DNA from: a virus
Taxonomy: Duplodnaviria > Caudoviricetes
Length of the DNA: 64,000 bases
IMG/VR virus record: IMGVR_UViG_3300017912_001273
Location: 1-64,000 of that record
Reading direction: 5' to 3' (one strand)
Shown here: piece by piece, positions 1 to 64,000 of the stretch
Position numbering within the stretch: the stretch's first letter is position 1
Layout: every line of letters starts with the position of its first letter
The notes under the pieces: model-generated
What the model saw: the letters and a program-made list of their open reading frames with translations, nothing else
Told to the model about the DNA's origin: nothing
Databases searched by the model: none
Position numbers and translations under genes: made by a program

Positions 1-89
1 AATATTGCTTGATTCAAATTACTTTGTGCCTCACGTACTTCTTTAAGTTCTTTAGCAGTTAATTTTTTTGCTTTTGCTTTTTTTGCCAT
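1..89 (-). CDS. Hypothetical protein, 5' part only (runs off window)
   Basis: ATG at 89, reads MAKKAKAKKLTAKELKEVREAQSNLNQAI; TATATTTG box upstream at 111-118. Confidence 0.6.
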   Translation of the reverse strand, partial: MAKKAKAKKLTAKELKEVREAQSNLNQAI

Positions 90-122
90 TTTGTTGATTT
101 TAAATTGTTACAAATATATAAA

Positions 123-542
123 TTATTTCCAAGATATTTCCGTCACAATTTTTGGTGTTTTAGAAAATAACTCTTCTTGTACTATTTCCTTCAAAGATAA
201 TAAATACTTTTCAGATATTTTAGATTTTAAATAGTTAATTACTTCTTTTTTTTCTAGTTTTTTATAGTCACTAGTACTTATTTTATCTTTAGGATCAAAA
301 ACTACAGCCAATGCACCTTGTGCAACAGCTGTCTTTTTTTTCTTGTATTTACCTACTGATCCATGTAATTCATATATAATTTCTTCTATGGAGTCATCTT
401 GTCTTGTTACCAAAGATACAATTTCCCAGCTATACACAATATCTTTTATAGTGGGTTCAGTAGATTTTTTAACAACTTTTTTGGTTGTTTTTTTAGCTCG
501 TGGTTTTTTTACCACTTTCTTTTTGGTTTTTTTTACAGCCAT
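123..542 (-). CDS. Tail-fibre-associated protein with Lys-rich N-terminal extension
   Basis: ORF track; MAVKKTKKKVVKKPRAKKTTKK head; core resembles the neighbouring 108-aa ORF; downstream of fibre gene. Confidence 0.5.
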   Translation of the reverse strand: MAVKKTKKKVVKKPRAKKTTKKVVKKSTEPTIKDIVYSWEIVSLVTRQDDSIEEIIYELHGSVGKYKKKKTAVAQGALAVVFDPKDKISTSDYKKLEKKEVINYLKSKISEKYLLSLKEIVQEELFSKTPKIVTEISWK

Positions 543-577
543 TATATATAGAGTTTTCCCAAATATAATAAATTTAT

Positions 578-904
578 TTATTCAGAATAAGTAAATTTAA
601 GAGTTTCTTCTTCATCTAAAGCTAGTTCCTCAACATTTGCAATACATAAAGCCTCTAAAGGATCTGACTGAGGTTTTGCCCACTCTAATACTTTAGCTTC
701 AAACTCTGCTGAATCTTCAAACTCTACAAAGTTATCTACATCTTCTGGTAGTAAACCTATATATTGTACACCAGGCTCTGTATGTGTATATGTGCCGTCT
801 GTTGCAGTAACGTCAAAGTAAATTTGTTCAATAACATGATTTTTTCCTAACCATGTTTTTTTACCTTTCATTGCTGTTATTTTTACTGATGTTGTTATTG
901 CCAT
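578..904 (-). CDS. Tail-fibre-associated protein (possible assembly chaperone)
   Basis: Directly follows the 1241-aa fibre gene; MAITTSVKITAMK...FVEFE...VLEW pattern of small post-fibre phage proteins. Confidence 0.5.
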   Translation of the reverse strand: MAITTSVKITAMKGKKTWLGKNHVIEQIYFDVTATDGTYTHTEPGVQYIGLLPEDVDNFVEFEDSAEFEAKVLEWAKPQSDPLEALCIANVEELALDEEETLKFTYSE

Positions 905-915
905 AATTTATTATT

Positions 916-3900
916 TTAAGTTAAAGTCTGATCTGGATTAGTTCTCCATATATCCAGATTTATTACTGTATATTCTACTGTTATATACCAAGTAGGTTGA
1001 TTAAAAGCATAAATAGCTGAAGGTAACATTAGTTTTACAGGAGAATTTGTTGTACCTCTTTGTTCATTCTGTGGATTATTAAATGCATATAGATTTTGAT
1101 AAGCATTATAATACCATACACCATCACCGTTTATAATAGTAGTTCTTGGTACACCTCCCAAAATACTATATGAACCATTTGCTGTTTGTTGAACAAATTC
1201 TACAGCATATGTATTACTTGACCATCCTGAACCTTTAGTACTTCCAGCTTTATGTACAAATATATCTTTAACTATTAATACTTTGGTAGAACCCGGAGAT
1301 GGTGTTATATTAACACCATTTGAAGATCCAGAAGCTGTTGGCCAACCTCCTTGTTCTATCTTAGTGGTGTATCTATATGTTGCCATTACAACTTTACCAC
1401 CTGTTCCAAAACCTGCTGTAGCTCTTACTAAACCTGTATTTGCTGAACCTGATAACCAAGTATCTTTATTAGTAGGTGTGTAAGCACCCATCTTAACATA
1501 TCTAGGCCCAGATCCCCCTTCTACAAAGAAGTTTTGTTCTGTTGTATTACCTACATTTAATTCATTCCTTGCTCTAAATGTTCCATTAACATCAAATGCA
1601 GATCCAGGAGTTGTAGTTCTAAATCCTGTTTTTTTATTTACTAAATCTAAATACCAAGTAGGATTAGCTGGATCAGCACCAAAAGTCATGATACCTGCTC
1701 CAGTTATTTGTGTTCTTAAAGTATCGTTTGTTTTAGTTAATAATGAAGCGTTATCTTGAGTATTAATTGAAAAAGTTCCAGTACCTCTGTGCGTAATATT
1801 TGATGAAGTATTTGCACCAGTATTACCCCTAATTATTCTTAATCCATAATCAGTGTAAGTAGTATCACCAACAAAGTCAATATAAGCATAACCATTTCCT
1901 GATCTACCAGCACCTACCTCAATATTATATTCTGAATCTGAAGATCCTCCTAATGTTAGAGTATTGCCATTCCATGTAAATTCAGAACTAGAAGTTATAC
2001 TTGAACCTCCATTCCAATAAGCTACTCTATTTGCTGAACCACTACCAGTAATTGAGCCGTTTCCAGTACCTGCACCTATTAAGTTTCTAACTTCAGCAGC
2101 AGTAATACCTGTATTTAAACTTGGTGTAGATCCGTTAGATAATATTGCTGGTACACCCGTGTCTGGTGATGAGTTTGTAATTGTAACTGCACCAGTTGAT
2201 GAGGTTAAACTTATTCCAGTACTAGCAGCAAGAGAAGTTACACCTGTATTAGTAATTGTAATTGTACCTCCACTTGAGGTTGATGTCATTTCTGACTGTA
2301 TTCCTGTGCCTTGTGCTATTGTAACAGTCTCTCCATTTGTTACACTTGTTGATTCAGTGCCATTACCTTCTTTGATAGTCCATGATGACATTGATCCACT
2401 TCCAGTACCCGCACCAATCAAACTTCTCACCTCTGCTGCTGTAATACCAGTGTTTAGTGAAGGGCTTGCTCCATCAGATAAAATAGCTGGTGTACCAGTA
2501 TCATTTATAACACCTAAATTACTTCTTGCATCAGCAGCATTTGATGCACCAGTACCACCATTAGCCACAGATAAATCTGTTCCACTCCAGTCATCATTGC
2601 TAATAGCTAATGTTCCTCCTAATGTTAAGTCTCCAGCGGATGTTACTGTACCAGTTAATGTTATTCCATTTACATTACCAGTTCCACCAACAGATGTTAC
2701 ACTTCCACTTCCAGTTCCAGCTCCAATATCACTAAGCACTTGAGCTGCAGTTCTTGTTTTAATTATACCACTATCACTTGTTAAAAATACTGTTGCAGCA
2801 GTAGATTTAGCATTTAAAGTATTAAGTGTTGTACCACTACTATTAAATCCTATTCGTTTAGTTCCCCCTGTTGATATTTCTAAATTATCTGCAGCTGAAC
2901 TGTATATACCTGTATTAGTATCTCCAGCTCCAGTTCCACTTCTTTGTCCAAAGTTAATACCTGGTTTAGATACTGTACCTGGTGTAATTTGTAAATTAGA
3001 ACTATTTGAAGTACCAGAACCTTCAAATTCAAATATAGTTACCCCACCATCATTTTGTATTTTGAAAGGATAACTTGCTGTATCCTGTAAAAAAGTACCA
3101 GTAGCAGATTCAAAAAATCTTCCATTAGTTATAGAAGTTGAACCATTAAATTTTACACTTCTACCTGATGTGCCTGATCCAGTAATTGTTCCATTGCCTG
3201 ATCCTGCACCAATTAATGATCTAACTTCAGCTGCAGTTATTCCGCTATTCAAACTTGGTGTAGAGCCATCAGATAATATGGCAGGTGTTCCGGTGTCAGG
3301 AGCACTGTTAGTTATTGTAAAAATACCATTACCTCCTGAACCAGTTAATCCTACACTTATACCTGTGCTTGCATTTAAAGTTAATGTACCACCGTTAGTA
3401 ATAGAACCAGTTGAACTTCCATCAGAAACACTAAAACTGCTCATTGATCCAGTACCTGCACCAATATCACTTCTAACTTGTGCACCAGTTCTATACTTTA
3501 CTACACCGCTATCACTAACTAAAAACTTGTCAGTATCAGAACTAGCATTAGCTATACTACTAATAGTTGTTGATCCTGTTACAGAAACACCTGATGATGT
3601 TGTTTCAAACTTTTTACTATTGTTATGTTTCAGATTAACACCAGTATCTCCATTAATATCAATATTACTATCTGAATCTATATATATAGGGTAATAACCT
3701 TTAATATATGATACATCTGGTTCATGATAAATTTCAAGATCTAAAGAGTTAGCATTTGTAGAGTTACCAAAAACTAAACGTGAATAATCAGGAAATCTAG
3801 TATATACATCTGGATTACCTGTTTGAGCCATGCTACTATCTAATAGAAAATAAGTTGAACTAGTATTATCACCTTCATCAATATCTGCTTGAAATAATAT

Positions 3901-4641
3901 GTCTGCATTAGCTCCAACTGCTTTTATAACTAAATCTCTATATGTGCCTTGAGTAGTAATTTCATTATCATCAAACTTAACCGGTATAGTATGTGGAAGA
4001 GTAATTCCAGTACCAGTAGATGACATAGTACCACCACTAAGCTGTAGATATCTTCCATCTAAATCAACAGTAAGAGAACTTAAACCTTGTCTGCCTAATG
4101 TTAAAATACCATTACCTGTGTTGAATGAAACACTACTTACATAATTATTGGTATTAATCATATTTCCAAGTGCTTCTAATTCTAACTGTTGATTAATATT
4201 ATTTACATCATCATTATTATGAATGATCATACTAATAGAAGCAGTATCTGCACCAGATGCAGTACCAGTATAATTAGGTAAACTTTCTGGATCTAATCCT
4301 AAAGTAGCTGTACCACCTGAATATCCAAGACGTAAACCATCATAGGCTCCTCCTCCATTAATATTAACATTACCAGCACCTATTGCAGATGCAGTTGCAG
4401 TAGTAATACTTATTGTACCAGATCCTGTGATTGTTCCACCTTGTATTGGAGAAGTTGTTGCAATAGAAGTTACACTACCTGAACCAGCTCCTATATCTGA
4501 CTTAACTTGTGCTTTTGTCCTATATTTGAGAGCTGAACCATCCCATACAACAATACCGGTATATGTAGCATCATCATTAGATATAGAAGATACTGAGAGT
4601 GTACCTGTAACTTCAGAATTATTTAAGAATTTTATTGCCAT
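916..4641 (-). CDS. Long tail fibre protein with internal repeats (1241 aa)
   Basis: G/S/T-rich; repeats DTGxPAILSxGxxPSLNxGITAAEVRxLIGAG x3 and RTxAQVxSDIGAGxGS x3; LSVANGGTGA fibre motif. Confidence 0.85.
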   Translation of the reverse strand: MAIKFLNNSEVTGTLSVSSISNDDATYTGIVVWDGSALKYRTKAQVKSDIGAGSGSVTSIATTSPIQGGTITGSGTISITTATASAIGAGNVNINGGGAYDGLRLGYSGGTATLGLDPESLPNYTGTASGADTASISMIIHNNDDVNNINQQLELEALGNMINTNNYVSSVSFNTGNGILTLGRQGLSSLTVDLDGRYLQLSGGTMSSTGTGITLPHTIPVKFDDNEITTQGTYRDLVIKAVGANADILFQADIDEGDNTSSTYFLLDSSMAQTGNPDVYTRFPDYSRLVFGNSTNANSLDLEIYHEPDVSYIKGYYPIYIDSDSNIDINGDTGVNLKHNNSKKFETTSSGVSVTGSTTISSIANASSDTDKFLVSDSGVVKYRTGAQVRSDIGAGTGSMSSFSVSDGSSTGSITNGGTLTLNASTGISVGLTGSGGNGIFTITNSAPDTGTPAILSDGSTPSLNSGITAAEVRSLIGAGSGNGTITGSGTSGRSVKFNGSTSITNGRFFESATGTFLQDTASYPFKIQNDGGVTIFEFEGSGTSNSSNLQITPGTVSKPGINFGQRSGTGAGDTNTGIYSSAADNLEISTGGTKRIGFNSSGTTLNTLNAKSTAATVFLTSDSGIIKTRTAAQVLSDIGAGTGSGSVTSVGGTGNVNGITLTGTVTSAGDLTLGGTLAISNDDWSGTDLSVANGGTGASNAADARSNLGVINDTGTPAILSDGASPSLNTGITAAEVRSLIGAGTGSGSMSSWTIKEGNGTESTSVTNGETVTIAQGTGIQSEMTSTSSGGTITITNTGVTSLAASTGISLTSSTGAVTITNSSPDTGVPAILSNGSTPSLNTGITAAEVRNLIGAGTGNGSITGSGSANRVAYWNGGSSITSSSEFTWNGNTLTLGGSSDSEYNIEVGAGRSGNGYAYIDFVGDTTYTDYGLRIIRGNTGANTSSNITHRGTGTFSINTQDNASLLTKTNDTLRTQITGAGIMTFGADPANPTWYLDLVNKKTGFRTTTPGSAFDVNGTFRARNELNVGNTTEQNFFVEGGSGPRYVKMGAYTPTNKDTWLSGSANTGLVRATAGFGTGGKVVMATYRYTTKIEQGGWPTASGSSNGVNITPSPGSTKVLIVKDIFVHKAGSTKGSGWSSNTYAVEFVQQTANGSYSILGGVPRTTIINGDGVWYYNAYQNLYAFNNPQNEQRGTTNSPVKLMLPSAIYAFNQPTWYITVEYTVINLDIWRTNPDQTLT
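2062..3298 (-). repeat. Three ~34-aa coding repeats in the fibre (approx. 2062-2164, 2400-2503, 3196-3298)
   Basis: DTGVPAILSNGSTPSLNTGITAAEVRNLIGAGTG / DTGTPAILSDGASPSLNTGITAAEVRSLIGAGTG / DTGTPAILSDGSTPSLNSGITAAEVRSLIGAGSG. Confidence 0.9.
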
Positions 4642-4657
4642 ACCGGTATATTTTTTA

Positions 4658-4672
4658 TCAAAAGTACAAAAT
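4658..4672 (-). promoter_or_regulatory. Bacteroidota-type -7 promoter box TACTTTTG
   Basis: ATTTTGTACTTTTGA on minus strand, identical 15-mer at 11865-11879; fits TAnnTTTG. Confidence 0.6.
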
Positions 4673-4686
4673 ATAAATGTATTTTG

Positions 4687-4715
4687 AAAGGATAGCTATT
4701 GTAACTATCCTTTCT
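4687..4715 (-). terminator. Hairpin/terminator after 772-aa fibre gene
   Basis: Inverted repeat GAAAGGATAG...CTATCCTTTC. Confidence 0.6.
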
Positions 4716-4726
4716 AATACTTTATA

Positions 4727-7045
4727 TTATCTTACCTTACTAACTAAAACTCTTAATGAATTTGCCGTTTGTGTTTGGGCAGTAGAAAGAGTTAAGCTAT
4801 ATGGAGATGATGTGTCTCTAGTTACATCTACATATACAGTAGCACCACTTGATATTTCATATACTTGTACTATAACATCTGCAGTGTCTAGACCATGAGC
4901 AACTGTCCAACTTGTTGTGTTACTTGCTGGGTATGTTCCTGCAAAGCCTTGTGCATCTATATGTGATTTTAATGTAGCTGGTGATACAAATAAGTGATCT
5001 CCTGCTGTACCTGCATCAACTTCTGCTTGAGTTGCTGTTTCAGCTACACCTCTAGAAGTTTTTGTTGCATCAGGTAATGTTCTTGTAGAGTGTGATTGAA
5101 TTACACCATCAGTCATATTTAACTGATCAATTACATCAACACCTGAAGTATTAATATCATCATCAGTACCAATAATGTAATTAGGAGTATTTGCTAACAT
5201 AGCATTTGATATACCACCTGATTTAATTGTGATAAATCCATTTGCTGTTGCTGAGAAAGAAGCACTGCTAAATCCAGCAACACCTTTTTCTGTTGCTCCA
5301 TCTGTTGCACCTGTACCTGCAATGTTTTGATCTTGTATAACTATACTATAAGCATTTTCAGCTGGATTAGAATTTGCACTAATATCAGCATTAGCATAAA
5401 TCATATCACCAACTTCTACAGCTACACTACTACCATTGAAAGCAATAGTACCATCTGTAGTAACAACAAAGAAGTCACCTTGAGTAAGTGCAACGTTACT
5501 TGCACCTGCTATTGCTGGTGAGTTTACAGATGCATTATATCCTCCTTGGAATACACCAACTCCAGCAACAAGTGATTGAACTTGTCCTAAGTTAACACCA
5601 TCTGTAGCAGCAGTACCATTTGCAACTGAAGTAAGTTTATTACCATTTATACTTAAATTACTAGTAGGTACTCCAAGAATGCTTAATGAAACATCAACAA
5701 GAGCATAGCTTCTTGTCTCACCACTACCTGAAGACTCTAAACCAACTAATATGAAATCATCAGCATCTGGGTTTCCAGTTCCACCTGGTGCATCAGCTAC
5801 AAGCCCATTAGCACCATAATCTACTAATATTGTAGGATTAACAGTGCTTGTACCTGTCTGAGTTAAACCAGCTCCAGCAGTTACACTTGTTACTGTACCT
5901 ACTGTTAAGGTCCCTAAACTACCATTACCTAATACAACTTGTGAAGCTGTTCCAGCACCTGTTACTGTAAGTGTCCCAGAACTTGTTACAGGTGAATTAG
6001 CAACACTAAATGCTGAGGGCATAGATAATCCTACACTTGTAACTGTTCCTGAAGTATTTGTAAATGGTAAATTAGATATTAAGAATTTTTTTGTTGAGTT
6101 ATCTGTTGAATCTACACCAGCTATAAAATCTGCTGCTACAGGAGTAGCTGCAGTTAACTCATTAAGATCTAAACTATAGGTTAATGTATTTGGTGATCCA
6201 CTAGCTGCAACAGCATCTAATCCTGCTCCACCTATAAAGTTTACTGTTTCACCATCACCAATATCTACTGCAGTACCACCATCACCAACTAATTTCCAGT
6301 CTGTATATGCTCCAGCAGGAGTTGCCCAAACGTTGTCACCTCTAAGGAAGGTAGTAGCACCTGGAGAACCAGTTGCAGAAAGATCTGCCGTAATTGTACC
6401 TGTAGTTGTAATAGTACCTCCTGATACATCTACAAATGTACCATTAGAAGTAGCTACAGATGTAACTGTACCATCTGCTCCAAATCCAGGCATTGCTGAA
6501 ATAAGAGCTTTTTTAATTGTGTTATCAGTTGCATCAGAGAACCATAGTGTGTCAGCACCAGCAGGAGTAGCTGCAGTTGCTGCTAAAATTGCGTTGTCTG
6601 TACCAGCATAATCAATGTTTACTGTAGGAGTAACTGATCCTGATCCAGTTATTGTAATACCACTTCCACCTGATACAGAAGTAACTGTACCAACATTAGA
6701 TGTTGCAGTAGTACTTAGTGTTAATTTAGCACTATTAGTTCTTGTAACACTAATTAAACCACTTCCTGCAATTTCTACATCATCAGTAGTACCATCAGAT
6801 CCTGTTAATCTTATTTTTGTAGTACTCGCAGGAACATCTAAACCATATGTAGTGTCACCATCTGATCCTGTTTGAATGCTTACCCAATTTCCGTTTTCAC
6901 GTAGCCTTAGTTTGTTAAGGCCAGTATCATAATAAAGCTGACCATCTCCATAGACTGTAGGGGCACTCCCTAAGTTTTGGATTCTAGCTAATTCTAGCTG
7001 ATTCCCAACTAAGGTAATATTATTTAAAAATTTAATACTTGCCAT
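4727..7045 (-). CDS. Tail fibre protein (772 aa)
   Basis: GTVTSV repeats, TFLRGDNVWATP, VANGTAATDGVNLGQ neck motif, ATKTSRGVAETATQAEVDAG phage fibre repeat. Confidence 0.85.
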   Translation of the reverse strand: MASIKFLNNITLVGNQLELARIQNLGSAPTVYGDGQLYYDTGLNKLRLRENGNWVSIQTGSDGDTTYGLDVPASTTKIRLTGSDGTTDDVEIAGSGLISVTRTNSAKLTLSTTATSNVGTVTSVSGGSGITITGSGSVTPTVNIDYAGTDNAILAATAATPAGADTLWFSDATDNTIKKALISAMPGFGADGTVTSVATSNGTFVDVSGGTITTTGTITADLSATGSPGATTFLRGDNVWATPAGAYTDWKLVGDGGTAVDIGDGETVNFIGGAGLDAVAASGSPNTLTYSLDLNELTAATPVAADFIAGVDSTDNSTKKFLISNLPFTNTSGTVTSVGLSMPSAFSVANSPVTSSGTLTVTGAGTASQVVLGNGSLGTLTVGTVTSVTAGAGLTQTGTSTVNPTILVDYGANGLVADAPGGTGNPDADDFILVGLESSGSGETRSYALVDVSLSILGVPTSNLSINGNKLTSVANGTAATDGVNLGQVQSLVAGVGVFQGGYNASVNSPAIAGASNVALTQGDFFVVTTDGTIAFNGSSVAVEVGDMIYANADISANSNPAENAYSIVIQDQNIAGTGATDGATEKGVAGFSSASFSATANGFITIKSGGISNAMLANTPNYIIGTDDDINTSGVDVIDQLNMTDGVIQSHSTRTLPDATKTSRGVAETATQAEVDAGTAGDHLFVSPATLKSHIDAQGFAGTYPASNTTSWTVAHGLDTADVIVQVYEISSGATVYVDVTRDTSSPYSLTLSTAQTQTANSLRVLVSKVR

Positions 7046-7075
7046 AACTTTGTTTTTTAATTTCTATATATAATT

Positions 7076-7621
7076 TTAATTTAAATATGCACATCCGTTA
7101 AATGCAGAACCAAATGTTAATACTAAAACATTAGAGTTAGTATATGCTACATTTCCCACAACAACTGTATTTCCACTATCAACAACTGTGACTGATGGAA
7201 ATTTACCTAGATTATGCGTAATAGTCCACTGTGCTAATGGAAGGTCTTGACAGAATACAAATGTTCCAGTATCTGCTATAATTTGCTCCAGATCTAGAAC
7301 AGTACAAACATTAGTTGGTATTTCTGGACAAGATTGACTTGCCTTAACATTTACCTTAGCTAATGGTTCTACAAAAGTTCCAGATACGCCTGACGCAACT
7401 ACAACTTTTGATGAAGCTGCATTTTGCCAATCACATAATTTCTTATTTACTATAGCGTCTTCAAAATCAGTATAGCAGCATGAGTCTATACCAAATTTAA
7501 CTGTCTTAAAATTTGCATATGCTTGATTTGCAAAATTTTGTTCAGTCTTAATCCTCTTCAATAAAGAAAGCTCCTTCTGCTTTGCAGAGTTACTTGATGC
7601 TACTATTGTTGATGATGCCAT
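7076..7621 (-). CDS. Virion structural protein (tail hub-like by synteny)
   Basis: C-terminal WTITHNLGKFPSVTVVD domain; position between auxiliary capsid gene and fibres. Confidence 0.5.
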   Translation of the reverse strand: MASSTIVASSNSAKQKELSLLKRIKTEQNFANQAYANFKTVKFGIDSCCYTDFEDAIVNKKLCDWQNAASSKVVVASGVSGTFVEPLAKVNVKASQSCPEIPTNVCTVLDLEQIIADTGTFVFCQDLPLAQWTITHNLGKFPSVTVVDSGNTVVVGNVAYTNSNVLVLTFGSAFNGCAYLN

Positions 7622-7623
7622 AA

Positions 7624-7803
7624 TTATTTGTTTCTTAAATCTTGTATCTGCTGTCTAGCCAATTCAAGTCCTAGGTCTCTGGATGTATCTAACTTTGCAT
7701 CTGCTTTTGCTTTACATTGTTTACAAACCACAACCCCATTTCCTAAACTAGCTTTTTGGCATCCACAAGTAAATACTTTACCACAGTGTGCACAATTTGC
7801 CAT
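7624..7803 (-). CDS. 59-aa Cys-rich (Zn-binding) protein, not in ORF track
   Basis: Manual translation MANCAHCGKVFTCGCQKASLGNGVVVCKQCKAKADAKLDTSRDLGLELARQQIQDLRNK; fills the operon gap. Confidence 0.75.
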   Translation of the reverse strand: MANCAHCGKVFTCGCQKASLGNGVVVCKQCKAKADAKLDTSRDLGLELARQQIQDLRNK

Positions 7804-7815
7804 TTCTTATTGGTT

Positions 7816-8391
7816 TTACATTAAATATTTTGAACTTGAACCACAGTTACCTGAAGGACAAGCTATTTTTTCCAATCTATTTTTAGCATAATTATAGAGT
7901 TGCATTCCCTGTGCAGCTGCTTGACAGTATTCTACATTTGATACTGCTGCATCTATCATAGTTCTTATATAATACATCTCTGCTAATATTGCTTGTTTAT
8001 CTGAATCTGGTTGACACGCCTGTACATCTAAGTCACATAATACTTCATAGTATCTTGTAAGTAACTTAGTTACTCTTAAATGATTATATTCTACATAAAC
8101 TTTAGAGTTAGGAGATACACTATATTTTACAATGTATATTCCATCAGGTATATGTTCAGTCTTTGTACCACAGTCTTCCTTCTGTAATGCAAGTGTACAT
8201 GCCGTAAGGCACATATCAAATTCTTTGTCAACTTTGATTAAAACAGGTACAGTGTACCCAGGCAATGTTATTAATAATTCCTCACAATCTACTGCTAGCT
8301 GTTTAGAGTATTGACTAGTATCTTTTATGCATAGTAGATCACAATTAGATACCGTTGGAATCTCTAAACTTAATATATGTTTGTTTGCCAT
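7816..8391 (-). CDS. Virion structural protein (tail hub-like by synteny)
   Basis: IPDGIYIVKYSVSP motif, Cys-rich; crAss-like gene order. Confidence 0.5.
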   Translation of the reverse strand: MANKHILSLEIPTVSNCDLLCIKDTSQYSKQLAVDCEELLITLPGYTVPVLIKVDKEFDMCLTACTLALQKEDCGTKTEHIPDGIYIVKYSVSPNSKVYVEYNHLRVTKLLTRYYEVLCDLDVQACQPDSDKQAILAEMYYIRTMIDAAVSNVEYCQAAAQGMQLYNYAKNRLEKIACPSGNCGSSSKYLM

Positions 8392-8418
8392 TTCTTATAA
8401 CTTTAGTACACTATATAG

Positions 8419-8426
8419 ATAATATA
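8419..8426 (-). promoter_or_regulatory. Variant -7 box TATATTAT
   Basis: TATATTAT upstream of a structural gene; also at 10055-10062 and 15314-15321. Confidence 0.5.
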
Positions 8427-8451
8427 CAAAAAAATCAAGAATATATAAAAT

Positions 8452-8482
8452 AAAAAGAGCAGGAGTTTTTGGCCCCTGCTCT
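8452..8482 (-). terminator. Rho-independent terminator
   Basis: AGAGCAGG-loop-CCTGCTCT followed by TTTT on minus strand. Confidence 0.8.
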
Positions 8483-8507
8483 AATTAAGTTTAAGAAAAA
8501 CAATATC

Positions 8508-9992
8508 TTACCAGTAAGTATTACTTGTTTGGAAAGGTACTTTGTTTCCATTATCACCAGCCCATGCAGATAAACCTTCAAATAAGTCATCTAACTGACC
8601 TTGTGCAGCAGCATCAGAACACTTTACATAAATCTTGTAAACGTACTGATCATTGTCAAACACACCAGTTGGGTTGTTAAATCTAGGCACAGAATGCTTG
8701 ATGTAATATGCTCTATAAGTAGCACTTCTATCTACAGCAGCTAACAATTCATCAGACATTTCAATTTCTCTGATTCTTGCACTACTAGCATTACCTTGAT
8801 TGTAAGGGCTTTGTCTGTATCTCTCTGACAAAATTAGATCTCTAATTACTTGCTCACCTTGAGTTTGTTGCATTGATCCTGGAGTAGATGAAGCAACACC
8901 ACAGTCATTACATGGGTTACCAGTTTCATCTAATTGAGAAACAATAATCTCAACAGGCTCAGCATTAAAATGATCTCTAGTATCAAAAGAGCAGTTTCCA
9001 AATACAGTGTCTACATATGCACCAACAAAAGATACTTTTGCAGATACTTTTACTGCACCGTGAGGATCAGTTGATGGTACGTATGCACCAGCTCCTTCAC
9101 CTTTACCCTCTGCAATAGTGTATGCTTCTTGTATAACTTCACCAGCAGAATCAGTTTTAGATACAACTAATCCACCAGCTACAACTTCAGTTACAAGGAA
9201 GTCAGCGTCTCCGCCACCACCAGCTGCAGTTAATACATCATTGACTGCGTAGCCTGATCCTACATCTGCAATAGAGAATGTAGCAACAGCACCACCAGCA
9301 ACACTATCAATATTAATTTTAGCACCTGATCCAGATCCACCTGTAGTTGCTACACCTGATGCAACAGCATAACCTGATCCACCAGCAGATAAAGTAGCAG
9401 CTCCAACAGCATTTAGTTTTTGCTCAGCTACAAAAGGTTTGATTAGAGGATCAGCTAAAGCCATATCAGCCATATTAGCTAATACTAATGCTGGGTCAAT
9501 ATATTCTTGACCATCTATACAACATACATTTGCTGAGTCAGCAATTGCATAAGCATTGTGATTTAAAAATCTTAATGCTGGAGATCCTTTAACGTCAATT
9601 CTCATAAATTGAGTTTTACCACAAGGAGCACAATCAGAAGCTAATGATAAGCTTGCTGTTGCGTTTGATGCAGTAAGACAGTTAGTTCTCCATAATTCAG
9701 TAATGTACTTAGGATTAATTCCTTTTGACTTTACTGATTCTTTGTAACCACCATGTCCTGGATTGTTTCCAATAGTGTCTTTAGAATAGAAGGATCCTTG
9801 GACAATGTAAGCAAGTTCACCTGCAGTTACAGCTGGTACACCAGCTCCACCAGGTAATGCTACGGATTCCCAATCTGCTCCATCTACTAAAGCTAACTGA
9901 CCGGCAGTCAAAGCACTTGTTGCAGTATTAGCAGTTAATAACGTGCTATCTGCAATAAACGTCTTGATAAACGAATGATTAAAATAAGCCAT
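8508..9992 (-). CDS. Virion structural protein, probable auxiliary capsid protein (494 aa)
   Basis: Ala/Gly-rich, own terminator, crAss-like position downstream of MCP and ring gene; internal GGSGY beta-rich insertion. Confidence 0.55.
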   Translation of the reverse strand: MAYFNHSFIKTFIADSTLLTANTATSALTAGQLALVDGADWESVALPGGAGVPAVTAGELAYIVQGSFYSKDTIGNNPGHGGYKESVKSKGINPKYITELWRTNCLTASNATASLSLASDCAPCGKTQFMRIDVKGSPALRFLNHNAYAIADSANVCCIDGQEYIDPALVLANMADMALADPLIKPFVAEQKLNAVGAATLSAGGSGYAVASGVATTGGSGSGAKINIDSVAGGAVATFSIADVGSGYAVNDVLTAAGGGGDADFLVTEVVAGGLVVSKTDSAGEVIQEAYTIAEGKGEGAGAYVPSTDPHGAVKVSAKVSFVGAYVDTVFGNCSFDTRDHFNAEPVEIIVSQLDETGNPCNDCGVASSTPGSMQQTQGEQVIRDLILSERYRQSPYNQGNASSARIREIEMSDELLAAVDRSATYRAYYIKHSVPRFNNPTGVFDNDQYVYKIYVKCSDAAAQGQLDDLFEGLSAWAGDNGNKVPFQTSNTYW

Positions 9993-10091
9993 AATTTCTA
10001 GTTTTTAATAAATAAATAAATAAATAAATGATAAGGGTTTTAAACCTTATATATATAATATACAAATTTCTTCATATATCACATAATTTTT

Positions 10092-10796
10092 TTAATTGTT
10101 TCTTTCTGCTGCTTGCATGCCTCTTTGCTGTTGATATACATTTTCTATATCACCTGCAATTAGTGCAGCTGTGTCATCAAGGATAACTTCAACTAAGTCA
10201 TCTTTAAATTCACAATTTACATTAGCTGTACTTACTAAACCAGTATATGGATTTACACAATCCACCACCTCAATAAGCACAGGTTTTCTATAATAAGTTA
10301 ATACAGGGTTAACAATGTCAAAGCTGCTATCCCTGTATATTCTTATTCTATTATCTATCATAGTACAGAATGTTTCTCCCCATTCAAAACTTGGATTCTT
10401 TAATGGATCCCTTAATAAAAGAGGAACATTAGCTTCTTCAGCTAAATATACTGTCATAGATCTTGGTGTACAACAATCATCCTTTGCTTGAGTTGTAACC
10501 CTTTTGTACTCTAAATATGTATCAATTGGAAAGTTAGTTGCTTCAAAGTATGTGTCAGTAACATTACCTGTAAGAGATAACTCTATTAGTAATGGTTGTA
10601 AATCATCTATTCTTTTCTTAGATAACTCATCACCTTCTTTATACATATTTCCACCGTGCAGGTTTCTCCTACACCACTCTATCTGAGCCTTATTAAAAGC
10701 TTCTATAAACTGCCAGCATTCAATGTTATCATAATCATTACTATCTAGCTTATTTAACCTTTGTTTAAGCTTTATAAAGAGTGTACTATTTTCCAT
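10092..10796 (-). CDS. crAss-like tail ring/head-tail connector protein
   Basis: KLKQRLNKLDSNDY...FNKAQ, RIDDLQPLL, LTYYRKP motifs; synteny. Confidence 0.6.
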   Translation of the reverse strand: MENSTLFIKLKQRLNKLDSNDYDNIECWQFIEAFNKAQIEWCRRNLHGGNMYKEGDELSKKRIDDLQPLLIELSLTGNVTDTYFEATNFPIDTYLEYKRVTTQAKDDCCTPRSMTVYLAEEANVPLLLRDPLKNPSFEWGETFCTMIDNRIRIYRDSSFDIVNPVLTYYRKPVLIEVVDCVNPYTGLVSTANVNCEFKDDLVEVILDDTAALIAGDIENVYQQQRGMQAAERNN

Positions 10797-10807
10797 TATT
10801 TAATATT

Positions 10808-11827
10808 TTATGAGTTCCAATATGGTTCAACTTTGTCTAATAATGACAACAATGTTTCTTCATTTTCTGGATCTCTAAGGAAATCTAAGCACTCATTAGG
10901 TCTTTTACCCATTCTTACTCCACTGTCAATTGGTTCCATCCAACCACCAGCTTTAGTAACAATAAATCTATAATAAAGACCATCTTTAATTAATGCTCTG
11001 ATTTTTAACTCCTCCATATCCAATCCTGCAACCTCCAGGAATTGTGATGCAGCTCTCTTCTTATTACCCTCAGAACCATTTCCATTCACATAGTCATCCA
11101 TGTTTTCAAATAATACATCATTAGGTGTATTCTTTGTATATTGTACACTATCAGCATCACATACTTTTGCAACATAAAGTAGCTTAGTAGTGTTAGTATC
11201 ATATAACTCAGTTAACTTAGAGATAGCTCTGTTTCTGAGTTTAGTGTACTCTGTTCTAGTAGTTAAAGTTTCTTCAACTGTATCTAGATAAAACTTTGGT
11301 TCTTTCTGTGCAGCTTTTGCCTCCTTTAGTGATTTTGCAACTATAGAAAACCCACCTGCTTTAATTGCATAAAGTTTAATTTTATCATATGGATCAACTT
11401 CTGGATCTAAAAATACAGGGTCATTACCACATCTAATTTCAATCTTATCCCAGAACTTAGAGTTGTCTGGCTTCATTACTGTAAGCTTATTCCAAAACTC
11501 TTTATCTTTTGGATCTACTACATTTGCAGCAAGTGAAGCTTCTAAATCAGCAACTACAGCTCTGATCTCAGCAATCTTTTCTTTCTTTTCTTTTGGAGGT
11601 AAAGCTTTTACTTCTGGTGCAAATTCATTCAACCCTGTAACATATCTCTTTACCCCATTTAATTCTAAACAAGCTAAACTTTCTTGATGCCATACGCCAT
11701 CATGAAGAGCTAAGCCATATTGTTCTAACCCCATATTCTCCTTGCTAGGATTAAAATAAGGTCTAATAGCTATTGTGCTACTTTTCTTTTTATGTTGATA
11801 TTTCTCAACAATAGTGTAATCTTCCAT
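10808..11827 (-). CDS. Conserved crAss-like protein downstream of MCP
   Basis: Long ORF, KFWD...FLD...P..KIK and LIKDGLYYRFI segments; synteny. Confidence 0.5.
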   Translation of the reverse strand: MEDYTIVEKYQHKKKSSTIAIRPYFNPSKENMGLEQYGLALHDGVWHQESLACLELNGVKRYVTGLNEFAPEVKALPPKEKKEKIAEIRAVVADLEASLAANVVDPKDKEFWNKLTVMKPDNSKFWDKIEIRCGNDPVFLDPEVDPYDKIKLYAIKAGGFSIVAKSLKEAKAAQKEPKFYLDTVEETLTTRTEYTKLRNRAISKLTELYDTNTTKLLYVAKVCDADSVQYTKNTPNDVLFENMDDYVNGNGSEGNKKRAASQFLEVAGLDMEELKIRALIKDGLYYRFIVTKAGGWMEPIDSGVRMGKRPNECLDFLRDPENEETLLSLLDKVEPYWNS

Positions 11828-11910
11828 AATATTGGTTTTAAAAATTAATAATTGTTATACATAGTCAAAAGTACAAAATCTTGTACAATCTATTATTATT
11901 AATATTTCTA

Positions 11911-11933
11911 AAAGCAAGACGTTAATCTTGCTT
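11911..11933 (-). terminator. Hairpin terminator
   Basis: AAGCAAGA...TCTTGCTT inverted repeat, T-run follows on minus strand. Confidence 0.55.
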
Positions 11934-11947
11934 CAAGTTATTTGACG

Positions 11948-12187
11948 TTAGTCAATAACAATTTTTAATATTCCAGCAGTGTGATAAATATCTCCCTTTT
12001 TTAAGCCTGCAGCTTTAGCAGCAGCATTGTCAGCATAAGAATCAGAATCAGCAATATCACGTATCCAAGATCTAACTAAATTTACATGTAGTAATCTTGC
12101 ATTACCTGTTTCTGCTCTTGAAACCCCCTCATATGCTGGGCTCTCAAATTGAGATTTTAATACAGCTAGTTGTTTTGGTGCTCCCAT
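11948..12187 (-). CDS. Small virion-associated protein (79 aa)
   Basis: Directly after MCP; C-terminal YADNAAAKAAGLKKGDIYHT motif. Confidence 0.6.
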   Translation of the reverse strand: MGAPKQLAVLKSQFESPAYEGVSRAETGNARLLHVNLVRSWIRDIADSDSYADNAAAKAAGLKKGDIYHTAGILKIVID

Positions 12188-12215
12188 GATATTTATTTTT
12201 TAAAGGTTAAAAATA

Positions 12216-12246
12216 AAAGGGAGGAGGTATTACCCGCCTCCCCTTT
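12216..12246 (-). terminator. Rho-independent terminator after MCP
   Basis: AAAGGGAGG...CCTCCCTTT inverted repeat. Confidence 0.8.
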
Positions 12247-12257
12247 GATTACAATTC

Positions 12258-13877
12258 TTAGAATGATCCTCCCGTAACTGGGTTTCTCATTACAATTTTT
12301 AGAACTTTAGTCGGATCTTTAACCCATACAGCTGGCATGGTCTGAGTCATATATACTCTATATCCATTGAACTGACCAGTAGATGCAAATCCTTGAGTTC
12401 TTCCCATGTAGTCCATAGTACCATTTTGGTAGAACCACTTAAGTTGATTATCCCAAGAAAGTTTCAACAAGTGAATGTTGTCATTTCCTTCATCAGTTAC
12501 ATCAAATATAATAAAGCTAAATGAACTTAGAGGTCTTCCATCAATTAATGGATTCTCAATATCATTAGTGTTTAAGTTGTCAAATGCAGGATTCAATACA
12601 AACTTAACGTTAGCTAAGAAAGGAATAGTAAAGCTTGTGTAAGCAAAACCATAATCTAAATCCATACCTTGTCCACTTACAGCTCCAATTTGAGATGCAT
12701 TTTGAACTAAACCAGAACCATACACTTCATCAGCAATTGCTTTGTTGATAAGTTGCATACCACCAATACCTGTTTGAACAACAAGTGATCTTTGTGGGTC
12801 TGGCCCTTTAAATTCAACTTTACCTTGGTAGAAGTTGTAGAGCTCAGACTTGAACATATCAAGAGTGAAAGAAGACTTGTTGTATACTCTCTTGAAAGAG
12901 TTATCCAACTGTGACCATAAACCAACAGATAATCTAATATCATCTGGTCCGTCTTGCTTAATTCTACCACCTTTACCCCACATTAGGTAAGTTTCAATAT
13001 CTGTAGCAATTTTAGAAAGGTGTGCTGCTTCCATATTAGTAATGAAAGTACGTGTAAGAGTGCCATTTTCCATAGCTTCTCTTGCACCAGCTTTACCCAT
13101 AGTTGCTACTAATCCTTCAATACTAGGTACTGATGGATTGTTAGGATCATTGTCAAAGTTTCTCCAGATCTCAGTAACAGGTACAGTACCATCAGCATTC
13201 AAACCACCTTTGATCATAAGATCAGCACGGCTTGAAATAGAATAGTGTACGTGTGCTTCAGCTCCTCCTACAAAGTTGTAGAACTCTCTGAAACCAGAAC
13301 CTGTTTCAATATCAGAAAACCTCTCACCATATTCACCTCTAGCAGAACCTTTTCTAAAGAATTTTGTTCCTTTAGCTAGGTACTTATTATCTAAACTAGC
13401 AGCATTGTTATTGTTAACTAACTGCACAGTATAGACAAACCCATCACCTGCAGGGATAATATCATCTGCAGTGATATACAATTCAAGACCATTGTACTTA
13501 TCATAAGTGATAATATCACCATGACCAAATGATCTCTTGTTGACCTTAATCTTAAATGTAGTGCCATCTACACCTTTGCTAGCGTTAGCAGGTTCAATGT
13601 CAGCCACAATATAAGGCAGGTCTTGAGCAATAGGAGTTTGCCATTTGTACTCACCTCTAGCGTTGTCCACCAAGATTGTATTCTTTCCACCAAAAGAAGC
13701 CATTTGATATAAAGGCATTTCAACTTTTTGAGTCATTGCCCATAAATCAATTGGTCCCATATCCATAGGCTCAGGGTTACCAAGCATCTGGGTAAGGTGA
13801 TAAGAATCAACATGAGAACTTGCTTTATAGCTTGTATCTCTTAGGAAAATCCCATTATTTAAAACTGGAGTTGCCAT
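12258..13877 (-). CDS. Major capsid protein, crAss-like (539 aa)
   Basis: Portal-scaffold-MCP order; EYKWQ, IETYLMWGKG, VGLWSQL, VWVKDPTK motifs; strong terminator. Confidence 0.85.
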   Translation of the reverse strand: MATPVLNNGIFLRDTSYKASSHVDSYHLTQMLGNPEPMDMGPIDLWAMTQKVEMPLYQMASFGGKNTILVDNARGEYKWQTPIAQDLPYIVADIEPANASKGVDGTTFKIKVNKRSFGHGDIITYDKYNGLELYITADDIIPAGDGFVYTVQLVNNNNAASLDNKYLAKGTKFFRKGSARGEYGERFSDIETGSGFREFYNFVGGAEAHVHYSISSRADLMIKGGLNADGTVPVTEIWRNFDNDPNNPSVPSIEGLVATMGKAGAREAMENGTLTRTFITNMEAAHLSKIATDIETYLMWGKGGRIKQDGPDDIRLSVGLWSQLDNSFKRVYNKSSFTLDMFKSELYNFYQGKVEFKGPDPQRSLVVQTGIGGMQLINKAIADEVYGSGLVQNASQIGAVSGQGMDLDYGFAYTSFTIPFLANVKFVLNPAFDNLNTNDIENPLIDGRPLSSFSFIIFDVTDEGNDNIHLLKLSWDNQLKWFYQNGTMDYMGRTQGFASTGQFNGYRVYMTQTMPAVWVKDPTKVLKIVMRNPVTGGSF

Positions 13878-13936
13878 AATTTGATTGTTTTTGATTGTTA
13901 ATAATTAATTTCAGTTTATATATTTAATTGTTGTAA

Positions 13937-15277
13937 TTAAATTCGTTTAAAAATATTTGTTGGCCTTTTGATCTTTCTTTTTGAAGATTTTCTTTTACTT
14001 TCCTCATTTGCTTGTTGCACACCTAATGATGTACCACCTGCATTTGATTGTTCAGTCTTCAACTTTCTGACCGTTTTCTCTACACTTTTCTGAGCTCCTT
14101 TATCCATAATCTTTGCTTTGTATCCTTCTGGATCCTGTAGCAACCACAGTGCTTCAGATATTAAAGAGTAGTTTGGCTCAACAAACTGATACTTTTCTAG
14201 TAAGTGTCCTAATAAATTAGTGTTTTTCCCACTTACTGAAGGATAATTAGGTTGTACCAACCCGTGATATAACATTGCTTGAGTCTTTCTATCAACTTTA
14301 ATGTCACCTAATTTACCATCTTTCAAAGTATCATATACATTCTTCATATATGCTTTAGATGCTTGTTCTTGTTGTTTCTTCTTAAGCTCTTGCTCTTGAA
14401 TCTTTTGTGCAACAACCTTTTCTTGCATCTTGTCCAGTTTAGGCTTAAACTTGTTAGCTTGTTGTTCTAACTTACCTAAATCTTTCCATATTTCAATTTC
14501 TTCTTGAATCTCTTCAGTAGTACCATATCCAGTAGCACTAAGATATTCAGTAATAATTTTTTCTTGATCAGATGCTTTCTTTACATCTAGATCTCTTGTT
14601 TCTTCAACTTGGGCAAGAGTTGAAAACAATCCTTTTAAATCTTTACCACCATCTGCTACATATCTTGCAGCAATTTGTAATTCTTGTGGTAAACTTTGAA
14701 AGAACTGCTTTGGAGTTTCTTGTCTTACTTGATTTGCTTTTTCTTCTAAGTTAGCTTCAATTAACTCTTCCCAATCCTTTGCGGTATATTCTTCTAATGG
14801 TTTGTCATCATCAAAAGGAACTATTTTATCTTCCTTTATTAATTTACCAAAAACATCAGATATACCTGATATAGTTTTTCTACCTCTCTTTGCCTTTGGC
14901 TCTTCTTCAGTTTCTTCAACTTCATCAAGAGAGTTTAAAATTTCTTCAACATTTTCTTCTGTCTTAGTCTCCTTGCCTTCTTCTGCTTTGACTTCTTCTT
15001 CTTCTTTTACCTCTTCTTTAGGTTCTTCAGCTTTCTCATCAGCTTTCTCCTCAGCTTTATCTTCTGTCTTAGCATTCAAATCATCAGCATCATTTGCATC
15101 AGGATCTAAAAAGGACATATCTGACTTTTTTCCAGTGCCAGAGAAAATGTTTGTTGGCTTTTTAGAATCTTGTTGGATGATGTCAGCACCACTTGGTGCA
15201 GCGTTAAAAATCTCATCCAAATTGATATCTACTTGTTCTACGTTACTGTTCACAGTATTTGTTTCTGTATTACTCAT
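13937..15277 (-). CDS. Acidic helical protein, putative capsid scaffold
   Basis: E/K/D-rich coiled-coil; between portal and MCP. Confidence 0.6.
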   Translation of the reverse strand: MSNTETNTVNSNVEQVDINLDEIFNAAPSGADIIQQDSKKPTNIFSGTGKKSDMSFLDPDANDADDLNAKTEDKAEEKADEKAEEPKEEVKEEEEVKAEEGKETKTEENVEEILNSLDEVEETEEEPKAKRGRKTISGISDVFGKLIKEDKIVPFDDDKPLEEYTAKDWEELIEANLEEKANQVRQETPKQFFQSLPQELQIAARYVADGGKDLKGLFSTLAQVEETRDLDVKKASDQEKIITEYLSATGYGTTEEIQEEIEIWKDLGKLEQQANKFKPKLDKMQEKVVAQKIQEQELKKKQQEQASKAYMKNVYDTLKDGKLGDIKVDRKTQAMLYHGLVQPNYPSVSGKNTNLLGHLLEKYQFVEPNYSLISEALWLLQDPEGYKAKIMDKGAQKSVEKTVRKLKTEQSNAGGTSLGVQQANEESKRKSSKRKIKRPTNIFKRI

Positions 15278-15374
15278 AATTGTTGGTTTTAAAGATTTAT
15301 ACTTCTTACATATATAATATAAGAAACTTTTTTCATTCTAAACTTATAATATTTGGAATATTATGAAAATAAAA

Positions 15375-15392
15375 TGCAGTATATAGCTAACG
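15375..15392 (-). promoter_or_regulatory. Repeated element CGTTAGCTATATACTGC
   Basis: Near-identical to 34073-34090 on plus strand; both start 1 nt after a TAA stop. Confidence 0.5.
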
Positions 15393-15393
15393 T

Positions 15394-18144
15394 TTATTTT
15401 TTATCTTCAGATTTGGGAGAATCATACTTATTTTTGTTCTCTTTAGCTATTTGAAGTTTGGTGTCAGCTATTTGTTTTTGTGCAGCTATCTTTTCTTTTT
15501 CAACAGCTAGCCTGCTATTTTCCATTGAAGCTTTGGTAGCATTTTTCTGACGTTCTAAGTTCATTTTCTCTTGATATTGTGTAGTATCTCTAATATCTTT
15601 CATAGCATCTTGATAATCAGACATTTGGTTTTGGTTTATATCTACCATAGAACCATAACCAGCTGATCTAATCTCAGCTAAAAGAACATCATTTTGTCTG
15701 TCTTTTTCATTTTCAGCCATCTCAACTTGTAGCTTTTGTTGCTCTTCTTGAGCTTTTGCTTGTAATTGTTGCTCTTGCATCTCACGTTGTTGTTGCATTT
15801 CTTCTGCTCTTTGCTTTTGTATTCTTGCTTCAGAATCTTTAAGTATATCTGAAACTTCAGCAATTGAGTCAGCTTTAACAATATTACCAAGCTCATATAT
15901 GCTTGCACCACTTGTATTATTAGTAAGTGCTAATTGTTTAAGGTTTTCAAGTATAGCTCTGTGATTTGTTTTAGTGGTAGCAAATACATTAAAATCTCTA
16001 AGTAGTAGATCTGTACCATTTATAGTAAAGTTTACTTTCTCAGCCTCTGTAGATATATAAGAAAGTCTTACACTTGGATTAGTGCTATAATAATGTTGTG
16101 CTAAATCAGTTCTCATTTGATGTACCCTTGGCATTAAATGATCTGAATGTTGTACAAAGTACATTTCTGTTTGTGCATATGATTGCTGCATTGCTTGTAC
16201 TACACCTGTAGCAGTTTGTGCTGATACAGCTCCACCTAAACGTTGTGGGTTTATACCAATTGCATCAAAACATTGTTGTTTAAAATAATTTGCAAGTTGA
16301 ATTCTAGACATCAATCTATTAGTCTGCTCCATATTAAGAGTTTGATAATGATTGAAGTTAGTTGCATTCTCAGTATTTGTAATTGATGTATCAAGAGGTA
16401 GCATCTGGAAATCCTTCATTGCTACATATGCTTTTGCATAATTATTCTTACCCCAGTCCTCACCCATAGAGTGACGTGGTAAAGCATTTTGATCAAACAT
16501 AATTACAGTGCCTAATTCATCTATTAGAATGTCAGCAATCTGGTTATTAACCATATTATATCCAACTTGATATGCTTTCATCAAGTCTACTAAAGAAGTA
16601 GATCTTGTATTTCTATCTGAGAATACTCTTCCCTCAACAGGTAACTTACATCCATACAATGAATTATTACCTTTAAATTGAAATGGTAATCTGCCTGGTT
16701 TAGTTCTATCAATACCTAAATAAATAGGATTAATATTATCACCCATAGTAGATCTCCACATTGCAGGTAAGTTTGGACCAATCTTAACACCACCCCAAAC
16801 TTCATTAATCCATATCCAATCTATATGCTCTCCTGCTAATAAGTTTTCTTTTGATTTGTTTTTAAATATAGAAGTATCATATACGGGCTTTTTAGTTATC
16901 TTAAAGGTTTCATCAACAATCTCTTGTGTAATTTCACCATCATCTTCTATTTTAGTTAAATGACCAACTCTTCTTTGTGTCTTCCAATATATTGTTGAAA
17001 CTCTCATCAAGTTTCCTTCACCCCACATTTGAATATCTTCACCTTCATCAAGAATCTGACTTAGTATATCACCACCTCTTGCTGGATCATCCCAGTAGTT
17101 ACTTGTAAATTGTCTGTATGGTAAACCTGGCATTTGAGTGTTCCACTCATGTGATCTTTCTGCATCATAGTATGCACCATCATTCTGATATCCATTAACT
17201 TGATATTGTGCTGATCTTGCAGGATATATTTTTTGTAATGACTTTAATTGTTTCTCATTCATTAAGTAACCGTATCTATCTACTACATCAGATACAGTCA
17301 TCAAATCTACTTTGCCTACATAATTAGAATCAGCAATGTATCTTTGATCTGGAGACTTTTGATAGAAAGTTAATACAGGATTCCACAACTCTACATCATA
17401 GTCATCTTCTAACATACGGAAATGCCAGAACTCTCTATCTGCAATAAGCATATCTCTGAACCCTCTTTCTTCAAGTTCTTGCATTTTGAATCTTTCTTCA
17501 TCTACTGCAAGTTGATGAGAAGCCCATTCTTCAACCATACTTCTATAAGACTTACTAAAGAAATCTTCTATTTCAGGTAAAGACTTTAAACTCTCTGGTG
17601 CTAATTGTTGCTTTGCTTCTTCTGAGGCAGGATCCATTCCCATCTCAATCATCTTACGTACCATCTGTGCTTCAGCATCAGCCAATAAAGCTTCTTCTAT
17701 TTGAAATCTTTTTTGTTCTAACATCTCATTATATGAGATATCATCTATAGCTCTAAACTGTACTTTAGAATATCTTTTAGCAAATTCACCAGTAAGTACA
17801 TTTATAACATTTGGAACAATAGGATAAAATTTTAACTCAAGTGCTGAATCATTCTCTTGAGTTAAGGTGTCCATTAAATCTTTGTATTCATTATCAGGCT
17901 CAACTATATAATCAGTTTTATCTATAATACCTTTTGCTAATTTATAGTTCTTAAGAAGTCTTCTTGCATTGACCCGTAAGAACTCTATTCCTTGTAACTC
18001 TAACCAATCAAGGTTCCAAGCTGCCCAATCATCTGTCTTTTTAGAATATGGTAAGAATTGTACTGGTTGGGTAAGACTAGAAAAAGTTGGTCCTTCTTCT
18101 GCCTTAGCACCATTTTTAAGTTGCATTGCATTTAATACTCTCAT
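15394..18144 (-). CDS. Portal protein (916 aa)
   Basis: Abuts TerL; NYKLAKG, YPIVPNVINVLTGE, GINPQRLG motifs; Q-rich C-terminal coiled-coil barrel. Confidence 0.9.
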   Translation of the reverse strand: MRVLNAMQLKNGAKAEEGPTFSSLTQPVQFLPYSKKTDDWAAWNLDWLELQGIEFLRVNARRLLKNYKLAKGIIDKTDYIVEPDNEYKDLMDTLTQENDSALELKFYPIVPNVINVLTGEFAKRYSKVQFRAIDDISYNEMLEQKRFQIEEALLADAEAQMVRKMIEMGMDPASEEAKQQLAPESLKSLPEIEDFFSKSYRSMVEEWASHQLAVDEERFKMQELEERGFRDMLIADREFWHFRMLEDDYDVELWNPVLTFYQKSPDQRYIADSNYVGKVDLMTVSDVVDRYGYLMNEKQLKSLQKIYPARSAQYQVNGYQNDGAYYDAERSHEWNTQMPGLPYRQFTSNYWDDPARGGDILSQILDEGEDIQMWGEGNLMRVSTIYWKTQRRVGHLTKIEDDGEITQEIVDETFKITKKPVYDTSIFKNKSKENLLAGEHIDWIWINEVWGGVKIGPNLPAMWRSTMGDNINPIYLGIDRTKPGRLPFQFKGNNSLYGCKLPVEGRVFSDRNTRSTSLVDLMKAYQVGYNMVNNQIADILIDELGTVIMFDQNALPRHSMGEDWGKNNYAKAYVAMKDFQMLPLDTSITNTENATNFNHYQTLNMEQTNRLMSRIQLANYFKQQCFDAIGINPQRLGGAVSAQTATGVVQAMQQSYAQTEMYFVQHSDHLMPRVHQMRTDLAQHYYSTNPSVRLSYISTEAEKVNFTINGTDLLLRDFNVFATTKTNHRAILENLKQLALTNNTSGASIYELGNIVKADSIAEVSDILKDSEARIQKQRAEEMQQQREMQEQQLQAKAQEEQQKLQVEMAENEKDRQNDVLLAEIRSAGYGSMVDINQNQMSDYQDAMKDIRDTTQYQEKMNLERQKNATKASMENSRLAVEKEKIAAQKQIADTKLQIAKENKNKYDSPKSEDKK

Positions 18145-20331
18145 CTATCTAATATTTTTGAAACCAGATCTCTTAATTCTTGTTCTGTTATAACCATTTC
18201 TCCGTCCAAGATTTTTAAACGGACTATACTTTAATTTACCAATTTTTTCTGAATTAACCAAAGAATTGTCTTCTGTTTCACGCCTTTTAGTGTAACCCCT
18301 ATTTGATTGTTGAATCTTTGCAAAAGCCACTAATGCACAGAATGCTACCATTCTATCTACGTTTAATCCTGGATAATAGGCAAGCATTTCTTTTATAAGC
18401 ATTGGATCTGGTATACGTTCAATACCTAAAGTTTGAGACATAACATTACCTTCAACATCTAATTCTTCATCTATGACTTCTCTTAAAAATTCAATACCAT
18501 ATGATATCAAATGGCTTTTAAATAAGTTACCTGTATTCTTCCAACCATACTCTTGATATACAGTTCTATTTGAGCCAAGATCTTTTAAAAATAATATTTG
18601 TTGTTTAGGTACTAGATATCTTTGTTTCTTTCTAGCAATCATGTGCTGTATAAATAAAGAAATGTTATTCTCAACAATAGTCCATGCATTGTACCATTCA
18701 ATAATCATTTCCAATCTTTCATGGGTTTTATTTATATCATCATACCTACCACACCATGATGCAACAATTTTATCTTTCTCTATAAAAGTTTCTGTGTCAC
18801 CAAATTCATTAGTTCTTATTACTTCAGTTGCATTCTTCATTACAAAAATACTACACAAAGAATCTGATGTAGTTGTTTTACCTTCTGATACAGGGTCAAT
18901 AGATGCATAGTATGCACCAAACTGTGGATTCTTAACTGGTCTTTCCCATACAACAATAGATCCACTTTTATCTTGCATTTTTTTATCTACAGGAAACTTA
19001 GATATAGGAAGTTTATTTGTACGGTTTGCAACTATACCTTTCTCATCTCTTTCTAAATCAATTAACTCATATGGGTATTCTTTCTCTTCTATTTTCTTTT
19101 GTTGTTTAGTAAGTATACTTTGTGGAAATATAGACTCTTTTCTATATGCAAATGCTTCTGCAATATTTAATGGCTTCTGAGATATTCTAAGTTGAAATTG
19201 TTCTGCATTTAACTCAGTTTTCCATCTTTCTCTTTCTAACTTGATAGCATGTATTGCTTCTTCTATCTGAGAGTTGCCGTATCTATCAATATAAGGTGGC
19301 ATAGACCACTGTTCAGGAATAAATAGTCCTGCCATACCAATAGTACCATCAGCGTCCATTAGATCAGTTTCTACAGCATATATATCATTTGCTGTAGGAT
19401 TAAGAATCATATCTTTTAGTGGATTACATTGCTCAAGATCACCAACAGATCCCGCTGCTATAAACATACCAGTAGTTACCATACCAGAAGACATTGCTGG
19501 TCTAAGATATTCATAAGTTTCCATCATCTTAGGTGCAATACCAGCCTCTTCATGAAAGAAGTAAGTACATGGACCACCAACACCTGTTGTTGCATTCTTT
19601 TCAAAAGATGCTCCTTGTATTTTAGACTTAAGACCTCTTGAAGTTTTTCTGTTATTTACTTTTACTTCAATTTGTTGTTGCCATAATAATACTTTCTCTG
19701 GATTACTTGGCCTGTACCAAGCAGTATGTTCATTCAAGAAAGTCTTATACTCTTCTAAAAACTTCCATGAACCTTTATCATTGATATAATCTTTTAGTGA
19801 TGCACCTATCTTACATATAGAACCTTCTTCAAACCAATACTGATTTATGATTTTAGCCATATGAAAGTAAGAAGATGCTATCTGTCTTTTCTTTAGTATA
19901 GCAGAATGTTGATTATTAAGTTCAGCTATAATCTCATATAAAGCCATGTGGTATTGTGCATCTCTAACCTTTGCAAAACCATACTTCTTTTCTTCCTTAT
20001 CAAAAATAGGCAGGAAGTTAAGCCACATATAATAGTCTCTAGTTAGATACCACTCTTTAGCTCCATCTTTATAGATAACACCTGTTCTACATTTATTCTT
20101 TTGATCTTCCCAATAATTAACAAAGTCTTTAGATCTAAATGGTTTGTTACAATAAAATCCTTGAGTATTAAAAACTTTTGCTTCATTATTAAATAATAAT
20201 GCCATAGTGGTAAAATCATATTTACCGGGTTCTTTGAAAATACTTTCTAAGTATTCTCTAAATTCTAGATCTGATTCAAATGTAGTTTCAGTCCATTTTC
20301 CATTTTCATATGTAGGTATTACTCTACTCAT
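18145..20331 (-). CDS. terL: Terminase large subunit (728 aa)
   Basis: Walker A-like LKKRQIASSY, Walker B YFFHEEAG, RNase H-like ASIDPV, IVENN, NVDRMVA. Confidence 0.92.
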   Translation of the reverse strand: MSRVIPTYENGKWTETTFESDLEFREYLESIFKEPGKYDFTTMALLFNNEAKVFNTQGFYCNKPFRSKDFVNYWEDQKNKCRTGVIYKDGAKEWYLTRDYYMWLNFLPIFDKEEKKYGFAKVRDAQYHMALYEIIAELNNQHSAILKKRQIASSYFHMAKIINQYWFEEGSICKIGASLKDYINDKGSWKFLEEYKTFLNEHTAWYRPSNPEKVLLWQQQIEVKVNNRKTSRGLKSKIQGASFEKNATTGVGGPCTYFFHEEAGIAPKMMETYEYLRPAMSSGMVTTGMFIAAGSVGDLEQCNPLKDMILNPTANDIYAVETDLMDADGTIGMAGLFIPEQWSMPPYIDRYGNSQIEEAIHAIKLERERWKTELNAEQFQLRISQKPLNIAEAFAYRKESIFPQSILTKQQKKIEEKEYPYELIDLERDEKGIVANRTNKLPISKFPVDKKMQDKSGSIVVWERPVKNPQFGAYYASIDPVSEGKTTTSDSLCSIFVMKNATEVIRTNEFGDTETFIEKDKIVASWCGRYDDINKTHERLEMIIEWYNAWTIVENNISLFIQHMIARKKQRYLVPKQQILFLKDLGSNRTVYQEYGWKNTGNLFKSHLISYGIEFLREVIDEELDVEGNVMSQTLGIERIPDPMLIKEMLAYYPGLNVDRMVAFCALVAFAKIQQSNRGYTKRRETEDNSLVNSEKIGKLKYSPFKNLGRRNGYNRTRIKRSGFKNIR

Positions 20332-20602
20332 ATCTTATAATTGCAAATACATCTCCTGCTTGAAGAAGTAAATGCTCCTCACCTTCATGCTTCATAGGTG
20401 TAGGCATAGCATGCTCTGCATATTGTACAACATCACCAATACTTATCTCCTCTACATCAGCACCAATACCAACTACTGTACCCTTGTATTCTTTTTTTTG
20501 TGCAACTTCTGGAATTATAATACCACCTGCTGTTTTACTTTCTGCAGTGTGTCTTTTGATAAGTAATCTTTTACCTACTGGAATAATTATTTGTTTTTTC
20601 AT
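20324..20602 (-). CDS. groES: Co-chaperonin GroES
   Basis: PVGKRLLIK, KTAGGIIIP mobile loop, GTVVGIG, GDVVQY. Confidence 0.93.
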   Translation of the reverse strand: MKKQIIIPVGKRLLIKRHTAESKTAGGIIIPEVAQKKEYKGTVVGIGADVEEISIGDVVQYAEHAMPTPMKHEGEEHLLLQAGDVFAIIRYE

Positions 20603-20742
20603 TGTGTGGTTTTTTTAATATATTCTTGTTTATTTTTACTATTATACCATTCTTCAATGTGCTTATCAAAGTGCCATCTGTAATCAAGTCCTGAACAAAA
20701 AACCTGATCACATCTACTGCACTTTATAATAGGTTTGCACAC
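20599..20742 (-). CDS. 47-aa C2H2 zinc-finger microprotein, not in ORF track
   Basis: GTG start overlaps upstream TAG, TGA overlaps groES ATG; CSRCDQVFCSGLDYRWHFDKH. Confidence 0.7.
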   Translation of the reverse strand: MCKPIIKCSRCDQVFCSGLDYRWHFDKHIEEWYNSKNKQEYIKKTTQ

Positions 20743-21260
20743 TACATCTGGTCATATGCAAGTCCTGCACCCCCACGTACAGAACTTTGCTGTTCATCTT
20801 TCATATCACTAAATGCACCTTTGTAAGACTGTCTAATTTGTTCAAACTTAGCAGCTGCATTTACTAGTGCATTAATATTACCATCTCTACCATGCTCAAT
20901 TTGTGTAGTCTCCATATACTTAGCAAGTCTATCTAACATAGATTTAATACCTACATAAGCTCTATACGTTGGAGTTTGATATAGTTTCTCACACATATCC
21001 TTTGCATATCTAATTGCAGGATCTTCAAGAGATTCTTCTAATTTTATTTCATCAACTATAATATCTTCTTTCTGATGTTCTGGTAAATTAAAAAAAGGAT
21101 TCATATCTGGGTTAGGACACGTCATATAAAACAAATATTGATATACTTTCATATGTGTATCCGGATACTCCTCCTTTATCTTTTTTAGAAAAGGCAGTGT
21201 ATAACAATGTTCAGTTAATACTACCTTATCATTCTGTATGTCAAATAATCTTACTATCAT
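20742..21260 (-). CDS. Conserved crAss-like protein, possible terminase small subunit
   Basis: Helical, C-terminal VRGG; position upstream of TerL. Confidence 0.45.
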   Translation of the reverse strand: MIVRLFDIQNDKVVLTEHCYTLPFLKKIKEEYPDTHMKVYQYLFYMTCPNPDMNPFFNLPEHQKEDIIVDEIKLEESLEDPAIRYAKDMCEKLYQTPTYRAYVGIKSMLDRLAKYMETTQIEHGRDGNINALVNAAAKFEQIRQSYKGAFSDMKDEQQSSVRGGAGLAYDQM

Positions 21261-21574
21261 AGGTCATTACATAAATCTGCACAATTAATATTATCCATAA
21301 TATTTTTAATTGAAGTATATGACTCTGTAACAAATATTGGTGCCATTATACCTCTTATGTATACTTGAGATCCTGCTAAATTACCATCTTGATCAAAAAG
21401 TTTTCCAACAGCAATTATCTGATGTCTATCACAATAAAAATCTTCAGTTTGACTATAATTAGTATAAGGTAATTCTACAGTTTCACCTCCTATGGTAGTA
21501 GCTCTTGTTTCTTGAACAGGAATTATTTGTTGAAACTGTATATTATTTGGGGGTAAGTAAGGTATCTTTGCCAT
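21257..21574 (-). CDS. Hypothetical protein
   Basis: ORF track, coupled to neighbours. Confidence 0.6.
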   Translation of the reverse strand: MAKIPYLPPNNIQFQQIIPVQETRATTIGGETVELPYTNYSQTEDFYCDRHQIIAVGKLFDQDGNLAGSQVYIRGIMAPIFVTESYTSIKNIMDNINCADLCNDL

Positions 21575-21576
21575 AA

Positions 21577-21825
21577 TTATTTATTTAATAGTTGTTTAAA
21601 ATCTTCATATCCAATAACTAAAATTATTGGTGAAGCTTGATTTTGTAATAATACTTCTATATGAGTCTTTTTAAACTCACTAGTTGATACATGGAAGTAT
21701 TCTTTAAAATATACCACAGTGGTCAAATCAATAGAGATCTGTGTATATTCAAATCTAAAATCTGTAGGAACTTTAGACTTTAATGATTGTATTGCAACAG
21801 CTGCAGTAAATTCAGTGTACTTCAT
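21577..21825 (-). CDS. Hypothetical protein, possible paralog of 21257-21574
   Basis: ORF track; shared PI(F/I)xxxxYxx(I/F)Kx(I/L) C-terminus. Confidence 0.6.
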   Translation of the reverse strand: MKYTEFTAAVAIQSLKSKVPTDFRFEYTQISIDLTTVVYFKEYFHVSTSEFKKTHIEVLLQNQASPIILVIGYEDFKQLLNK

Positions 21826-21846
21826 CTTTTAATAATTTAAGTTAAG

Positions 21847-22659
21847 TTAATGATTTTCTTTTAACCACATCATTATGGAATTTACTTCATCCTTAAGATA
21901 TGGTAGTTCATAAATTTTGATATTATCTATCACGGGCTCACCATTAATATGTTCATTAATAGGATACCCATTTGCATCTGTACCAACTTGTTTAAATTTT
22001 ACATGTTGGATAGCTAACTTACCAATCTTAAGTTTAGGGTTGTGCTTTTTAATAATATACGCATAAATACTCAATTGTAAGTTATAATGATTTAAATTAC
22101 AATCATCTAAATGACTTACAGGATTATACATTTTATTAGTAATACCTTCCCAATTGGTAAATCCTTTTTCTTTTATCTCTTTGTTAGTTTTATAATCAGT
22201 AATATTTATTACACCATCAACTATCTCAACTAAATCAGCCTGCCCGCATATGCCAACAGACTTTAAATACACTAAATGTTCTGGATAAACTCCATTATCT
22301 AACTTTTGAACAGGTGCAATTTTAACACCATTATCATCAGTTAGTGGTTTAACTATAGGCACCTCAACACCATTACGTTCAATAGTATTAAAGTCAAGCA
22401 TGTCTGCTTCTCTTTGGTTATGATACCAGTTACCTAATGTTATTGCTCTATCTGTTTCACCATCCCATGCAGCAAGTATTTCTTTAGGTGTTTTACCATA
22501 CCATTTAGATCTTTTGTTTTTAGAGGACTTCTTTGCTTGACCTTCTCTGTCAAACTTAGGCTTAAACTTACCTACTAAAGATGTAACACTCAACCAAGTA
22601 ATATTATCTTGATCTATGCTCTCATATAAATGCCCATCCTCTTTAAATATTATTGCCAT
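21847..22659 (-). CDS. PD-(D/E)XK (Cas4/RecB-like) nuclease
   Basis: SVTSLV, GNWYH, ICGQADLV, ITDYKTN, YNLQLSIYAY. Confidence 0.85.
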   Translation of the reverse strand: MAIIFKEDGHLYESIDQDNITWLSVTSLVGKFKPKFDREGQAKKSSKNKRSKWYGKTPKEILAAWDGETDRAITLGNWYHNQREADMLDFNTIERNGVEVPIVKPLTDDNGVKIAPVQKLDNGVYPEHLVYLKSVGICGQADLVEIVDGVINITDYKTNKEIKEKGFTNWEGITNKMYNPVSHLDDCNLNHYNLQLSIYAYIIKKHNPKLKIGKLAIQHVKFKQVGTDANGYPINEHINGEPVIDNIKIYELPYLKDEVNSIMMWLKENH

Positions 22660-22660
22660 A

Positions 22661-22753
22661 TTATATTGATATTGTAGTATACCAGTAACCTTCTTTGTTA
22701 CATTCTATACTTGTTACTTCATTATCATAAATATAATTAATTGTTATCTCCAT
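22661..22753 (-). CDS. 30-aa microprotein, not in ORF track
   Basis: MEITINYIYDNEVTSIECNKEGYWYTTISI fills the gap between coupled genes. Confidence 0.45.
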   Translation of the reverse strand: MEITINYIYDNEVTSIECNKEGYWYTTISI

Positions 22754-23072
22754 TTTTTTCTATTTGTTGGTTAATTATATCTTCTTCATCTTCTGTTGTT
22801 AATGCATCCCAAAAACCTTTAGGACACTCAGTAGATAAAGATCTTACTTTGAATGCAAGACTGCAGCCACATTCAGAACAACAAGGTTGTGTCCCTGGTG
22901 CTAAGCAACTATCTCCTTTAGCATCAAATAAAGAACATTTTATACATATCTGGAATCTATCAGTAGCAACTGCTTCAACATGTTGTTTTTTGAACATGGT
23001 ATTTTTAATACCTTCTGCAATCATATCTGCATTCTTGAATATATCTAGATATTTAGACCAGCTTTTTGCCAT
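22737..23072 (-). CDS. Cys-rich metal-binding protein
   Basis: RFQICIKC...CCSECGC...CPKGFW. Confidence 0.7.
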   Translation of the reverse strand: MAKSWSKYLDIFKNADMIAEGIKNTMFKKQHVEAVATDRFQICIKCSLFDAKGDSCLAPGTQPCCSECGCSLAFKVRSLSTECPKGFWDALTTEDEEDIINQQIEKNGDNN

Positions 23073-23418
23073 TTTTAAATTCTTTTTTATTTAATATATC
23101 TTGTTCTATCTGTTTCATTGCAGCTTCCATTTGTTGGATATTCTTATGAATATCTTCACTCTTTGCAAAACCAGAATAAGTTCTCTTTTTTAAATTACCT
23201 AAGATACTTTTATTCTTTTTAATTGACTTATCTAATTTACTTTTTCTAAGTATAAAGGTTCCTAAACCATCTACTTGAACTCTAGGAAAATCTAAATTAG
23301 ATAATGCCTTTCTAACTTTGCCAAAGTAGAAGCTTACAAAGTCATCAACCACTGATTGATGTACTCCTACTTCTTCTGCAATTCCTTCTTTTATTTTCTT
23401 ATAACTCTTGGGTTTCAC
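23053..23418 (-). CDS. HU/IHF-like DNA-binding protein
   Basis: IAEEVGV...VVDDFV...RVQVDGLGTF pattern; crAss-like location. Confidence 0.6.
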   Translation of the reverse strand: MKPKSYKKIKEGIAEEVGVHQSVVDDFVSFYFGKVRKALSNLDFPRVQVDGLGTFILRKSKLDKSIKKNKSILGNLKKRTYSGFAKSEDIHKNIQQMEAAMKQIEQDILNKKEFKNGKKLV

Positions 23419-23770
23419 TTCCTAAAACTTTATAATCTAGTAATACCAATCCTTTTGTTTGTACGTTCATATCTTTATTAAGAGTAATAGTTTTTTTGTT
23501 AGTGCCCTTTTTAGTTAATAAGTTTTTCTTTTCAGCTTTTGTAATAGCATTTCTTGCAGATTGAGGGCTTTTAAATATACCCTTTGATACTAAATCTATA
23601 CAAAATTTAGTAAGTTCAATATCATCTACTTTAGAAAGCTCAGCTAAAAACTTTAGATCTGAATTGCTAATTAATATATCATTAAAGAAACAATACGTAA
23701 GTATTTGATATCTTGATGATATATCAATATCCACTTGCATTTTTAAATCTACTTTATTAACTATTGCCAT
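23399..23770 (-). CDS. Putative HTH DNA-binding protein
   Basis: SPQSARNAITKAEKKNLLTK winged-helix-like segment. Confidence 0.5.
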   Translation of the reverse strand: MAIVNKVDLKMQVDIDISSRYQILTYCFFNDILISNSDLKFLAELSKVDDIELTKFCIDLVSKGIFKSPQSARNAITKAEKKNLLTKKGTNKKTITLNKDMNVQTKGLVLLDYKVLGSETQEL

Positions 23771-23771
23771 A

Positions 23772-24692
23772 TTATAAACTTAAAATCATATCAACTAAAT
23801 CTGGATGTGGATAACAATCTGACTTACCATGTCTTACATTACCATGTACAAGTAAACCTTTTACTTTACCATAGTAAGCATCCTCAATAAAATCAAATCC
23901 TTTTGTAGGTCCATATTTTTGAATAAATTGTTTTAAACCTAGTCTAATATCAACTCCATCTCTTTCTCCTACATATCTCAACCATTTTTCAGTTGCTTTT
24001 ATTTGTTCTTCAGAATAAGCATGCCAAAATAATTTACCCTTGAATGCTTCATCTAACTGAATTATTTGTGATTCAGCACAAACACTTCCAACATACGTCT
24101 TCATATTTTCATCAAGATAGCCCATAGAGCAAATCTCAAGTCCAACAGAATGCCTGTTCATATATCCAGATCCAGTTTTACCAAGATGAAACCCTTGTGC
24201 ACCTTCTGGAAAAGCTTGTACCATTACACCATTGTACTCATCATTTTCATTTCTGTGATTTACACCACCTAATACAAACTCTGTAGCTATTCTACCTCTA
24301 TCATCTCTACCCCAATGATCTATACATCTGTATGGGTTAGAGCCTCCAGCTGTATGATGTAAAAATATATACTCATTATTTACAGGCCCTTCAACATACT
24401 CACCTTTGGGTAAGAAATGTCTATGTATTATTTGGTCATATTTAGTAGTAAAATACTGAGCTTTTACATCAGTATCTTCATCTATTTCTTCTGGTACTGC
24501 ATAATCAAGATTAAGGAGCAAAGCCCACATATCATTGTCTACAATACCTGAAACTGGTAAATTTTTATCTAGTTGGAATCTTTCTACTGCTTTTTCCGTC
24601 ATAGGTCCAAATACACCATCAGCAGATATTCCTAATTTTCTTTGTAAGGTTTTAACATCAGGCCCTTTACTGCCTATCTTTAGCATTCTCAT
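23772..24692 (-). CDS. Endolysin: peptidoglycan-binding domain + N-acetylmuramoyl-L-alanine amidase (Amidase_2)
   Basis: LKIGSKGPDVKTLQ...ADGVFGPMTEKAV..FQ; IFLHHTAG, SVGLEI, H...KSDC. Confidence 0.9.
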   Translation of the reverse strand: MRMLKIGSKGPDVKTLQRKLGISADGVFGPMTEKAVERFQLDKNLPVSGIVDNDMWALLLNLDYAVPEEIDEDTDVKAQYFTTKYDQIIHRHFLPKGEYVEGPVNNEYIFLHHTAGGSNPYRCIDHWGRDDRGRIATEFVLGGVNHRNENDEYNGVMVQAFPEGAQGFHLGKTGSGYMNRHSVGLEICSMGYLDENMKTYVGSVCAESQIIQLDEAFKGKLFWHAYSEEQIKATEKWLRYVGERDGVDIRLGLKQFIQKYGPTKGFDFIEDAYYGKVKGLLVHGNVRHGKSDCYPHPDLVDMILSL

Positions 24693-24694
24693 GA

Positions 24695-25003
24695 CTAATC
24701 AACCTTCTCAGCTGCATTTTCCATTGCTTCTTTAAATGCTTTTGCTTCTGGTGAGTTTGCTTTAACACCTTCTTTCTGGGCAGCATACTGCTGTGCCATA
24801 AACATTTGTGCTTGCATTCTCTCAGCTCTTGATTTTTCAATTAAAGCTAATAGTGATTCATACTCAGCTTGTACTTCAAGATGAGGTATGTTATCTTTGT
24901 AAAATGCTGTTATTTCTTCTCTACGTTGTGCTAATTCCTCTTTGCTAAGTTTAGGATCTTTTTCATTCAACGTGTTTTCAGTTGGTTCTGCGTTTTGTGC
25001 CAT
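24695..25003 (-). CDS. Hypothetical coiled-coil protein
   Basis: ORF track. Confidence 0.65.
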   Translation of the reverse strand: MAQNAEPTENTLNEKDPKLSKEELAQRREEITAFYKDNIPHLEVQAEYESLLALIEKSRAERMQAQMFMAQQYAAQKEGVKANSPEAKAFKEAMENAAEKVD

Positions 25004-25033
25004 TGTAATTAAATTTAAAATTAAACATTAAAG

Positions 25034-25063
25034 CAAATATATACAATAATAGTTTAAATCAAA
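25034..25063 (-). promoter_or_regulatory. Bacteroidota housekeeping-type promoter TTTG-N18-TATATTTG
   Basis: Minus strand TTTG atttaaactattattgta TATATTTG upstream of 25003. Confidence 0.75.
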
Positions 25064-25082
25064 AAAGTTTAATGACTTTTTC

Positions 25083-25322
25083 TTAAATTTTATTACGTTC
25101 TAATATAGTTATTACGGATTTTAGATCTCTTGAGTTGTAAAAACGTATGCCTGCTTGATGAGTACCTGGGCATATAAACTCTACATACCAGTCTTTTCCT
25201 TCTACTTGATCATTACCAACAGAAAAAAAGTCCATACCAGCTATGCTATAGCTATAGTAATATAGATTATCTTCAGTTTTTACTTTCTGAAAACCTAGTT
25301 TCTTTATTGCTGCCTCTGTCAT
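25083..25322 (-). CDS. Hypothetical protein
   Basis: ORF track. Confidence 0.6.
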   Translation of the reverse strand: MTEAAIKKLGFQKVKTEDNLYYYSYSIAGMDFFSVGNDQVEGKDWYVEFICPGTHQAGIRFYNSRDLKSVITILERNKI

Positions 25323-25325
25323 ACC

Positions 25326-25640
25326 CTACCATTTTACCTTGTGTGACCAGTATCTAGCTGATAACTTAGATGGTTTTGCATCTTGTGCATTATGCCTTGC
25401 ATAATATGATTTCCTTCTTGCTTTGTCTTTAGCTGACTTTGGATTTTTACCTGCACCTTTTACACCTTGTTGACCAAATCTAATTAATTTAGTCTTATCA
25501 CCTACCTTTGCTACAACAACATGTGACTTTTTTGGATGATTGGGTGTACGTTTAGGTTTATTATAGCCTGAAACGCCTGCTCTAACTAACTTAGGATCTC
25601 TTTTAGAGCCTCCTTTTTTATATTTCATATGATGTCCCAT
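25326..25640 (-). CDS. Small basic protein
   Basis: K/R-rich; KLIRFGQQG, SYYARH, ARYWS..VKW; YKKGGS near N-terminus. Confidence 0.7.
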   Translation of the reverse strand: MGHHMKYKKGGSKRDPKLVRAGVSGYNKPKRTPNHPKKSHVVVAKVGDKTKLIRFGQQGVKGAGKNPKSAKDKARRKSYYARHNAQDAKPSKLSARYWSHKVKW

Positions 25641-25703
25641 ACTTATTTTTTTATGGCCAATTTGATGGCTGAGGTGGTCTTATATTTGGATCTTTCATTT
25701 TTA

Positions 25704-26810
25704 TTATTGTTTAATCATTACTATTCCTGGTACATTTAAAGGTGAATTTCCTGTACCATCTGTTTGAAATAAGAATCCAGTTTCTAATCCACCCTGAGCA
25801 GCATCTGCATCATCAGCATATGCAGGTAAACTATTTGTAAACTGTAATCCTCCAGCTGTTTCAATAGGAGCATTCATCTTATTTAAAATAAATCTATGCG
25901 TGCCACCTACATTAGTTGGACCAACATCATGATATATACCTGTATAATCAGTGTGAGCTGCATTTGCATTATTATTATCTACGTTAATAAAAATAGCTCT
26001 GTGATCTGTAATAGTACCAGCTTGCATTGCTACATCATAATAATAACCATAGGCAAAGTTTACAACCATATTTGGATTGTCTGTAACCTCACTACGTGCA
26101 TAATTAGATATTTGATAGTCTAATTGACTACTAAGTCCTGTTGAATTTGGATCATTAGATTTTACAGTTCCCGTAACACCATAAAGTGTACCTCCAGTGC
26201 TAGCACTAGATCCACTGTCTGGTCTATATCTAGCTTCAAAAACACCTCCAGATGCAGTTGAAAAAGGACCGCTACCTGTAAATTGTTGTCTTCCTTGAAT
26301 TGCTACAAATTGACTTGAACCTGAAATAGATGTTCCAGAAAATTTATTCTCAAACCATGCTAATTGATTAATACCAGATGCAGCAGGTTGACTAAAATCA
26401 CTTGTTGCTGCAAACTTAATAACTCCTGGCCCAATAAAATTCTCAGGTTGATCAGAAACAAATTCAATAATACCATTTCTTACTGGTGCAGTAAAGCTAC
26501 TACTTGGTGGATTTATCAAAGAAACACCTGTATCATTTTGAAACATCAAAGAGTCTCCTATAACACTCTCAGGACCATCTGTATAGATTGTAAAGTAATT
26601 AGTAGTACCACTTCCTGTTACCTCACCTTCATCAAACTCAGCTCTGAGATCACGTAATGATATTAATCTATTATCCATCTTAGGATCATATGCATAAATA
26701 CCTTCTGGTCCTTGCATCCTACCTAAAACTAAATAGTCTCCTGGTTCTGTTTTTTTTACTACTTTCTTTCTAGAAAGCAATCCCATCATGTCTTGTAATA
26801 TATTTCCCAT
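25704..26810 (-). CDS. Fibre/decoration protein with shared N-terminal anchor (368 aa; start corrected)
   Basis: MGNILQDMMGLLSRKKVVK matches the N-terminus of 26812-28569; ATG 1 nt after upstream stop. Confidence 0.75.
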   Translation of the reverse strand: MGNILQDMMGLLSRKKVVKKTEPGDYLVLGRMQGPEGIYAYDPKMDNRLISLRDLRAEFDEGEVTGSGTTNYFTIYTDGPESVIGDSLMFQNDTGVSLINPPSSSFTAPVRNGIIEFVSDQPENFIGPGVIKFAATSDFSQPAASGINQLAWFENKFSGTSISGSSQFVAIQGRQQFTGSGPFSTASGGVFEARYRPDSGSSASTGGTLYGVTGTVKSNDPNSTGLSSQLDYQISNYARSEVTDNPNMVVNFAYGYYYDVAMQAGTITDHRAIFINVDNNNANAAHTDYTGIYHDVGPTNVGGTHRFILNKMNAPIETAGGLQFTNSLPAYADDADAAQGGLETGFLFQTDGTGNSPLNVPGIVMIKQ

Positions 26811-26811
26811 T

Positions 26812-28569
26812 TTATGTCTGTATTGTTGCTCCTGGATTAAGCGTAGTATCATTTGTTTCATATGCCAATACACCTTTTAAAACCAAACTACCACTTGAAG
26901 GAATATTGGATTCTTTAATAGTAACAATGCCATGTACCCCATTACTGGCAACAGAAGGTGTATTTAAATTAATAGAAGCATCACCTACTAGAGCTGTATT
27001 ATATGTATATGTAAAATTAGTTGCTATTACATCAAATCCAGTACATTGCACTGTTCTTGCATCTTGATACAAACCTGAATTACCTGCATCATATGGCCAT
27101 CCTTGTATTGTTAAAAAACCATTATTTCCAGCTGATTTACTAATATTTGCTACTTGAATTAATATATTGAACTCACATTGAACAAGAGTTCCATGTCTCA
27201 TCCATCTACCTTGATTTATAGCATATGAGCTTATATTCCATCCTGGTTCAGGTGTGGTAGTATTAGACATTGCAATAACTTGTGGTGTCCAGTTACCTTT
27301 TGTTTCAGAAATTCCACCACCACCACCACCAGAAGCATTTATTGTTACATCACCTGTCCCGCTTACTGGACTTATTGTTACGTTTGTGCCTGCTATAATA
27401 GAAGTAACACCACCACCTCCACCTCCACCAGCAGCTGTTTCTATAACATTTCCTGATGAATCTACTGATAAATTGTATGCAGCTGTGCCTGTAAATGTAC
27501 CAGTGCCATATTGATTAAATTGTACTTCACCAGTATTATTAATTTTTATTCCATCTACATTATTTGCTTTAAGAGTAAGTCTGTTTGTAGCAGTTACAAG
27601 ACTATCACCTGTAAATGTGCTTATAATATTAAATTGAGATGAGGTTGAAGAATTTCCCCCAAGGTCAGCCACGCTAATTGGCCCATTTGTTGATAAGCTT
27701 GCTTGACCTGTGGATGAAAGCGTGCCAATTGCATTAATAGTACCAAAAAGATCTACGCCACCAGTGGTTGTTTCTAATTTCTTACTATTGTCATAATATA
27801 GTTCTACAGCACCATCAGTAATAAATTTAGCCATAGTTTCTACAGATGTAGGACTCATTCCACTACCTTTATTTATTTGAACACTTGCACCATTAGTTGA
27901 TATAAGTAAATCACCTGTACCATCATCTTGTATATATGAATTATCTGTGTCGTGGTAAATTTGTAAATCTGAACCTGTACCAAATTTAGCTCTTTCACCA
28001 TCTTCAAACCTAATATTTCTTGTAAAAACAGTTTCTGATGCACTACCATCTAATTTAAAATATGCAGCAGTACCACTAGCTCCATCATCACAATTAAATA
28101 TTATATCTTTGCCATCATCATCATTTTGTATTATTAAATCTCCTACTTCATTTTCAATATAACTATCAGTACCATTGTGATATATTTTTAAATCCTGTGA
28201 ATCACCTAATCTTATTTTTTCATTATCTCCTAAATCAAGACCATCACAAGTAATAGTTCCTGTTACATTAGCCTGTGTAGCTCCAGCGTTTTGTGAGAAC
28301 ATACTATCACCTAAAACTCCGTTTGGTCCATCTGACCATAATGGAAGTGTATTAGTTGTGCCGGTACCTGTTACTTCTCCTTCTCCTGTACCAAATTGAG
28401 CTCTAAGATCTTTTAGAGAGATAAGTTCATTATGCATCTTAGGCGTGTTAAAAATGCTATCATCAGCATTAGGTCTTCTTCCTAATACAAGCATATCCGT
28501 ATCCTCATAAGTTTTTACTACCCTTTTACGGCTTAGTAAACCCATCATATCTATTAATATATTACCCAT
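26812..28569 (-). CDS. Fibre/decoration protein with shared N-terminal anchor (585 aa)
   Basis: DLxIYH repeats, VTSIIAGTNVTISP, GNWTP fibre-tip-like C-terminus. Confidence 0.8.
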   Translation of the reverse strand: MGNILIDMMGLLSRKRVVKTYEDTDMLVLGRRPNADDSIFNTPKMHNELISLKDLRAQFGTGEGEVTGTGTTNTLPLWSDGPNGVLGDSMFSQNAGATQANVTGTITCDGLDLGDNEKIRLGDSQDLKIYHNGTDSYIENEVGDLIIQNDDDGKDIIFNCDDGASGTAAYFKLDGSASETVFTRNIRFEDGERAKFGTGSDLQIYHDTDNSYIQDDGTGDLLISTNGASVQINKGSGMSPTSVETMAKFITDGAVELYYDNSKKLETTTGGVDLFGTINAIGTLSSTGQASLSTNGPISVADLGGNSSTSSQFNIISTFTGDSLVTATNRLTLKANNVDGIKINNTGEVQFNQYGTGTFTGTAAYNLSVDSSGNVIETAAGGGGGGGVTSIIAGTNVTISPVSGTGDVTINASGGGGGGISETKGNWTPQVIAMSNTTTPEPGWNISSYAINQGRWMRHGTLVQCEFNILIQVANISKSAGNNGFLTIQGWPYDAGNSGLYQDARTVQCTGFDVIATNFTYTYNTALVGDASINLNTPSVASNGVHGIVTIKESNIPSSGSLVLKGVLAYETNDTTLNPGATIQT

Positions 28570-28571
28570 TT

Positions 28572-28865
28572 TTATTTCTTTTTACGTCTTGTTGTTCTTT
28601 TACGAGTAGTTTTCTTAGCTCCTGTTCTATTCTTACCTTTATGAAGTCCATGACTAGCATGTTGTTTACCTGCTCTGGTTGCAGCTCTTTTCTTTTTATT
28701 TGCTGCAGCTAACTTTTTTCTACCACTTTTGGTACTCTTAAGCTTTGAAATAGTCTTAGAAGGTGCATATACCTCACCTGTCTCTGAACTTTTCTTTCCA
28801 GAAGGGGTTCTCCATTTTTGCTTAGTCCATCTATCTAGACTTTTTTGTTGTTTAGTCTTTGCCAT
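28572..28865 (-). CDS. Small highly basic protein
   Basis: QKSLDRWTKQKWRTPSGK...GEVYAP; K/R-rich. Confidence 0.7.
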   Translation of the reverse strand: MAKTKQQKSLDRWTKQKWRTPSGKKSSETGEVYAPSKTISKLKSTKSGRKKLAAANKKKRAATRAGKQHASHGLHKGKNRTGAKKTTRKRTTRRKKK

Positions 28866-29050
28866 TACTTGCTATGTCTCTTTTGTATTTTAAATTTTGC
28901 AGTTAATGATGCACCAGGATGTTTAACAAACTTTCCTGAATGCTTCATAAGCTTAAAACCAGAGCCATCTTTCATCCAATGAAAGCCAGCAGGAGCTTTT
29001 ACAGACTTCATACTTGTAGATCCGCCTTTCTTGTATACGCTCTTAGCCAT
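28865..29050 (-). CDS. Small basic protein (probable start MAKSVYKKGGS)
   Basis: VKAPAGFHWMK motif; later start avoids overlap with 29082-29246. Confidence 0.6.
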   Translation of the reverse strand: MAKSVYKKGGSTSMKSVKAPAGFHWMKDGSGFKLMKHSGKFVKHPGASLTAKFKIQKRHSK

Positions 29051-29081
29051 AGCTTTTGCAGCTTTAGTCTTGCTTTTTTGC

Positions 29082-29246
29082 TTATTTAGTGATCTTTTTC
29101 TTCTTGCTTTTTTCATAATCTTTAAATATAAATTCTATATACCAAAAGGCAAAGTCAATTATAAATGCCCTGTATTCTCCATGATAGTTTGTTATAGTAA
29201 TCCCAAATGCTAAATGTTGATATATGCTACCTGTTCTTATTTTCAT
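29082..29246 (-). CDS. 54-aa protein, not in ORF track
   Basis: MKIRTGSIYQHLAFGITITNYHGEYRAFIIDFAFWYIEFIFKDYEKSKKKKITK. Confidence 0.5.
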   Translation of the reverse strand: MKIRTGSIYQHLAFGITITNYHGEYRAFIIDFAFWYIEFIFKDYEKSKKKKITK

Positions 29247-29264
29247 TTGGTAAATGTCCTCCCA

Positions 29265-29471
29265 TTATTTCTTAGATTTATAACCTCCACCGGCTGCTTT
29301 GTAACGTTTAGCTAACATTTGAGCTTTACGTGCTGACCACTGTCCTGGTCTACCACCTTTGCCTCCAGCTTTGATTGAGTTAAACAATCTTTTACGAAGT
29401 CCCGGTTTAGTATAGTTTCCACTACTATTAACGGTACTTTTCTTTTTTTTACTTGATTTCTTAAGTGCCAT
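29265..29471 (-). CDS. Small highly basic protein
   Basis: GNYTKPGLRKRLF...GQWSARKAQMLAKRYKAAGGGY. Confidence 0.7.
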   Translation of the reverse strand: MALKKSSKKKKSTVNSSGNYTKPGLRKRLFNSIKAGGKGGRPGQWSARKAQMLAKRYKAAGGGYKSKK

Positions 29472-29473
29472 AA

Positions 29474-29794
29474 TTATTCTCTTATAGTTTCCGGATACGC
29501 CTTATGAAGAATACCTAGAAGCTTTTGACACTTTTCATACTCTTCTTTTTCTATCCAATGATCAATCATATTCTCTAACTCATGCTTTTTAGGTCCACAA
29601 TCAGGATCAAAGGCCATAACCATTTGTTCTTTGTGATCAAAGTTGTAACCCAATAATTCATCAAAAGTAATTTGACCTGAAAGGACTAAGTAAGCATTAT
29701 TATATGCCTTATCCAATAAAATTTCTTCTAGCTGTCTCTGCTCTATTTGACTCATAATGTCATCCTTCTCTTCTGGATAATTGTCTTTTGCCAT
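29474..29794 (-). CDS. Protein with C-terminal UvrB/C-like motif
   Basis: WIEKEEYEKCQKL; first gene of the leftward block. Confidence 0.6.
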   Translation of the reverse strand: MAKDNYPEEKDDIMSQIEQRQLEEILLDKAYNNAYLVLSGQITFDELLGYNFDHKEQMVMAFDPDCGPKKHELENMIDHWIEKEEYEKCQKLLGILHKAYPETIRE

Positions 29795-29956
29795 TGTGTT
29801 TTAATTAAGTTAGGAACTCTTTTATAAGAACAATATAGTGATTTTTGGAATTTTATAAAAGTGATTGGCCCACAAATATGCCCCGTACTCCTGTAAAATT
29901 TTTTTTGCCCCCCACCAAAAAGTTGTGTGTTTTGCATTCTCATAGGGTTCTACACT

Positions 29957-29979
29957 TCTGCTCCCCAGCTATAAATTGC
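29957..29979 (+). repeat. 23-nt direct repeat copy 1 (TCTGCTCCCCAGCTATAAATTGC)
   Basis: 20/23 identical to 30450-30472. Confidence 0.8.
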
Positions 29980-30033
29980 GTAGTGGATACCCCCTATGCT
30001 TAAAATAATTGTATAACTTAAATAATTAAAATT

Positions 30034-30363
30034 ATGTCAGTATTCTTCAGAAAATTAAGAATCAATGAAAACACAGGCACAGCCACAATCATTGTAACAG
30101 ACAAGCCTATCTCTAACAAAGTAGGAGAACTTGTAGGAATGAAAGTAGGAACAAGAGTATCACAAAACATCACGTTTGGTGTCTTGTCTCTTATAGACCC
30201 TGAAACAAACAAAGTAATGGGAGCTAATCATCCAACAATTAAAGCATTGCAAAACAAACTCAATCAAGGAGATGAAATGCAAGGCTTTAAACTATCTGAT
30301 AATCCGGTAGTAGATTTAAACACAGGGGAAGAAACAAACCTGCGTTGGGTAGAGCAAGTGTAA
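30034..30363 (+). CDS. First rightward (early) gene, hypothetical
   Basis: ORF track; AT-rich leader; own terminator. Confidence 0.75.
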   Translation: MSVFFRKLRINENTGTATIIVTDKPISNKVGELVGMKVGTRVSQNITFGVLSLIDPETNKVMGANHPTIKALQNKLNQGDEMQGFKLSDNPVVDLNTGEETNLRWVEQV

Positions 30364-30369
30364 AAACTG

Positions 30370-30429
30370 CAGAGAATAGTAGACTGTGTGTGTAAAAGCA
30401 CACAGTTACTGCTATCTTCTCCCTTTTTT
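30370..30429 (+). terminator. Long-stem terminator
   Basis: GAGAATAGTAGACTGTGTG...CACACAGTTACTGCTATCTTCTC then CCTTTTTT. Confidence 0.7.
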
Positions 30430-30449
30430 AACTGCAAACTACCTGCAGG

Positions 30450-30472
30450 TCTGCTCCCAAGCTATATTTTGC
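30450..30472 (+). repeat. 23-nt direct repeat copy 2 (TCTGCTCCCAAGCTATATTTTGC)
   Basis: 20/23 identical to 29957-29979. Confidence 0.8.
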
Positions 30473-30772
30473 ACAATAGTTACTAATTATTGCTGTAAAA
30501 AAAATAAATTATGTGTGTTGCACAGAGAATGTGAGGTCAATATACCCACAAAAACCCACTTGTTACCACATAATATTTTCTATAGCACCTAATAATATAA
30601 ATATAGCTAACGTAACCATAACTAGAGGAATGTGGATCAACAATACCAATAAGACTACAAGTTATGGGTTAGCTTATATAGTATTATGTCTTTCCTCTAT
30701 AGGATAATAGGCATAGTACCCGCAAAATTTCACGTGAAGGAGCAAACAAAACCGTAGAAGACAACATATAAA

Positions 30773-30860
30773 CATATAGGCTCAGTTGTAATAAGCTGTT
30801 ACAAGGTTGATGACAAACCCATGGTATTTGAGTTGTTCACCTTATGGTCTGAGTCTTATG
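30773..30860 (+). ncRNA. Candidate structured RNA (four-way junction)
   Basis: Closing stem CATATAGGCTCAG/CTGAGTCTTATG enclosing three hairpins, paired by eye. Confidence 0.35.
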
Positions 30861-30885
30861 GCTTCCTTCAATAATAACAACAAGT

Positions 30886-31170
30886 ATGAAAATAGAATTT
30901 AATAAAACGGAACCCTTTGTATCATGGGGCAATGCTATTGGTATAGTACTATATAGCAGAGAAAATGATACACACGTTAACTTCTTTACTGGTGATATGA
31001 CTCATAGTCGTGTTAACCGTGAAGAGTTGGGATCACCATCATTGGTGGAATTAAAGCTAGAGCTTGAGAGAAATGACTCATTGAGATATCTAGCTGAAGA
31101 GAACAAATTAATAACCGTAACACATCAGCATGCAATAGACTTTCTAGAGTATGCTACTAGTTACAATTAA
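30886..31170 (+). CDS. Hypothetical protein
   Basis: ORF track. Confidence 0.65.
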   Translation: MKIEFNKTEPFVSWGNAIGIVLYSRENDTHVNFFTGDMTHSRVNREELGSPSLVELKLELERNDSLRYLAEENKLITVTHQHAIDFLEYATSYN

Positions 31171-31180
31171 AACAAGTATT

Positions 31181-31336
31181 ATGAAAAAAATAATTTATTT
31201 AATGGTAGTATGCTTTATAGCACTACCAATACTACAATCATGTAGCTCATCAAGAGGTATGTGTAAGTCAAAGAAGAAGTATTACAAGTCACAAAAGTGC
31301 TGGAATTCTAAAAAACAAAAGATGGTAAGATGTTGA
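31181..31336 (+). CDS. Small basic lipoprotein
   Basis: MKKIIYLMVVCFIALPILQSC lipobox-type signal. Confidence 0.6.
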   Translation: MKKIIYLMVVCFIALPILQSCSSSRGMCKSKKKYYKSQKCWNSKKQKMVRC

Positions 31337-31806
31337 GATTGATTCCAATATTCCTTTTTGCAGTATTGATTACAAGCTGTGAAAAGGAGCCTTTGGAAAC
31401 AGAGGTACAAAATGATATCCTAAGAGTATATTCTATTGGATATGATAATAGTATGAATGCTTATCTCTATGTAGCATACTGGGAAGAACATCCTAGTAAT
31501 GGTACACTAGCAATGAATAAGTTTCTGGATAACTATGATAACTTTTATAATACAGTATGCTTAGCTAATAACCAGTTTATTTACTGTAATGAAGACTATT
31601 ACCATATGTTTAATCAAACATTAGATGGTAATAATTGGTTATCTAATCCAGATGTTGTGTTTTGGTCAGTGAATAATTATTTTCCTATACCAAATGAAAT
31701 CTTTAATGATAGTAATTCACCTGTAGGTAATGGTTCACATTACTATGCAGAACATAATATTAACGTAAGTATTAGTAATAATGATAATATAGTTTATCTC
31801 AATTAA
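31330..31806 (+). CDS. Lipoprotein
   Basis: MLRLIPIFLFAVLITSC-EKE, Bacteroidota-style lipoprotein signal. Confidence 0.7.
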   Translation: MLRLIPIFLFAVLITSCEKEPLETEVQNDILRVYSIGYDNSMNAYLYVAYWEEHPSNGTLAMNKFLDNYDNFYNTVCLANNQFIYCNEDYYHMFNQTLDGNNWLSNPDVVFWSVNNYFPIPNEIFNDSNSPVGNGSHYYAEHNINVSISNNDNIVYLN

Positions 31807-31818
31807 AAATCAGAAAAC

Positions 31819-32178
31819 ATGAAAAGAATATTCAGAGCAATAATTAAGATACTATTTGTGGTAGTTATACCAGTAATAGTATCTGCTCTGGTTATTAAGT
31901 TCTTTCTTAATTACCAGGGTGATAATTGGATAGGTGATCCTATAGTAGGATTAGCTGTCTTAGGAATAGTAGTAGTATGGGCTAACGCATTGTTTTACAC
32001 AGTGTTCTTAGCCAAGACAAAAGTATTACCAAAGATTACAGTAAGTACAGTACCAATGTTTGGATTTGCAATAGGTGCAGATCTATCACGTAGTCCTTGG
32101 TCATGGATAATTCTTATACCTTTTGTCTCAATAGAATTTAAAACACCGTATGAAAACAATGAATCAAATACTCTTTAG
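31819..32178 (+). CDS. Membrane protein
   Basis: At least two hydrophobic helices. Confidence 0.7.
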   Translation: MKRIFRAIIKILFVVVIPVIVSALVIKFFLNYQGDNWIGDPIVGLAVLGIVVVWANALFYTVFLAKTKVLPKITVSTVPMFGFAIGADLSRSPWSWIILIPFVSIEFKTPYENNESNTL

Positions 32179-32974
32179 ATTACTATTAGTCTCAATAGTA
32201 TTTGGGTCAGTGGTAACTTGCTGTTATGGGCAGCAAAGTAAAACCCATAATATAAGAACCTATTTTCCAGTACCAGAAAACTATGAAAGAATCTTCAAAG
32301 ATGCATATTCAGAGTGGTTGATTGAACATCCACTCAAGAATTTTAATCGTGTAAAGTACTTTGATGGTAGAGTCAAACATAATGATGGCATATATGCTGC
32401 TGTGTTTGACTATGATATTGGTAAAAGAGACTTACATCAGTGTGCTGATGCAGCTATATATCTTAGAGCATCATACAATTATGCAAGTAAGTTTCAAGAT
32501 AGGTTAGGATTTCACTTTACTAACGGAGATCAAGCGTGGTATTTAGATTATCTAAATGGTGCTACGTATATACCCGTTAATAATGGTGCTGACATAGAGA
32601 TAGTATGGAACAAACCACGTAAAGATAACTGCAATACGTTTAGAAAGTGGCTTGATGCCGTATGGACCTATGCTGGCACTTGGTCAGTAGAACAATATGA
32701 TACTGACCCAGTAAGTATTCTAGAAATACAACCTGGTGATGTCTTTATACAGGGAGGATTTCCTGGTCATGCAGTAACAGTAGTTGATGTAGCAGAAAAT
32801 GATAGAGGTCATAGGATCTTTATGCTTGCACAAAGCTATATGCCTGCACAGGAACAACATGTATTAATAAATCCGGCCATAGGTGATGTATGGTACTCAG
32901 CAGATAATATGTCATATATTTTCACACCTGAGTGGACCTTTGAGCCAACAGATTTACGTAGATTTAAAAAATAA
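32150..32974 (+). CDS. DUF4846-like secreted protein
   Basis: Signal peptide; DIGKRDLHQCADA, IQPGDVFIQGGFPGHAVTVVD, LAQSYMPAQ. Confidence 0.75.
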   Translation: MKTMNQILFRLLLVSIVFGSVVTCCYGQQSKTHNIRTYFPVPENYERIFKDAYSEWLIEHPLKNFNRVKYFDGRVKHNDGIYAAVFDYDIGKRDLHQCADAAIYLRASYNYASKFQDRLGFHFTNGDQAWYLDYLNGATYIPVNNGADIEIVWNKPRKDNCNTFRKWLDAVWTYAGTWSVEQYDTDPVSILEIQPGDVFIQGGFPGHAVTVVDVAENDRGHRIFMLAQSYMPAQEQHVLINPAIGDVWYSADNMSYIFTPEWTFEPTDLRRFKK

Positions 32975-33153
32975 AGACCACATATGGACCACTAACAATA
33001 CCAGTAATTAACTATATACTATATCACTAGTAGATAGGCCTTGTCATAAAAGCTATGGTTGAGTAGTGGAAACCAAAAGGGGTAGATCTCTACCTTTTTC
33101 TCATACTTGTTTAGGTATGGGTGACACCCCTTTAAACTTTTTAATAAATAATT

Positions 33154-33684
33154 ATGTCAAATAAAACAGTTACATTACCGGAGATCACAACAAATAAGAT
33201 CTTCAAACAAATTATAGATCCTAGAGCAGTATCAAATAAATCTAATAAAGATTATATCTCAGATATGATTTTTAATGCCTTAGATGAACATACAATACAA
33301 CATATCATTACACTTATGCTAATGGATGTAGAGTATAAAGTTCTTTCTATAGGAGATTATGTACGTGTAAAGCCAATAAGTTATCATGAAGGACAGGAAT
33401 ATGAATCAGATGTCTTAAAAGATATGGGTCTTATGCACTCTAGCGGTAAAGTATATGGCTGTATTAAAGGTGATGCTTCTTGGTCATCAGGTTATAACCC
33501 TTTCTATAGTAAGTTAAAAGTTGATCTTCACTATCATGATGAAGATAAACAGCTTAAGCTTGTAGAGAAAGATATTAATCCTCTTGAACTTGAGTATGTA
33601 AGTAAAGGACATATAGCTTACTTTAAAAACAAAAAGAAAACTAAAGAAAAAAAAATATGCCTAGACTCTCCAGAGCACTTATAA
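33154..33684 (+). CDS. Hypothetical protein
   Basis: ORF track. Confidence 0.65.
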   Translation: MSNKTVTLPEITTNKIFKQIIDPRAVSNKSNKDYISDMIFNALDEHTIQHIITLMLMDVEYKVLSIGDYVRVKPISYHEGQEYESDVLKDMGLMHSSGKVYGCIKGDASWSSGYNPFYSKLKVDLHYHDEDKQLKLVEKDINPLELEYVSKGHIAYFKNKKKTKEKKICLDSPEHL

Positions 33685-33839
33685 GTTTTGAATACAGAAA
33701 ATACAAAGGACCAGATCCGTTTGGTCTCTATATGAATACAAAGTATCTGTTAAAAGATCTCAAACTTGCTGAAGAGTTAGATAACAATGTAGCATTATTG
33801 AGGTTATTAAAAGATCATGTACCAGAAGAAGAGAGATAG
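33657..33839 (+). CDS. Hypothetical protein
   Basis: ORF track, overlapping neighbours. Confidence 0.55.
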   Translation: MPRLSRALISFEYRKYKGPDPFGLYMNTKYLLKDLKLAEELDNNVALLRLLKDHVPEEER

Positions 33840-34071
33840 ATATGGAATAGTTAAACATCAAGTGCTTACTGATCCAAATCTATCTATACAGGCTAAGGGT
33901 TTGTATGCAGTATTATGCTGCTATGCAAATGCTAATAGGTTATGTTGGCCTTCAATTAGCACATTAGCTGATGATACTGACACAAGTCAAACATCAGTTA
34001 AAAGATGGATTAGAGAGCTAAAACAACATAATTACATAAGAAGAAAAGGCAGGAAGCTACAAATTATATAA
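33817..34071 (+). CDS. Winged HTH DNA-binding protein (HTH_36-like)
   Basis: DPNLSIQAKGLYAVL...CWPSISTLADD...SVKRWIRELKQHNYI. Confidence 0.85.
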   Translation: MYQKKRDRYGIVKHQVLTDPNLSIQAKGLYAVLCCYANANRLCWPSISTLADDTDTSQTSVKRWIRELKQHNYIRRKGRKLQII

Positions 34072-34072
34072 C

Positions 34073-34090
34073 CGTTAGCTATATTACTGC
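34073..34090 (+). promoter_or_regulatory. Repeated element CGTTAGCTATATTACTGC
   Basis: Matches 15375-15392 on minus strand. Confidence 0.5.
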
Positions 34091-34129
34091 TGATTATTTT
34101 TGAAACAGACCAAATATGGACTTTTTATA

Positions 34130-34161
34130 TTGAGTCAGAAAGGATTATATTATTATCTTTG
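34130..34161 (+). promoter_or_regulatory. Bacteroidota-type promoter TTG-N21-TATCTTTG
   Basis: Upstream of ORF 34181. Confidence 0.65.
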
Positions 34162-34180
34162 ATAAACTATTAATAAGATA

Positions 34181-34447
34181 ATGATTATTCAACTTCCTAA
34201 TGGACGCATAATAGAATGTTCACTTGAACAGTATCTCTCATTAACAGATGAAGAGTATAATGATCTTAATGGTCTTAGTTCAGCATATACTAAGGAAGTG
34301 GGTGACCCGTTTTACAATAAATTTTCTAGAACATCAGTTGTTGATGTCATTGTCTCAGAACAAATTGAAGAGAATGAACCAGCATTAGATGAAATAGATG
34401 CTTTTGAAAAACTAGATGACCCGTATTTTCACTCAGATGATATTTAA
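34181..34447 (+). CDS. Small acidic protein
   Basis: ORF track; MIIQLPNGRII. Confidence 0.7.
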   Translation: MIIQLPNGRIIECSLEQYLSLTDEEYNDLNGLSSAYTKEVGDPFYNKFSRTSVVDVIVSEQIEENEPALDEIDAFEKLDDPYFHSDDI

Positions 34448-34489
34448 ATCATCAATTATTATTTTATTCACCCTTTAAATTTTTTAAAA

Positions 34490-35059
34490 ATGCAAAATTC
34501 AGTAAACATCCTGGCGGATGACATGGGTAATGTTATACGTCAATCAAGTTCAAACTCAGAGTATGGCTATGTAAGGCTACAACAACAAAGAGTAACCTTT
34601 AGCAATACAGGTTGGGTTAAGAACTCAAACATTACAACACTATTACATGGTAAGATGGAAGATCTTCAAGCTTTAAATTTGAAAGCTGATGATACTTTAC
34701 CAGGTAAAATTATTATCAAGGAGTCATTAGAGCCATTTAGCAATAATGATCCTGATAGAGATTTTAAATATGCAGGAGAAACAGGCATTATATGTGCTGT
34801 TGATGGCCAACCTATCTATAGGAAAACATTCTTTGTAGCAGATGCTAACGCAGAGGATGTACTTATTGCTCATACTAATGGTGATGCTATTAGAGAAGCA
34901 AATGGTCAAAACACTGGTGTAAAATTAGATAAGGTCACATCTGCTGAAGCTTTCGGAATTGATAATGAAGAGGCAGAAACAGAAAAAGTTAGTGATGATG
35001 TAGAAGAAACTGTAGCTGAAAAGGAAGAAGTTGTTGAAGAAGAAACTTTTGAGCTTTAA
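34490..35059 (+). CDS. SSB-like protein with acidic tail
   Basis: Beta-rich core, acidic tail ending EEETFEL; hairpin follows. Confidence 0.45.
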   Translation: MQNSVNILADDMGNVIRQSSSNSEYGYVRLQQQRVTFSNTGWVKNSNITTLLHGKMEDLQALNLKADDTLPGKIIIKESLEPFSNNDPDRDFKYAGETGIICAVDGQPIYRKTFFVADANAEDVLIAHTNGDAIREANGQNTGVKLDKVTSAEAFGIDNEEAETEKVSDDVEETVAEKEEVVEEETFEL

Positions 35060-35081
35060 TCAGGTTTTCTGAAGATGAAAG

Positions 35082-35119
35082 GGGATAGTTAAGTGGCGTC
35101 AGGACCCACTTGCTATCCC
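35082..35119 (+). terminator. Stem-loop after 34490-35059
   Basis: GGGATAG-TTAAGTGG...CCACTTG-CTATCCC; no T-run, so could be a processing/stability hairpin. Confidence 0.45.
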
Positions 35120-35169
35120 TGGACATCAATTCCACTATAATCATTTACTAAACTTTTAAATAAACATGT

Positions 35170-35712
35170 ATGTTATCTCAAGATCAAATCCAAAAATTAA
35201 AACTTAATGAAAGAGAATTAGAATTAAGCAGACGCAGAGAGCGTTATGAATACTTAGGCTTATTATCTGAGTATCAATTACATCCACCTTCAATAGTAAA
35301 TACACTAAACTACCAGAAGTTAAACCCGTATCAACATTTTTTGTTTAAACGTGTACTTCATGGTCTTAATGTGTATAAACCTGAAGAAGTTAAGAAGTTA
35401 CACTGGGATAAAAGAAGAAGAATTACAAGAGTATGGAAACGTGGGCAAAGAGAAATCAATGCTTGGAAACAATACCTTTGTAATAAGAAAATAAATCAGT
35501 ATCTTAGGGAAACTTTTAAACACAGTCCTTTAGCACAGTATATTGCAAATATACCAGCTGAAGAAACTTTAGAAGATTACAATAACACAATGACATTCAG
35601 AGACTTAGGTCTAACATATGAAGATGTTATACTTAAATTCTTGTCACTGGGATTATTACCACGTAATTACTTTAGTATAAAACCAAATGAGTATCAGAAA
35701 AGTCTCAAATAA
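35170..35712 (+). CDS. Hypothetical protein
   Basis: ORF track. Confidence 0.7.
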   Translation: MLSQDQIQKLKLNERELELSRRRERYEYLGLLSEYQLHPPSIVNTLNYQKLNPYQHFLFKRVLHGLNVYKPEEVKKLHWDKRRRITRVWKRGQREINAWKQYLCNKKINQYLRETFKHSPLAQYIANIPAEETLEDYNNTMTFRDLGLTYEDVILKFLSLGLLPRNYFSIKPNEYQKSLK

Positions 35713-35956
35713 AATGTCAAAGATTAATGCTAAGTATGCTAAACAGCGTAAAGAGTATTTATCTAACAATCCTATCTGTCATGCAAAGATCTATAAGTGT
35801 TCTTTGCATGCTACAGATATTCATCACAAAAATGGCCGTGGTATATACCACTTAGATGAATCCACATGGTTACCAGTTTGTAGAAACTGCCATATGTGGA
35901 TAGAAGAACATCCAGCTGAAGCCTATGAATTAGGTTTTTCAGGCTCAAGATCATAA
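35687..35956 (+). CDS. HNH endonuclease
   Basis: C...C...DIHH...VCRNCHMWIE. Confidence 0.8.
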   Translation: MSIRKVSNKMSKINAKYAKQRKEYLSNNPICHAKIYKCSLHATDIHHKNGRGIYHLDESTWLPVCRNCHMWIEEHPAEAYELGFSGSRS

Positions 35957-35962
35957 ATTTAT

Positions 35963-36036
35963 GGTCCCATAGCTCAACTGGATAGAGCAACAGCCTTCTA
36001 AGCTGTAGGTTCTAGGTTCAAGTCCTAGTGGGATCA
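35963..36036 (+). tRNA. tRNA-Arg(TCT)
   Basis: Acceptor GGTCCCA/TGGGATC; anticodon arm ACAGC-CTTCTAA-GCTGT; T-loop TTCAAGT. Confidence 0.93.
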
Positions 36037-36041
36037 CATAT

Positions 36042-36126
36042 GGCCGGATGATGGAATTGGTAGACATGACAGACTTAAAATCTGTTGGGCTGTTAGCCCG
36101 TGTGGGTTCAAGTCCCACTCCGGCTA
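36042..36126 (+). tRNA. tRNA-Leu(TAA)
   Basis: Anticodon arm ACAGA-CTTAAAA-TCTGT, long variable arm GGGCT/AGCCC, T-arm GTGGG-TTCAAGT-CCCAC. Confidence 0.93.
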
Positions 36127-36129
36127 CTT

Positions 36130-36203
36130 GCACTCTTAGCTCAGTTGGTCAGAGCAACCGGCTCATAACCGGTAGGTCACAGGTTCAAGCCCTGTAGGGT
36201 GCA
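36130..36203 (+). tRNA. tRNA(CAT), Ile2 or elongator Met
   Basis: Acceptor GCACTCT/AGGGTGC; ACCGG-CTCATAA-CCGGT; lacks the initiator GGG/CCC anticodon stem. Confidence 0.88.
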
Positions 36204-36295
36204 CCTTGCAAAAGAAATAGTATGAAGAACAGAAATAAAATTATCATGATAAGGTTACTTGCCTGGTCATTAATAATAGGAATAACAATATTTAT

Positions 36296-37426
36296 ATGGT
36301 ACAACTTAATACATTGGATAGTGTTTCTAATAGGGATATAGTCCAATCTGATGCACTTAAAGTTGCATTAGCAAATAAAAGATGTGGCTTGGGTATATCA
36401 ATGGGTGTTGGTAAAACACGTATTGCTATTGAACATCTATATAGTAATTATAACCCTCTTATATGTGCACTAGTTGTAGTACCAAAACTCTCTATTAGAG
36501 ATAGCTGGATAGATGAACTAAATATCAGCACAAAATATAGTGATCTATTAGATCATATTACATTCACTACATATCTATCACTTAATAAACATAATCCTAA
36601 TGATTATGATATAGTATATCTAGATGAATGTCACAGCCTAAAAGAGTCTCATGAGACCTTCTTAAACCAGTTCTCTGGTAAGATATTAGGCTTAACAGGG
36701 ACACCACCAAAGCATAAACACTCAGAAAAGGGTAGACTTGTGCAAAAGTATTGTCCCATGAAATACCTATTCAACGTAGATAAAGCTACTGACTCAAAGA
36801 TATTAAATGATTATAAGATCATTGTACATGAGTTAGAGTTATCTAAACTACCAACTTTAAAGAAAAAGAGTAAAGCCGGTGGCTTTTGGTATACATCTGA
36901 GAAGAAAGATTATGACTATGTAACGTCAAGATGCAGGGACGCACAGACTCAAAAGCAAATACAATTTGCTAGAATCATGCGTATGAGAGCATTAATGGAC
37001 TATACAAGTAAAGAAAGCTATGTAAAGAGTATGATCAGTAATATTTCTACTAAGTGTATTGTATTTGCAAATACTCAGAAACAAGCAGACAGAATATGTA
37101 AGCATAGTTATCATTCTCAGAATCCTAAGTCAGAGGAGAACCTTGAGTTATTCTCTGACGGTAGGATAGATAAGTTATCTTGTGTATTACAATTATCAGA
37201 AGGTGTTACAATACCCAACTTAAAACAGGGTATTATTATGCATGCATATGGTAATGAACGTAAGACTGCACAGCGTATAGGTAGATTGCTAAGGCTTAAT
37301 CCAACTGAGACAGCAGTATGTCACATATTGTGTTACAAAGGAACACAAGATGAAAGATGGGTTGATCAAGCTTTAAATTCATTTGATAATAATAAAATTC
37401 AAAGGTATAATCCACTAAATAGATAA
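36296..37426 (+). CDS. Superfamily 2 (DExH) helicase
   Basis: MGVGKT, DECH, LGLTGT, LSEGV, QRIGRLLR. Confidence 0.92.
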   Translation: MVQLNTLDSVSNRDIVQSDALKVALANKRCGLGISMGVGKTRIAIEHLYSNYNPLICALVVVPKLSIRDSWIDELNISTKYSDLLDHITFTTYLSLNKHNPNDYDIVYLDECHSLKESHETFLNQFSGKILGLTGTPPKHKHSEKGRLVQKYCPMKYLFNVDKATDSKILNDYKIIVHELELSKLPTLKKKSKAGGFWYTSEKKDYDYVTSRCRDAQTQKQIQFARIMRMRALMDYTSKESYVKSMISNISTKCIVFANTQKQADRICKHSYHSQNPKSEENLELFSDGRIDKLSCVLQLSEGVTIPNLKQGIIMHAYGNERKTAQRIGRLLRLNPTETAVCHILCYKGTQDERWVDQALNSFDNNKIQRYNPLNR

Positions 37427-37428
37427 TT

Positions 37429-37662
37429 ATGGGAAAAATGAAAGAAATATACATGCAAATGATAGAGCATGAATATAATGGTGATTATGATGCACATATG
37501 CAAGAACTTGCTAGACAAACTTGTGAAGAGTTTATATCTGTACCAGAAGAAGATTGTAGCAATTGTGATACACCAGTTATAGTTAGAAATGAAAACACTG
37601 CAATTTGTGAAGCTTGCGGTGTAGAATATGTATATGTAAATGGAAGTAAAAGATTTAAATGA
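37429..37662 (+). CDS. Zinc-ribbon protein
   Basis: MGKMKE start; CSNC...CEACG. Confidence 0.7.
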   Translation: MGKMKEIYMQMIEHEYNGDYDAHMQELARQTCEEFISVPEEDCSNCDTPVIVRNENTAICEACGVEYVYVNGSKRFK

Positions 37663-37810
37663 TGAGAAATATATTTAAAAAAGTTCCTAAGCGTTATATA
37701 ACATTGGCAGAGCGTAGGAGAAAAAAAGAAATGGAAATGCAAATAGTTAATGTAATAGGTATAATATTTATAGCTATGATATTAGTTATGGGTGTAATAC
37801 TTTTAGCAAC

Positions 37811-38083
37811 ATGACAACTAAAGGAACAATAGAAATAGATATAGAAGGAACAGAAGTAGAGTTCCATTATACTTATGAATCAGGAGATCCAGGAATACAC
37901 ACTTATCCTAATGGAGATCCTGGAGTGCCTCCAACAGGGCCAGATATTACAGTTACAGCAGCATATGCTGTAGTTGAAGATAAGAATGGGTCTCAAGTAT
38001 ATGTAGATATTCTAGATGTACTTGAACCTCATATAGATTTAGATAGTATAGAAGAACAAATCATTGAAGATAATGAACCATAA
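37811..38083 (+). CDS. Small acidic protein
   Basis: YPNGDPGVPP motif. Confidence 0.65.
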   Translation: MTTKGTIEIDIEGTEVEFHYTYESGDPGIHTYPNGDPGVPPTGPDITVTAAYAVVEDKNGSQVYVDILDVLEPHIDLDSIEEQIIEDNEP

Positions 38084-38496
38084 TGAAAAAAAAGAAAGAA
38101 CAGTTAAAGGAACAAAATATATATTAGAAAATGGAAGATGGATTAAAGCTCCATCTACAGAATTAGATCCTCATGACCCAGATTATAGTTGGGATTGGGA
38201 TCTAGAAAATAGAAGATAATGAAAGAACATGTAAAAAACCTGGTGTGTCTCAAAGTTAATCATGCAATAGATATGTTGAATGAAATTGATATACACCCAG
38301 GTACTGATAGTAGAAAGCTGGATACAGCCATTATCTTATTAAATGAAGTTAAAAAATACTGTAAGTTATGACAGAAGAAGATTATGAATATAGGCAAGGT
38401 AGAAGTAAACGTCAATACAGAAACTCTGCAATAGCAGTAGTAGTAAGTGTTGTAAGTTTACTTTTATGTTGTCTTGTACAAGCAATAATATCATGA
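38073..38496 (+). other. Run of three coupled micro-ORFs (<60 aa), last with a TM helix
   Basis: MNHNEKKERTVKGTKYILENGRW...; MKEHVKNLVCLK...; MTEEDYEYRQGRSKRQ...VVVSVVSLLLCCLV. Confidence 0.5.
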
Positions 38497-38876
38497 AAGA
38501 TCAATTATTTGTAGAAGCCCGTGTTAAAAACGGTGAATTACATTTCCCTATAAAAGCTTATGAGATTAAGTTTAAAAACTTTCTTAAAGAGCAGCCTGAA
38601 AGCGTAAGGCTAGATATATTCATAGGTGTGAATGATAACAAAGGTAGTAACCCGCAGTTAGCAAGAATACATGCTATGATCAGAGAGATAGCTAATGAGA
38701 TAGGTCATACATTTGAAGAGGTAAAGCTACAAGTAAAACGTAGAGCAGGACTATGTTTTGTTAAAAACAATGTAGAGTTTTGTAAATCCTTTGCTAAATG
38801 TGATAAAGATGAACTAAACCTAGCTATACAAGCAGCTTTAGAAATAGGAGACTTTAGTGGTATGCAATTAAGATGA
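38493..38876 (+). CDS. NinB/YbcN-like recombination protein
   Basis: GSNPQLARIHAMIREIA...SFAKC; start at MKDQLF coupled to upstream micro-ORF. Confidence 0.6.
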   Translation: MKDQLFVEARVKNGELHFPIKAYEIKFKNFLKEQPESVRLDIFIGVNDNKGSNPQLARIHAMIREIANEIGHTFEEVKLQVKRRAGLCFVKNNVEFCKSFAKCDKDELNLAIQAALEIGDFSGMQLR

Positions 38877-39341
38877 GCTTATACCAATTTTATCTGCTAT
38901 ATCAACTATTTTTTTCCAGGCTTCAGTATCAAGTAAGTCTTGATCTTTATTGCCTTCATTAATAGCTTTAGCATTAGCTGTTATAGTTTCAACTAAATCA
39001 GCAGGTACTTCAACATCAACTTTTTTGACTAGACCTTGCTCTCTTGCTTCATATCTAAAATATTGAATTAGGGACATTAAGAAATATAGATGTCTTTGAA
39101 AGTCATTATCAAGACTCATGTCATCTGTTATTTCTTTTCCCTCAGCAGTATATGTAAGTATTTTTTCAATTTTAGCTATAATGTCAGGAATCTGCATCTG
39201 CTGTTCTTCAGAGGCATCAAGAATAAATTTTGATACAATTTGCTGAAGACCAATAATATATCTAGGATTAATAACTAAACCCTTCATATCTTTATCAAAG
39301 TTATAAGAGTCTATTTGCTGCTTTCTAGTATTTTCTGACAT
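38868..39341 (-). CDS. Hypothetical protein, sole inverted gene in the replication block
   Basis: 157-aa ORF; no comparable plus-strand ORF; TATATTTG box at 39360-39367 (minus). Confidence 0.75.
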   Translation of the reverse strand: MSENTRKQQIDSYNFDKDMKGLVINPRYIIGLQQIVSKFILDASEEQQMQIPDIIAKIEKILTYTAEGKEITDDMSLDNDFQRHLYFLMSLIQYFRYEAREQGLVKKVDVEVPADLVETITANAKAINEGNKDQDLLDTEAWKKIVDIADKIGISSS

Positions 39342-39366
39342 AATTATAGTAATTTAAAACAAATAT

Positions 39367-40050
39367 ATGGAAAAAATTAGTGTTGACATAGTAAAATTAA
39401 GAGAAAATTTAAATGAAAAACTAGAATCATCAGGTTGGGACAGAATGTTATCACCTTATGTAAATGGTTTGAACTTTGACTATATAGTAAATGCTTTAGT
39501 AGATAATGTTAATGCAGGTAAAAGATTTACCCCAAAATTTAAAAACATATTTAATGCATTTAAAGAGTGTCCATATGATGATCTAAAGGTTGTCATAGTA
39601 GGACAAGACCCTTATCCTCAGCTTGGAGTGGCTGATGGTATAGCATTTAGTTGCTCCAACAAAGGAAAAGCAGAAAAATCCTTACAGTATATAAATAAAG
39701 CATTAGGTACTAATCACATAGATTTAAGATGTTGGTCTAACCAGGGTGTGCTGTTAATAAATACAGCACTAACCGTGGAAGTCAATAAGATTGGATCACA
39801 TTATCACTTATGGAAAAGTTTTGATGAATATTTATTTGAAGGATTAAATAGATGTTGTCCTGATACTATCTTTATCCTTATGGGTAAGAAAGCAGAGGAA
39901 TGGCAAACCTATTTAACAAATTGTAAAGTTCTAAAATGTGCTCACCCAGCATCAGCTGCATATAGAGGTGGAGAATGGGATTGTAATGATGTCTTTAATA
40001 AGACAAATGAAATCCTGAAAAAGCAAAATAGAACTTGTATAAATTGGTAA
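39367..40050 (+). CDS. ung: Uracil-DNA glycosylase, family 1
   Basis: VVIVGQDPYP, GIAFS, QGVLLINTALTV, HPAS. Confidence 0.93.
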   Translation: MEKISVDIVKLRENLNEKLESSGWDRMLSPYVNGLNFDYIVNALVDNVNAGKRFTPKFKNIFNAFKECPYDDLKVVIVGQDPYPQLGVADGIAFSCSNKGKAEKSLQYINKALGTNHIDLRCWSNQGVLLINTALTVEVNKIGSHYHLWKSFDEYLFEGLNRCCPDTIFILMGKKAEEWQTYLTNCKVLKCAHPASAAYRGGEWDCNDVFNKTNEILKKQNRTCINW

Positions 40051-40088
40051 TTTTTCCTATATTTATAAACTTTAAAACCAACATGTAA

Positions 40089-40604
40089 ATGTCTGATTAT
40101 CACAAACATAGAGCAATAGAAGCGTTTAAACGTCATTTCAAAACAGAACATGGTGTTGATGTATATGTATTCCTTCCAAAAGTAACACATGCAAGATTTA
40201 AAGTAGATCTTAACCTACTTGAAAGCTGTACATACAATGCATTTATTAAAAATAACCCTGACTTAAAACATATTAAGTCAATGAAAGATAGAGTTAGAAC
40301 TAGAAGATTCATGGCTTATTATCAAGCAATGTGTCAAATTGCTTGGGTAGATGGTCATAGAAAAAATTATATAGCAAATTATCTTGGAAAAAATCATGCT
40401 TCAATAATAAATGCTATTAGACAGGCTGATAACTTCTTCTTCGCAGAAGATAAAGAGTTCTTGCATGCCTATAGAGAAATATTAAAACAAATTTTAAAAG
40501 ATGTGGGAACTATTCCAAAGAATCTTAAAGAGAAACTTAAGTCCAAATCAAGTGTTGATCCTATTTGGGATGAAGCAAGGCGTTTCATTGCCCAAGACAA
40601 CTGA
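40089..40604 (+). CDS. Protein with DnaA C-terminal-like HTH
   Basis: IANYLGKNHASIINAIR resembles the DnaA domain IV DHTTV helix. Confidence 0.6.
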   Translation: MSDYHKHRAIEAFKRHFKTEHGVDVYVFLPKVTHARFKVDLNLLESCTYNAFIKNNPDLKHIKSMKDRVRTRRFMAYYQAMCQIAWVDGHRKNYIANYLGKNHASIINAIRQADNFFFAEDKEFLHAYREILKQILKDVGTIPKNLKEKLKSKSSVDPIWDEARRFIAQDN

Positions 40605-41091
40605 TAAAGATAAAACTGAATTAGTAAACTTAGGATATTTAAACCTTGAAGATGGACAATATACACTGACAAGAGAAGCTAAGCTTCTGATAGTGTCACT
40701 TGATAATTATTTTATAAAAGCTAAGAAGAAGACTGATATCCAGCTTATGGGTAAGAATCATGTTGATAAGATAAATGCATACAGAGAGATATTTCCTGCT
40801 AAGAAACTACCTAGTGGTAAACCAGCAAGGAATAATGTAAAAGCTCTTGGTGAAGCATTTAGATGGTTCTTTGAAACATATGATTACACATGGGATGATA
40901 TAATAAATGCTACTAAAATGTATGTAAATGAGTACAGGGACAAAGAGTATATGTATATGCAAACTAGTCAGTACTTCATATGCAAACAAGATAAGCATAG
41001 AGTAAAGCATTCTACATTAGCTGACTACTGTGATATGATACTAGAAGGTATCAGCACAGAAGATGAACACTTTAAAGAAAATGTTGTATGA
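40501..41091 (+). CDS. Putative replication initiator/helicase partner
   Basis: wHTH-like N-terminus; YREIFP...ATKMYV...YFI; coupled to dnaB. Confidence 0.5.
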   Translation: MWELFQRILKRNLSPNQVLILFGMKQGVSLPKTTDKDKTELVNLGYLNLEDGQYTLTREAKLLIVSLDNYFIKAKKKTDIQLMGKNHVDKINAYREIFPAKKLPSGKPARNNVKALGEAFRWFFETYDYTWDDIINATKMYVNEYRDKEYMYMQTSQYFICKQDKHRVKHSTLADYCDMILEGISTEDEHFKENVV

Positions 41092-42044
41092 AAAAGACCA
41101 CAGATGCATGGATTGGACAATATGCAGCCTTTAATGAGGCACTTAAATATATGTATGCTAGATCTACCGGTGAGGAAAAATCTATATATACGCCCTGGCC
41201 AAAGTTCAATGATGCTACTACTGATGGTTTAGAATGGAATACACTAACTGTTATTGGTGGTAGGCCTGGCTCAGGTAAAACACTAATAAAAGATCAAATA
41301 GTAAGAGAATCATTCTTACTTAATCCAAATGATAAATTCAGAGTTTTAGAATTTCAATTTGAGATGGTAGGAAGAACCTCAGCTATTAGAGAGTTTAGTT
41401 CAATTACAGGTAAAACCTATAAAGAACTATGTAGTGCAGGGTCAACACTTTCTTCAGATGTATTAAATCAATGTCATTTGTATGCTAAAGAAAGAGTTAA
41501 GTATCCTGTTGATATTGTATCTACTCCTATGACTGTAAATCAAATGCGTGAACAAATAGATAGATATATGAATCATCACAAGGGTATACCAACAATAGTA
41601 ACGTTGGATCACAGTATGCTGGTTAAAAGAGCACCATATCAGAATAGTACATTAGATATGCTATTTGAGTTAGGTGAGTTCTTTACACAGTGTAAAAGAG
41701 ATTATCCATGTTTATTCATTTGTTTATCACAGTTGAACCGTAACATTGATAATCCAGATAGGGCTATAGATGGCAAGTATGGTAACTATATTCTTGAGTC
41801 AGATATATTTGGCTCAGATGCAATGCTACAGCATGCAGATACTTTAATAGGTATTAACAGGCCAGCAAAGCAGAAAATTAGATACTATGGTCCTGATAGA
41901 TATATAATTGAAAATGATAGGACATTGGTATTACATTTCTTAAAAGCCAGAAATGGTGATGCAAGAATGTCATTCTTTAGAGCAAAGTTTGAACAAATGC
42001 AAATAGAAGAGATGCCAACTCCAGGACAACAAGAAAGAAGATGA
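41088..42044 (+). CDS. dnaB: DnaB-like replicative helicase (ATPase domain only, 318 aa)
   Basis: GGRPGSGKT, FQFEM, TLDH, LSQLNR, DIFGSD, LKARNG. Confidence 0.92.
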   Translation: MKKTTDAWIGQYAAFNEALKYMYARSTGEEKSIYTPWPKFNDATTDGLEWNTLTVIGGRPGSGKTLIKDQIVRESFLLNPNDKFRVLEFQFEMVGRTSAIREFSSITGKTYKELCSAGSTLSSDVLNQCHLYAKERVKYPVDIVSTPMTVNQMREQIDRYMNHHKGIPTIVTLDHSMLVKRAPYQNSTLDMLFELGEFFTQCKRDYPCLFICLSQLNRNIDNPDRAIDGKYGNYILESDIFGSDAMLQHADTLIGINRPAKQKIRYYGPDRYIIENDRTLVLHFLKARNGDARMSFFRAKFEQMQIEEMPTPGQQERR

Positions 42045-42589
42045 TAAATACTAAGAATATAAATAAAAGTAAGATGGGACTAACACCAGAGCAACGCAAA
42101 GTAAAAGTTGCAAAATTAAGAGAAGAGCATGAAGATTACTTTCAGACAGAAGGTAAGATAAATGCACTATATATACCTAAGATGGCTTACAGGCCAACAG
42201 GTAAAGATGACTTACATGTATCATTCTTCCCAAGTGAGCTTGAGAAAAATGAGGATATATATACTGAGTTTGTGAGTATAGATTATGAAAGTGAAGATCC
42301 TAAAAGGACTCTTTATCTACATAAATATAATCCACATTGGAAAGATGAATATGAAATGATTACATCTAGCTCAGGATTTCAAAGACATATCATACCTGTA
42401 AGTGAATTGAAAGTTATTAATGATGTAACTAGTAGAGCAGGAAGTCAGATTATTGACTTTGCAAATCCAAACTTACCTAACCCTGATGAAAATATAGTTT
42501 CAGAAGATAGTAAGCTGATTGATAAATTAGAAGATATTAATCAGTCAATAATAACATTAACAAAAGTAATAAATAAATTAATTAAATAA
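42041..42589 (+). CDS. Hypothetical protein
   Basis: ORF track. Confidence 0.7.
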   Translation: MINTKNINKSKMGLTPEQRKVKVAKLREEHEDYFQTEGKINALYIPKMAYRPTGKDDLHVSFFPSELEKNEDIYTEFVSIDYESEDPKRTLYLHKYNPHWKDEYEMITSSSGFQRHIIPVSELKVINDVTSRAGSQIIDFANPNLPNPDENIVSEDSKLIDKLEDINQSIITLTKVINKLIK

Positions 42590-43272
42590 TGGCACAAAGT
42601 ATTTTAGTTATTGCTGATTCAGGTACAGGAAAGTCTACCTCTATCAGAAATTTAGATCCAAAAGAGACTTTCATTATAAATATTGCTAATAAACCTTTGC
42701 CTTTTAAAGGTTGGAAAAGCAAGTATACACAAATAAGTAAAGATAACCCAAAAGGTAATCTTACTTCAGCTGCTACAGCTGCTGGTATCATTAAAGCTAT
42801 GAAGCATGTTAATGATAAAATGCCAGAAGTCAAAACAATTGTTGTTGATGACTGGCAATATATGAGTTCTTTTGAGTATTTTGATAGAGCACAGGAGAAA
42901 GGTTATGATAAGTTTACTCAGATTGCATCCAACTTAGCTATGGTTGCAAAGCTTCCAAAAGATCTGAGAGATGACTTAACAGTTTTCTTCTTAACTCATT
43001 CAGAAGATTCAACAGATATCAATGGTAATAGGAAAGTGAAAGCAAAAACAATTGGTAAAATGATTGATAATGCCTTAACTTTGGAAGGTCTATTCTCTAT
43101 TGTATTATTTGGTAGAGCTAAGAAAAATGATGATGATGGTCTTGACTATGGTTTTGAAACACAAAACAATGGAGAGAACACATGTAAATCACCAATGGGT
43201 ATGTTTGAGGATTTCTTCATTCCTAATGACCTACAGTATGTAAAAGAGTGCATACAGAAATATGAAGAGTAA
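42589..43272 (+). CDS. AAA_24/Sak4-like P-loop ATPase
   Basis: ADSGTGKSTS, IVVDD, FLTH, KTIGKM, CKSPMG; precedes SSB-like gene. Confidence 0.85.
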   Translation: MAQSILVIADSGTGKSTSIRNLDPKETFIINIANKPLPFKGWKSKYTQISKDNPKGNLTSAATAAGIIKAMKHVNDKMPEVKTIVVDDWQYMSSFEYFDRAQEKGYDKFTQIASNLAMVAKLPKDLRDDLTVFFLTHSEDSTDINGNRKVKAKTIGKMIDNALTLEGLFSIVLFGRAKKNDDDGLDYGFETQNNGENTCKSPMGMFEDFFIPNDLQYVKECIQKYEE

Positions 43273-43304
43273 TTAATTAATAAATAAATTTTAAAAAGTA
43301 AATT

Positions 43305-43979
43305 ATGTTAAGTACAAAAGACATGTCTGCAGGGTCAGGCAGTATTAAGCCAGTTCTTGGTCCAGGTAACCAAGTTGTTAGAATCAATTCAATTTCATTT
43401 GATCAAACACCATATGATGCAGATGCATACAATATTGTATTGCATGTTGAGTCAGAGCCAATACAAGGAGAATTTCAAGGTTTCTTGAAAGATATGAATA
43501 ATCCAAATGGTCCACGTTATGAAGGCCAAGTTGGTAGAGTTAGGTTCTCACCTTATCCGTACAAAGATGCTACATTACCAAGCGGTAGAGAAGTATCTAG
43601 AGATACAGAGGTATTGAAAGCTATGGTATATTTATCAGAGGTTCTTGATAAGAGAGAAGCCCTTGATAAGATTGAGGCACAAACAATTGAAAACTTCATG
43701 GTAGAATGTAATAAGTTATTCTCTAATAGTGAGTTCTTCAATGCATGTTTGGGTGCACGTGAATGGGAAAATAAAGAAGGTTATATTAATAATGATTTAT
43801 TCTTACCAAGAATGAGTAAGGATGGGATTCCATTGGAAGCAATAGGTAAAGAGAATTCTAGACTTCTTACATTTGACAGTAATAATACTAATCATCTAAG
43901 AAAATTAGAGAAAAAAGAGGCAGTAGCAACATCTACTTTTGAACCTGCAGCAGCTGCAGGGGATGATTTTGATCTCTAA
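43305..43979 (+). CDS. Single-stranded DNA-binding-like protein
   Basis: Follows Sak4-like ATPase; acidic-hydrophobic tail GDDFDL; terminator. Confidence 0.6.
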   Translation: MLSTKDMSAGSGSIKPVLGPGNQVVRINSISFDQTPYDADAYNIVLHVESEPIQGEFQGFLKDMNNPNGPRYEGQVGRVRFSPYPYKDATLPSGREVSRDTEVLKAMVYLSEVLDKREALDKIEAQTIENFMVECNKLFSNSEFFNACLGAREWENKEGYINNDLFLPRMSKDGIPLEAIGKENSRLLTFDSNNTNHLRKLEKKEAVATSTFEPAAAAGDDFDL

Positions 43980-43987
43980 TATAAACC

Positions 43988-44027
43988 AAAAGAGTGGGCT
44001 CAGTTAACGCTGGGCCCATTTCTTTTT
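43988..44027 (+). terminator. Rho-independent terminator
   Basis: GTGGGCTCAG-TTAACG-CTGGGCCCAT then TTCTTTTT. Confidence 0.8.
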
Positions 44028-44041
44028 AATATATTTGGATC

Positions 44042-45019
44042 ATGTTTAACACTAAAAACTTTGTATTAGAAGGTTCAGATGTTCCAAGCACGTGGGTATT
44101 TCAGTACTATTTAGAGCTACCAGAAAGACTAACAGGTCAAGACATTAAGATTAAGTCTATATTTAATCCTAATGAGAGAACACCAAGCTTTTGCATATAT
44201 GTAGATAAATCTATAATGCAGTATAAGTTTAAAGATTTCTCAACTGGTAAGAATGGAAGTAAGGTTGATTTAGTTAAAGAACTATTTAATCTAGAGTTTC
44301 ATGAGGCAATGAATAAGATAGTACAAGATTATAATACGTACATCAAATCATCTGACTATAAAGATATCAAGATAAAACCAGCAGCTAGATGGAAAGTAGA
44401 TTACATCAAGGAAAGAGGTTGGACTATTGAAGATAGAAAGTTTTGGTTATCATTTAGGATAGGTAAAACTATGTTAGAAAAGTATAACGTTAGACCTATA
44501 GATTATTATAATCTAGTTAAGGAAGAAGAAGATGGTATAAAAAAGTTAAAGATAGGTAGCAAGTGGTGCTATGGTTACTTTGATAAGGATGGTAATGTCT
44601 ATAAGATATATCAACCTAAGAGTAAAAAAAACAAATTCTTTAAAGTTAAGTCTCATCTTCAAGGGTATGATCAGCTTCAGTATAATAAACCATATCTTGT
44701 GATATGTTCATCACTTAAAGATGCAATGTGTCTTAAAGGTATAGGTTATAATATTGAGGTAATTAGCCCTGACTCAGAAAATACTATGATTAAACCACAC
44801 ATAGTAGAGTACCTGAAAAAGAAATATAAAAAGGTAATAACAGTTTTTGATAATGATGAAGCGGGTAAGCATGCAATCAAAAGATATCATGATACATATA
44901 ATATACATGGTGTATATCCTACACTAAGTAAAGATGTATCAGATGCTATGAAAGAGTATGGACTAAAAGAAGTTCATGCAATGCTTAAACCTTTATTAAA
45001 GGAAACACTAAATAAATAA
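44042..45019 (+). CDS. DNA primase, crAss-like (TOPRIM)
   Basis: ERTPSF, FKDFSTG, KIYQP, VICSSLKD, FDNDEAG, KDVSD. Confidence 0.85.
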   Translation: MFNTKNFVLEGSDVPSTWVFQYYLELPERLTGQDIKIKSIFNPNERTPSFCIYVDKSIMQYKFKDFSTGKNGSKVDLVKELFNLEFHEAMNKIVQDYNTYIKSSDYKDIKIKPAARWKVDYIKERGWTIEDRKFWLSFRIGKTMLEKYNVRPIDYYNLVKEEEDGIKKLKIGSKWCYGYFDKDGNVYKIYQPKSKKNKFFKVKSHLQGYDQLQYNKPYLVICSSLKDAMCLKGIGYNIEVISPDSENTMIKPHIVEYLKKKYKKVITVFDNDEAGKHAIKRYHDTYNIHGVYPTLSKDVSDAMKEYGLKEVHAMLKPLLKETLNK

Positions 45020-45020
45020 T

Positions 45021-45413
45021 ATGCATAAACATAGATGGTTCATACCAGGTAATGTTCCCAGTAGCAAGAATGGTAGAAGATGGACCGGTAAATATTTTAT
45101 TGCTAGTAAAGCTGTAGTTAACTACAGAAAAGCTACTAAAGAATATTATGCTAAATATGCAGATGATTTTAAAAGTGAAGTTGCTAAACAAAAATTACCA
45201 GTAAAGATTTCCTTTGAGTTTATAAGGGGTACAAGACATAAGTTTGATTATATTAATCCTGCACAGACAGTACAAGATGATATGGTTAAACATGGATGGA
45301 TTGAAGATGATAATGCTGAGTTTATTATACCAGCATTTGAACAATATTCTTATGATAAGAAAAACCCAGGCGTATGGATAGAATTAATAATAGAAAATGA
45401 CAAAGAACTTTAA
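45021..45413 (+). CDS. RusA-like Holliday junction resolvase
   Basis: IPGNVPSSKN, KFDYINPAQTVQDDMV..GWIEDDN. Confidence 0.75.
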   Translation: MHKHRWFIPGNVPSSKNGRRWTGKYFIASKAVVNYRKATKEYYAKYADDFKSEVAKQKLPVKISFEFIRGTRHKFDYINPAQTVQDDMVKHGWIEDDNAEFIIPAFEQYSYDKKNPGVWIELIIENDKEL

Positions 45414-45708
45414 AAGAAAAATAATTACAGCTGAAGAGTTTTTTAGACTCAAAGAAATGTTTATGGGTGCTGAAGAAGATCAGGCTATAGCAGTACAAGT
45501 ATATAAAAATAGTGGGTTTGCAGATAAAGAAATTGTAGATCTACTAATGGCTAAAGCACTAGTCTTTGAACCCAGAAGAAAATTTTGTGATGCAATAAAA
45601 TTCACATTTAATCTGCCCTCTAATAAAGAAATATATGCTTATATGGAGGAACATGAAGCAGAAGAAGTATACTATAAAATTTTAAGAGATATGGGATATG
45701 ATACATAA
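45397..45708 (+). CDS. Small helical protein of the MoxR/vWA locus
   Basis: ITAEEFFRLKEMFMGAEEDQAIAVQ motif shared with 48144 and 49169 ORFs. Confidence 0.7.
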   Translation: MTKNFKRKIITAEEFFRLKEMFMGAEEDQAIAVQVYKNSGFADKEIVDLLMAKALVFEPRRKFCDAIKFTFNLPSNKEIYAYMEEHEAEEVYYKILRDMGYDT

Positions 45709-46864
45709 TATTCAAGAGCTAGTTTCTAGAACTACTAAAACATTAATTTTTTCTGAGCCCTTCTACGGGCTCTTTTTAATTGGACTTAATAAAGAGTACA
45801 TTACTACTATACCTACTGCAGGTGTAAGTAAAAAAAATATAGGTGTCCAATTATCTATAAACCCTGAGTTCTTTACAGAGCTTAGTGAAGATCATAGATA
45901 TGGTCTTATAAAACATGAAATACTACATATTAGTTTTGGCCATATGGTTATGAGAGATTTATATAGTGATAAAAAGTTATTCAATATAGCTGCAGATCTA
46001 GAGATCAATCAATATATAGCAAGTCATCATTTACCTGAAGGCGGACTAATGCTTAGTAGTTTTCCTGAACTTAATCTTCCTGAGAGAGCTGGTACTAAAA
46101 CATATTATGATTTATTACAACAGGCTAGAGAAGATGGTACATGCCCAAGTTTAGATAACTTGATGAGTCAAATGGATGGTAATTCACAATATTGTCATGC
46201 AGGATGGGATGAGATAGAAGATTTATCAGAAGCAGATAAGAAACTATTACAAAAGCAGATAGAACATCAGATTAAAGAGAGTGCTGAACAGACACAGAAG
46301 AAACATGGTACAGTGCCTGGTGAGCTAGCAGAGCTTATTAATAGACTTTTAAATGTAGAACCACCCAAGTTTGATTGGAAAGGTTACCTAAGAAGATTTG
46401 TAGGAAATTCTAGTGTAGTATATACAAAAAAGCTGAGACGTAAGTATAATAAAAGATACTCAGCAAATCCAGGACTTAAGATTAAATTTAAGAATCACAT
46501 CCTTGTTGGTGTTGACACAAGTGGATCTGTAAATAGTGAAGAGCTAAAGGAATTCTTTAGTGAACTTACACACATGCATAAAACAGGACATAAGATTACA
46601 GTAGCACAGTGTGATACTGAATTGAAAAGTGTTAAAGAGTTTAATCCAAATAAAGATTGGGAAATACATGGTCGTGGTGGAACTAGTTTCCAACCAGTAA
46701 TTGATCACTATAATGAAAAGAAGGGGAGATATACTGCCCTTGTATACTTAACAGATGGTGAAGCTTATACACCAGAAGACTGCCCAAAAAATACCTTATG
46801 GGTACATAGCAGTGTTTCTAGTATAAATGATGAATTACCAGGATTAAAAATAAAATTAAATTAA
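45698..46864 (+). CDS. DUF2201-like metallopeptidase (HExxH) + vWA domain
   Basis: KHEILH, NIAADLEIN, MIDAS VDTSGS, GRGGT, YLTDG. Confidence 0.9.
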   Translation: MIHNIQELVSRTTKTLIFSEPFYGLFLIGLNKEYITTIPTAGVSKKNIGVQLSINPEFFTELSEDHRYGLIKHEILHISFGHMVMRDLYSDKKLFNIAADLEINQYIASHHLPEGGLMLSSFPELNLPERAGTKTYYDLLQQAREDGTCPSLDNLMSQMDGNSQYCHAGWDEIEDLSEADKKLLQKQIEHQIKESAEQTQKKHGTVPGELAELINRLLNVEPPKFDWKGYLRRFVGNSSVVYTKKLRRKYNKRYSANPGLKIKFKNHILVGVDTSGSVNSEELKEFFSELTHMHKTGHKITVAQCDTELKSVKEFNPNKDWEIHGRGGTSFQPVIDHYNEKKGRYTALVYLTDGEAYTPEDCPKNTLWVHSSVSSINDELPGLKIKLN

Positions 46865-46870
46865 ATAAAA

Positions 46871-48142
46871 ATGCAAGTAAATTTAAATGTAACAGAGCTA
46901 AAAGGTTTTATTAACCACATTATTGAGAATAATAGATTTTTACAAGAGCAAGGTAAAGGACCAGTATCAGTAGAAGTTGTAGGTGAATCAGGTATTGGTA
47001 AAACATCTACAATTGTTGAGCTAGCAAAGGATAATAATTTAAACTTTGTAAAGCTTAATCTTGCTCAGATTGAGGAGATAGGTGATCTTGTAGGTTTTCC
47101 TGTTCGTCAATTCCAAATGTATAAAGAAAAGCAGGTCACTGTAAAAAACACACCTGATAATTTAGCCATGGTAACAGCAACTCAAAGAGCAGCTGGTGCT
47201 AGTCTAGCTAATCTAAACACAACAGTAACCAAAAAGGTTGGTCAGTGGGTAGATGAACTTGCCGTACAAGAGTATCTAAAGAATGGATACAAAATGACAG
47301 GTAAGAACAGAATGTCTTATTGTGCACCAGAATGGATTGCTGATAAGAAAGAAGGAGGCATTCTATTACTAGATGATTGGAACCGTGCAGATACAAGATT
47401 TATCCAAGCAGTTATGGAATTGGTGGATAGACAGACTTATATTTCATGGACTCTTCCAAAAGATTGGCATATTATTCTTACAGCAAATCCAGATAATGGA
47501 GACTATATGGTAAATAGTGTTGACTCAGCACAGAAGACTAGATATATTACAGCAAATCTAAAGTTTGATGTAAATGTTTGGGCACAATGGGCAGAGGGAG
47601 CTAATATAGATACAAGATGTATTAACTTCTTGTTACTACACCCAGAGCTTGTAACACAAGAAACAAATGCAAGATCCATCACAACTTTCTTTAATGCTAT
47701 TTCTAGCTTTGAGAAGTTTGAAGACAGTCTCCCTATGATCCAAATGATTGGTGAAGGTAGTGTTGGTGATGCTTTTGCATCTATGTTTACTACCTTTATT
47801 AATAATAAGTTAGACAAGCTTGTAACACCTGTAGATTTATTGACTCATGATAATGAGCAATATATTCTTAATGAGTTAAGAAGTTGCATAGGTAAAGATG
47901 ATACTTACCGTGCAGATATTGCATCTACATTGGCTACAAGGCTTGGTAACTATGCTGTAGTATACTCTAAAGAGAATACAGTAACACAGAAGATCACTGA
48001 TAGATTGAAGACTTTATGTACTGCAGATTATTTTACTAATGATCTTAAGTACTTAATTGTCAGAACAATCTTTAACGGTAATAAAAAGAAGTTTAATAAA
48101 CTAATGATGATCCCTGAGATCATTCAAATGACAATGAAGTAA
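46871..48142 (+). CDS. MoxR-like AAA+ ATPase
   Basis: GESGIGKT, LLLDDWNRA, LPKDWHIILTANP, AQKTRY; next to vWA gene. Confidence 0.88.
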   Translation: MQVNLNVTELKGFINHIIENNRFLQEQGKGPVSVEVVGESGIGKTSTIVELAKDNNLNFVKLNLAQIEEIGDLVGFPVRQFQMYKEKQVTVKNTPDNLAMVTATQRAAGASLANLNTTVTKKVGQWVDELAVQEYLKNGYKMTGKNRMSYCAPEWIADKKEGGILLLDDWNRADTRFIQAVMELVDRQTYISWTLPKDWHIILTANPDNGDYMVNSVDSAQKTRYITANLKFDVNVWAQWAEGANIDTRCINFLLLHPELVTQETNARSITTFFNAISSFEKFEDSLPMIQMIGEGSVGDAFASMFTTFINNKLDKLVTPVDLLTHDNEQYILNELRSCIGKDDTYRADIASTLATRLGNYAVVYSKENTVTQKITDRLKTLCTADYFTNDLKYLIVRTIFNGNKKKFNKLMMIPEIIQMTMK

Positions 48143-48143
48143 T

Positions 48144-49172
48144 ATGGCAAGTAAATCAGTATTTCAGAAATATGATACTGATGCATTGGACTACTTTGAT
48201 TTGGCAAGTGACCCTATTTATGGGGTCATTGCCGGATCAAATATAGAAGATGTATTGGTTACACAAGATGAAACAACATATACTAATATCCGTGAGATAA
48301 TTGCAAAGCCAACTGAAACGGATCAGACTTTTATAAATAAGAAGAAAGCTTTTGTTCTTCCTAGTAGCCCGGTATCTAATGATAAGATAAAAGCAGCACT
48401 AAAAGAACATAAGATTACTGTAACTAATGATTATACACAGGCAGACTTAATTGTAACTCATGATGACTTTGATGACAATTTTGAGAGTAGTGAAACAATT
48501 AAGACAACTAAGATGATGTATAAACTTTGGAACTATGAAACTACTTCAGGTGATCCTAGTAGTAATTTAAGTCTCAATCAAATGATTAAGAATTGTGGGC
48601 GTCATGTGATTATAACTCCAAAGATCACAAATAACATACGTTATTATGCTTTAGATGTTGAGGATAGTCTCTATGATACTTGGGCTATTACAGGTCTTGC
48701 ACTTAATCTAGCATATGAAATATATGTTGGTAATAAAAGCACTGTATCAATTGAAACTGTACTACACACATCTGCAACAAAACAACCTCTGAATGAAGAT
48801 GTTGTTGACCAGGTTATTAGAATGTGGAAAGCAGGAGGAGATGATAGAGAAGTTGCTACACAGTTATTAACTACACTTGACTATACAACAAATCATCATT
48901 TGATGTGGAAGTTGACTCAAGAGTTGGGTAGTCTACATTATAATCACCATAATAAAGATCTCAACCACTGGATGACAGCCAGCAATTGGGAGTTTTATTA
49001 TAACCAGAATGCAGAATCTATGATACAATGGATGGAGGAGAATGGATATCTAAATAAGATAAGCTTTAAATATCTAGAACCTATAGTTCGTAAGGATATA
49101 ACCATTCATAATAGAGAACTATATGTATTCAAGGTATCAGTTAAGAAAGAATATCAAAAATATTTAGTATGA
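48144..49172 (+). CDS. Hypothetical protein with BRCT-like segment
   Basis: KKAFVLPSSPVSNDKIKAALKEHKITVTNDYTQADLIV. Confidence 0.65.
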   Translation: MASKSVFQKYDTDALDYFDLASDPIYGVIAGSNIEDVLVTQDETTYTNIREIIAKPTETDQTFINKKKAFVLPSSPVSNDKIKAALKEHKITVTNDYTQADLIVTHDDFDDNFESSETIKTTKMMYKLWNYETTSGDPSSNLSLNQMIKNCGRHVIITPKITNNIRYYALDVEDSLYDTWAITGLALNLAYEIYVGNKSTVSIETVLHTSATKQPLNEDVVDQVIRMWKAGGDDREVATQLLTTLDYTTNHHLMWKLTQELGSLHYNHHNKDLNHWMTASNWEFYYNQNAESMIQWMEENGYLNKISFKYLEPIVRKDITIHNRELYVFKVSVKKEYQKYLV

Positions 49173-50317
49173 AAAAGTATTATATAATTAAGATATCTCT
49201 TGAAGAAGATTCAATTGCTATGGATGCTAATGGCAACTATGTCATTAGCACCGGCATTGAATTAAAAGACGGAGGTATATTTATAACAAACACAAACAGT
49301 TGGAATATAACAGCTAAGGACTTAAAGTATTGTAATATAGTGGCAAGTAAAGATACTATTGATTTACAAGACAAGTCTATATATAGATTTCCAAAACTAA
49401 ATTTGCCTAGACAAAAAGTAGATTTACTTAAAGATAAGTTTAATTTAAAAGTAGTTAGAAATAAAGACAAAGCAGATTATCATGTTATATCACATAAATT
49501 TTTAGGAAGTTTATTTCAAACCAATTGGGATACTGCTATAACATTTAAAGATCTTTATAAAATATTTCAAACATGGAAAGAAGATGGCTTATTATCAGAA
49601 ACCGCTTTATTAAAATGTAGAGATATATTAGAGCTTGAAAAAGATGCAATGTTTTTAATTCATAGACCAGGTTACTATTATAGTAATAAAAGTGATGACT
49701 ATGATAAGTTTTGTAATAATGTATTAGCACCAATTTCAGATGCTAAAAAACCTTATGAAACTAATAGAATTTTCTCTGTAAATCCAACTGAAGTAAAATC
49801 ATTTCTAGATATGGTTGGCTCAAATAAATTAATAATGGATGGTCAACTACTTGATATTATTGATGAAGATCTGGCAGTAATAGATAACACTCAGTATGAT
49901 CAAATAGAGAATATGATTAAGAGTAGTGACAGAGATAACAGAAATATGGCGGTAGAAATGATTGCTAATTGTAATATTAACAAATCATTTGATGTTGTTT
50001 CTGGTATTTATTGGTGGCATTATGATTGGTTTAAAGATACTGATCACTGGAATAGTGTAAATGTTAAAGCCATGCGTCAGCAATTGAAAGATTATGAAGG
50101 TGGCCATAGTAATAGTGGCATTTATTCTTACAATGCATACATAGAAAAGCTTGCAAAAGACGGAAAATTAACTAAATTTGCAGTAGATAGGACAAGGGAA
50201 AAGCTTATGAAAGATTTCTTAAGCAATTATGTTGGAAAATCTGCTCAGGTCTTTGCAGTAGATTTGGATAATTTAAAACTAAATGAAAAATTTGAAAAGC
50301 AAGTTATAGATGAATAG
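49169..50317 (+). CDS. Hypothetical protein with BRCT-like segment, paralog of 48144-49172
   Basis: DKSIYRFPKLNLPRQKVDLLKDKFNLKVVRNKDKADYHVI. Confidence 0.65.
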   Translation: MKKYYIIKISLEEDSIAMDANGNYVISTGIELKDGGIFITNTNSWNITAKDLKYCNIVASKDTIDLQDKSIYRFPKLNLPRQKVDLLKDKFNLKVVRNKDKADYHVISHKFLGSLFQTNWDTAITFKDLYKIFQTWKEDGLLSETALLKCRDILELEKDAMFLIHRPGYYYSNKSDDYDKFCNNVLAPISDAKKPYETNRIFSVNPTEVKSFLDMVGSNKLIMDGQLLDIIDEDLAVIDNTQYDQIENMIKSSDRDNRNMAVEMIANCNINKSFDVVSGIYWWHYDWFKDTDHWNSVNVKAMRQQLKDYEGGHSNSGIYSYNAYIEKLAKDGKLTKFAVDRTREKLMKDFLSNYVGKSAQVFAVDLDNLKLNEKFEKQVIDE

Positions 50318-51296
50318 AGATCATCAGAAAGAAGAAGAGTTTTATGCTGAAGCATTTAACTTCAGCTACTCTTCTCTTAATAAATTAATTTTTTCACCCT
50401 CTTTGTTTTACAAAGATTATATTTTACAGGACAGAGAACTGAAAACAGATAAGCACCTTATTGAAGGTAAACTCATACACTGTTTATTATTTGAGCCTGA
50501 GAACTTTGATAAGAAGTTTAACCTGGTCCCAGGTAAGACACCAAGTGATAATGTAAGAAAGGTCTTAAAAGACATGTCTTTACATACTGATGCTAAAACT
50601 TTAGTTGACTGTGAGGATTTTATAATTCTAGATTCTTTAAAGGATTTAAACTTATATCAATCTTTAAAAACAGATGAACAAAGAATAGCAAAAATTAGAA
50701 CTGAGGATAATGAACCTTATTGGACATTCTTATCTAATAATAATGTAGATGTAATAGATCGTGCAACTTTTGACAAATGTTCAGAAGATATTACATATCT
50801 AAAAAATAATGATGATGTAATGTCTATATTTGCAGAGACCTCAACAGACTTTGATTTGGACCCTATTACAACTTATAAAGAACATTATTTACGTTCTGAA
50901 ATGGATGGCTACCCATTTGGATTACATGGTTATGTAGATTACTTAAAGATAGATTCAGACAAGAAAATAGCAACTATATGTGATTTAAAAACAACTAGTA
51001 AAACTATTGCAGATTTTACTGAGACAGTTGACTTTTATAATTACTGGTTACAAGCTGCTATATATAGTAAACTAGTATATGATTTCCTAGGGGATGACGC
51101 TGATGAATATACAATTGAATTTAAGTTTATAGTGATAGATCAGTATAAACAAGTGTATGTCTTTGATGTATCCCAAACAACCTTATCTGCTTGGGCAGAG
51201 GGGTTAGGAGGCACTTTAAAGACTGCTAAGTATCATTTTGAGGAGAAAAACTACTCTTTGCCCTATGATTTCTTGGTAAATAAGATTAACTTATAG
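50310..51296 (+). CDS. PD-(D/E)XK exonuclease (ExoVIII/RecE-like)
   Basis: FSYSSL, GKLIH, HGYVDYL, CDLKTT, YWLQAAIY. Confidence 0.85.
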   Translation: MNRDHQKEEEFYAEAFNFSYSSLNKLIFSPSLFYKDYILQDRELKTDKHLIEGKLIHCLLFEPENFDKKFNLVPGKTPSDNVRKVLKDMSLHTDAKTLVDCEDFIILDSLKDLNLYQSLKTDEQRIAKIRTEDNEPYWTFLSNNNVDVIDRATFDKCSEDITYLKNNDDVMSIFAETSTDFDLDPITTYKEHYLRSEMDGYPFGLHGYVDYLKIDSDKKIATICDLKTTSKTIADFTETVDFYNYWLQAAIYSKLVYDFLGDDADEYTIEFKFIVIDQYKQVYVFDVSQTTLSAWAEGLGGTLKTAKYHFEEKNYSLPYDFLVNKINL

Positions 51297-51297
51297 T

Positions 51298-51876
51298 ATG
51301 AAGGGTGTTTACACAGATTATTTTCAAAAGAGTAAAGTCTTTCTGTATCCTTTATTAAGGCTGCAGAAAGGCATTACCTATGTTCCTCAAGAAACTTATG
51401 TTGCTTGGGAGAATATGTATACTTTTGAAAGTACTAGATTTCTGTGTGAATATAAATACAAGAATGTAAACAAGTTTAAACTATTTAGTCATAAAACTTT
51501 AGAAAGACATCCATTGTATGAAGGCTCCGTAGAGCTAGATGATGGTAGACACTTAGTCATATTTGATTTTACACAATATAAACATGATTTTAATGCATTT
51601 GTACAAGGCAAATACTCAAAGTTTAGTTTAGATAGTAAGATCCACATAATAGACTTCTTTGGTGACAAAGGTAAGATTGCAGACTATATACAAGGTTTTC
51701 TTTCTCCTCCAGATGTGCATGAGAACTATGCAGATTTTCTTGGTGTAAGAAAAGAATTACTTGAAGAAGTATATGAAGTTTGTAGTCCGCCTGACTTAGT
51801 TAAAGAAACATTAGTTGATAATAATTCTATAATTTATCAATTATTAAAAAATGATTCCATATCTTTGGAAAAATAA
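51298..51876 (+). CDS. Hypothetical protein
   Basis: ORF track; KSKVFLYPLL, FVQGKYSKFS. Confidence 0.7.
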   Translation: MKGVYTDYFQKSKVFLYPLLRLQKGITYVPQETYVAWENMYTFESTRFLCEYKYKNVNKFKLFSHKTLERHPLYEGSVELDDGRHLVIFDFTQYKHDFNAFVQGKYSKFSLDSKIHIIDFFGDKGKIADYIQGFLSPPDVHENYADFLGVRKELLEEVYEVCSPPDLVKETLVDNNSIIYQLLKNDSISLEK

Positions 51877-51888
51877 ATCAATAATTAT

Positions 51889-52305
51889 ATGGCACAAATT
51901 GGACAAAATATGTTGCTAGTTCACTCTAGCTTCAGAAACGCTAAATCTTTTACACTTATACCAGTGAGTTTAGACTCACCTTATGTTGAAGCTATGTATG
52001 ACCCTTCATCAGGGATACTAGCTGTTATTAGTAAAGTTATGAAAAAATCTTTTCATATGATGCCTAGGTTAGATGACAACGGACAACCTATGAGGCTAAA
52101 AGTTCCTAATAAACAAACCGGGAAGACTGTTAAAGAACAAAGAACTCAAGTTGAAACATTCTCAGAATTTTACATTGCTGATAAAGATGATATAGATCTT
52201 TTCATTAATATGTTTGCTGTGAATGCAGAGCAGTTTGATTGGAAACAGTACGTGGTTGATGTTGATGAAACTAAAACATCACCTATTATTATGCCAGGTC
52301 AATAG
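51889..52305 (+). CDS. Hypothetical protein
   Basis: ORF track; TATCTTTG box at 51860-51867. Confidence 0.7.
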   Translation: MAQIGQNMLLVHSSFRNAKSFTLIPVSLDSPYVEAMYDPSSGILAVISKVMKKSFHMMPRLDDNGQPMRLKVPNKQTGKTVKEQRTQVETFSEFYIADKDDIDLFINMFAVNAEQFDWKQYVVDVDETKTSPIIMPGQ

Positions 52306-52345
52306 GATTTCCTATATCCGTCCAATGTCTCTATTGATACTGGTT

Positions 52346-52377
52346 AAAAAGGCATGCACACTGCGTGCCTTTTTTTT
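52346..52377 (+). terminator. Rho-independent terminator
   Basis: AAAAAGGCATGCA-CAC-TGCGTGCCTTTTTTTT. Confidence 0.85.
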
Positions 52378-52398
52378 GTAAACTAAAAATGTAAAAAA

Positions 52399-54390
52399 AT
52401 GAAACACTGGGTAATGGACTATGAAACACTATCCAATTGTTTTGTTGGCGTCTTTGTACACTATAAGACAAATGAGAAAAAAGTTTTTGTCGTACATGAG
52501 TTACAAAATGATTTTGATAGCTTCATAGAATTTCTTAGAGAGAATGTTAATGAAAGACAGTGGCATATCTCTTACAATGGATTGGCCTTTGATTCACAGG
52601 TCACTCAATATATTATAGAAAATCACTCTCAATGGGAGGATTACTCAGCTGATCAGATTGCTAGAACTATTTTTAAGTATGCACAGAGATGTATATATAA
52701 AGCAAACAATAAAGAATGGTCAGACTATCCGCTATGGAAACTCAGTATAGGACAGATTGATATATTCAAGATGCACCACTGGGATAATCCTGCTAAGCGT
52801 TCTAGTCTTAAGTGGATACAATACAGTATGGACTGGCAGAACATATTAGATATGCCTATCCATCATGATACAGAAATTAGTAAACAAGAAGAGTTAGATA
52901 CTATTATAGAGTATTGTGTTAATGACGTTGAGTCAACAAAAGAAATCTTTAATAGATCTAAATCACAGATACAATTAAGAAAAGAACTTACTAAAGCATA
53001 TGGCATTAATTTATTTAGTGCCTCAGAACCACGGATTAGTAAAGAACTATTTGGATATTATCTATCTAAAAAGCTTAACATTCATAAAAGTGAAATCAAA
53101 AAGATGAGAACTTTTAGGGATACTATAGTTATGAAGGATATTATCCTACCATATGTAAAATTTACTTCACCAGAATTCCAAACTCTACTAGATAGATTCA
53201 ACTCTCTTGAGATAGATCCTAGTAGACTCAAAGGTAGTTTCAGGTACAGTGTAACATATAAAGATGTTAAGACTGACTTTGGCCTTGGCGGTGTTCATGG
53301 TGCTAGAAACAAAGGGGTATATGAAAGTGATGATGATATGGTTATTATATCATCAGATGTTACTAGTTTCTATCCTAATCTAGCTATTAGAAATAAATTT
53401 TCTCCTGGTCACTTTCCTAAAGAAGAGTTTTGTGATCAGTATGAATGGTTCTTTAATGAAAGAAAGAAGATTCCTAAGAGCAATCCTATGAATTATGTAT
53501 ATAAGATTATACTGAATTCTACTTTTGGTCTTAGTAATGATGAGAATAGTTTCTTTTATGATCCAGAGTTATGTATGAAGATTACAGTAAATGGTCAACT
53601 TACTTTGATGATGCTCTATGAGCAAATCATGGAAAGGATCCCTGATGCTGTAGCTTTATTACATAATACAGATGGTATTGAGACAATGATACCACGTAAA
53701 TACTATGATGATTACATGGAAATATGCAAAGAGTGGGAAGATTTAACTAATCTTGAGCTTGAGCATGATGAATATCAAAAGCTGGTCCTTGGGGATGTCA
53801 ACAACTATATTGGTGTGAATAACTTCAAAGATGTTGATATTACCACATGGAGAGAATTAAAACAGTCACAACCACATTATGTATATAAAGTGGACAATGA
53901 TAAATTTTCATTTGCACCTGTGAAACTTAAGGGCCGTTTTGATTTTCATAATCTTCAATTACATAAAAACAAATCAAAGCTTGTTATCAAGAAAGCTATC
54001 TATCAGTATTTTGTAAATAATGTTTTGCCAGAAGACTATCTGGATCAAAACAAAAACATACTAGATTATTGTATAGGTGGCAAATCAAAGGGTGATTGGC
54101 AACAAGTAGCTAGATTTGTAGACACAGGTAATTATAAAGAAGAGTATCTTCAAAAGATAAATAGATACTATATATCTAATGGGGGTGTAAAAATTATCAA
54201 AGTAAACAAGAATGATGGGCGTGAGATACAGTTAGAATCAGGTAAATGGTTACAGACTGTATATAATAAAATGGATATAGCTCCTAAATGGGAGACATAT
54301 GATATTAATAAAGCCTATTATTTATCTGCTATAGAGAAGGAGATAAATGATATTCTTGCAGTTAGTAGTAATCAATTAAAATTATTTTAA
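52399..54390 (+). CDS. polB: Family B DNA polymerase with 3'-5' exonuclease
   Basis: MDYET, YNGLAFD, YCVND; SDVTSFYPN, KIILNSTFG, NTDGI. Confidence 0.93.
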   Translation: MKHWVMDYETLSNCFVGVFVHYKTNEKKVFVVHELQNDFDSFIEFLRENVNERQWHISYNGLAFDSQVTQYIIENHSQWEDYSADQIARTIFKYAQRCIYKANNKEWSDYPLWKLSIGQIDIFKMHHWDNPAKRSSLKWIQYSMDWQNILDMPIHHDTEISKQEELDTIIEYCVNDVESTKEIFNRSKSQIQLRKELTKAYGINLFSASEPRISKELFGYYLSKKLNIHKSEIKKMRTFRDTIVMKDIILPYVKFTSPEFQTLLDRFNSLEIDPSRLKGSFRYSVTYKDVKTDFGLGGVHGARNKGVYESDDDMVIISSDVTSFYPNLAIRNKFSPGHFPKEEFCDQYEWFFNERKKIPKSNPMNYVYKIILNSTFGLSNDENSFFYDPELCMKITVNGQLTLMMLYEQIMERIPDAVALLHNTDGIETMIPRKYYDDYMEICKEWEDLTNLELEHDEYQKLVLGDVNNYIGVNNFKDVDITTWRELKQSQPHYVYKVDNDKFSFAPVKLKGRFDFHNLQLHKNKSKLVIKKAIYQYFVNNVLPEDYLDQNKNILDYCIGGKSKGDWQQVARFVDTGNYKEEYLQKINRYYISNGGVKIIKVNKNDGREIQLESGKWLQTVYNKMDIAPKWETYDINKAYYLSAIEKEINDILAVSSNQLKLF

Positions 54391-54788
54391 TGTATAGACC
54401 GTTACCACCTTCAGTTACGGTTAGACAATCAGTTATAGATGGGTTAGGCTTGTTTGCAGCAGAAAATATTGCTTCTGGTACAGACTTAGGTATAACCCAT
54501 ATATATGACCAAAGATTTGAAAACCGTTATATTAGAACTCCATTGGGTGGTTTTATTAATCATAGTAAAGAGCCTAATGCAAAACTCATTGGTTGTAAAG
54601 AATCAAGAGATATAGATTGTGGAATTCTGCATCTTCAATTGATTAAAGATGTTAAGTCTGGAGATGAGATTACCACACAGTATTCTCTCTATGAAGTAGA
54701 TGTAAAAGATATTACAGTAAACGGAGTAGAGATAATAGCAGGCACTGAGGCTGCATATGTGATAGATAAACCTATAATAAATGATTAA
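54390..54788 (+). CDS. SET-domain protein (putative protein-lysine methyltransferase)
   Basis: DGLGLFA, FINHSKEPNA, GDEITTQY. Confidence 0.9.
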   Translation: MYRPLPPSVTVRQSVIDGLGLFAAENIASGTDLGITHIYDQRFENRYIRTPLGGFINHSKEPNAKLIGCKESRDIDCGILHLQLIKDVKSGDEITTQYSLYEVDVKDITVNGVEIIAGTEAAYVIDKPIIND

Positions 54789-55614
54789 GGTACAGAATAC
54801 TAAAACCTTAGTTACAAAACCCAATAACAATAGTGCAAACTGCATAGCTCCCAATGTAATCTATGGTTGCTTTGGTGGCTGTGTAGACACTTATTGTTAT
54901 ATGTCTCGTTATAATGGACGTAGAGTTTTTGTAAATAAGAATGTTGACCAGATTTTTCAGTCTGTAGTTGAATGGGAAAAAACTTTTTATAAAGAACCAG
55001 ATCAACAGGACCCTATATATACTATGGTAGATATTGCATGTAACTCAGATCTTGTTCTGATGCAGAAACATATGCCTGAACCATTAATTGATTATCTAAA
55101 AAGATATGATGATCATCCCCGTCTTAACAGTACTATGGCTACTAAGTATCCAGGATTACTAAAATTAGATGTAAATCATTTTAATAAACCACCAAGAGTA
55201 CGTGTAAGCCTTATGCCTCAAAAGTATTCAAATATACTTGAGCCTAAAATGCAAAATATATTGAGCCGTATTGAAGATGTAAACCGTCTAAAAGATTTAG
55301 GATGGCAAGTTCATATTAATTATAGTCCACTTGTATTTCATTTTTATTGGAAAGAGCTGTATTATGAACTGTTTAGTAAGGTAAAAGAAATAGCCGGGGT
55401 AAATAAATGTGAGGTGATAGCACTCACAAATCATAAACAACAGATGGCCAGAGCATCAGAACTTGCAAAAGAACTAATGAGAAGGTCTTCTGAGATAAAA
55501 AATGCATCAGGTGTTATGCGTTATCCTTTAGAGCATAAAACCAGACTCCTAAATGAATTCAAAGACATATACAAAGAATTTTTTCCATTAGATACTATTA
55601 GATATATATTTTAA
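54781..55614 (+). CDS. Spore photoproduct lyase-family radical SAM enzyme
   Basis: GCFGGCVDTYCY cluster motif, DIACNSD, ATKY, RVRVSLMP, HINYSPLV, MRY. Confidence 0.8.
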   Translation: MIKVQNTKTLVTKPNNNSANCIAPNVIYGCFGGCVDTYCYMSRYNGRRVFVNKNVDQIFQSVVEWEKTFYKEPDQQDPIYTMVDIACNSDLVLMQKHMPEPLIDYLKRYDDHPRLNSTMATKYPGLLKLDVNHFNKPPRVRVSLMPQKYSNILEPKMQNILSRIEDVNRLKDLGWQVHINYSPLVFHFYWKELYYELFSKVKEIAGVNKCEVIALTNHKQQMARASELAKELMRRSSEIKNASGVMRYPLEHKTRLLNEFKDIYKEFFPLDTIRYIF

Positions 55615-55646
55615 TTTGGGTGACTCAGTATTTTTTATTATATTTA
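55615..55646 (+). promoter_or_regulatory. Bacteroidota-type promoter TTTG-N20-TATATTTA
   Basis: Upstream of ORF 55666. Confidence 0.55.
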
Positions 55647-55665
55647 CACTTTAAAAGTTTAAGAT

Positions 55666-56583
55666 ATGGGATATAAAAAACCAACAAATACTACCAGAGC
55701 ATATCTGGAGAATGCACCCTTACCAAATCACGGTAAGAGTTATACAGTAATATCACATAAAACAGTGATAGACAATACGTTAGATCTATTAAAGAATAGT
55801 GGATTCAAAGTTCTAGAAGAAAAGTATAGAACTAATATGAATGCAAACGTTGCACAGGGAATATATTATATTCATCCTACCTCAACAGATCAACAGATTA
55901 ATGATGAGGAAGAGTTGGGTATGATGTTTACCTGGGTGAATTCATATGACAAGAGTAGAATGTTTAATTGTACAATTGGAGCATATGTTAAAGTATGTAG
56001 TAACGGTATGTGTGCAGGAGACATGTACCACTATAAAAGAAAACATACTGGAGCTGCAGATACTGATGTAAGAAATCATATATCTAGTCAGATCAAAAAT
56101 GCTGAAAAGTATTATAAAAGGTTAATTAGTGATAAAGAAACAATGAAGCAGATTGATTTATCTACTAAACAAATGTCTGAGTTGACAGGAAGATTGTTTA
56201 TAGATGAAGATATGATTGACTCACAACAAGTAACCTGCATCAAGAAAGAAATAGATACGCCTTCTTTTAAGTACAAAGGAGGGACAGGCACTGCTTGGGC
56301 TTACTATAATCATGTTACGCATGCATTAAAGAAAGCACACCCAAGAGATTGGATGAATGACCAGAGAGACTTTCATGATTTTATGACTGCAGAAATATTA
56401 AATCTTTCTACCATACAACCATATGAAGAATGGATTCTTAACTTTGATAATGATGAGTTAGGTATTACCAACGCTGATACAGAGCACGGTATTGATATTG
56501 AAGTAGAAACATTTGAACCAATTGAAGTTGATACTGAAATCAACTACAACAGACTATTACAGGACGTATATATGGGCAGATAG
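55666..56583 (+). CDS. DUF932-like protein
   Basis: YTVISH, NSYDKS, VCSNGM, RKHTG, TAWAYYNHVT. Confidence 0.75.
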   Translation: MGYKKPTNTTRAYLENAPLPNHGKSYTVISHKTVIDNTLDLLKNSGFKVLEEKYRTNMNANVAQGIYYIHPTSTDQQINDEEELGMMFTWVNSYDKSRMFNCTIGAYVKVCSNGMCAGDMYHYKRKHTGAADTDVRNHISSQIKNAEKYYKRLISDKETMKQIDLSTKQMSELTGRLFIDEDMIDSQQVTCIKKEIDTPSFKYKGGTGTAWAYYNHVTHALKKAHPRDWMNDQRDFHDFMTAEILNLSTIQPYEEWILNFDNDELGITNADTEHGIDIEVETFEPIEVDTEINYNRLLQDVYMGR

Positions 56584-56745
56584 TGGGCATATATCTTGTA
56601 ATATTGTTAGCCATAGTTTGTTTTTACATATGTAGTAAAAATAACCTTGATTATTAAACGGAGAGAAAAACCAACATGGGTCCAAGTTTTTGCATTCTTG
56701 GGCCCGCTCTCTTATATATGTCCACCCTATAAAAGGAATAACACA

Positions 56746-56921
56746 TGAAACCAAAACAGAAGTATGATGCTAGTTATACCAGAAAGAAAAATAGAAAGAC
56801 TATTATCATTGATGGTAAAGAATATAAATATGATGATGCCTCTTCGTTTAAACAAACGTATCACTGGCAAAGATTTAATATGCAAACTACTGCTAAAAGA
56901 AAAAATAAAAACAAAAGCTAA
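56746..56921 (+). CDS. Basic micro-ORF (~58 aa), not in ORF track
   Basis: MKPKQKYDASYTRKKNRKTIIIDGKEYKY..., coupled to next gene; coordinates approximate. Confidence 0.5.
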
Positions 56922-57205
56922 TGAATGCTAAAGAAAGAAAAGAAAGACCTGTATTTACAGGAGTATTAAAATATTTCCCGGATGCTATCATGGAGATAGC
57001 TAGGGTATCATTGGCTGGTAATAAACAACACCACCCTGATAAGCCGTTACACTGGGATCGTAGTAAATCAACTGATGACTATGATGCTCTTGCTAGACAT
57101 CTTATTGATGCTGGCACTATAGATGATGACGGAATCCGTCATACTGCAAAAGTAGCATGGCGTGCATTAGCTTGCTTACAAAAAGAACTAGAAAATGAAA
57201 AGTAA
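56921..57205 (+). CDS. dATP/dGTP diphosphohydrolase-like domain (DUF5664-like)
   Basis: YFPDAIMEIARVSLAGNKQH...W...DALARH...HTAKVAWRALA. Confidence 0.75.
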   Translation: MNAKERKERPVFTGVLKYFPDAIMEIARVSLAGNKQHHPDKPLHWDRSKSTDDYDALARHLIDAGTIDDDGIRHTAKVAWRALACLQKELENEK

Positions 57206-57331
57206 TACATATAAAAGCCATATAACTGGCAATACTGCAATAAAGAAAGAAGATGGCTGGTATGACTCTATAACTAATAAACGTCTTATGAGCTATGAAG
57301 TATATAAATTTGTATCGTTATCTAAGAAACA

Positions 57332-57670
57332 ATGAAAAAGTGTAACGTATGCAACCGCAATAGACCAGAATGGTTCTATAAAACTGATAAAAAGAAGACA
57401 TGCCGTAGATGTGAATACAGATGGTGGCGTGATCTTCTAAGGATGATGGTCCGTGATAGAAGACTAACACCTGTAGAAAGACTAGCTAGCCGTGCTGGAT
57501 ATATGGGCACAGGTTTTCTTATTGCTGGTCAATGGTCTGTAGAACCTATATTTTTTATGATAGGATTTGTCCTTGTACTAATACAAGTAACCACTAGAAG
57601 ACAATGGAATCTTGTTGCATTACAGTTAAATGGACTAATAGCTTGGACAATTCATTTCTTTACAAGCTAG
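57332..57670 (+). CDS. Zn-ribbon fused to small membrane domain
   Basis: CNVC...CRRC then 2-3 hydrophobic helices ending RRQWNLVALQ. Confidence 0.65.
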   Translation: MKKCNVCNRNRPEWFYKTDKKKTCRRCEYRWWRDLLRMMVRDRRLTPVERLASRAGYMGTGFLIAGQWSVEPIFFMIGFVLVLIQVTTRRQWNLVALQLNGLIAWTIHFFTS

Positions 57671-57724
57671 GAAATCTTATTATTTTACCGTATCTTTATA
57701 TTATAGTAACATTAATTTAACATT

Positions 57725-57928
57725 ATGAAGTATCTAGTAATAATGGTGATGTTATTAACTTTTGTGTCTTGTGGTCCTACACAAGAGTTAATATCAAAGA
57801 CACCTAAAACAACAAGGGAAGCTGTCATTTATGAAGACAAAGTAGTAATTATAACAAGAACTACTATTTCCAAGGACCGCTATAAAGAGCTTATAGCTTC
57901 AAGAAATAAAAATCCAGAAGGTAATTAA
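57725..57928 (+). CDS. Small lipoprotein
   Basis: MKYLVIMVMLLTFVSC; TATCTTTA box at 57691-57698. Confidence 0.65.
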   Translation: MKYLVIMVMLLTFVSCGPTQELISKTPKTTREAVIYEDKVVIITRTTISKDRYKELIASRNKNPEGN

Positions 57929-57931
57929 TTT

Positions 57932-60900
57932 TTACAAACTAAATCCTATACTGTTAAGCCCTGCTCTAACTTGATTATAGTAAAAACTTGCAGTTGAACC
58001 ATTAGTCATATTATTTCTATAAGCAATTCTAGTTGGAGCACCGCTTGACTGATTATACAATGTCTGAGTATTTACATCGTAAGCTGTTGCATCAGGAGCA
58101 TATGTAAATCCATTTGAAGCTCTACCACCTGTAGCACACAAACCTGTTGCTCCTAATATAGGTTCTAAGTTTGCACCATTAGCTCCAGTTTCTTGGACAT
58201 TATAGAATATAGCTCTGTATACACTATTATTTCCAGCAGCAGTCTCTATACTATTTATATAGCTCTGAACATCTTGTATGTCACTAACAATATCAGTAAC
58301 TACAGTATTTGCACGGTCTGACCAAGTGCCTGCACCAGTTCCAGCAATATTATATACACTAGATTCATCAGCAAACCCTAGTATAACAATATTTTCTGCA
58401 TCTGGGAAATAACCAGAAGAACCTATTGTAAATCCTTCACCAGCGTTTGAAAGATATTGTATTTGTCTTTCTTCTACCATGTGACCCCAATATATATGAG
58501 AGTCATACATATCTTGACCATTTGTAGCTGGATCTGTATTAAAATCTGGTGATCCTTTGACTCCACCTGTTGCATAGAAATCTTGTAATAAGTTTCTTAA
58601 ATTAGTTGAGTCAGCATAGTCTGTATCTTTTTGTGCTTGAGTTGTAGTAAATGTAAGAACTTGATTAGAAGTTGCTGTAATACTATTGCTAAGTTGAATA
58701 TTATTACCACCACCACCACTTACTACAGTAGTTCCAGCTGGTACACCACTACCGCTTACTTCCATACCATTAGTAACACATAAATATGCATTTGATGCTT
58801 TACCAGAACTATCATTTATTTTTTTAGATTCAACATTACCAGCACCAGCAGCACTAAGATTGATATTTGTTCCACTTTGACCGCTTGCTCCAAGGAAGAC
58901 TTTTACTTCTGCAGCACTTACCATTCCTGCCATTACTTGAATAGTAGTATTCATAGATCCAGAAGTATCACTCCAAAATACAAAATATGTATCTTTTGTT
59001 ACTGCTAAGCCACCAATATCAAAACTTTGTGATGCAGTACTTGTTCCATCACTAACATTTAATTGAACAGGGAAATTACCACCAGTATTAGGGAAGGTAC
59101 CTGTTAATGTACCAGTACAGTCTCCATTATTAGTAAACGTTAACCAACTTGGAATAGTCTGAGATGGGAATGTTAAGCTACCACAAGGTGTATCTACATC
59201 TGCAACTGTCCAGTTGTATGTCCATGTGTCACCACCTGTTAGGTTAGGGTATGTATTAGCACTTACAGGATCAGTAGATGTCCATTCTGGAGCATCATCA
59301 ACAGCATTAACTGTTACAGTTACTGTAGCTATATTACTATCACAGTATCCGTCATTTGCTTGATAAGTAAATGTTATTGTACCAAAGAAGTTATCATCTG
59401 GTTCAAGTGTAAATGCACCAGTAGCAGCATCAAATGTAAATGTTTTAGTATCATTTGGTTGCTGAATAACAGTATATGTTAAACCATAACCACCATATCC
59501 ATCATCTGAAACGTTTAGAGTGTTTACTAGTGCTTCATCTTCATTAATAGTAAAGCTTAAAGGGCCTGCAACAGGGCACTGATTATCTGAATATATCTTA
59601 CAACATGCATCCCAATTCATTTGCCTTGCTGAAGAACCTGGTGTATCATACATCTCACCTCTAATCTTAAGCTTTTCTCCATATAAAAGAGTTGAGGTCT
59701 GATATCCATTATCAATTGCCCCAGTCCAACCAGTACCTACACTTGCTTGATTCCAAGAAGTTTGATTGAATACTGTGCTGGTTCCCCAATTTGGGAATCT
59801 AAGAACATTATCTGCTAACAAGCTACCAGTCTTAACATTTTCAGCAATTACAAGAACTCTATCACCATCACGAAGCCAATTCATGTCTTTGATATTCTTA
59901 ACAGCTGTAGTTGAGTCATCTAGTTTTACATATGCATTAAAGTTACCATCAGTAGATGCCCACCCATCTGGTGTCATATCTAATGTATCAAAGCCAACTG
60001 CAGGTTTGATTGATGCAGCATCTCTAAACTTAAGAATATTATCATTTGCAGGATCTCTTACAACAACTTGAACAAGAGCATCATCTTGTGCAAGAGTATC
60101 TAATTTTGTTGTACCATTAATTTCAACATTTCCCTCAACAGTTAGATTACCTTGAACTGTACCATCAGCTTCTACTGTAGCATTATTTTCAACAGTTAAA
60201 TCACCTGTAACTAAAGCGTCACCTTGTACAGTTACCTTAGTTGCTGGAGTACTTGCGTCTCCATCTTGTATCAAAATAGAATCTCCTAATGAATCACCAT
60301 CAGGAGTCCATAAAGGTAATCTATATACTGTACCACTACCATCTACGTAAGGATCATCTTGCCATGAAAAAGTAGTACCATCAGATATAAGAATCTGACC
60401 TGCAGTACCAATTGGTAGTTCTACTTTATAGTTTGTTGAATCTCCTTGCCATAGTGCACCATATGTAAGTGCTTCTACTACGTCATCATCTTGCCATTTT
60501 ACTCTACCATCAGCTAAACCAACAAGTACTTTGTTAAGGCTACCTATATTACCTAATGAATCATATACAGGGCCTTCTAGTTTTAAATTAGAGTTTATGG
60601 TTGTTGTCTCAGCTGGAGTACCTCCAGGGACATCAGTACCATGTACTACATTCACATTTGCTGTAAAAGTAGTTCCATCCATTGTGAAGTTAGCATCATC
60701 TTCTAACTCACCATTTGGACCTACAATAACTATTCTATCTTCAGTTAGATCTTCTACATTTGCACTAGCAAGAGTAGCTTGATCATCAACATTTAAAGTT
60801 CCAACAATTTGAGTATTACCTGTGCTTACTTGTACAGTAAAGTTACCTTGGCCTATATTAAAGAATGCTCCGTCAAAAGTAAAATTACCATCATCTTCTA

Positions 60901-61375
60901 GTTCTCCATTAGGGCCAACTATAACAATACGGTCTTCTGTAAGATCTAAAATATTTGCTGAGCCAGCTGTTAATTGTAAATCAATGACTGCATTACCATC
61001 TACATTTAAATTATTATCTACATCTAAATCACCAGCAATATTAATTTCATTTCCTGCTATATTCTGTGATATAATTGTTTTAGTAATAGTAGCTGTTTGA
61101 CAATCACCTTGAAAGACGGGATCAGTCCACATAGTGATATGACGTTCTTCTGTTCCAGTAGGGTCTTGTCTAACCATACCTTCTTCTGTAGCACACTTGA
61201 AGTCTCCCCATTTAATAACAAAGGGCTCCATAGTTGGATTATAAACAGCACCAGTATTTAAAGTACTATTTCTGTACAGCTTACCAAACTCAAAATGATC
61301 CCTAATTTTGTCAAGTTTGATCTTCTTTTTATTTCTCTTTAAGAGTCCTAAGACTTCTTGTGTATATACACTCAT
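57932..61375 (-). CDS. Large fibre/adhesin: shared N-anchor, shaft repeats, cadherin/Ig-like domains, C-terminal vWA-like domain (1147 aa)
   Basis: LTEDRIVIVGPNGELEDD x2; INEDE...FTYQANDG..SNIATVTVTVNAVDDAP; PSWLTF; SDTSGSM MIDAS. Confidence 0.8.
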   Translation of the reverse strand: MSVYTQEVLGLLKRNKKKIKLDKIRDHFEFGKLYRNSTLNTGAVYNPTMEPFVIKWGDFKCATEEGMVRQDPTGTEERHITMWTDPVFQGDCQTATITKTIISQNIAGNEINIAGDLDVDNNLNVDGNAVIDLQLTAGSANILDLTEDRIVIVGPNGELEDDGNFTFDGAFFNIGQGNFTVQVSTGNTQIVGTLNVDDQATLASANVEDLTEDRIVIVGPNGELEDDANFTMDGTTFTANVNVVHGTDVPGGTPAETTTINSNLKLEGPVYDSLGNIGSLNKVLVGLADGRVKWQDDDVVEALTYGALWQGDSTNYKVELPIGTAGQILISDGTTFSWQDDPYVDGSGTVYRLPLWTPDGDSLGDSILIQDGDASTPATKVTVQGDALVTGDLTVENNATVEADGTVQGNLTVEGNVEINGTTKLDTLAQDDALVQVVVRDPANDNILKFRDAASIKPAVGFDTLDMTPDGWASTDGNFNAYVKLDDSTTAVKNIKDMNWLRDGDRVLVIAENVKTGSLLADNVLRFPNWGTSTVFNQTSWNQASVGTGWTGAIDNGYQTSTLLYGEKLKIRGEMYDTPGSSARQMNWDACCKIYSDNQCPVAGPLSFTINEDEALVNTLNVSDDGYGGYGLTYTVIQQPNDTKTFTFDAATGAFTLEPDDNFFGTITFTYQANDGYCDSNIATVTVTVNAVDDAPEWTSTDPVSANTYPNLTGGDTWTYNWTVADVDTPCGSLTFPSQTIPSWLTFTNNGDCTGTLTGTFPNTGGNFPVQLNVSDGTSTASQSFDIGGLAVTKDTYFVFWSDTSGSMNTTIQVMAGMVSAAEVKVFLGASGQSGTNINLSAAGAGNVESKKINDSSGKASNAYLCVTNGMEVSGSGVPAGTTVVSGGGGNNIQLSNSITATSNQVLTFTTTQAQKDTDYADSTNLRNLLQDFYATGGVKGSPDFNTDPATNGQDMYDSHIYWGHMVEERQIQYLSNAGEGFTIGSSGYFPDAENIVILGFADESSVYNIAGTGAGTWSDRANTVVTDIVSDIQDVQSYINSIETAAGNNSVYRAIFYNVQETGANGANLEPILGATGLCATGGRASNGFTYAPDATAYDVNTQTLYNQSSGAPTRIAYRNNMTNGSTASFYYNQVRAGLNSIGFSL

Positions 61376-61385
61376 GATTCAAATT

Positions 61386-61733
61386 TTATAAAAACAGTGC
61401 AGCCAGTTTTACTGAGCTTACAGCTGAGCAAGTTATTTTAATATTACCAGATGAGTCATTAAATGCCTTGGTCTCAAAAGGTCCTAAGAAACCTTCTTCA
61501 CCAGCAGCTAGATTTAAGACTGCATTTTCTTTTTTTAATGTTCCTAATAAAGGATCCACTACAGTTGTAATCTCAGGCACAACAGTTGCTGTAATTGCTG
61601 ATCCACTATCATTTTGTACGTGGAAGAACTGTTTGCCTGTATTAGCAACCTTGTCTCCTTCAGTTACAGTAGGAGTTACGTAAACAGGCTCTAGACCTGC
61701 TTGTGTTATTTGTTGTGCTGTTAATTGTGCCAT
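61386..61733 (-). CDS. Small beta-sandwich virion (decoration-like) protein
   Basis: GDKVANTGKQFFHVQN...AAGEEGFLGPF. Confidence 0.55.
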   Translation of the reverse strand: MAQLTAQQITQAGLEPVYVTPTVTEGDKVANTGKQFFHVQNDSGSAITATVVPEITTVVDPLLGTLKKENAVLNLAAGEEGFLGPFETKAFNDSSGNIKITCSAVSSVKLAALFL

Positions 61734-61744
61734 AGTTAATTATT

Positions 61745-61942
61745 TTATCCTTTTCTATATCCTTTCTTAAAAGCTGCTGACTGAACAGGTTCTGCTGCTC
61801 TAGTTGACTTTTGAGGAGGATTTAAATTACTTTTTTTAGCCATTCTAATCCTTGCTTCTACTTGCTTTCTATTCTTCTTTTGTTGAATAGCTTGTGCAAT
61901 AGAAGTAGGATCATAGTAGGAGTTTTCCATATTATGTTTCAT
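61745..61942 (-). CDS. Small basic protein
   Basis: ORF track. Confidence 0.55.
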   Translation of the reverse strand: MKHNMENSYYDPTSIAQAIQQKKNRKQVEARIRMAKKSNLNPPQKSTRAAEPVQSAAFKKGYRKG

Positions 61943-61949
61943 TGTTCTA

Positions 61950-62030
61950 TTATTTACAAGTTAAATGTGAACCATCACAGTTTCCATTTGGATTTTGTGT
62001 ATGTCCACATATGCATTGAGTATTCTTCAT
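61950..62030 (-). CDS. 26-aa CDGSH iron-sulfur motif peptide, not in ORF track
   Basis: MKNTQCICGHTQNPNGNCDGSHLTCK; starts 2 nt after upstream stop. Confidence 0.7.
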   Translation of the reverse strand: MKNTQCICGHTQNPNGNCDGSHLTCK

Positions 62031-62032
62031 GA

Positions 62033-62239
62033 TTAATATCCTTTAGATTTTTTCATTTTTTTCTTTTTCTTCTTCATGGAGCCACCTCTCTTATATTCCA
62101 TTTCTTTTCCCATTGCTGCTCCACCCATTGAGCCGTACATTTCTGTTACGTCTCCACCGTCCATCATTCCTAATAAACCGGCAGTAAGGTCACCATCTCC
62201 GGCACCTCTTGTTTTCATGTATACTTTATCTCTTGGCAT
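62033..62239 (-). CDS. Small Met/Gly/Lys-rich protein
   Basis: MMDGG, SMGG, YKRGGS, poly-K tail. Confidence 0.6.
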   Translation of the reverse strand: MPRDKVYMKTRGAGDGDLTAGLLGMMDGGDVTEMYGSMGGAAMGKEMEYKRGGSMKKKKKKMKKSKGY

Positions 62240-62251
62240 GATTTCTAAATT

Positions 62252-62722
62252 TTATTTGTTATTACTAATTGTTTTAAATTTTTCAGCTCCTCTGGAACCA
62301 AAATAAGCCACATAGACAGTAATTAAAAGTGACTTGAGTAAATCTACCCAACCACTATCTATACTAAAGTCTATATTAAAGCCATCTAACAAGATAAATA
62401 TAACTAATGAAACAGTTAAAAATATCAAAGTTAGAGGTCTTGTATTTTTAGAAAGATATGAGTCAGACTTCATATCAGCCTGCCATCTCTTACTTACTTC
62501 TTGCTGCTCAACCATATCTTGTTCTAACAGCTTTAATGCGTATTCTTTGTCTTCAGGTGATAGAACTTTAGGATCTTCCTTTTCTATCAAACCTTTTACA
62601 ACACCAAGTACTCCTGCATCAGGTAATACATCACCAACAACACCTAATATGCTAGGTACTTTTTCAGTGAGAAATTGTCCCACCTTGGTTTCTTTAAATT
62701 TCTTTTTAGGTTTTGTACTCAT
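62252..62722 (-). CDS. Holin (3TM/GTA-type)
   Basis: RWQADMKSDSYLSKNTRPLTL, TM helices, AYFGSRGAEK. Confidence 0.8.
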   Translation of the reverse strand: MSTKPKKKFKETKVGQFLTEKVPSILGVVGDVLPDAGVLGVVKGLIEKEDPKVLSPEDKEYALKLLEQDMVEQQEVSKRWQADMKSDSYLSKNTRPLTLIFLTVSLVIFILLDGFNIDFSIDSGWVDLLKSLLITVYVAYFGSRGAEKFKTISNNK

Positions 62723-63726
62723 TACGGATATATTTTTATTGTTAATGGTGTTCTATATAATAAATCATCTCCCAAAGTTGATCCTCCACTAGGTGAATGC
62801 AGCATTGAACTAATTTTAAATCCATCATTACCTGAATCATAAACATGTGCATATCCATATCTATTTTTAAACACCATGCCTATATTTATGACTACTTTGT
62901 CTGCGTCAGCAACAGCTGAACTATATGTTAAATCATATAATCCTGCACTTGAACGGGCAAAAGTAAATGTTTTACCTGTTGAATTGTGCAATATATTAGC
63001 TGTTGGAGCTGAACTACCAGTCTGCTCTATCAACATCTCAGCATATGTATATGGTAATGATATGTCAACATGATTAGTATTCTGTGCAATATCTAAAGTA
63101 TTATCTGTTGATCTTAGAGTTCTAAATTCTAAATCAACTCCTGTCTTCTGTTTGAAAAAACCTGCATCACCACCAAGATTACTTGCAGTATTAGCTTCAC
63201 CACTACCACCGCCTGTTGCACTTATAGTAATCTCATTACCACTTTGGCTAATATTAACATTAGAACCTCCTACTAGAGATCTAAAGTTTAATGTTTCACC
63301 AACTTTATCTTTCCAAATACCAACTCCACCACCTACGTTGGCAGCAGTGTTTGGCTCTCCTGATGTAGTTATCTCTATATAATTATCATCAGCAGATGTA
63401 GCAAGGGTGAGGTTGCTGCTCAGAGACTTCAGAGATCTGTAAAATACAGTACATGTCTCAAGAACTTCATCAGATACTGTTTTCTGATATACTTGACCAG
63501 TGCCAGCAGCTGGAGTAGCTGGAGAATTTGCGTGAGCACAGTGTTCTGCAGCAACCTTAAGATCCCTTACTTTTATGATCTTAATACTTTTATAAGGTAT
63601 TGGTGAGGCAACACCCGTCATTTCTGGTTCCTCATTAGTACCTAGGACAAGAACATCATTTAAGTCTGCCTTCTTGACAAACTGGCTTCTCCTTATTAAA
63701 CTTAATACGTCAGTTAAAATATTCAT
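62722..63726 (-). CDS. Fibre/decoration protein with shared N-terminal anchor (334 aa)
   Basis: MNILTDVLSLIRR...DVLVLG...IKVRDLK; repeat ExNTAxNxGG...LxFRxL x2. Confidence 0.75.
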   Translation of the reverse strand: MNILTDVLSLIRRSQFVKKADLNDVLVLGTNEEPEMTGVASPIPYKSIKIIKVRDLKVAAEHCAHANSPATPAAGTGQVYQKTVSDEVLETCTVFYRSLKSLSSNLTLATSADDNYIEITTSGEPNTAANVGGGVGIWKDKVGETLNFRSLVGGSNVNISQSGNEITISATGGGSGEANTASNLGGDAGFFKQKTGVDLEFRTLRSTDNTLDIAQNTNHVDISLPYTYAEMLIEQTGSSAPTANILHNSTGKTFTFARSSAGLYDLTYSSAVADADKVVINIGMVFKNRYGYAHVYDSGNDGFKISSMLHSPSGGSTLGDDLLYRTPLTIKIYP

Positions 63727-63899
63727 TATCCACTGTATGTATTATGGGTACCTCCACCTAACTTAGCTTTCTTACCACCCTTATTATATTTTTCTAACAT
63801 AGACTTTTCCATTATCTCATCAAGCTCACCACCCTTGCCTAAAAGTAATTTAAACTTTTGTCTACTCATTTTTTGCTTTGGTAACTTCTTATGTTTCAT
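63726..63899 (-). CDS. 57-aa basic protein with xxGG motifs, not in ORF track
   Basis: MKHKKLPKQKMSRQKFKLLLGKGGELDEIMEKSMLEKYNKGGKKAKLGGGTHNTYSG; TAATG coupling. Confidence 0.6.
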   Translation of the reverse strand: MKHKKLPKQKMSRQKFKLLLGKGGELDEIMEKSMLEKYNKGGKKAKLGGGTHNTYSG

Positions 63900-63902
63900 C
63901 TT

Positions 63903-64000
63903 TTAGATATCTAACGTTAATGTTATAAATAACAAATACAGCTTGAAGGTATAATAATTATTCCTTTCATCTGGTTTGATACACTCCCATCCCAAAGCCA
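63903..64000 (-). CDS. 3' end of a hypothetical protein
   Basis: ...ALGWECIKPDERNNYYTFKLYLLFITLTLDI stop. Confidence 0.5.
   Translation of the reverse strand, partial: ALGWECIKPDERNNYYTFKLYLLFITLTLDI

Follow-up and report, generated by a model that had tools for sequence, protein, structure and literature searches.

What does a 277-aa open reading frame (ORF) on the plus strand of the replication module of a marine phage encode, and could its product undo, in phage DNA, a type of damage known until now from spores and dried DNA? An earlier note, made from the sequence alone, had read this ORF as a phage-encoded, N-terminally short relative of spore photoproduct lyase (SPL) with an atypical CX3CX4C cluster motif and a retained hydrogen-donor cysteine, and had proposed that the phage treats its virion like a spore. 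The window analyzed here is a stretch of 64,000 nucleotides from virus record IMGVR_UViG_3300017912_001273, which is 96,101 bases long and has an estimated completeness of 84%. That the gene belongs to a phage is borne out by the portal, large terminase, major head protein, tail fiber, DnaB-type helicase, primase, and DNA polymerase genes found in the window. The ORF cannot be longer than given in Table 1, because the first start codon downstream of the preceding stop is its own start.

Table 1. Positions in the window of the SPL-like gene, its motifs, and the genes that flank its slot
Feature	Position	Strand	Basis
Phage DNA polymerase, upstream marker of variable slot	52399..54390	+	tblastn matches to phage DNA polymerases
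SPL-like radical SAM gene, 277 aa + stop	54781..55614	+	ORF, Pfam, TIGR03886, 4fhc, AF2 model
N15-N16-N17-S18, remnant of N-terminal domain loop (Ser76-Lys77-x-Ser79)	54823..54834	+	Profile alignment to 4fhc
Predicted [4Fe-4S] cluster motif C30-x3-C34-x4-C39, with Y38 and Y40 around third Cys	54868..54897	+	Sequence, alignments
D84-IAC87NS-D90, fourth Cys (H-atom donor position, Cys140/141) and conserved Asp	55030..55050	+	Aligned to AACTSD of 4fhc
A120-T-K122-Y, Lys174 (SAM-carboxylate ligand) equivalent	55138..55149	+	4fhc profile alignment
R139-V-R141-V-S143, equivalents of Arg191, Arg193 (lesion O4 contact), and Ser195 (SAM contact)	55195..55209	+	4fhc profile alignment
E211-VIAL-T216, Glu268 equivalent kept, Thr at Arg273 position	55411..55428	+	4fhc profile alignment
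Shortened beta-hairpin S236..P249, tip K240-N241 replacing Arg304-Tyr305, then invariant R247-Y248	55486..55527	+	Model strands, alignment
C-terminal R274-Y275-I-F277, Tyr equivalent to lesion contact Tyr339	55600..55611	+	4fhc alignment ends on Y275
DUF932 gene, downstream marker of slot	55666..56583	+	PF06067 at 9.6e-18

Profile searches place the ORF product among the SPLs. Its sole Pfam match is the SPL profile PF20903 (E = 1.5e-14; 54.1 bits against a cutoff of 27, and 52.4 bits in the genome scan; profile positions 65 to 258 of 338), which scored above its cutoff in 1 of 14 control genomes, that of B. subtilis. The best-scoring curated family is TIGR03886 (E = 6.4e-38; profile positions 62 to 346 of 346), with an alignment that reaches the C-terminal end and a score of 130.8 bits that lies below the equivalog cutoff of 437.55, compared with 566.6 and 465.2 bits for two true members of that family (P0195 and P0178). 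The SplB equivalog profile TIGR04070 also matched below its cutoff (E = 1.9e-12; 46.8 bits versus 400). All five PDB matches are SPL chains, and 4fhc was recovered with an E value of 1.8e-9 by the single sequence and 1.9e-34 by a family profile (residues 65 to 339). The AF2 model of the 277-aa protein (pLDDT, 95.9) displays the SPL-type partial TIM-barrel fold, and all of the top six PDB matches in Foldseek are SPLs (TMq, 0.75 to 0.79; E of about 1e-15), with 4fhc at an E value of 7.7e-16 and a TM score of 0.79 and the next radical SAM fold at 7.4e-5; the best structural match in BFVD is an unnamed protein (TMq, 0.65). Thus, the nearest families by Pfam, NCBIfam, PDB, and Foldseek are those of SPL and not of another radical SAM family, which agrees with the SPL-like assignment of the earlier note. 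Judged from these profiles and the predicted fold, the ORF product is a true SPL relative, trimmed down and with its iron-sulfur cysteines unusually spaced. PHROGs yielded no family for it, and tblastn searches of 50,697 deposited phage records, a set that may lack those close to the window's own genome, recovered no match at E ≤ 1e-5 and hence no relative from a cultured phage.

The similarity extends to individual residues. In SPL, Lys174 is the SAM-carboxylate ligand, Arg193 contacts O4 of the lesion, Ser195 contacts SAM, and the Ser76-Lys77-x-Ser79 loop of the N-terminal domain holds the 3' thymine (PMC3467042). Alignment to 4fhc indicates that the phage protein has kept Cys90/94/97, Tyr96, Tyr98, Cys140, Lys174, Arg193, Ser195, Glu268, Tyr339, and the Ser79 loop. 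We counted conservation in a 49-row alignment (A1), in which C30, C34, and C39 are invariant (49/49) and the predicted equivalents of the Tyr96/Tyr98 relay, Y38 and Y40, are present in 48 and 43 rows, respectively. The SAM contacts assigned by profile alignment, K122 (Lys in 47/49) and S143 (44/49), and the similarly assigned lesion contacts, R141 (48/49), E211 (Glu in 48/49), and Y275 (invariant, 49/49), are each conserved in at least 44 rows, and S18 is Ser in 47 of the 49. The retention of a hydrogen-donor cysteine likewise stands up: Cys87 of the DIACNSD motif (residues 84 to 90) aligns to Cys140 of the Geobacillus enzyme, the equivalent of Cys141 of B. subtilis (PMC3467042). The position is Cys in 36 of the 49 rows, the Asp of the motif is conserved in 48, and the D-IAC-NS-D pattern recurs in 79 of 82 viral loci.

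Other parts of the protein have been altered or lost. [quoted passage not shown] Thr occupies the Arg273 position in all 49 rows of A1. About six residues are absent ahead of the beta-hairpin in the clade of the query, and the hairpin strands of the model are confined to residues 238 to 239 and 245 to 247. Tyr305 of SPL is called highly conserved in PMC3467042; at the hairpin tip column of A1, 24 of the 49 rows have Tyr, Phe, or His and 9 have Asn. The G-x-[MLVI]-RYP pattern that follows is seen in 75 of 82 viral loci, and all listed variants of the eight residues preceding it have K-N at positions 5 and 6. Lys309 is without a clear equivalent and aligns to a nonbasic residue in a loop whose alignment is uncertain. 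The shorter hairpin and the Lys-Asn tip in place of Arg-Tyr imply that DNA is handled differently than in SPL. Together with the Arg273-to-Thr change and the scores far under the equivalog cutoffs, the shortened, nonaromatic hairpin suggests that the substrate of the phage enzyme may be SP-like rather than identical to the spore photoproduct (SP).

Several known systems bear comparison with the phage protein. SplB of Bacillus and Geobacillus (4fhc, TIGR04070, PF20903) shares with the phage protein the fold, the three cluster cysteines with a Tyr on either side of the third, the fourth Cys, and the substrate- and SAM-contacting residues listed above; nevertheless, the two are only about 20% identical, differ at the Arg273 position and in the hairpin as well as in cluster spacing (CX3CX2C in SplB), and belong to a spore former and a phage of marine bacteria, respectively. 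The TIGR03886 "SPL family proteins" of non-spore-formers (e.g., Curtobacterium, Methylobacterium, and Spirosoma) share with the phage protein a Thr that is invariant at the Arg273 position, as well as the C-terminal R-Y...K and RY-x-F motifs. However, true members are 343 to 380 aa long, possess the N-terminal domain, and have CX3CX2C, and some members, such as P0195, lack the Cys at the Cys140 position that the phage protein retains. Long-form relatives were found in Spirosoma, Pontibacter, Adhaeribacter, Curtobacterium, and Methylobacterium. A third group is a clade of short SPL-like proteins (about 280 to 300 aa) from metagenomes and from Lewinella, Cesiribacter, Odyssella, Legionella sp., and Neisseria-MAG genomes, which unite with the phage proteins in one clade (support, 98). 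The bacterial copies, which are chromosomal and uncharacterized, share the length, the truncated N terminus, and the C-x-G-G-C-x-x-[ST]-Y-C motif (34 to 36% identity) and differ in having a longer hairpin with an aromatic tip (e.g., P0129, identical to the Lewinella copy L085). Their surroundings are non-phage, and in the Legionella sp. and Lewinella sp. loci the short CX3CX4C forms stand alone among unrelated neighbors, which fits an enzyme of direct reversal.

Evaluation of gene contexts across phages revealed that the SPL-like gene occupies a variable slot. Among 80 loci with a polymerase 73 to 96% identical to that of the window, 38 carry it near the polymerase, and in many of those without it the DUF932 gene directly follows the polymerase; it is thus an accessory gene, present in about half of the close relatives. 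It lies on the same strand among helicase, primase, nuclease, and polymerase genes and moves alone between positions and genomes. The gene is widespread: scanning viral contigs of IMG/VR with a profile built from 12 sequences recovered it in at least 558 stretches, and at least 1,110 protein clusters were counted separately. A representative search unrestricted by length returned mostly proteins of 270 to 300 aa, the exceptions being a 451-aa protein with an N-terminal extension (P0158) and a 1,504-aa protein with a partial match (P0205). Photolyase is absent from the 96-kb record.

With moderate confidence, we interpret the ORF product as a working SPL-family radical SAM enzyme that reverses SP-type dimers without light and is deployed by marine phages as an accessory gene. 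Such an enzyme would consist of the catalytic barrel and the lesion-binding loop and be otherwise cut down. C30, C34, and C39 would coordinate a [4Fe-4S] cluster in spite of the two-residue insertion. Once reduced, the cluster would cleave SAM, which K122, S143, and the backbone around Y38/Y40 would keep in place. R141, E211, Y275, and the N15-S18 loop would bind a flipped-out dimer of the 5-thyminyl-5,6-dihydrothymine type, from whose C6 the resulting 5'-deoxyadenosyl radical would take a hydrogen; the methylene bridge would then break, Cys87 would give back a hydrogen atom, and Tyr40/Tyr38 would serve as the relay back to SAM. Two thymines would thereby be restored in the phage DNA with neither light nor excision, probably early in infection, alongside the action of the replication genes. 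The missed equivalog cutoffs, the noncanonical spacing between the second and third cysteines, the Thr at the Arg273 position, the lack of a clear Lys309 equivalent, and the remodeled hairpin speak against this interpretation, as does the fact that SP is known from dry DNA rather than from hydrated virions.

A possible, though rather unlikely, alternative is that the protein is an active SPL-fold radical SAM enzyme directed at another thymine-derived structure in DNA, such as a different UV or radical lesion or a base modification intermediate. A precedent is gp53 of Pseudomonas phage M6, a radical SAM N-alpha-glycinylthymidine isomerase that fold recognition likens to SPL and whose substrate is a modified thymine in DNA (PMC8989533). 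The departures from true SPLs in the hairpin tip, Arg273, N-terminal domain, and equivalog scores are compatible with such a role, many phage ORFs have no family assignment, and partner genes could be missing from a record that is 84% complete. However, gp53 is a 480-aa protein with CX3CX2C that resembles the family over the core only: phmmer and tblastn found no match between it and the SPL-like protein, and hhalign aligned it to the family with a probability of 90% and 16% identity over the radical SAM core, without an equivalent of the Cys87 region, whereas the SPL profile match spans residues 65 to 339. It also acts within a kinase/transferase/PLP gene cluster that was not found in this record. 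When we compared ORFs chosen by position around gp53 in the unannotated M6 record, including the presumed gp51 (transferase), gp52 (PLP enzyme), and gp54 (kinase), a ribonucleotide reductase was the sole match in the 96-kb record (phmmer and tblastn, E ≤ 0.1). As far as the 84%-complete record extends, none of the thymidine hypermodification partners (5-hmdU DNA kinase, aGPT-Pplase transferase, PLP decarboxylase, and dUMP hydroxymethylase) was detected, nor was the thymidylate synthase/dUMP hydroxymethylase fold (PF00303) or ThyX (PF02511). The invariance or near invariance of the thymine contacts Arg193, Glu268, and Tyr339 likewise counts against this alternative, as does the tendency of the gene to move alone and, in bacteria, to stand alone, which is unlike a pathway gene.

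We consider it improbable that the SPL resemblance reflects ancestry only and that the enzyme either has a substrate other than DNA (RNA, protein, or a small molecule) or serves chiefly to consume SAM. We know of no member of TIGR03886 or of the short clade with a demonstrated substrate, and it is the DNA-flipping hairpin that has been remodeled, both of which leave room for such a function. Nevertheless, the contacts to the lesion bases have been kept beyond those to SAM and the cluster, the gene lies within a DNA replication and repair module, and PADLOC found no defense system match for it or for three of its neighbors. Furthermore, in the closest cellular relatives' family, the "SPL family protein" of Curtobacterium is reported as UV-C induced (PMC12029717), which fits a role in DNA damage.

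The canonical radical SAM motif is CX3CX2C, and a literature search found no radical SAM enzyme with CX3CX4C in print. Read directly, residues 30 to 39 are CFGGCVDTYC, and HMMER aligns them to the cluster motif of Geobacillus SPL (from residue 90), with a two-residue gap in SPL between the second Cys and the Tyr-Cys pair; CX3CX4C is thus a radical SAM cluster motif with an insertion and not a chance pattern of cysteines. It recurs in 120 of 120 near relatives, in the form C-x-G-G-C-x-x-[ST]-Y-C also seen in the chromosomal bacterial copies, and in 77 of the 78 viral loci readable over this part. The gene is under purifying selection, with a median dN/dS of 0.093 (38 of 44 pairs with defined dS) and 0.094 in the one unsaturated pair (L075; dS, 0.16). 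Given this near universality and the low dN/dS, the insertion is, on the alignments, no error. The earlier note was right about the motif and its position, but the motif is less exceptional than it had seemed: across the tree, the spacing switches back and forth between CX3CX2C, CX3CX3C, and CX3CX4C, even among close orthologs. That the spacing disables cluster or SAM binding, leaving a decaying or noncatalytic remnant, is very improbable despite the departure from the canonical motif, in view of this constraint, the invariant cysteines, the confidence of the AF2 model through the loop (block means of 91 and 88), and the noncanonical spacings that function in ThiC, HmdB, and some QueE enzymes.

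Sunlight ranks among the main reasons why viruses decay in surface water, and the known phage answers to UV are host photoreactivation, excision enzymes, and recombination. The SPL-like enzyme of marine phages suggests a possible viral means of undoing sunlight damage; radical SAM direct reversal would then add a light-independent route to phage UV repair. Where the lesion would arise is a separate matter. SP is described from dry, A-form, SASP-bound DNA (PMC12029717), and our literature search turned up no work on SP in virions or on an SPL from a phage. It is a speculative and, in our judgment, unlikely proposal that packed, partly dehydrated virion DNA (in the capsid, sea spray, or ice) undergoes spore-type photochemistry and that the minimal SPL of marine phages reverses the lesion on entry. 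As part of this reading, the family would also demonstrate that a radical SAM cluster loop can accommodate two, three, or four residues between the second and third cysteines, along with longer first spacers, within one orthologous group. As a whole, the earlier interpretation is partly supported. If it is correct, virion DNA would suffer a kind of damage known until now from spores and dried DNA, and spore DNA repair would have a viral counterpart, encoded by an accessory gene that some members of a large group of marine phages carry and others lack. As the gene is found in about half of the close relatives, its presence can be tested against ecological variables such as depth, season, and aerosol exposure. 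Natural orthologs with the three spacings (CX3CX2C in P0122, CX3CX3C in the gene of L063, and CX3CX4C in the present gene and the Lewinella-type P0129), together with a 277-residue minimal SPL, offer a means of probing the roles of the N-terminal domain, the hairpin tip, and the loop spacing, and the phage enzyme, if it acts as we propose, would provide a first functional handle on the uncharacterized SPL-like proteins of non-spore-forming bacteria.

Some minor observations concern the host and the neighborhood. A contig of a Flavobacteriales MAG (L083) hints weakly at the host of this lineage. One metatranscriptome run (X20) examined over positions 52399 to 56583 yielded contigs on the polymerase and DUF932 genes and none over 54781 to 55614. 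A gene with a PF18909 domain nearby brought a Z-genome to mind, but a PurZ-like adenylosuccinate synthetase was not in the record, and this explanation was set aside. Linkage to a SET-domain gene was also rejected: the SET-domain gene overlaps the start of the SPL-like gene by 8 nt but occurs in only 5 of the 80 viral loci selected for the SPL-like gene (L009, L011, L075, L078, and L079).

Profile searches of Pfam and NCBIfam, together with sequence and structure matches in the PDB, place the phage protein nearest to spore photoproduct lyase (SPL), as the earlier note had proposed, and give no closer homologs in another radical SAM family. Its sole Pfam match is the SPL model (PF20903; 54.1 bits versus a cut-off of 27; model positions 65 to 258 of 338), a model that exceeded its cut-off in 1 of 14 control genomes, that of B. 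subtilis. The NCBIfam matches are TIGR03886 ("SPL family protein"; 6.4e-38) and TIGR04070 (SPL proper; 1.9e-12); the protein scores far under the equivalog cut-offs of both and belongs to neither. PDB sequence searches recovered Geobacillus SPL chains exclusively, at 1.8e-9 with the single sequence and at 1.9e-34 with a 49-sequence profile, which aligned SPL residues 65 to 339. An AlphaFold2 model built from the 49-sequence alignment (mean pLDDT, 95.9) had SPL as all six of its top PDB structure matches (E ~1e-15; TM, 0.75 to 0.79), the next radical SAM fold being NifB (7.4e-5). The short N terminus noted earlier is no calling artifact, since the ORF opens at the first start codon that follows an in-frame stop. 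The feature is real and well conserved and represents a new phage-borne variant of the SPL family, minimal and with a cluster loop that varies.

Features of the phage genome (positions in the window; the last two rows lie past it, in the 96-kb virus record)
Feature	Position	Strand	Remarks
DUF4846 protein	32150-32974	+	PF16138, 6.6e-71
tRNA-His (ARAGORN)	32195-32285		91 nt, anticodon ATG, within the DUF4846 ORF; probably a false call
tRNA cluster	35963-36205		Compact; Arg-TCT, Leu-TAA, Met-CAT
UDG-superfamily protein	39367-40050	+	PF03167, 4.8e-14; replication module; 33-48% conserved in distant phages with the SPL-like gene
DUF2201 putative metallopeptidase and VWA-like domain protein	45698-46864	+	
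Three ORFs	46871-50317		342-423 aa, no Pfam match; directly after the DUF2201/VWA-like gene
SET-domain protein	54390-54788	+	132 aa; PF00856, 6.5e-7; phrog_28741, 1.8e-21; 8-nt overlap between its stop and the start of the SPL-like gene
SPL-like gene	54781-55614	+	277 residues; start is the first start codon past an in-frame stop
Cluster motif CFGGCVDTYC	54868-54897	+	Residues 30-39
DIACNSD	55030-55050	+	Residues 84-90
PF18909 protein	56921-57205	+	94 aa; dATP/dGTP diphosphohydrolase N-terminal domain, 6.6e-11
Class I ribonucleotide reductase	64980-67597	+	Small and large subunits
Two giant ORFs	70982-90148	-	1,894 and 4,491 aa

Functional residues of Geobacillus SPL named in excerpts of PMC3467042 were mapped onto the phage protein through the 49-sequence profile alignment, and their conservation was counted in the 49-row protein alignment of the query family. 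The Cys recognized earlier at the H-donor position is C87 of DIACNSD, which aligns with Cys140. Ser79 is described in the same excerpts as part of a loop holding the 3' thymine.

Counterparts of SPL functional residues and their conservation
SPL residue	Phage residue	Alignment rows
Cys90 / Cys94 / Cys97	C30 / C34 / C39	Each 49/49
Tyr96	Y38	48/49
Tyr98	Y40	43/49
Cys140	C87	36/49
Lys174	K122	47/49
Arg193	R141	48/49
Ser195	S143	44/49
Glu268	E211	48/49
Tyr339	Y275	49/49
Ser79	S18	47/49

In contrast to Geobacillus SPL, the family has Thr at the Arg273 position in all 49 rows, and the phage protein lacks most of the N-terminal domain, has no clear counterpart of Lys309, and carries K240-N241 in place of the hairpin tip Arg304-Tyr305. 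The marine phage clade has a shorter segment ahead of the hairpin, by about 6 residues; Lys-Asn occupies the tip positions in all listed variants of this stretch (pattern detected in 75 of 82 viral loci), and Tyr, Phe, or His is found at the tip position in 24 of the 49 rows. The alignment thus indicates that the base and SAM pocket is conserved and that the parts thought to grip and flip DNA are remodelled.

The atypical CX3CX4C motif is read directly from the DNA: two extra residues follow the second Cys, ahead of the [ST]-Tyr-Cys. The form C-x-G-G-C-x-x-[ST]-Y-C occurs in all 120 near relatives listed (at least 79% identity), and among 82 loci (80 viral and two on viral-looking "genome" contigs), the spacing is CX3CX4C in 77 and CX3CX3C in one (L063, 70% identical), with four ending before the motif. 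The L063 gene (1820-2647) is an orthologue with CQGNCKSYC, nested among CX3CX4C proteins; the same motif is seen in the fragment P0138, and similar ones are seen in P0130 and P0264. Across 150 representatives at 50% identity, the second spacing is 2 in 63, 3 in 3, and 4 in 22, and the 62 without the motif are mostly fragments, 9 being at least 250 aa; the first spacer is lengthened in two of the 9 (P0143, CX4CX2C; P0157, CX12CX2C). In an 86-row maximum-likelihood tree (from a quick search, with SH-aLRT as the sole support measure and both insertion columns retained), the short forms constitute one clade (support, 98), within which a 32-row subclade (support, 95) mixes spacings 4 (23 rows), 2 (8 rows), and 3 (1 row); the starred branches alone force at least five changes of the spacing-4 state, and the sister of the query's clade is P0122 (49% identical, CX3CX2C). 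Since spacing drifts inside the SPL-like family, CX3CX4C is less singular than it appears; other noncanonical spacings operate in ThiC, HmdB, and some QueE enzymes. A literature text search for "radical SAM" together with CX3CX4C, in three spellings, found no paper. The median pairwise dN/dS against the window gene is 0.093 over 38 of 44 full-length pairs; the remaining 6 have no defined dS, and in most pairs dS is saturated. The pair with L075, where dS is unsaturated, gives 0.094. Motif conservation and low dN/dS show that purifying selection maintains the variant loop, which is therefore most likely functional.

The window belongs to a phage genome, as its minus strand encodes a portal, large terminase, major head protein, and tail fibre; plus-strand genes near the SPL-like ORF encode a DnaB-type helicase, AAA ATPase, primase, RusA, PD-(D/E)XK nuclease, UDG-superfamily protein, SNF2-type helicase, and DNA polymerase. 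The virus record (96,101 bases; 33% G+C; estimated 84% complete; related contigs of up to 113 to 125 kb) encodes no photolyase. Contigs from one metatranscriptome run matched the polymerase and DUF932 genes and did not cover the SPL-like gene, a result that speaks neither for nor against its expression. At least 558 IMG/VR stretches among the 598 matches listed encode a relative, and such proteins already bear the automatic label "spore photoproduct lyase" in several sources. In loci selected by SPL, the gene lies mostly near the polymerase, on either side, or next to the SNF2 helicase or primase. More distant phages have an SPL-like protein that is 70 to 79% identical, versus 25 to 60% for flanking replication proteins, an excess pointing to either transfer among phages or stronger constraint. 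Among 80 polymerase-selected loci (73 to 96% identical), the gene is found within 10 kb in 38 and absent from 19 that extend 8 kb or more to each side (where it may lie elsewhere in the genome), 23 being too short to score; many loci without it have DUF932 immediately after the polymerase. The gene is thus accessory and occupies a slot whose content varies. The SET-domain gene, found in only 5 of the 80 viral loci selected by SPL and in some that were selected by the polymerase and lack the SPL-like gene, is a separate variable occupant of the same slot. The most conserved neighbor is the PF18909 protein (64 to 99% identity across loci); a 2-aminoadenine genome is not indicated, the record having no PurZ-like adenylosuccinate synthetase.

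Among 600 matches listed in species-representative genomes, at least 586 stretches encode a relative, and 80 loci were kept, the cellular ones being the top of a similarity ranking rather than an unbiased census. Ten (L085 to L094) are short (291 to 293 aa), 34 to 36% identical, and CX3CX4C; they derive from Lewinella, Neolewinella, Cesiribacter, Paracaedibacteraceae, Odyssella, Legionella sp., and Neisseria, Burkholderiales, and Janthinobacterium MAGs. In both short-form loci analyzed, the neighbors are unrelated chromosomal genes: one has an ankyrin-repeat protein and a metallophosphoesterase, the other a glycerate kinase and an adenylate cyclase. In the Legionella locus (L092), the ORF upstream (3469-4623, +) has a weak TcdA/TcdB glycosyltransferase-domain match below the cut-off (E = 5.5e-4; 19.7 bits versus 23.6). 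The other 68 (L095 to L162) are CX3CX2C and mostly long (343 to 380 aa by crude ORF calls, with five outliers of 279 to 617 aa due to crude start choice), from Spirosoma, Fibrisoma, Larkinella, Pontibacter, Adhaeribacter, Mucilaginibacter, Curtobacterium, Methylobacterium, Sphingomonas, and others. According to excerpts of PMC12029717, an "SPL family protein" of Curtobacterium aetherium is UV-C induced, and spore photoproduct (SP) forms in dry DNA.

The gene might instead serve DNA hypermodification, as does gp53 of phage M6, an SPL-like radical SAM enzyme that, in excerpts of PMC8989533, isomerises glycinyl-thymidine in DNA, with a 5-hmdU kinase, an amino-acid:DNA transferase, and a PLP decarboxylase as partners. 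The published motif of gp53 served to find its gene in the M6 genome, and when the ORFs around it were compared with the 96-kb record, ribonucleotide reductase alone matched. The likeness of gp53 to the query family does not extend past the radical SAM core (90% probability and 16% identity in hhalign), and the record has no thymidylate-synthase-fold enzyme or ThyX. Given these results and the copies that stand alone in bacteria, a hypermodification role is unlikely, with the reservation that the record lacks 16% of the phage genome and that many of its ORFs have no assignment. The most probable reading is that the phage protein is a [4Fe-4S]- and SAM-binding enzyme that acts by the SPL mechanism to reverse a thymine dimer of the SP type, in which C87 would be the H donor and Tyr40/Tyr38 the relay; its production would accompany that of the replication proteins. 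The earlier note's idea that capsid DNA in sunlit water behaves like spore DNA is a conjecture that the results neither favor nor oppose, and aerosol drying or freezing could be alternative routes by which virion DNA reaches SP-forming conditions. Literature searches found no paper on SP in virions or SPL in phages.

Runs containing the window stretch, from 11 DNA studies, are seawater, sponge, marine, and viral metagenomes, plus one coded organism and one unlabelled. The class I ribonucleotide reductase, an oxygen-dependent type, implies an aerobic host. Of the two phage-like genome contigs, that binned in a "Clostridium sp." MAG (L084; gene 71% identical) is probably a binning error, and that in a Flavobacteriales MAG (L083; gene 80% identical, same polymerase-SPL-DUF932 order) offers a weak hint of the host.
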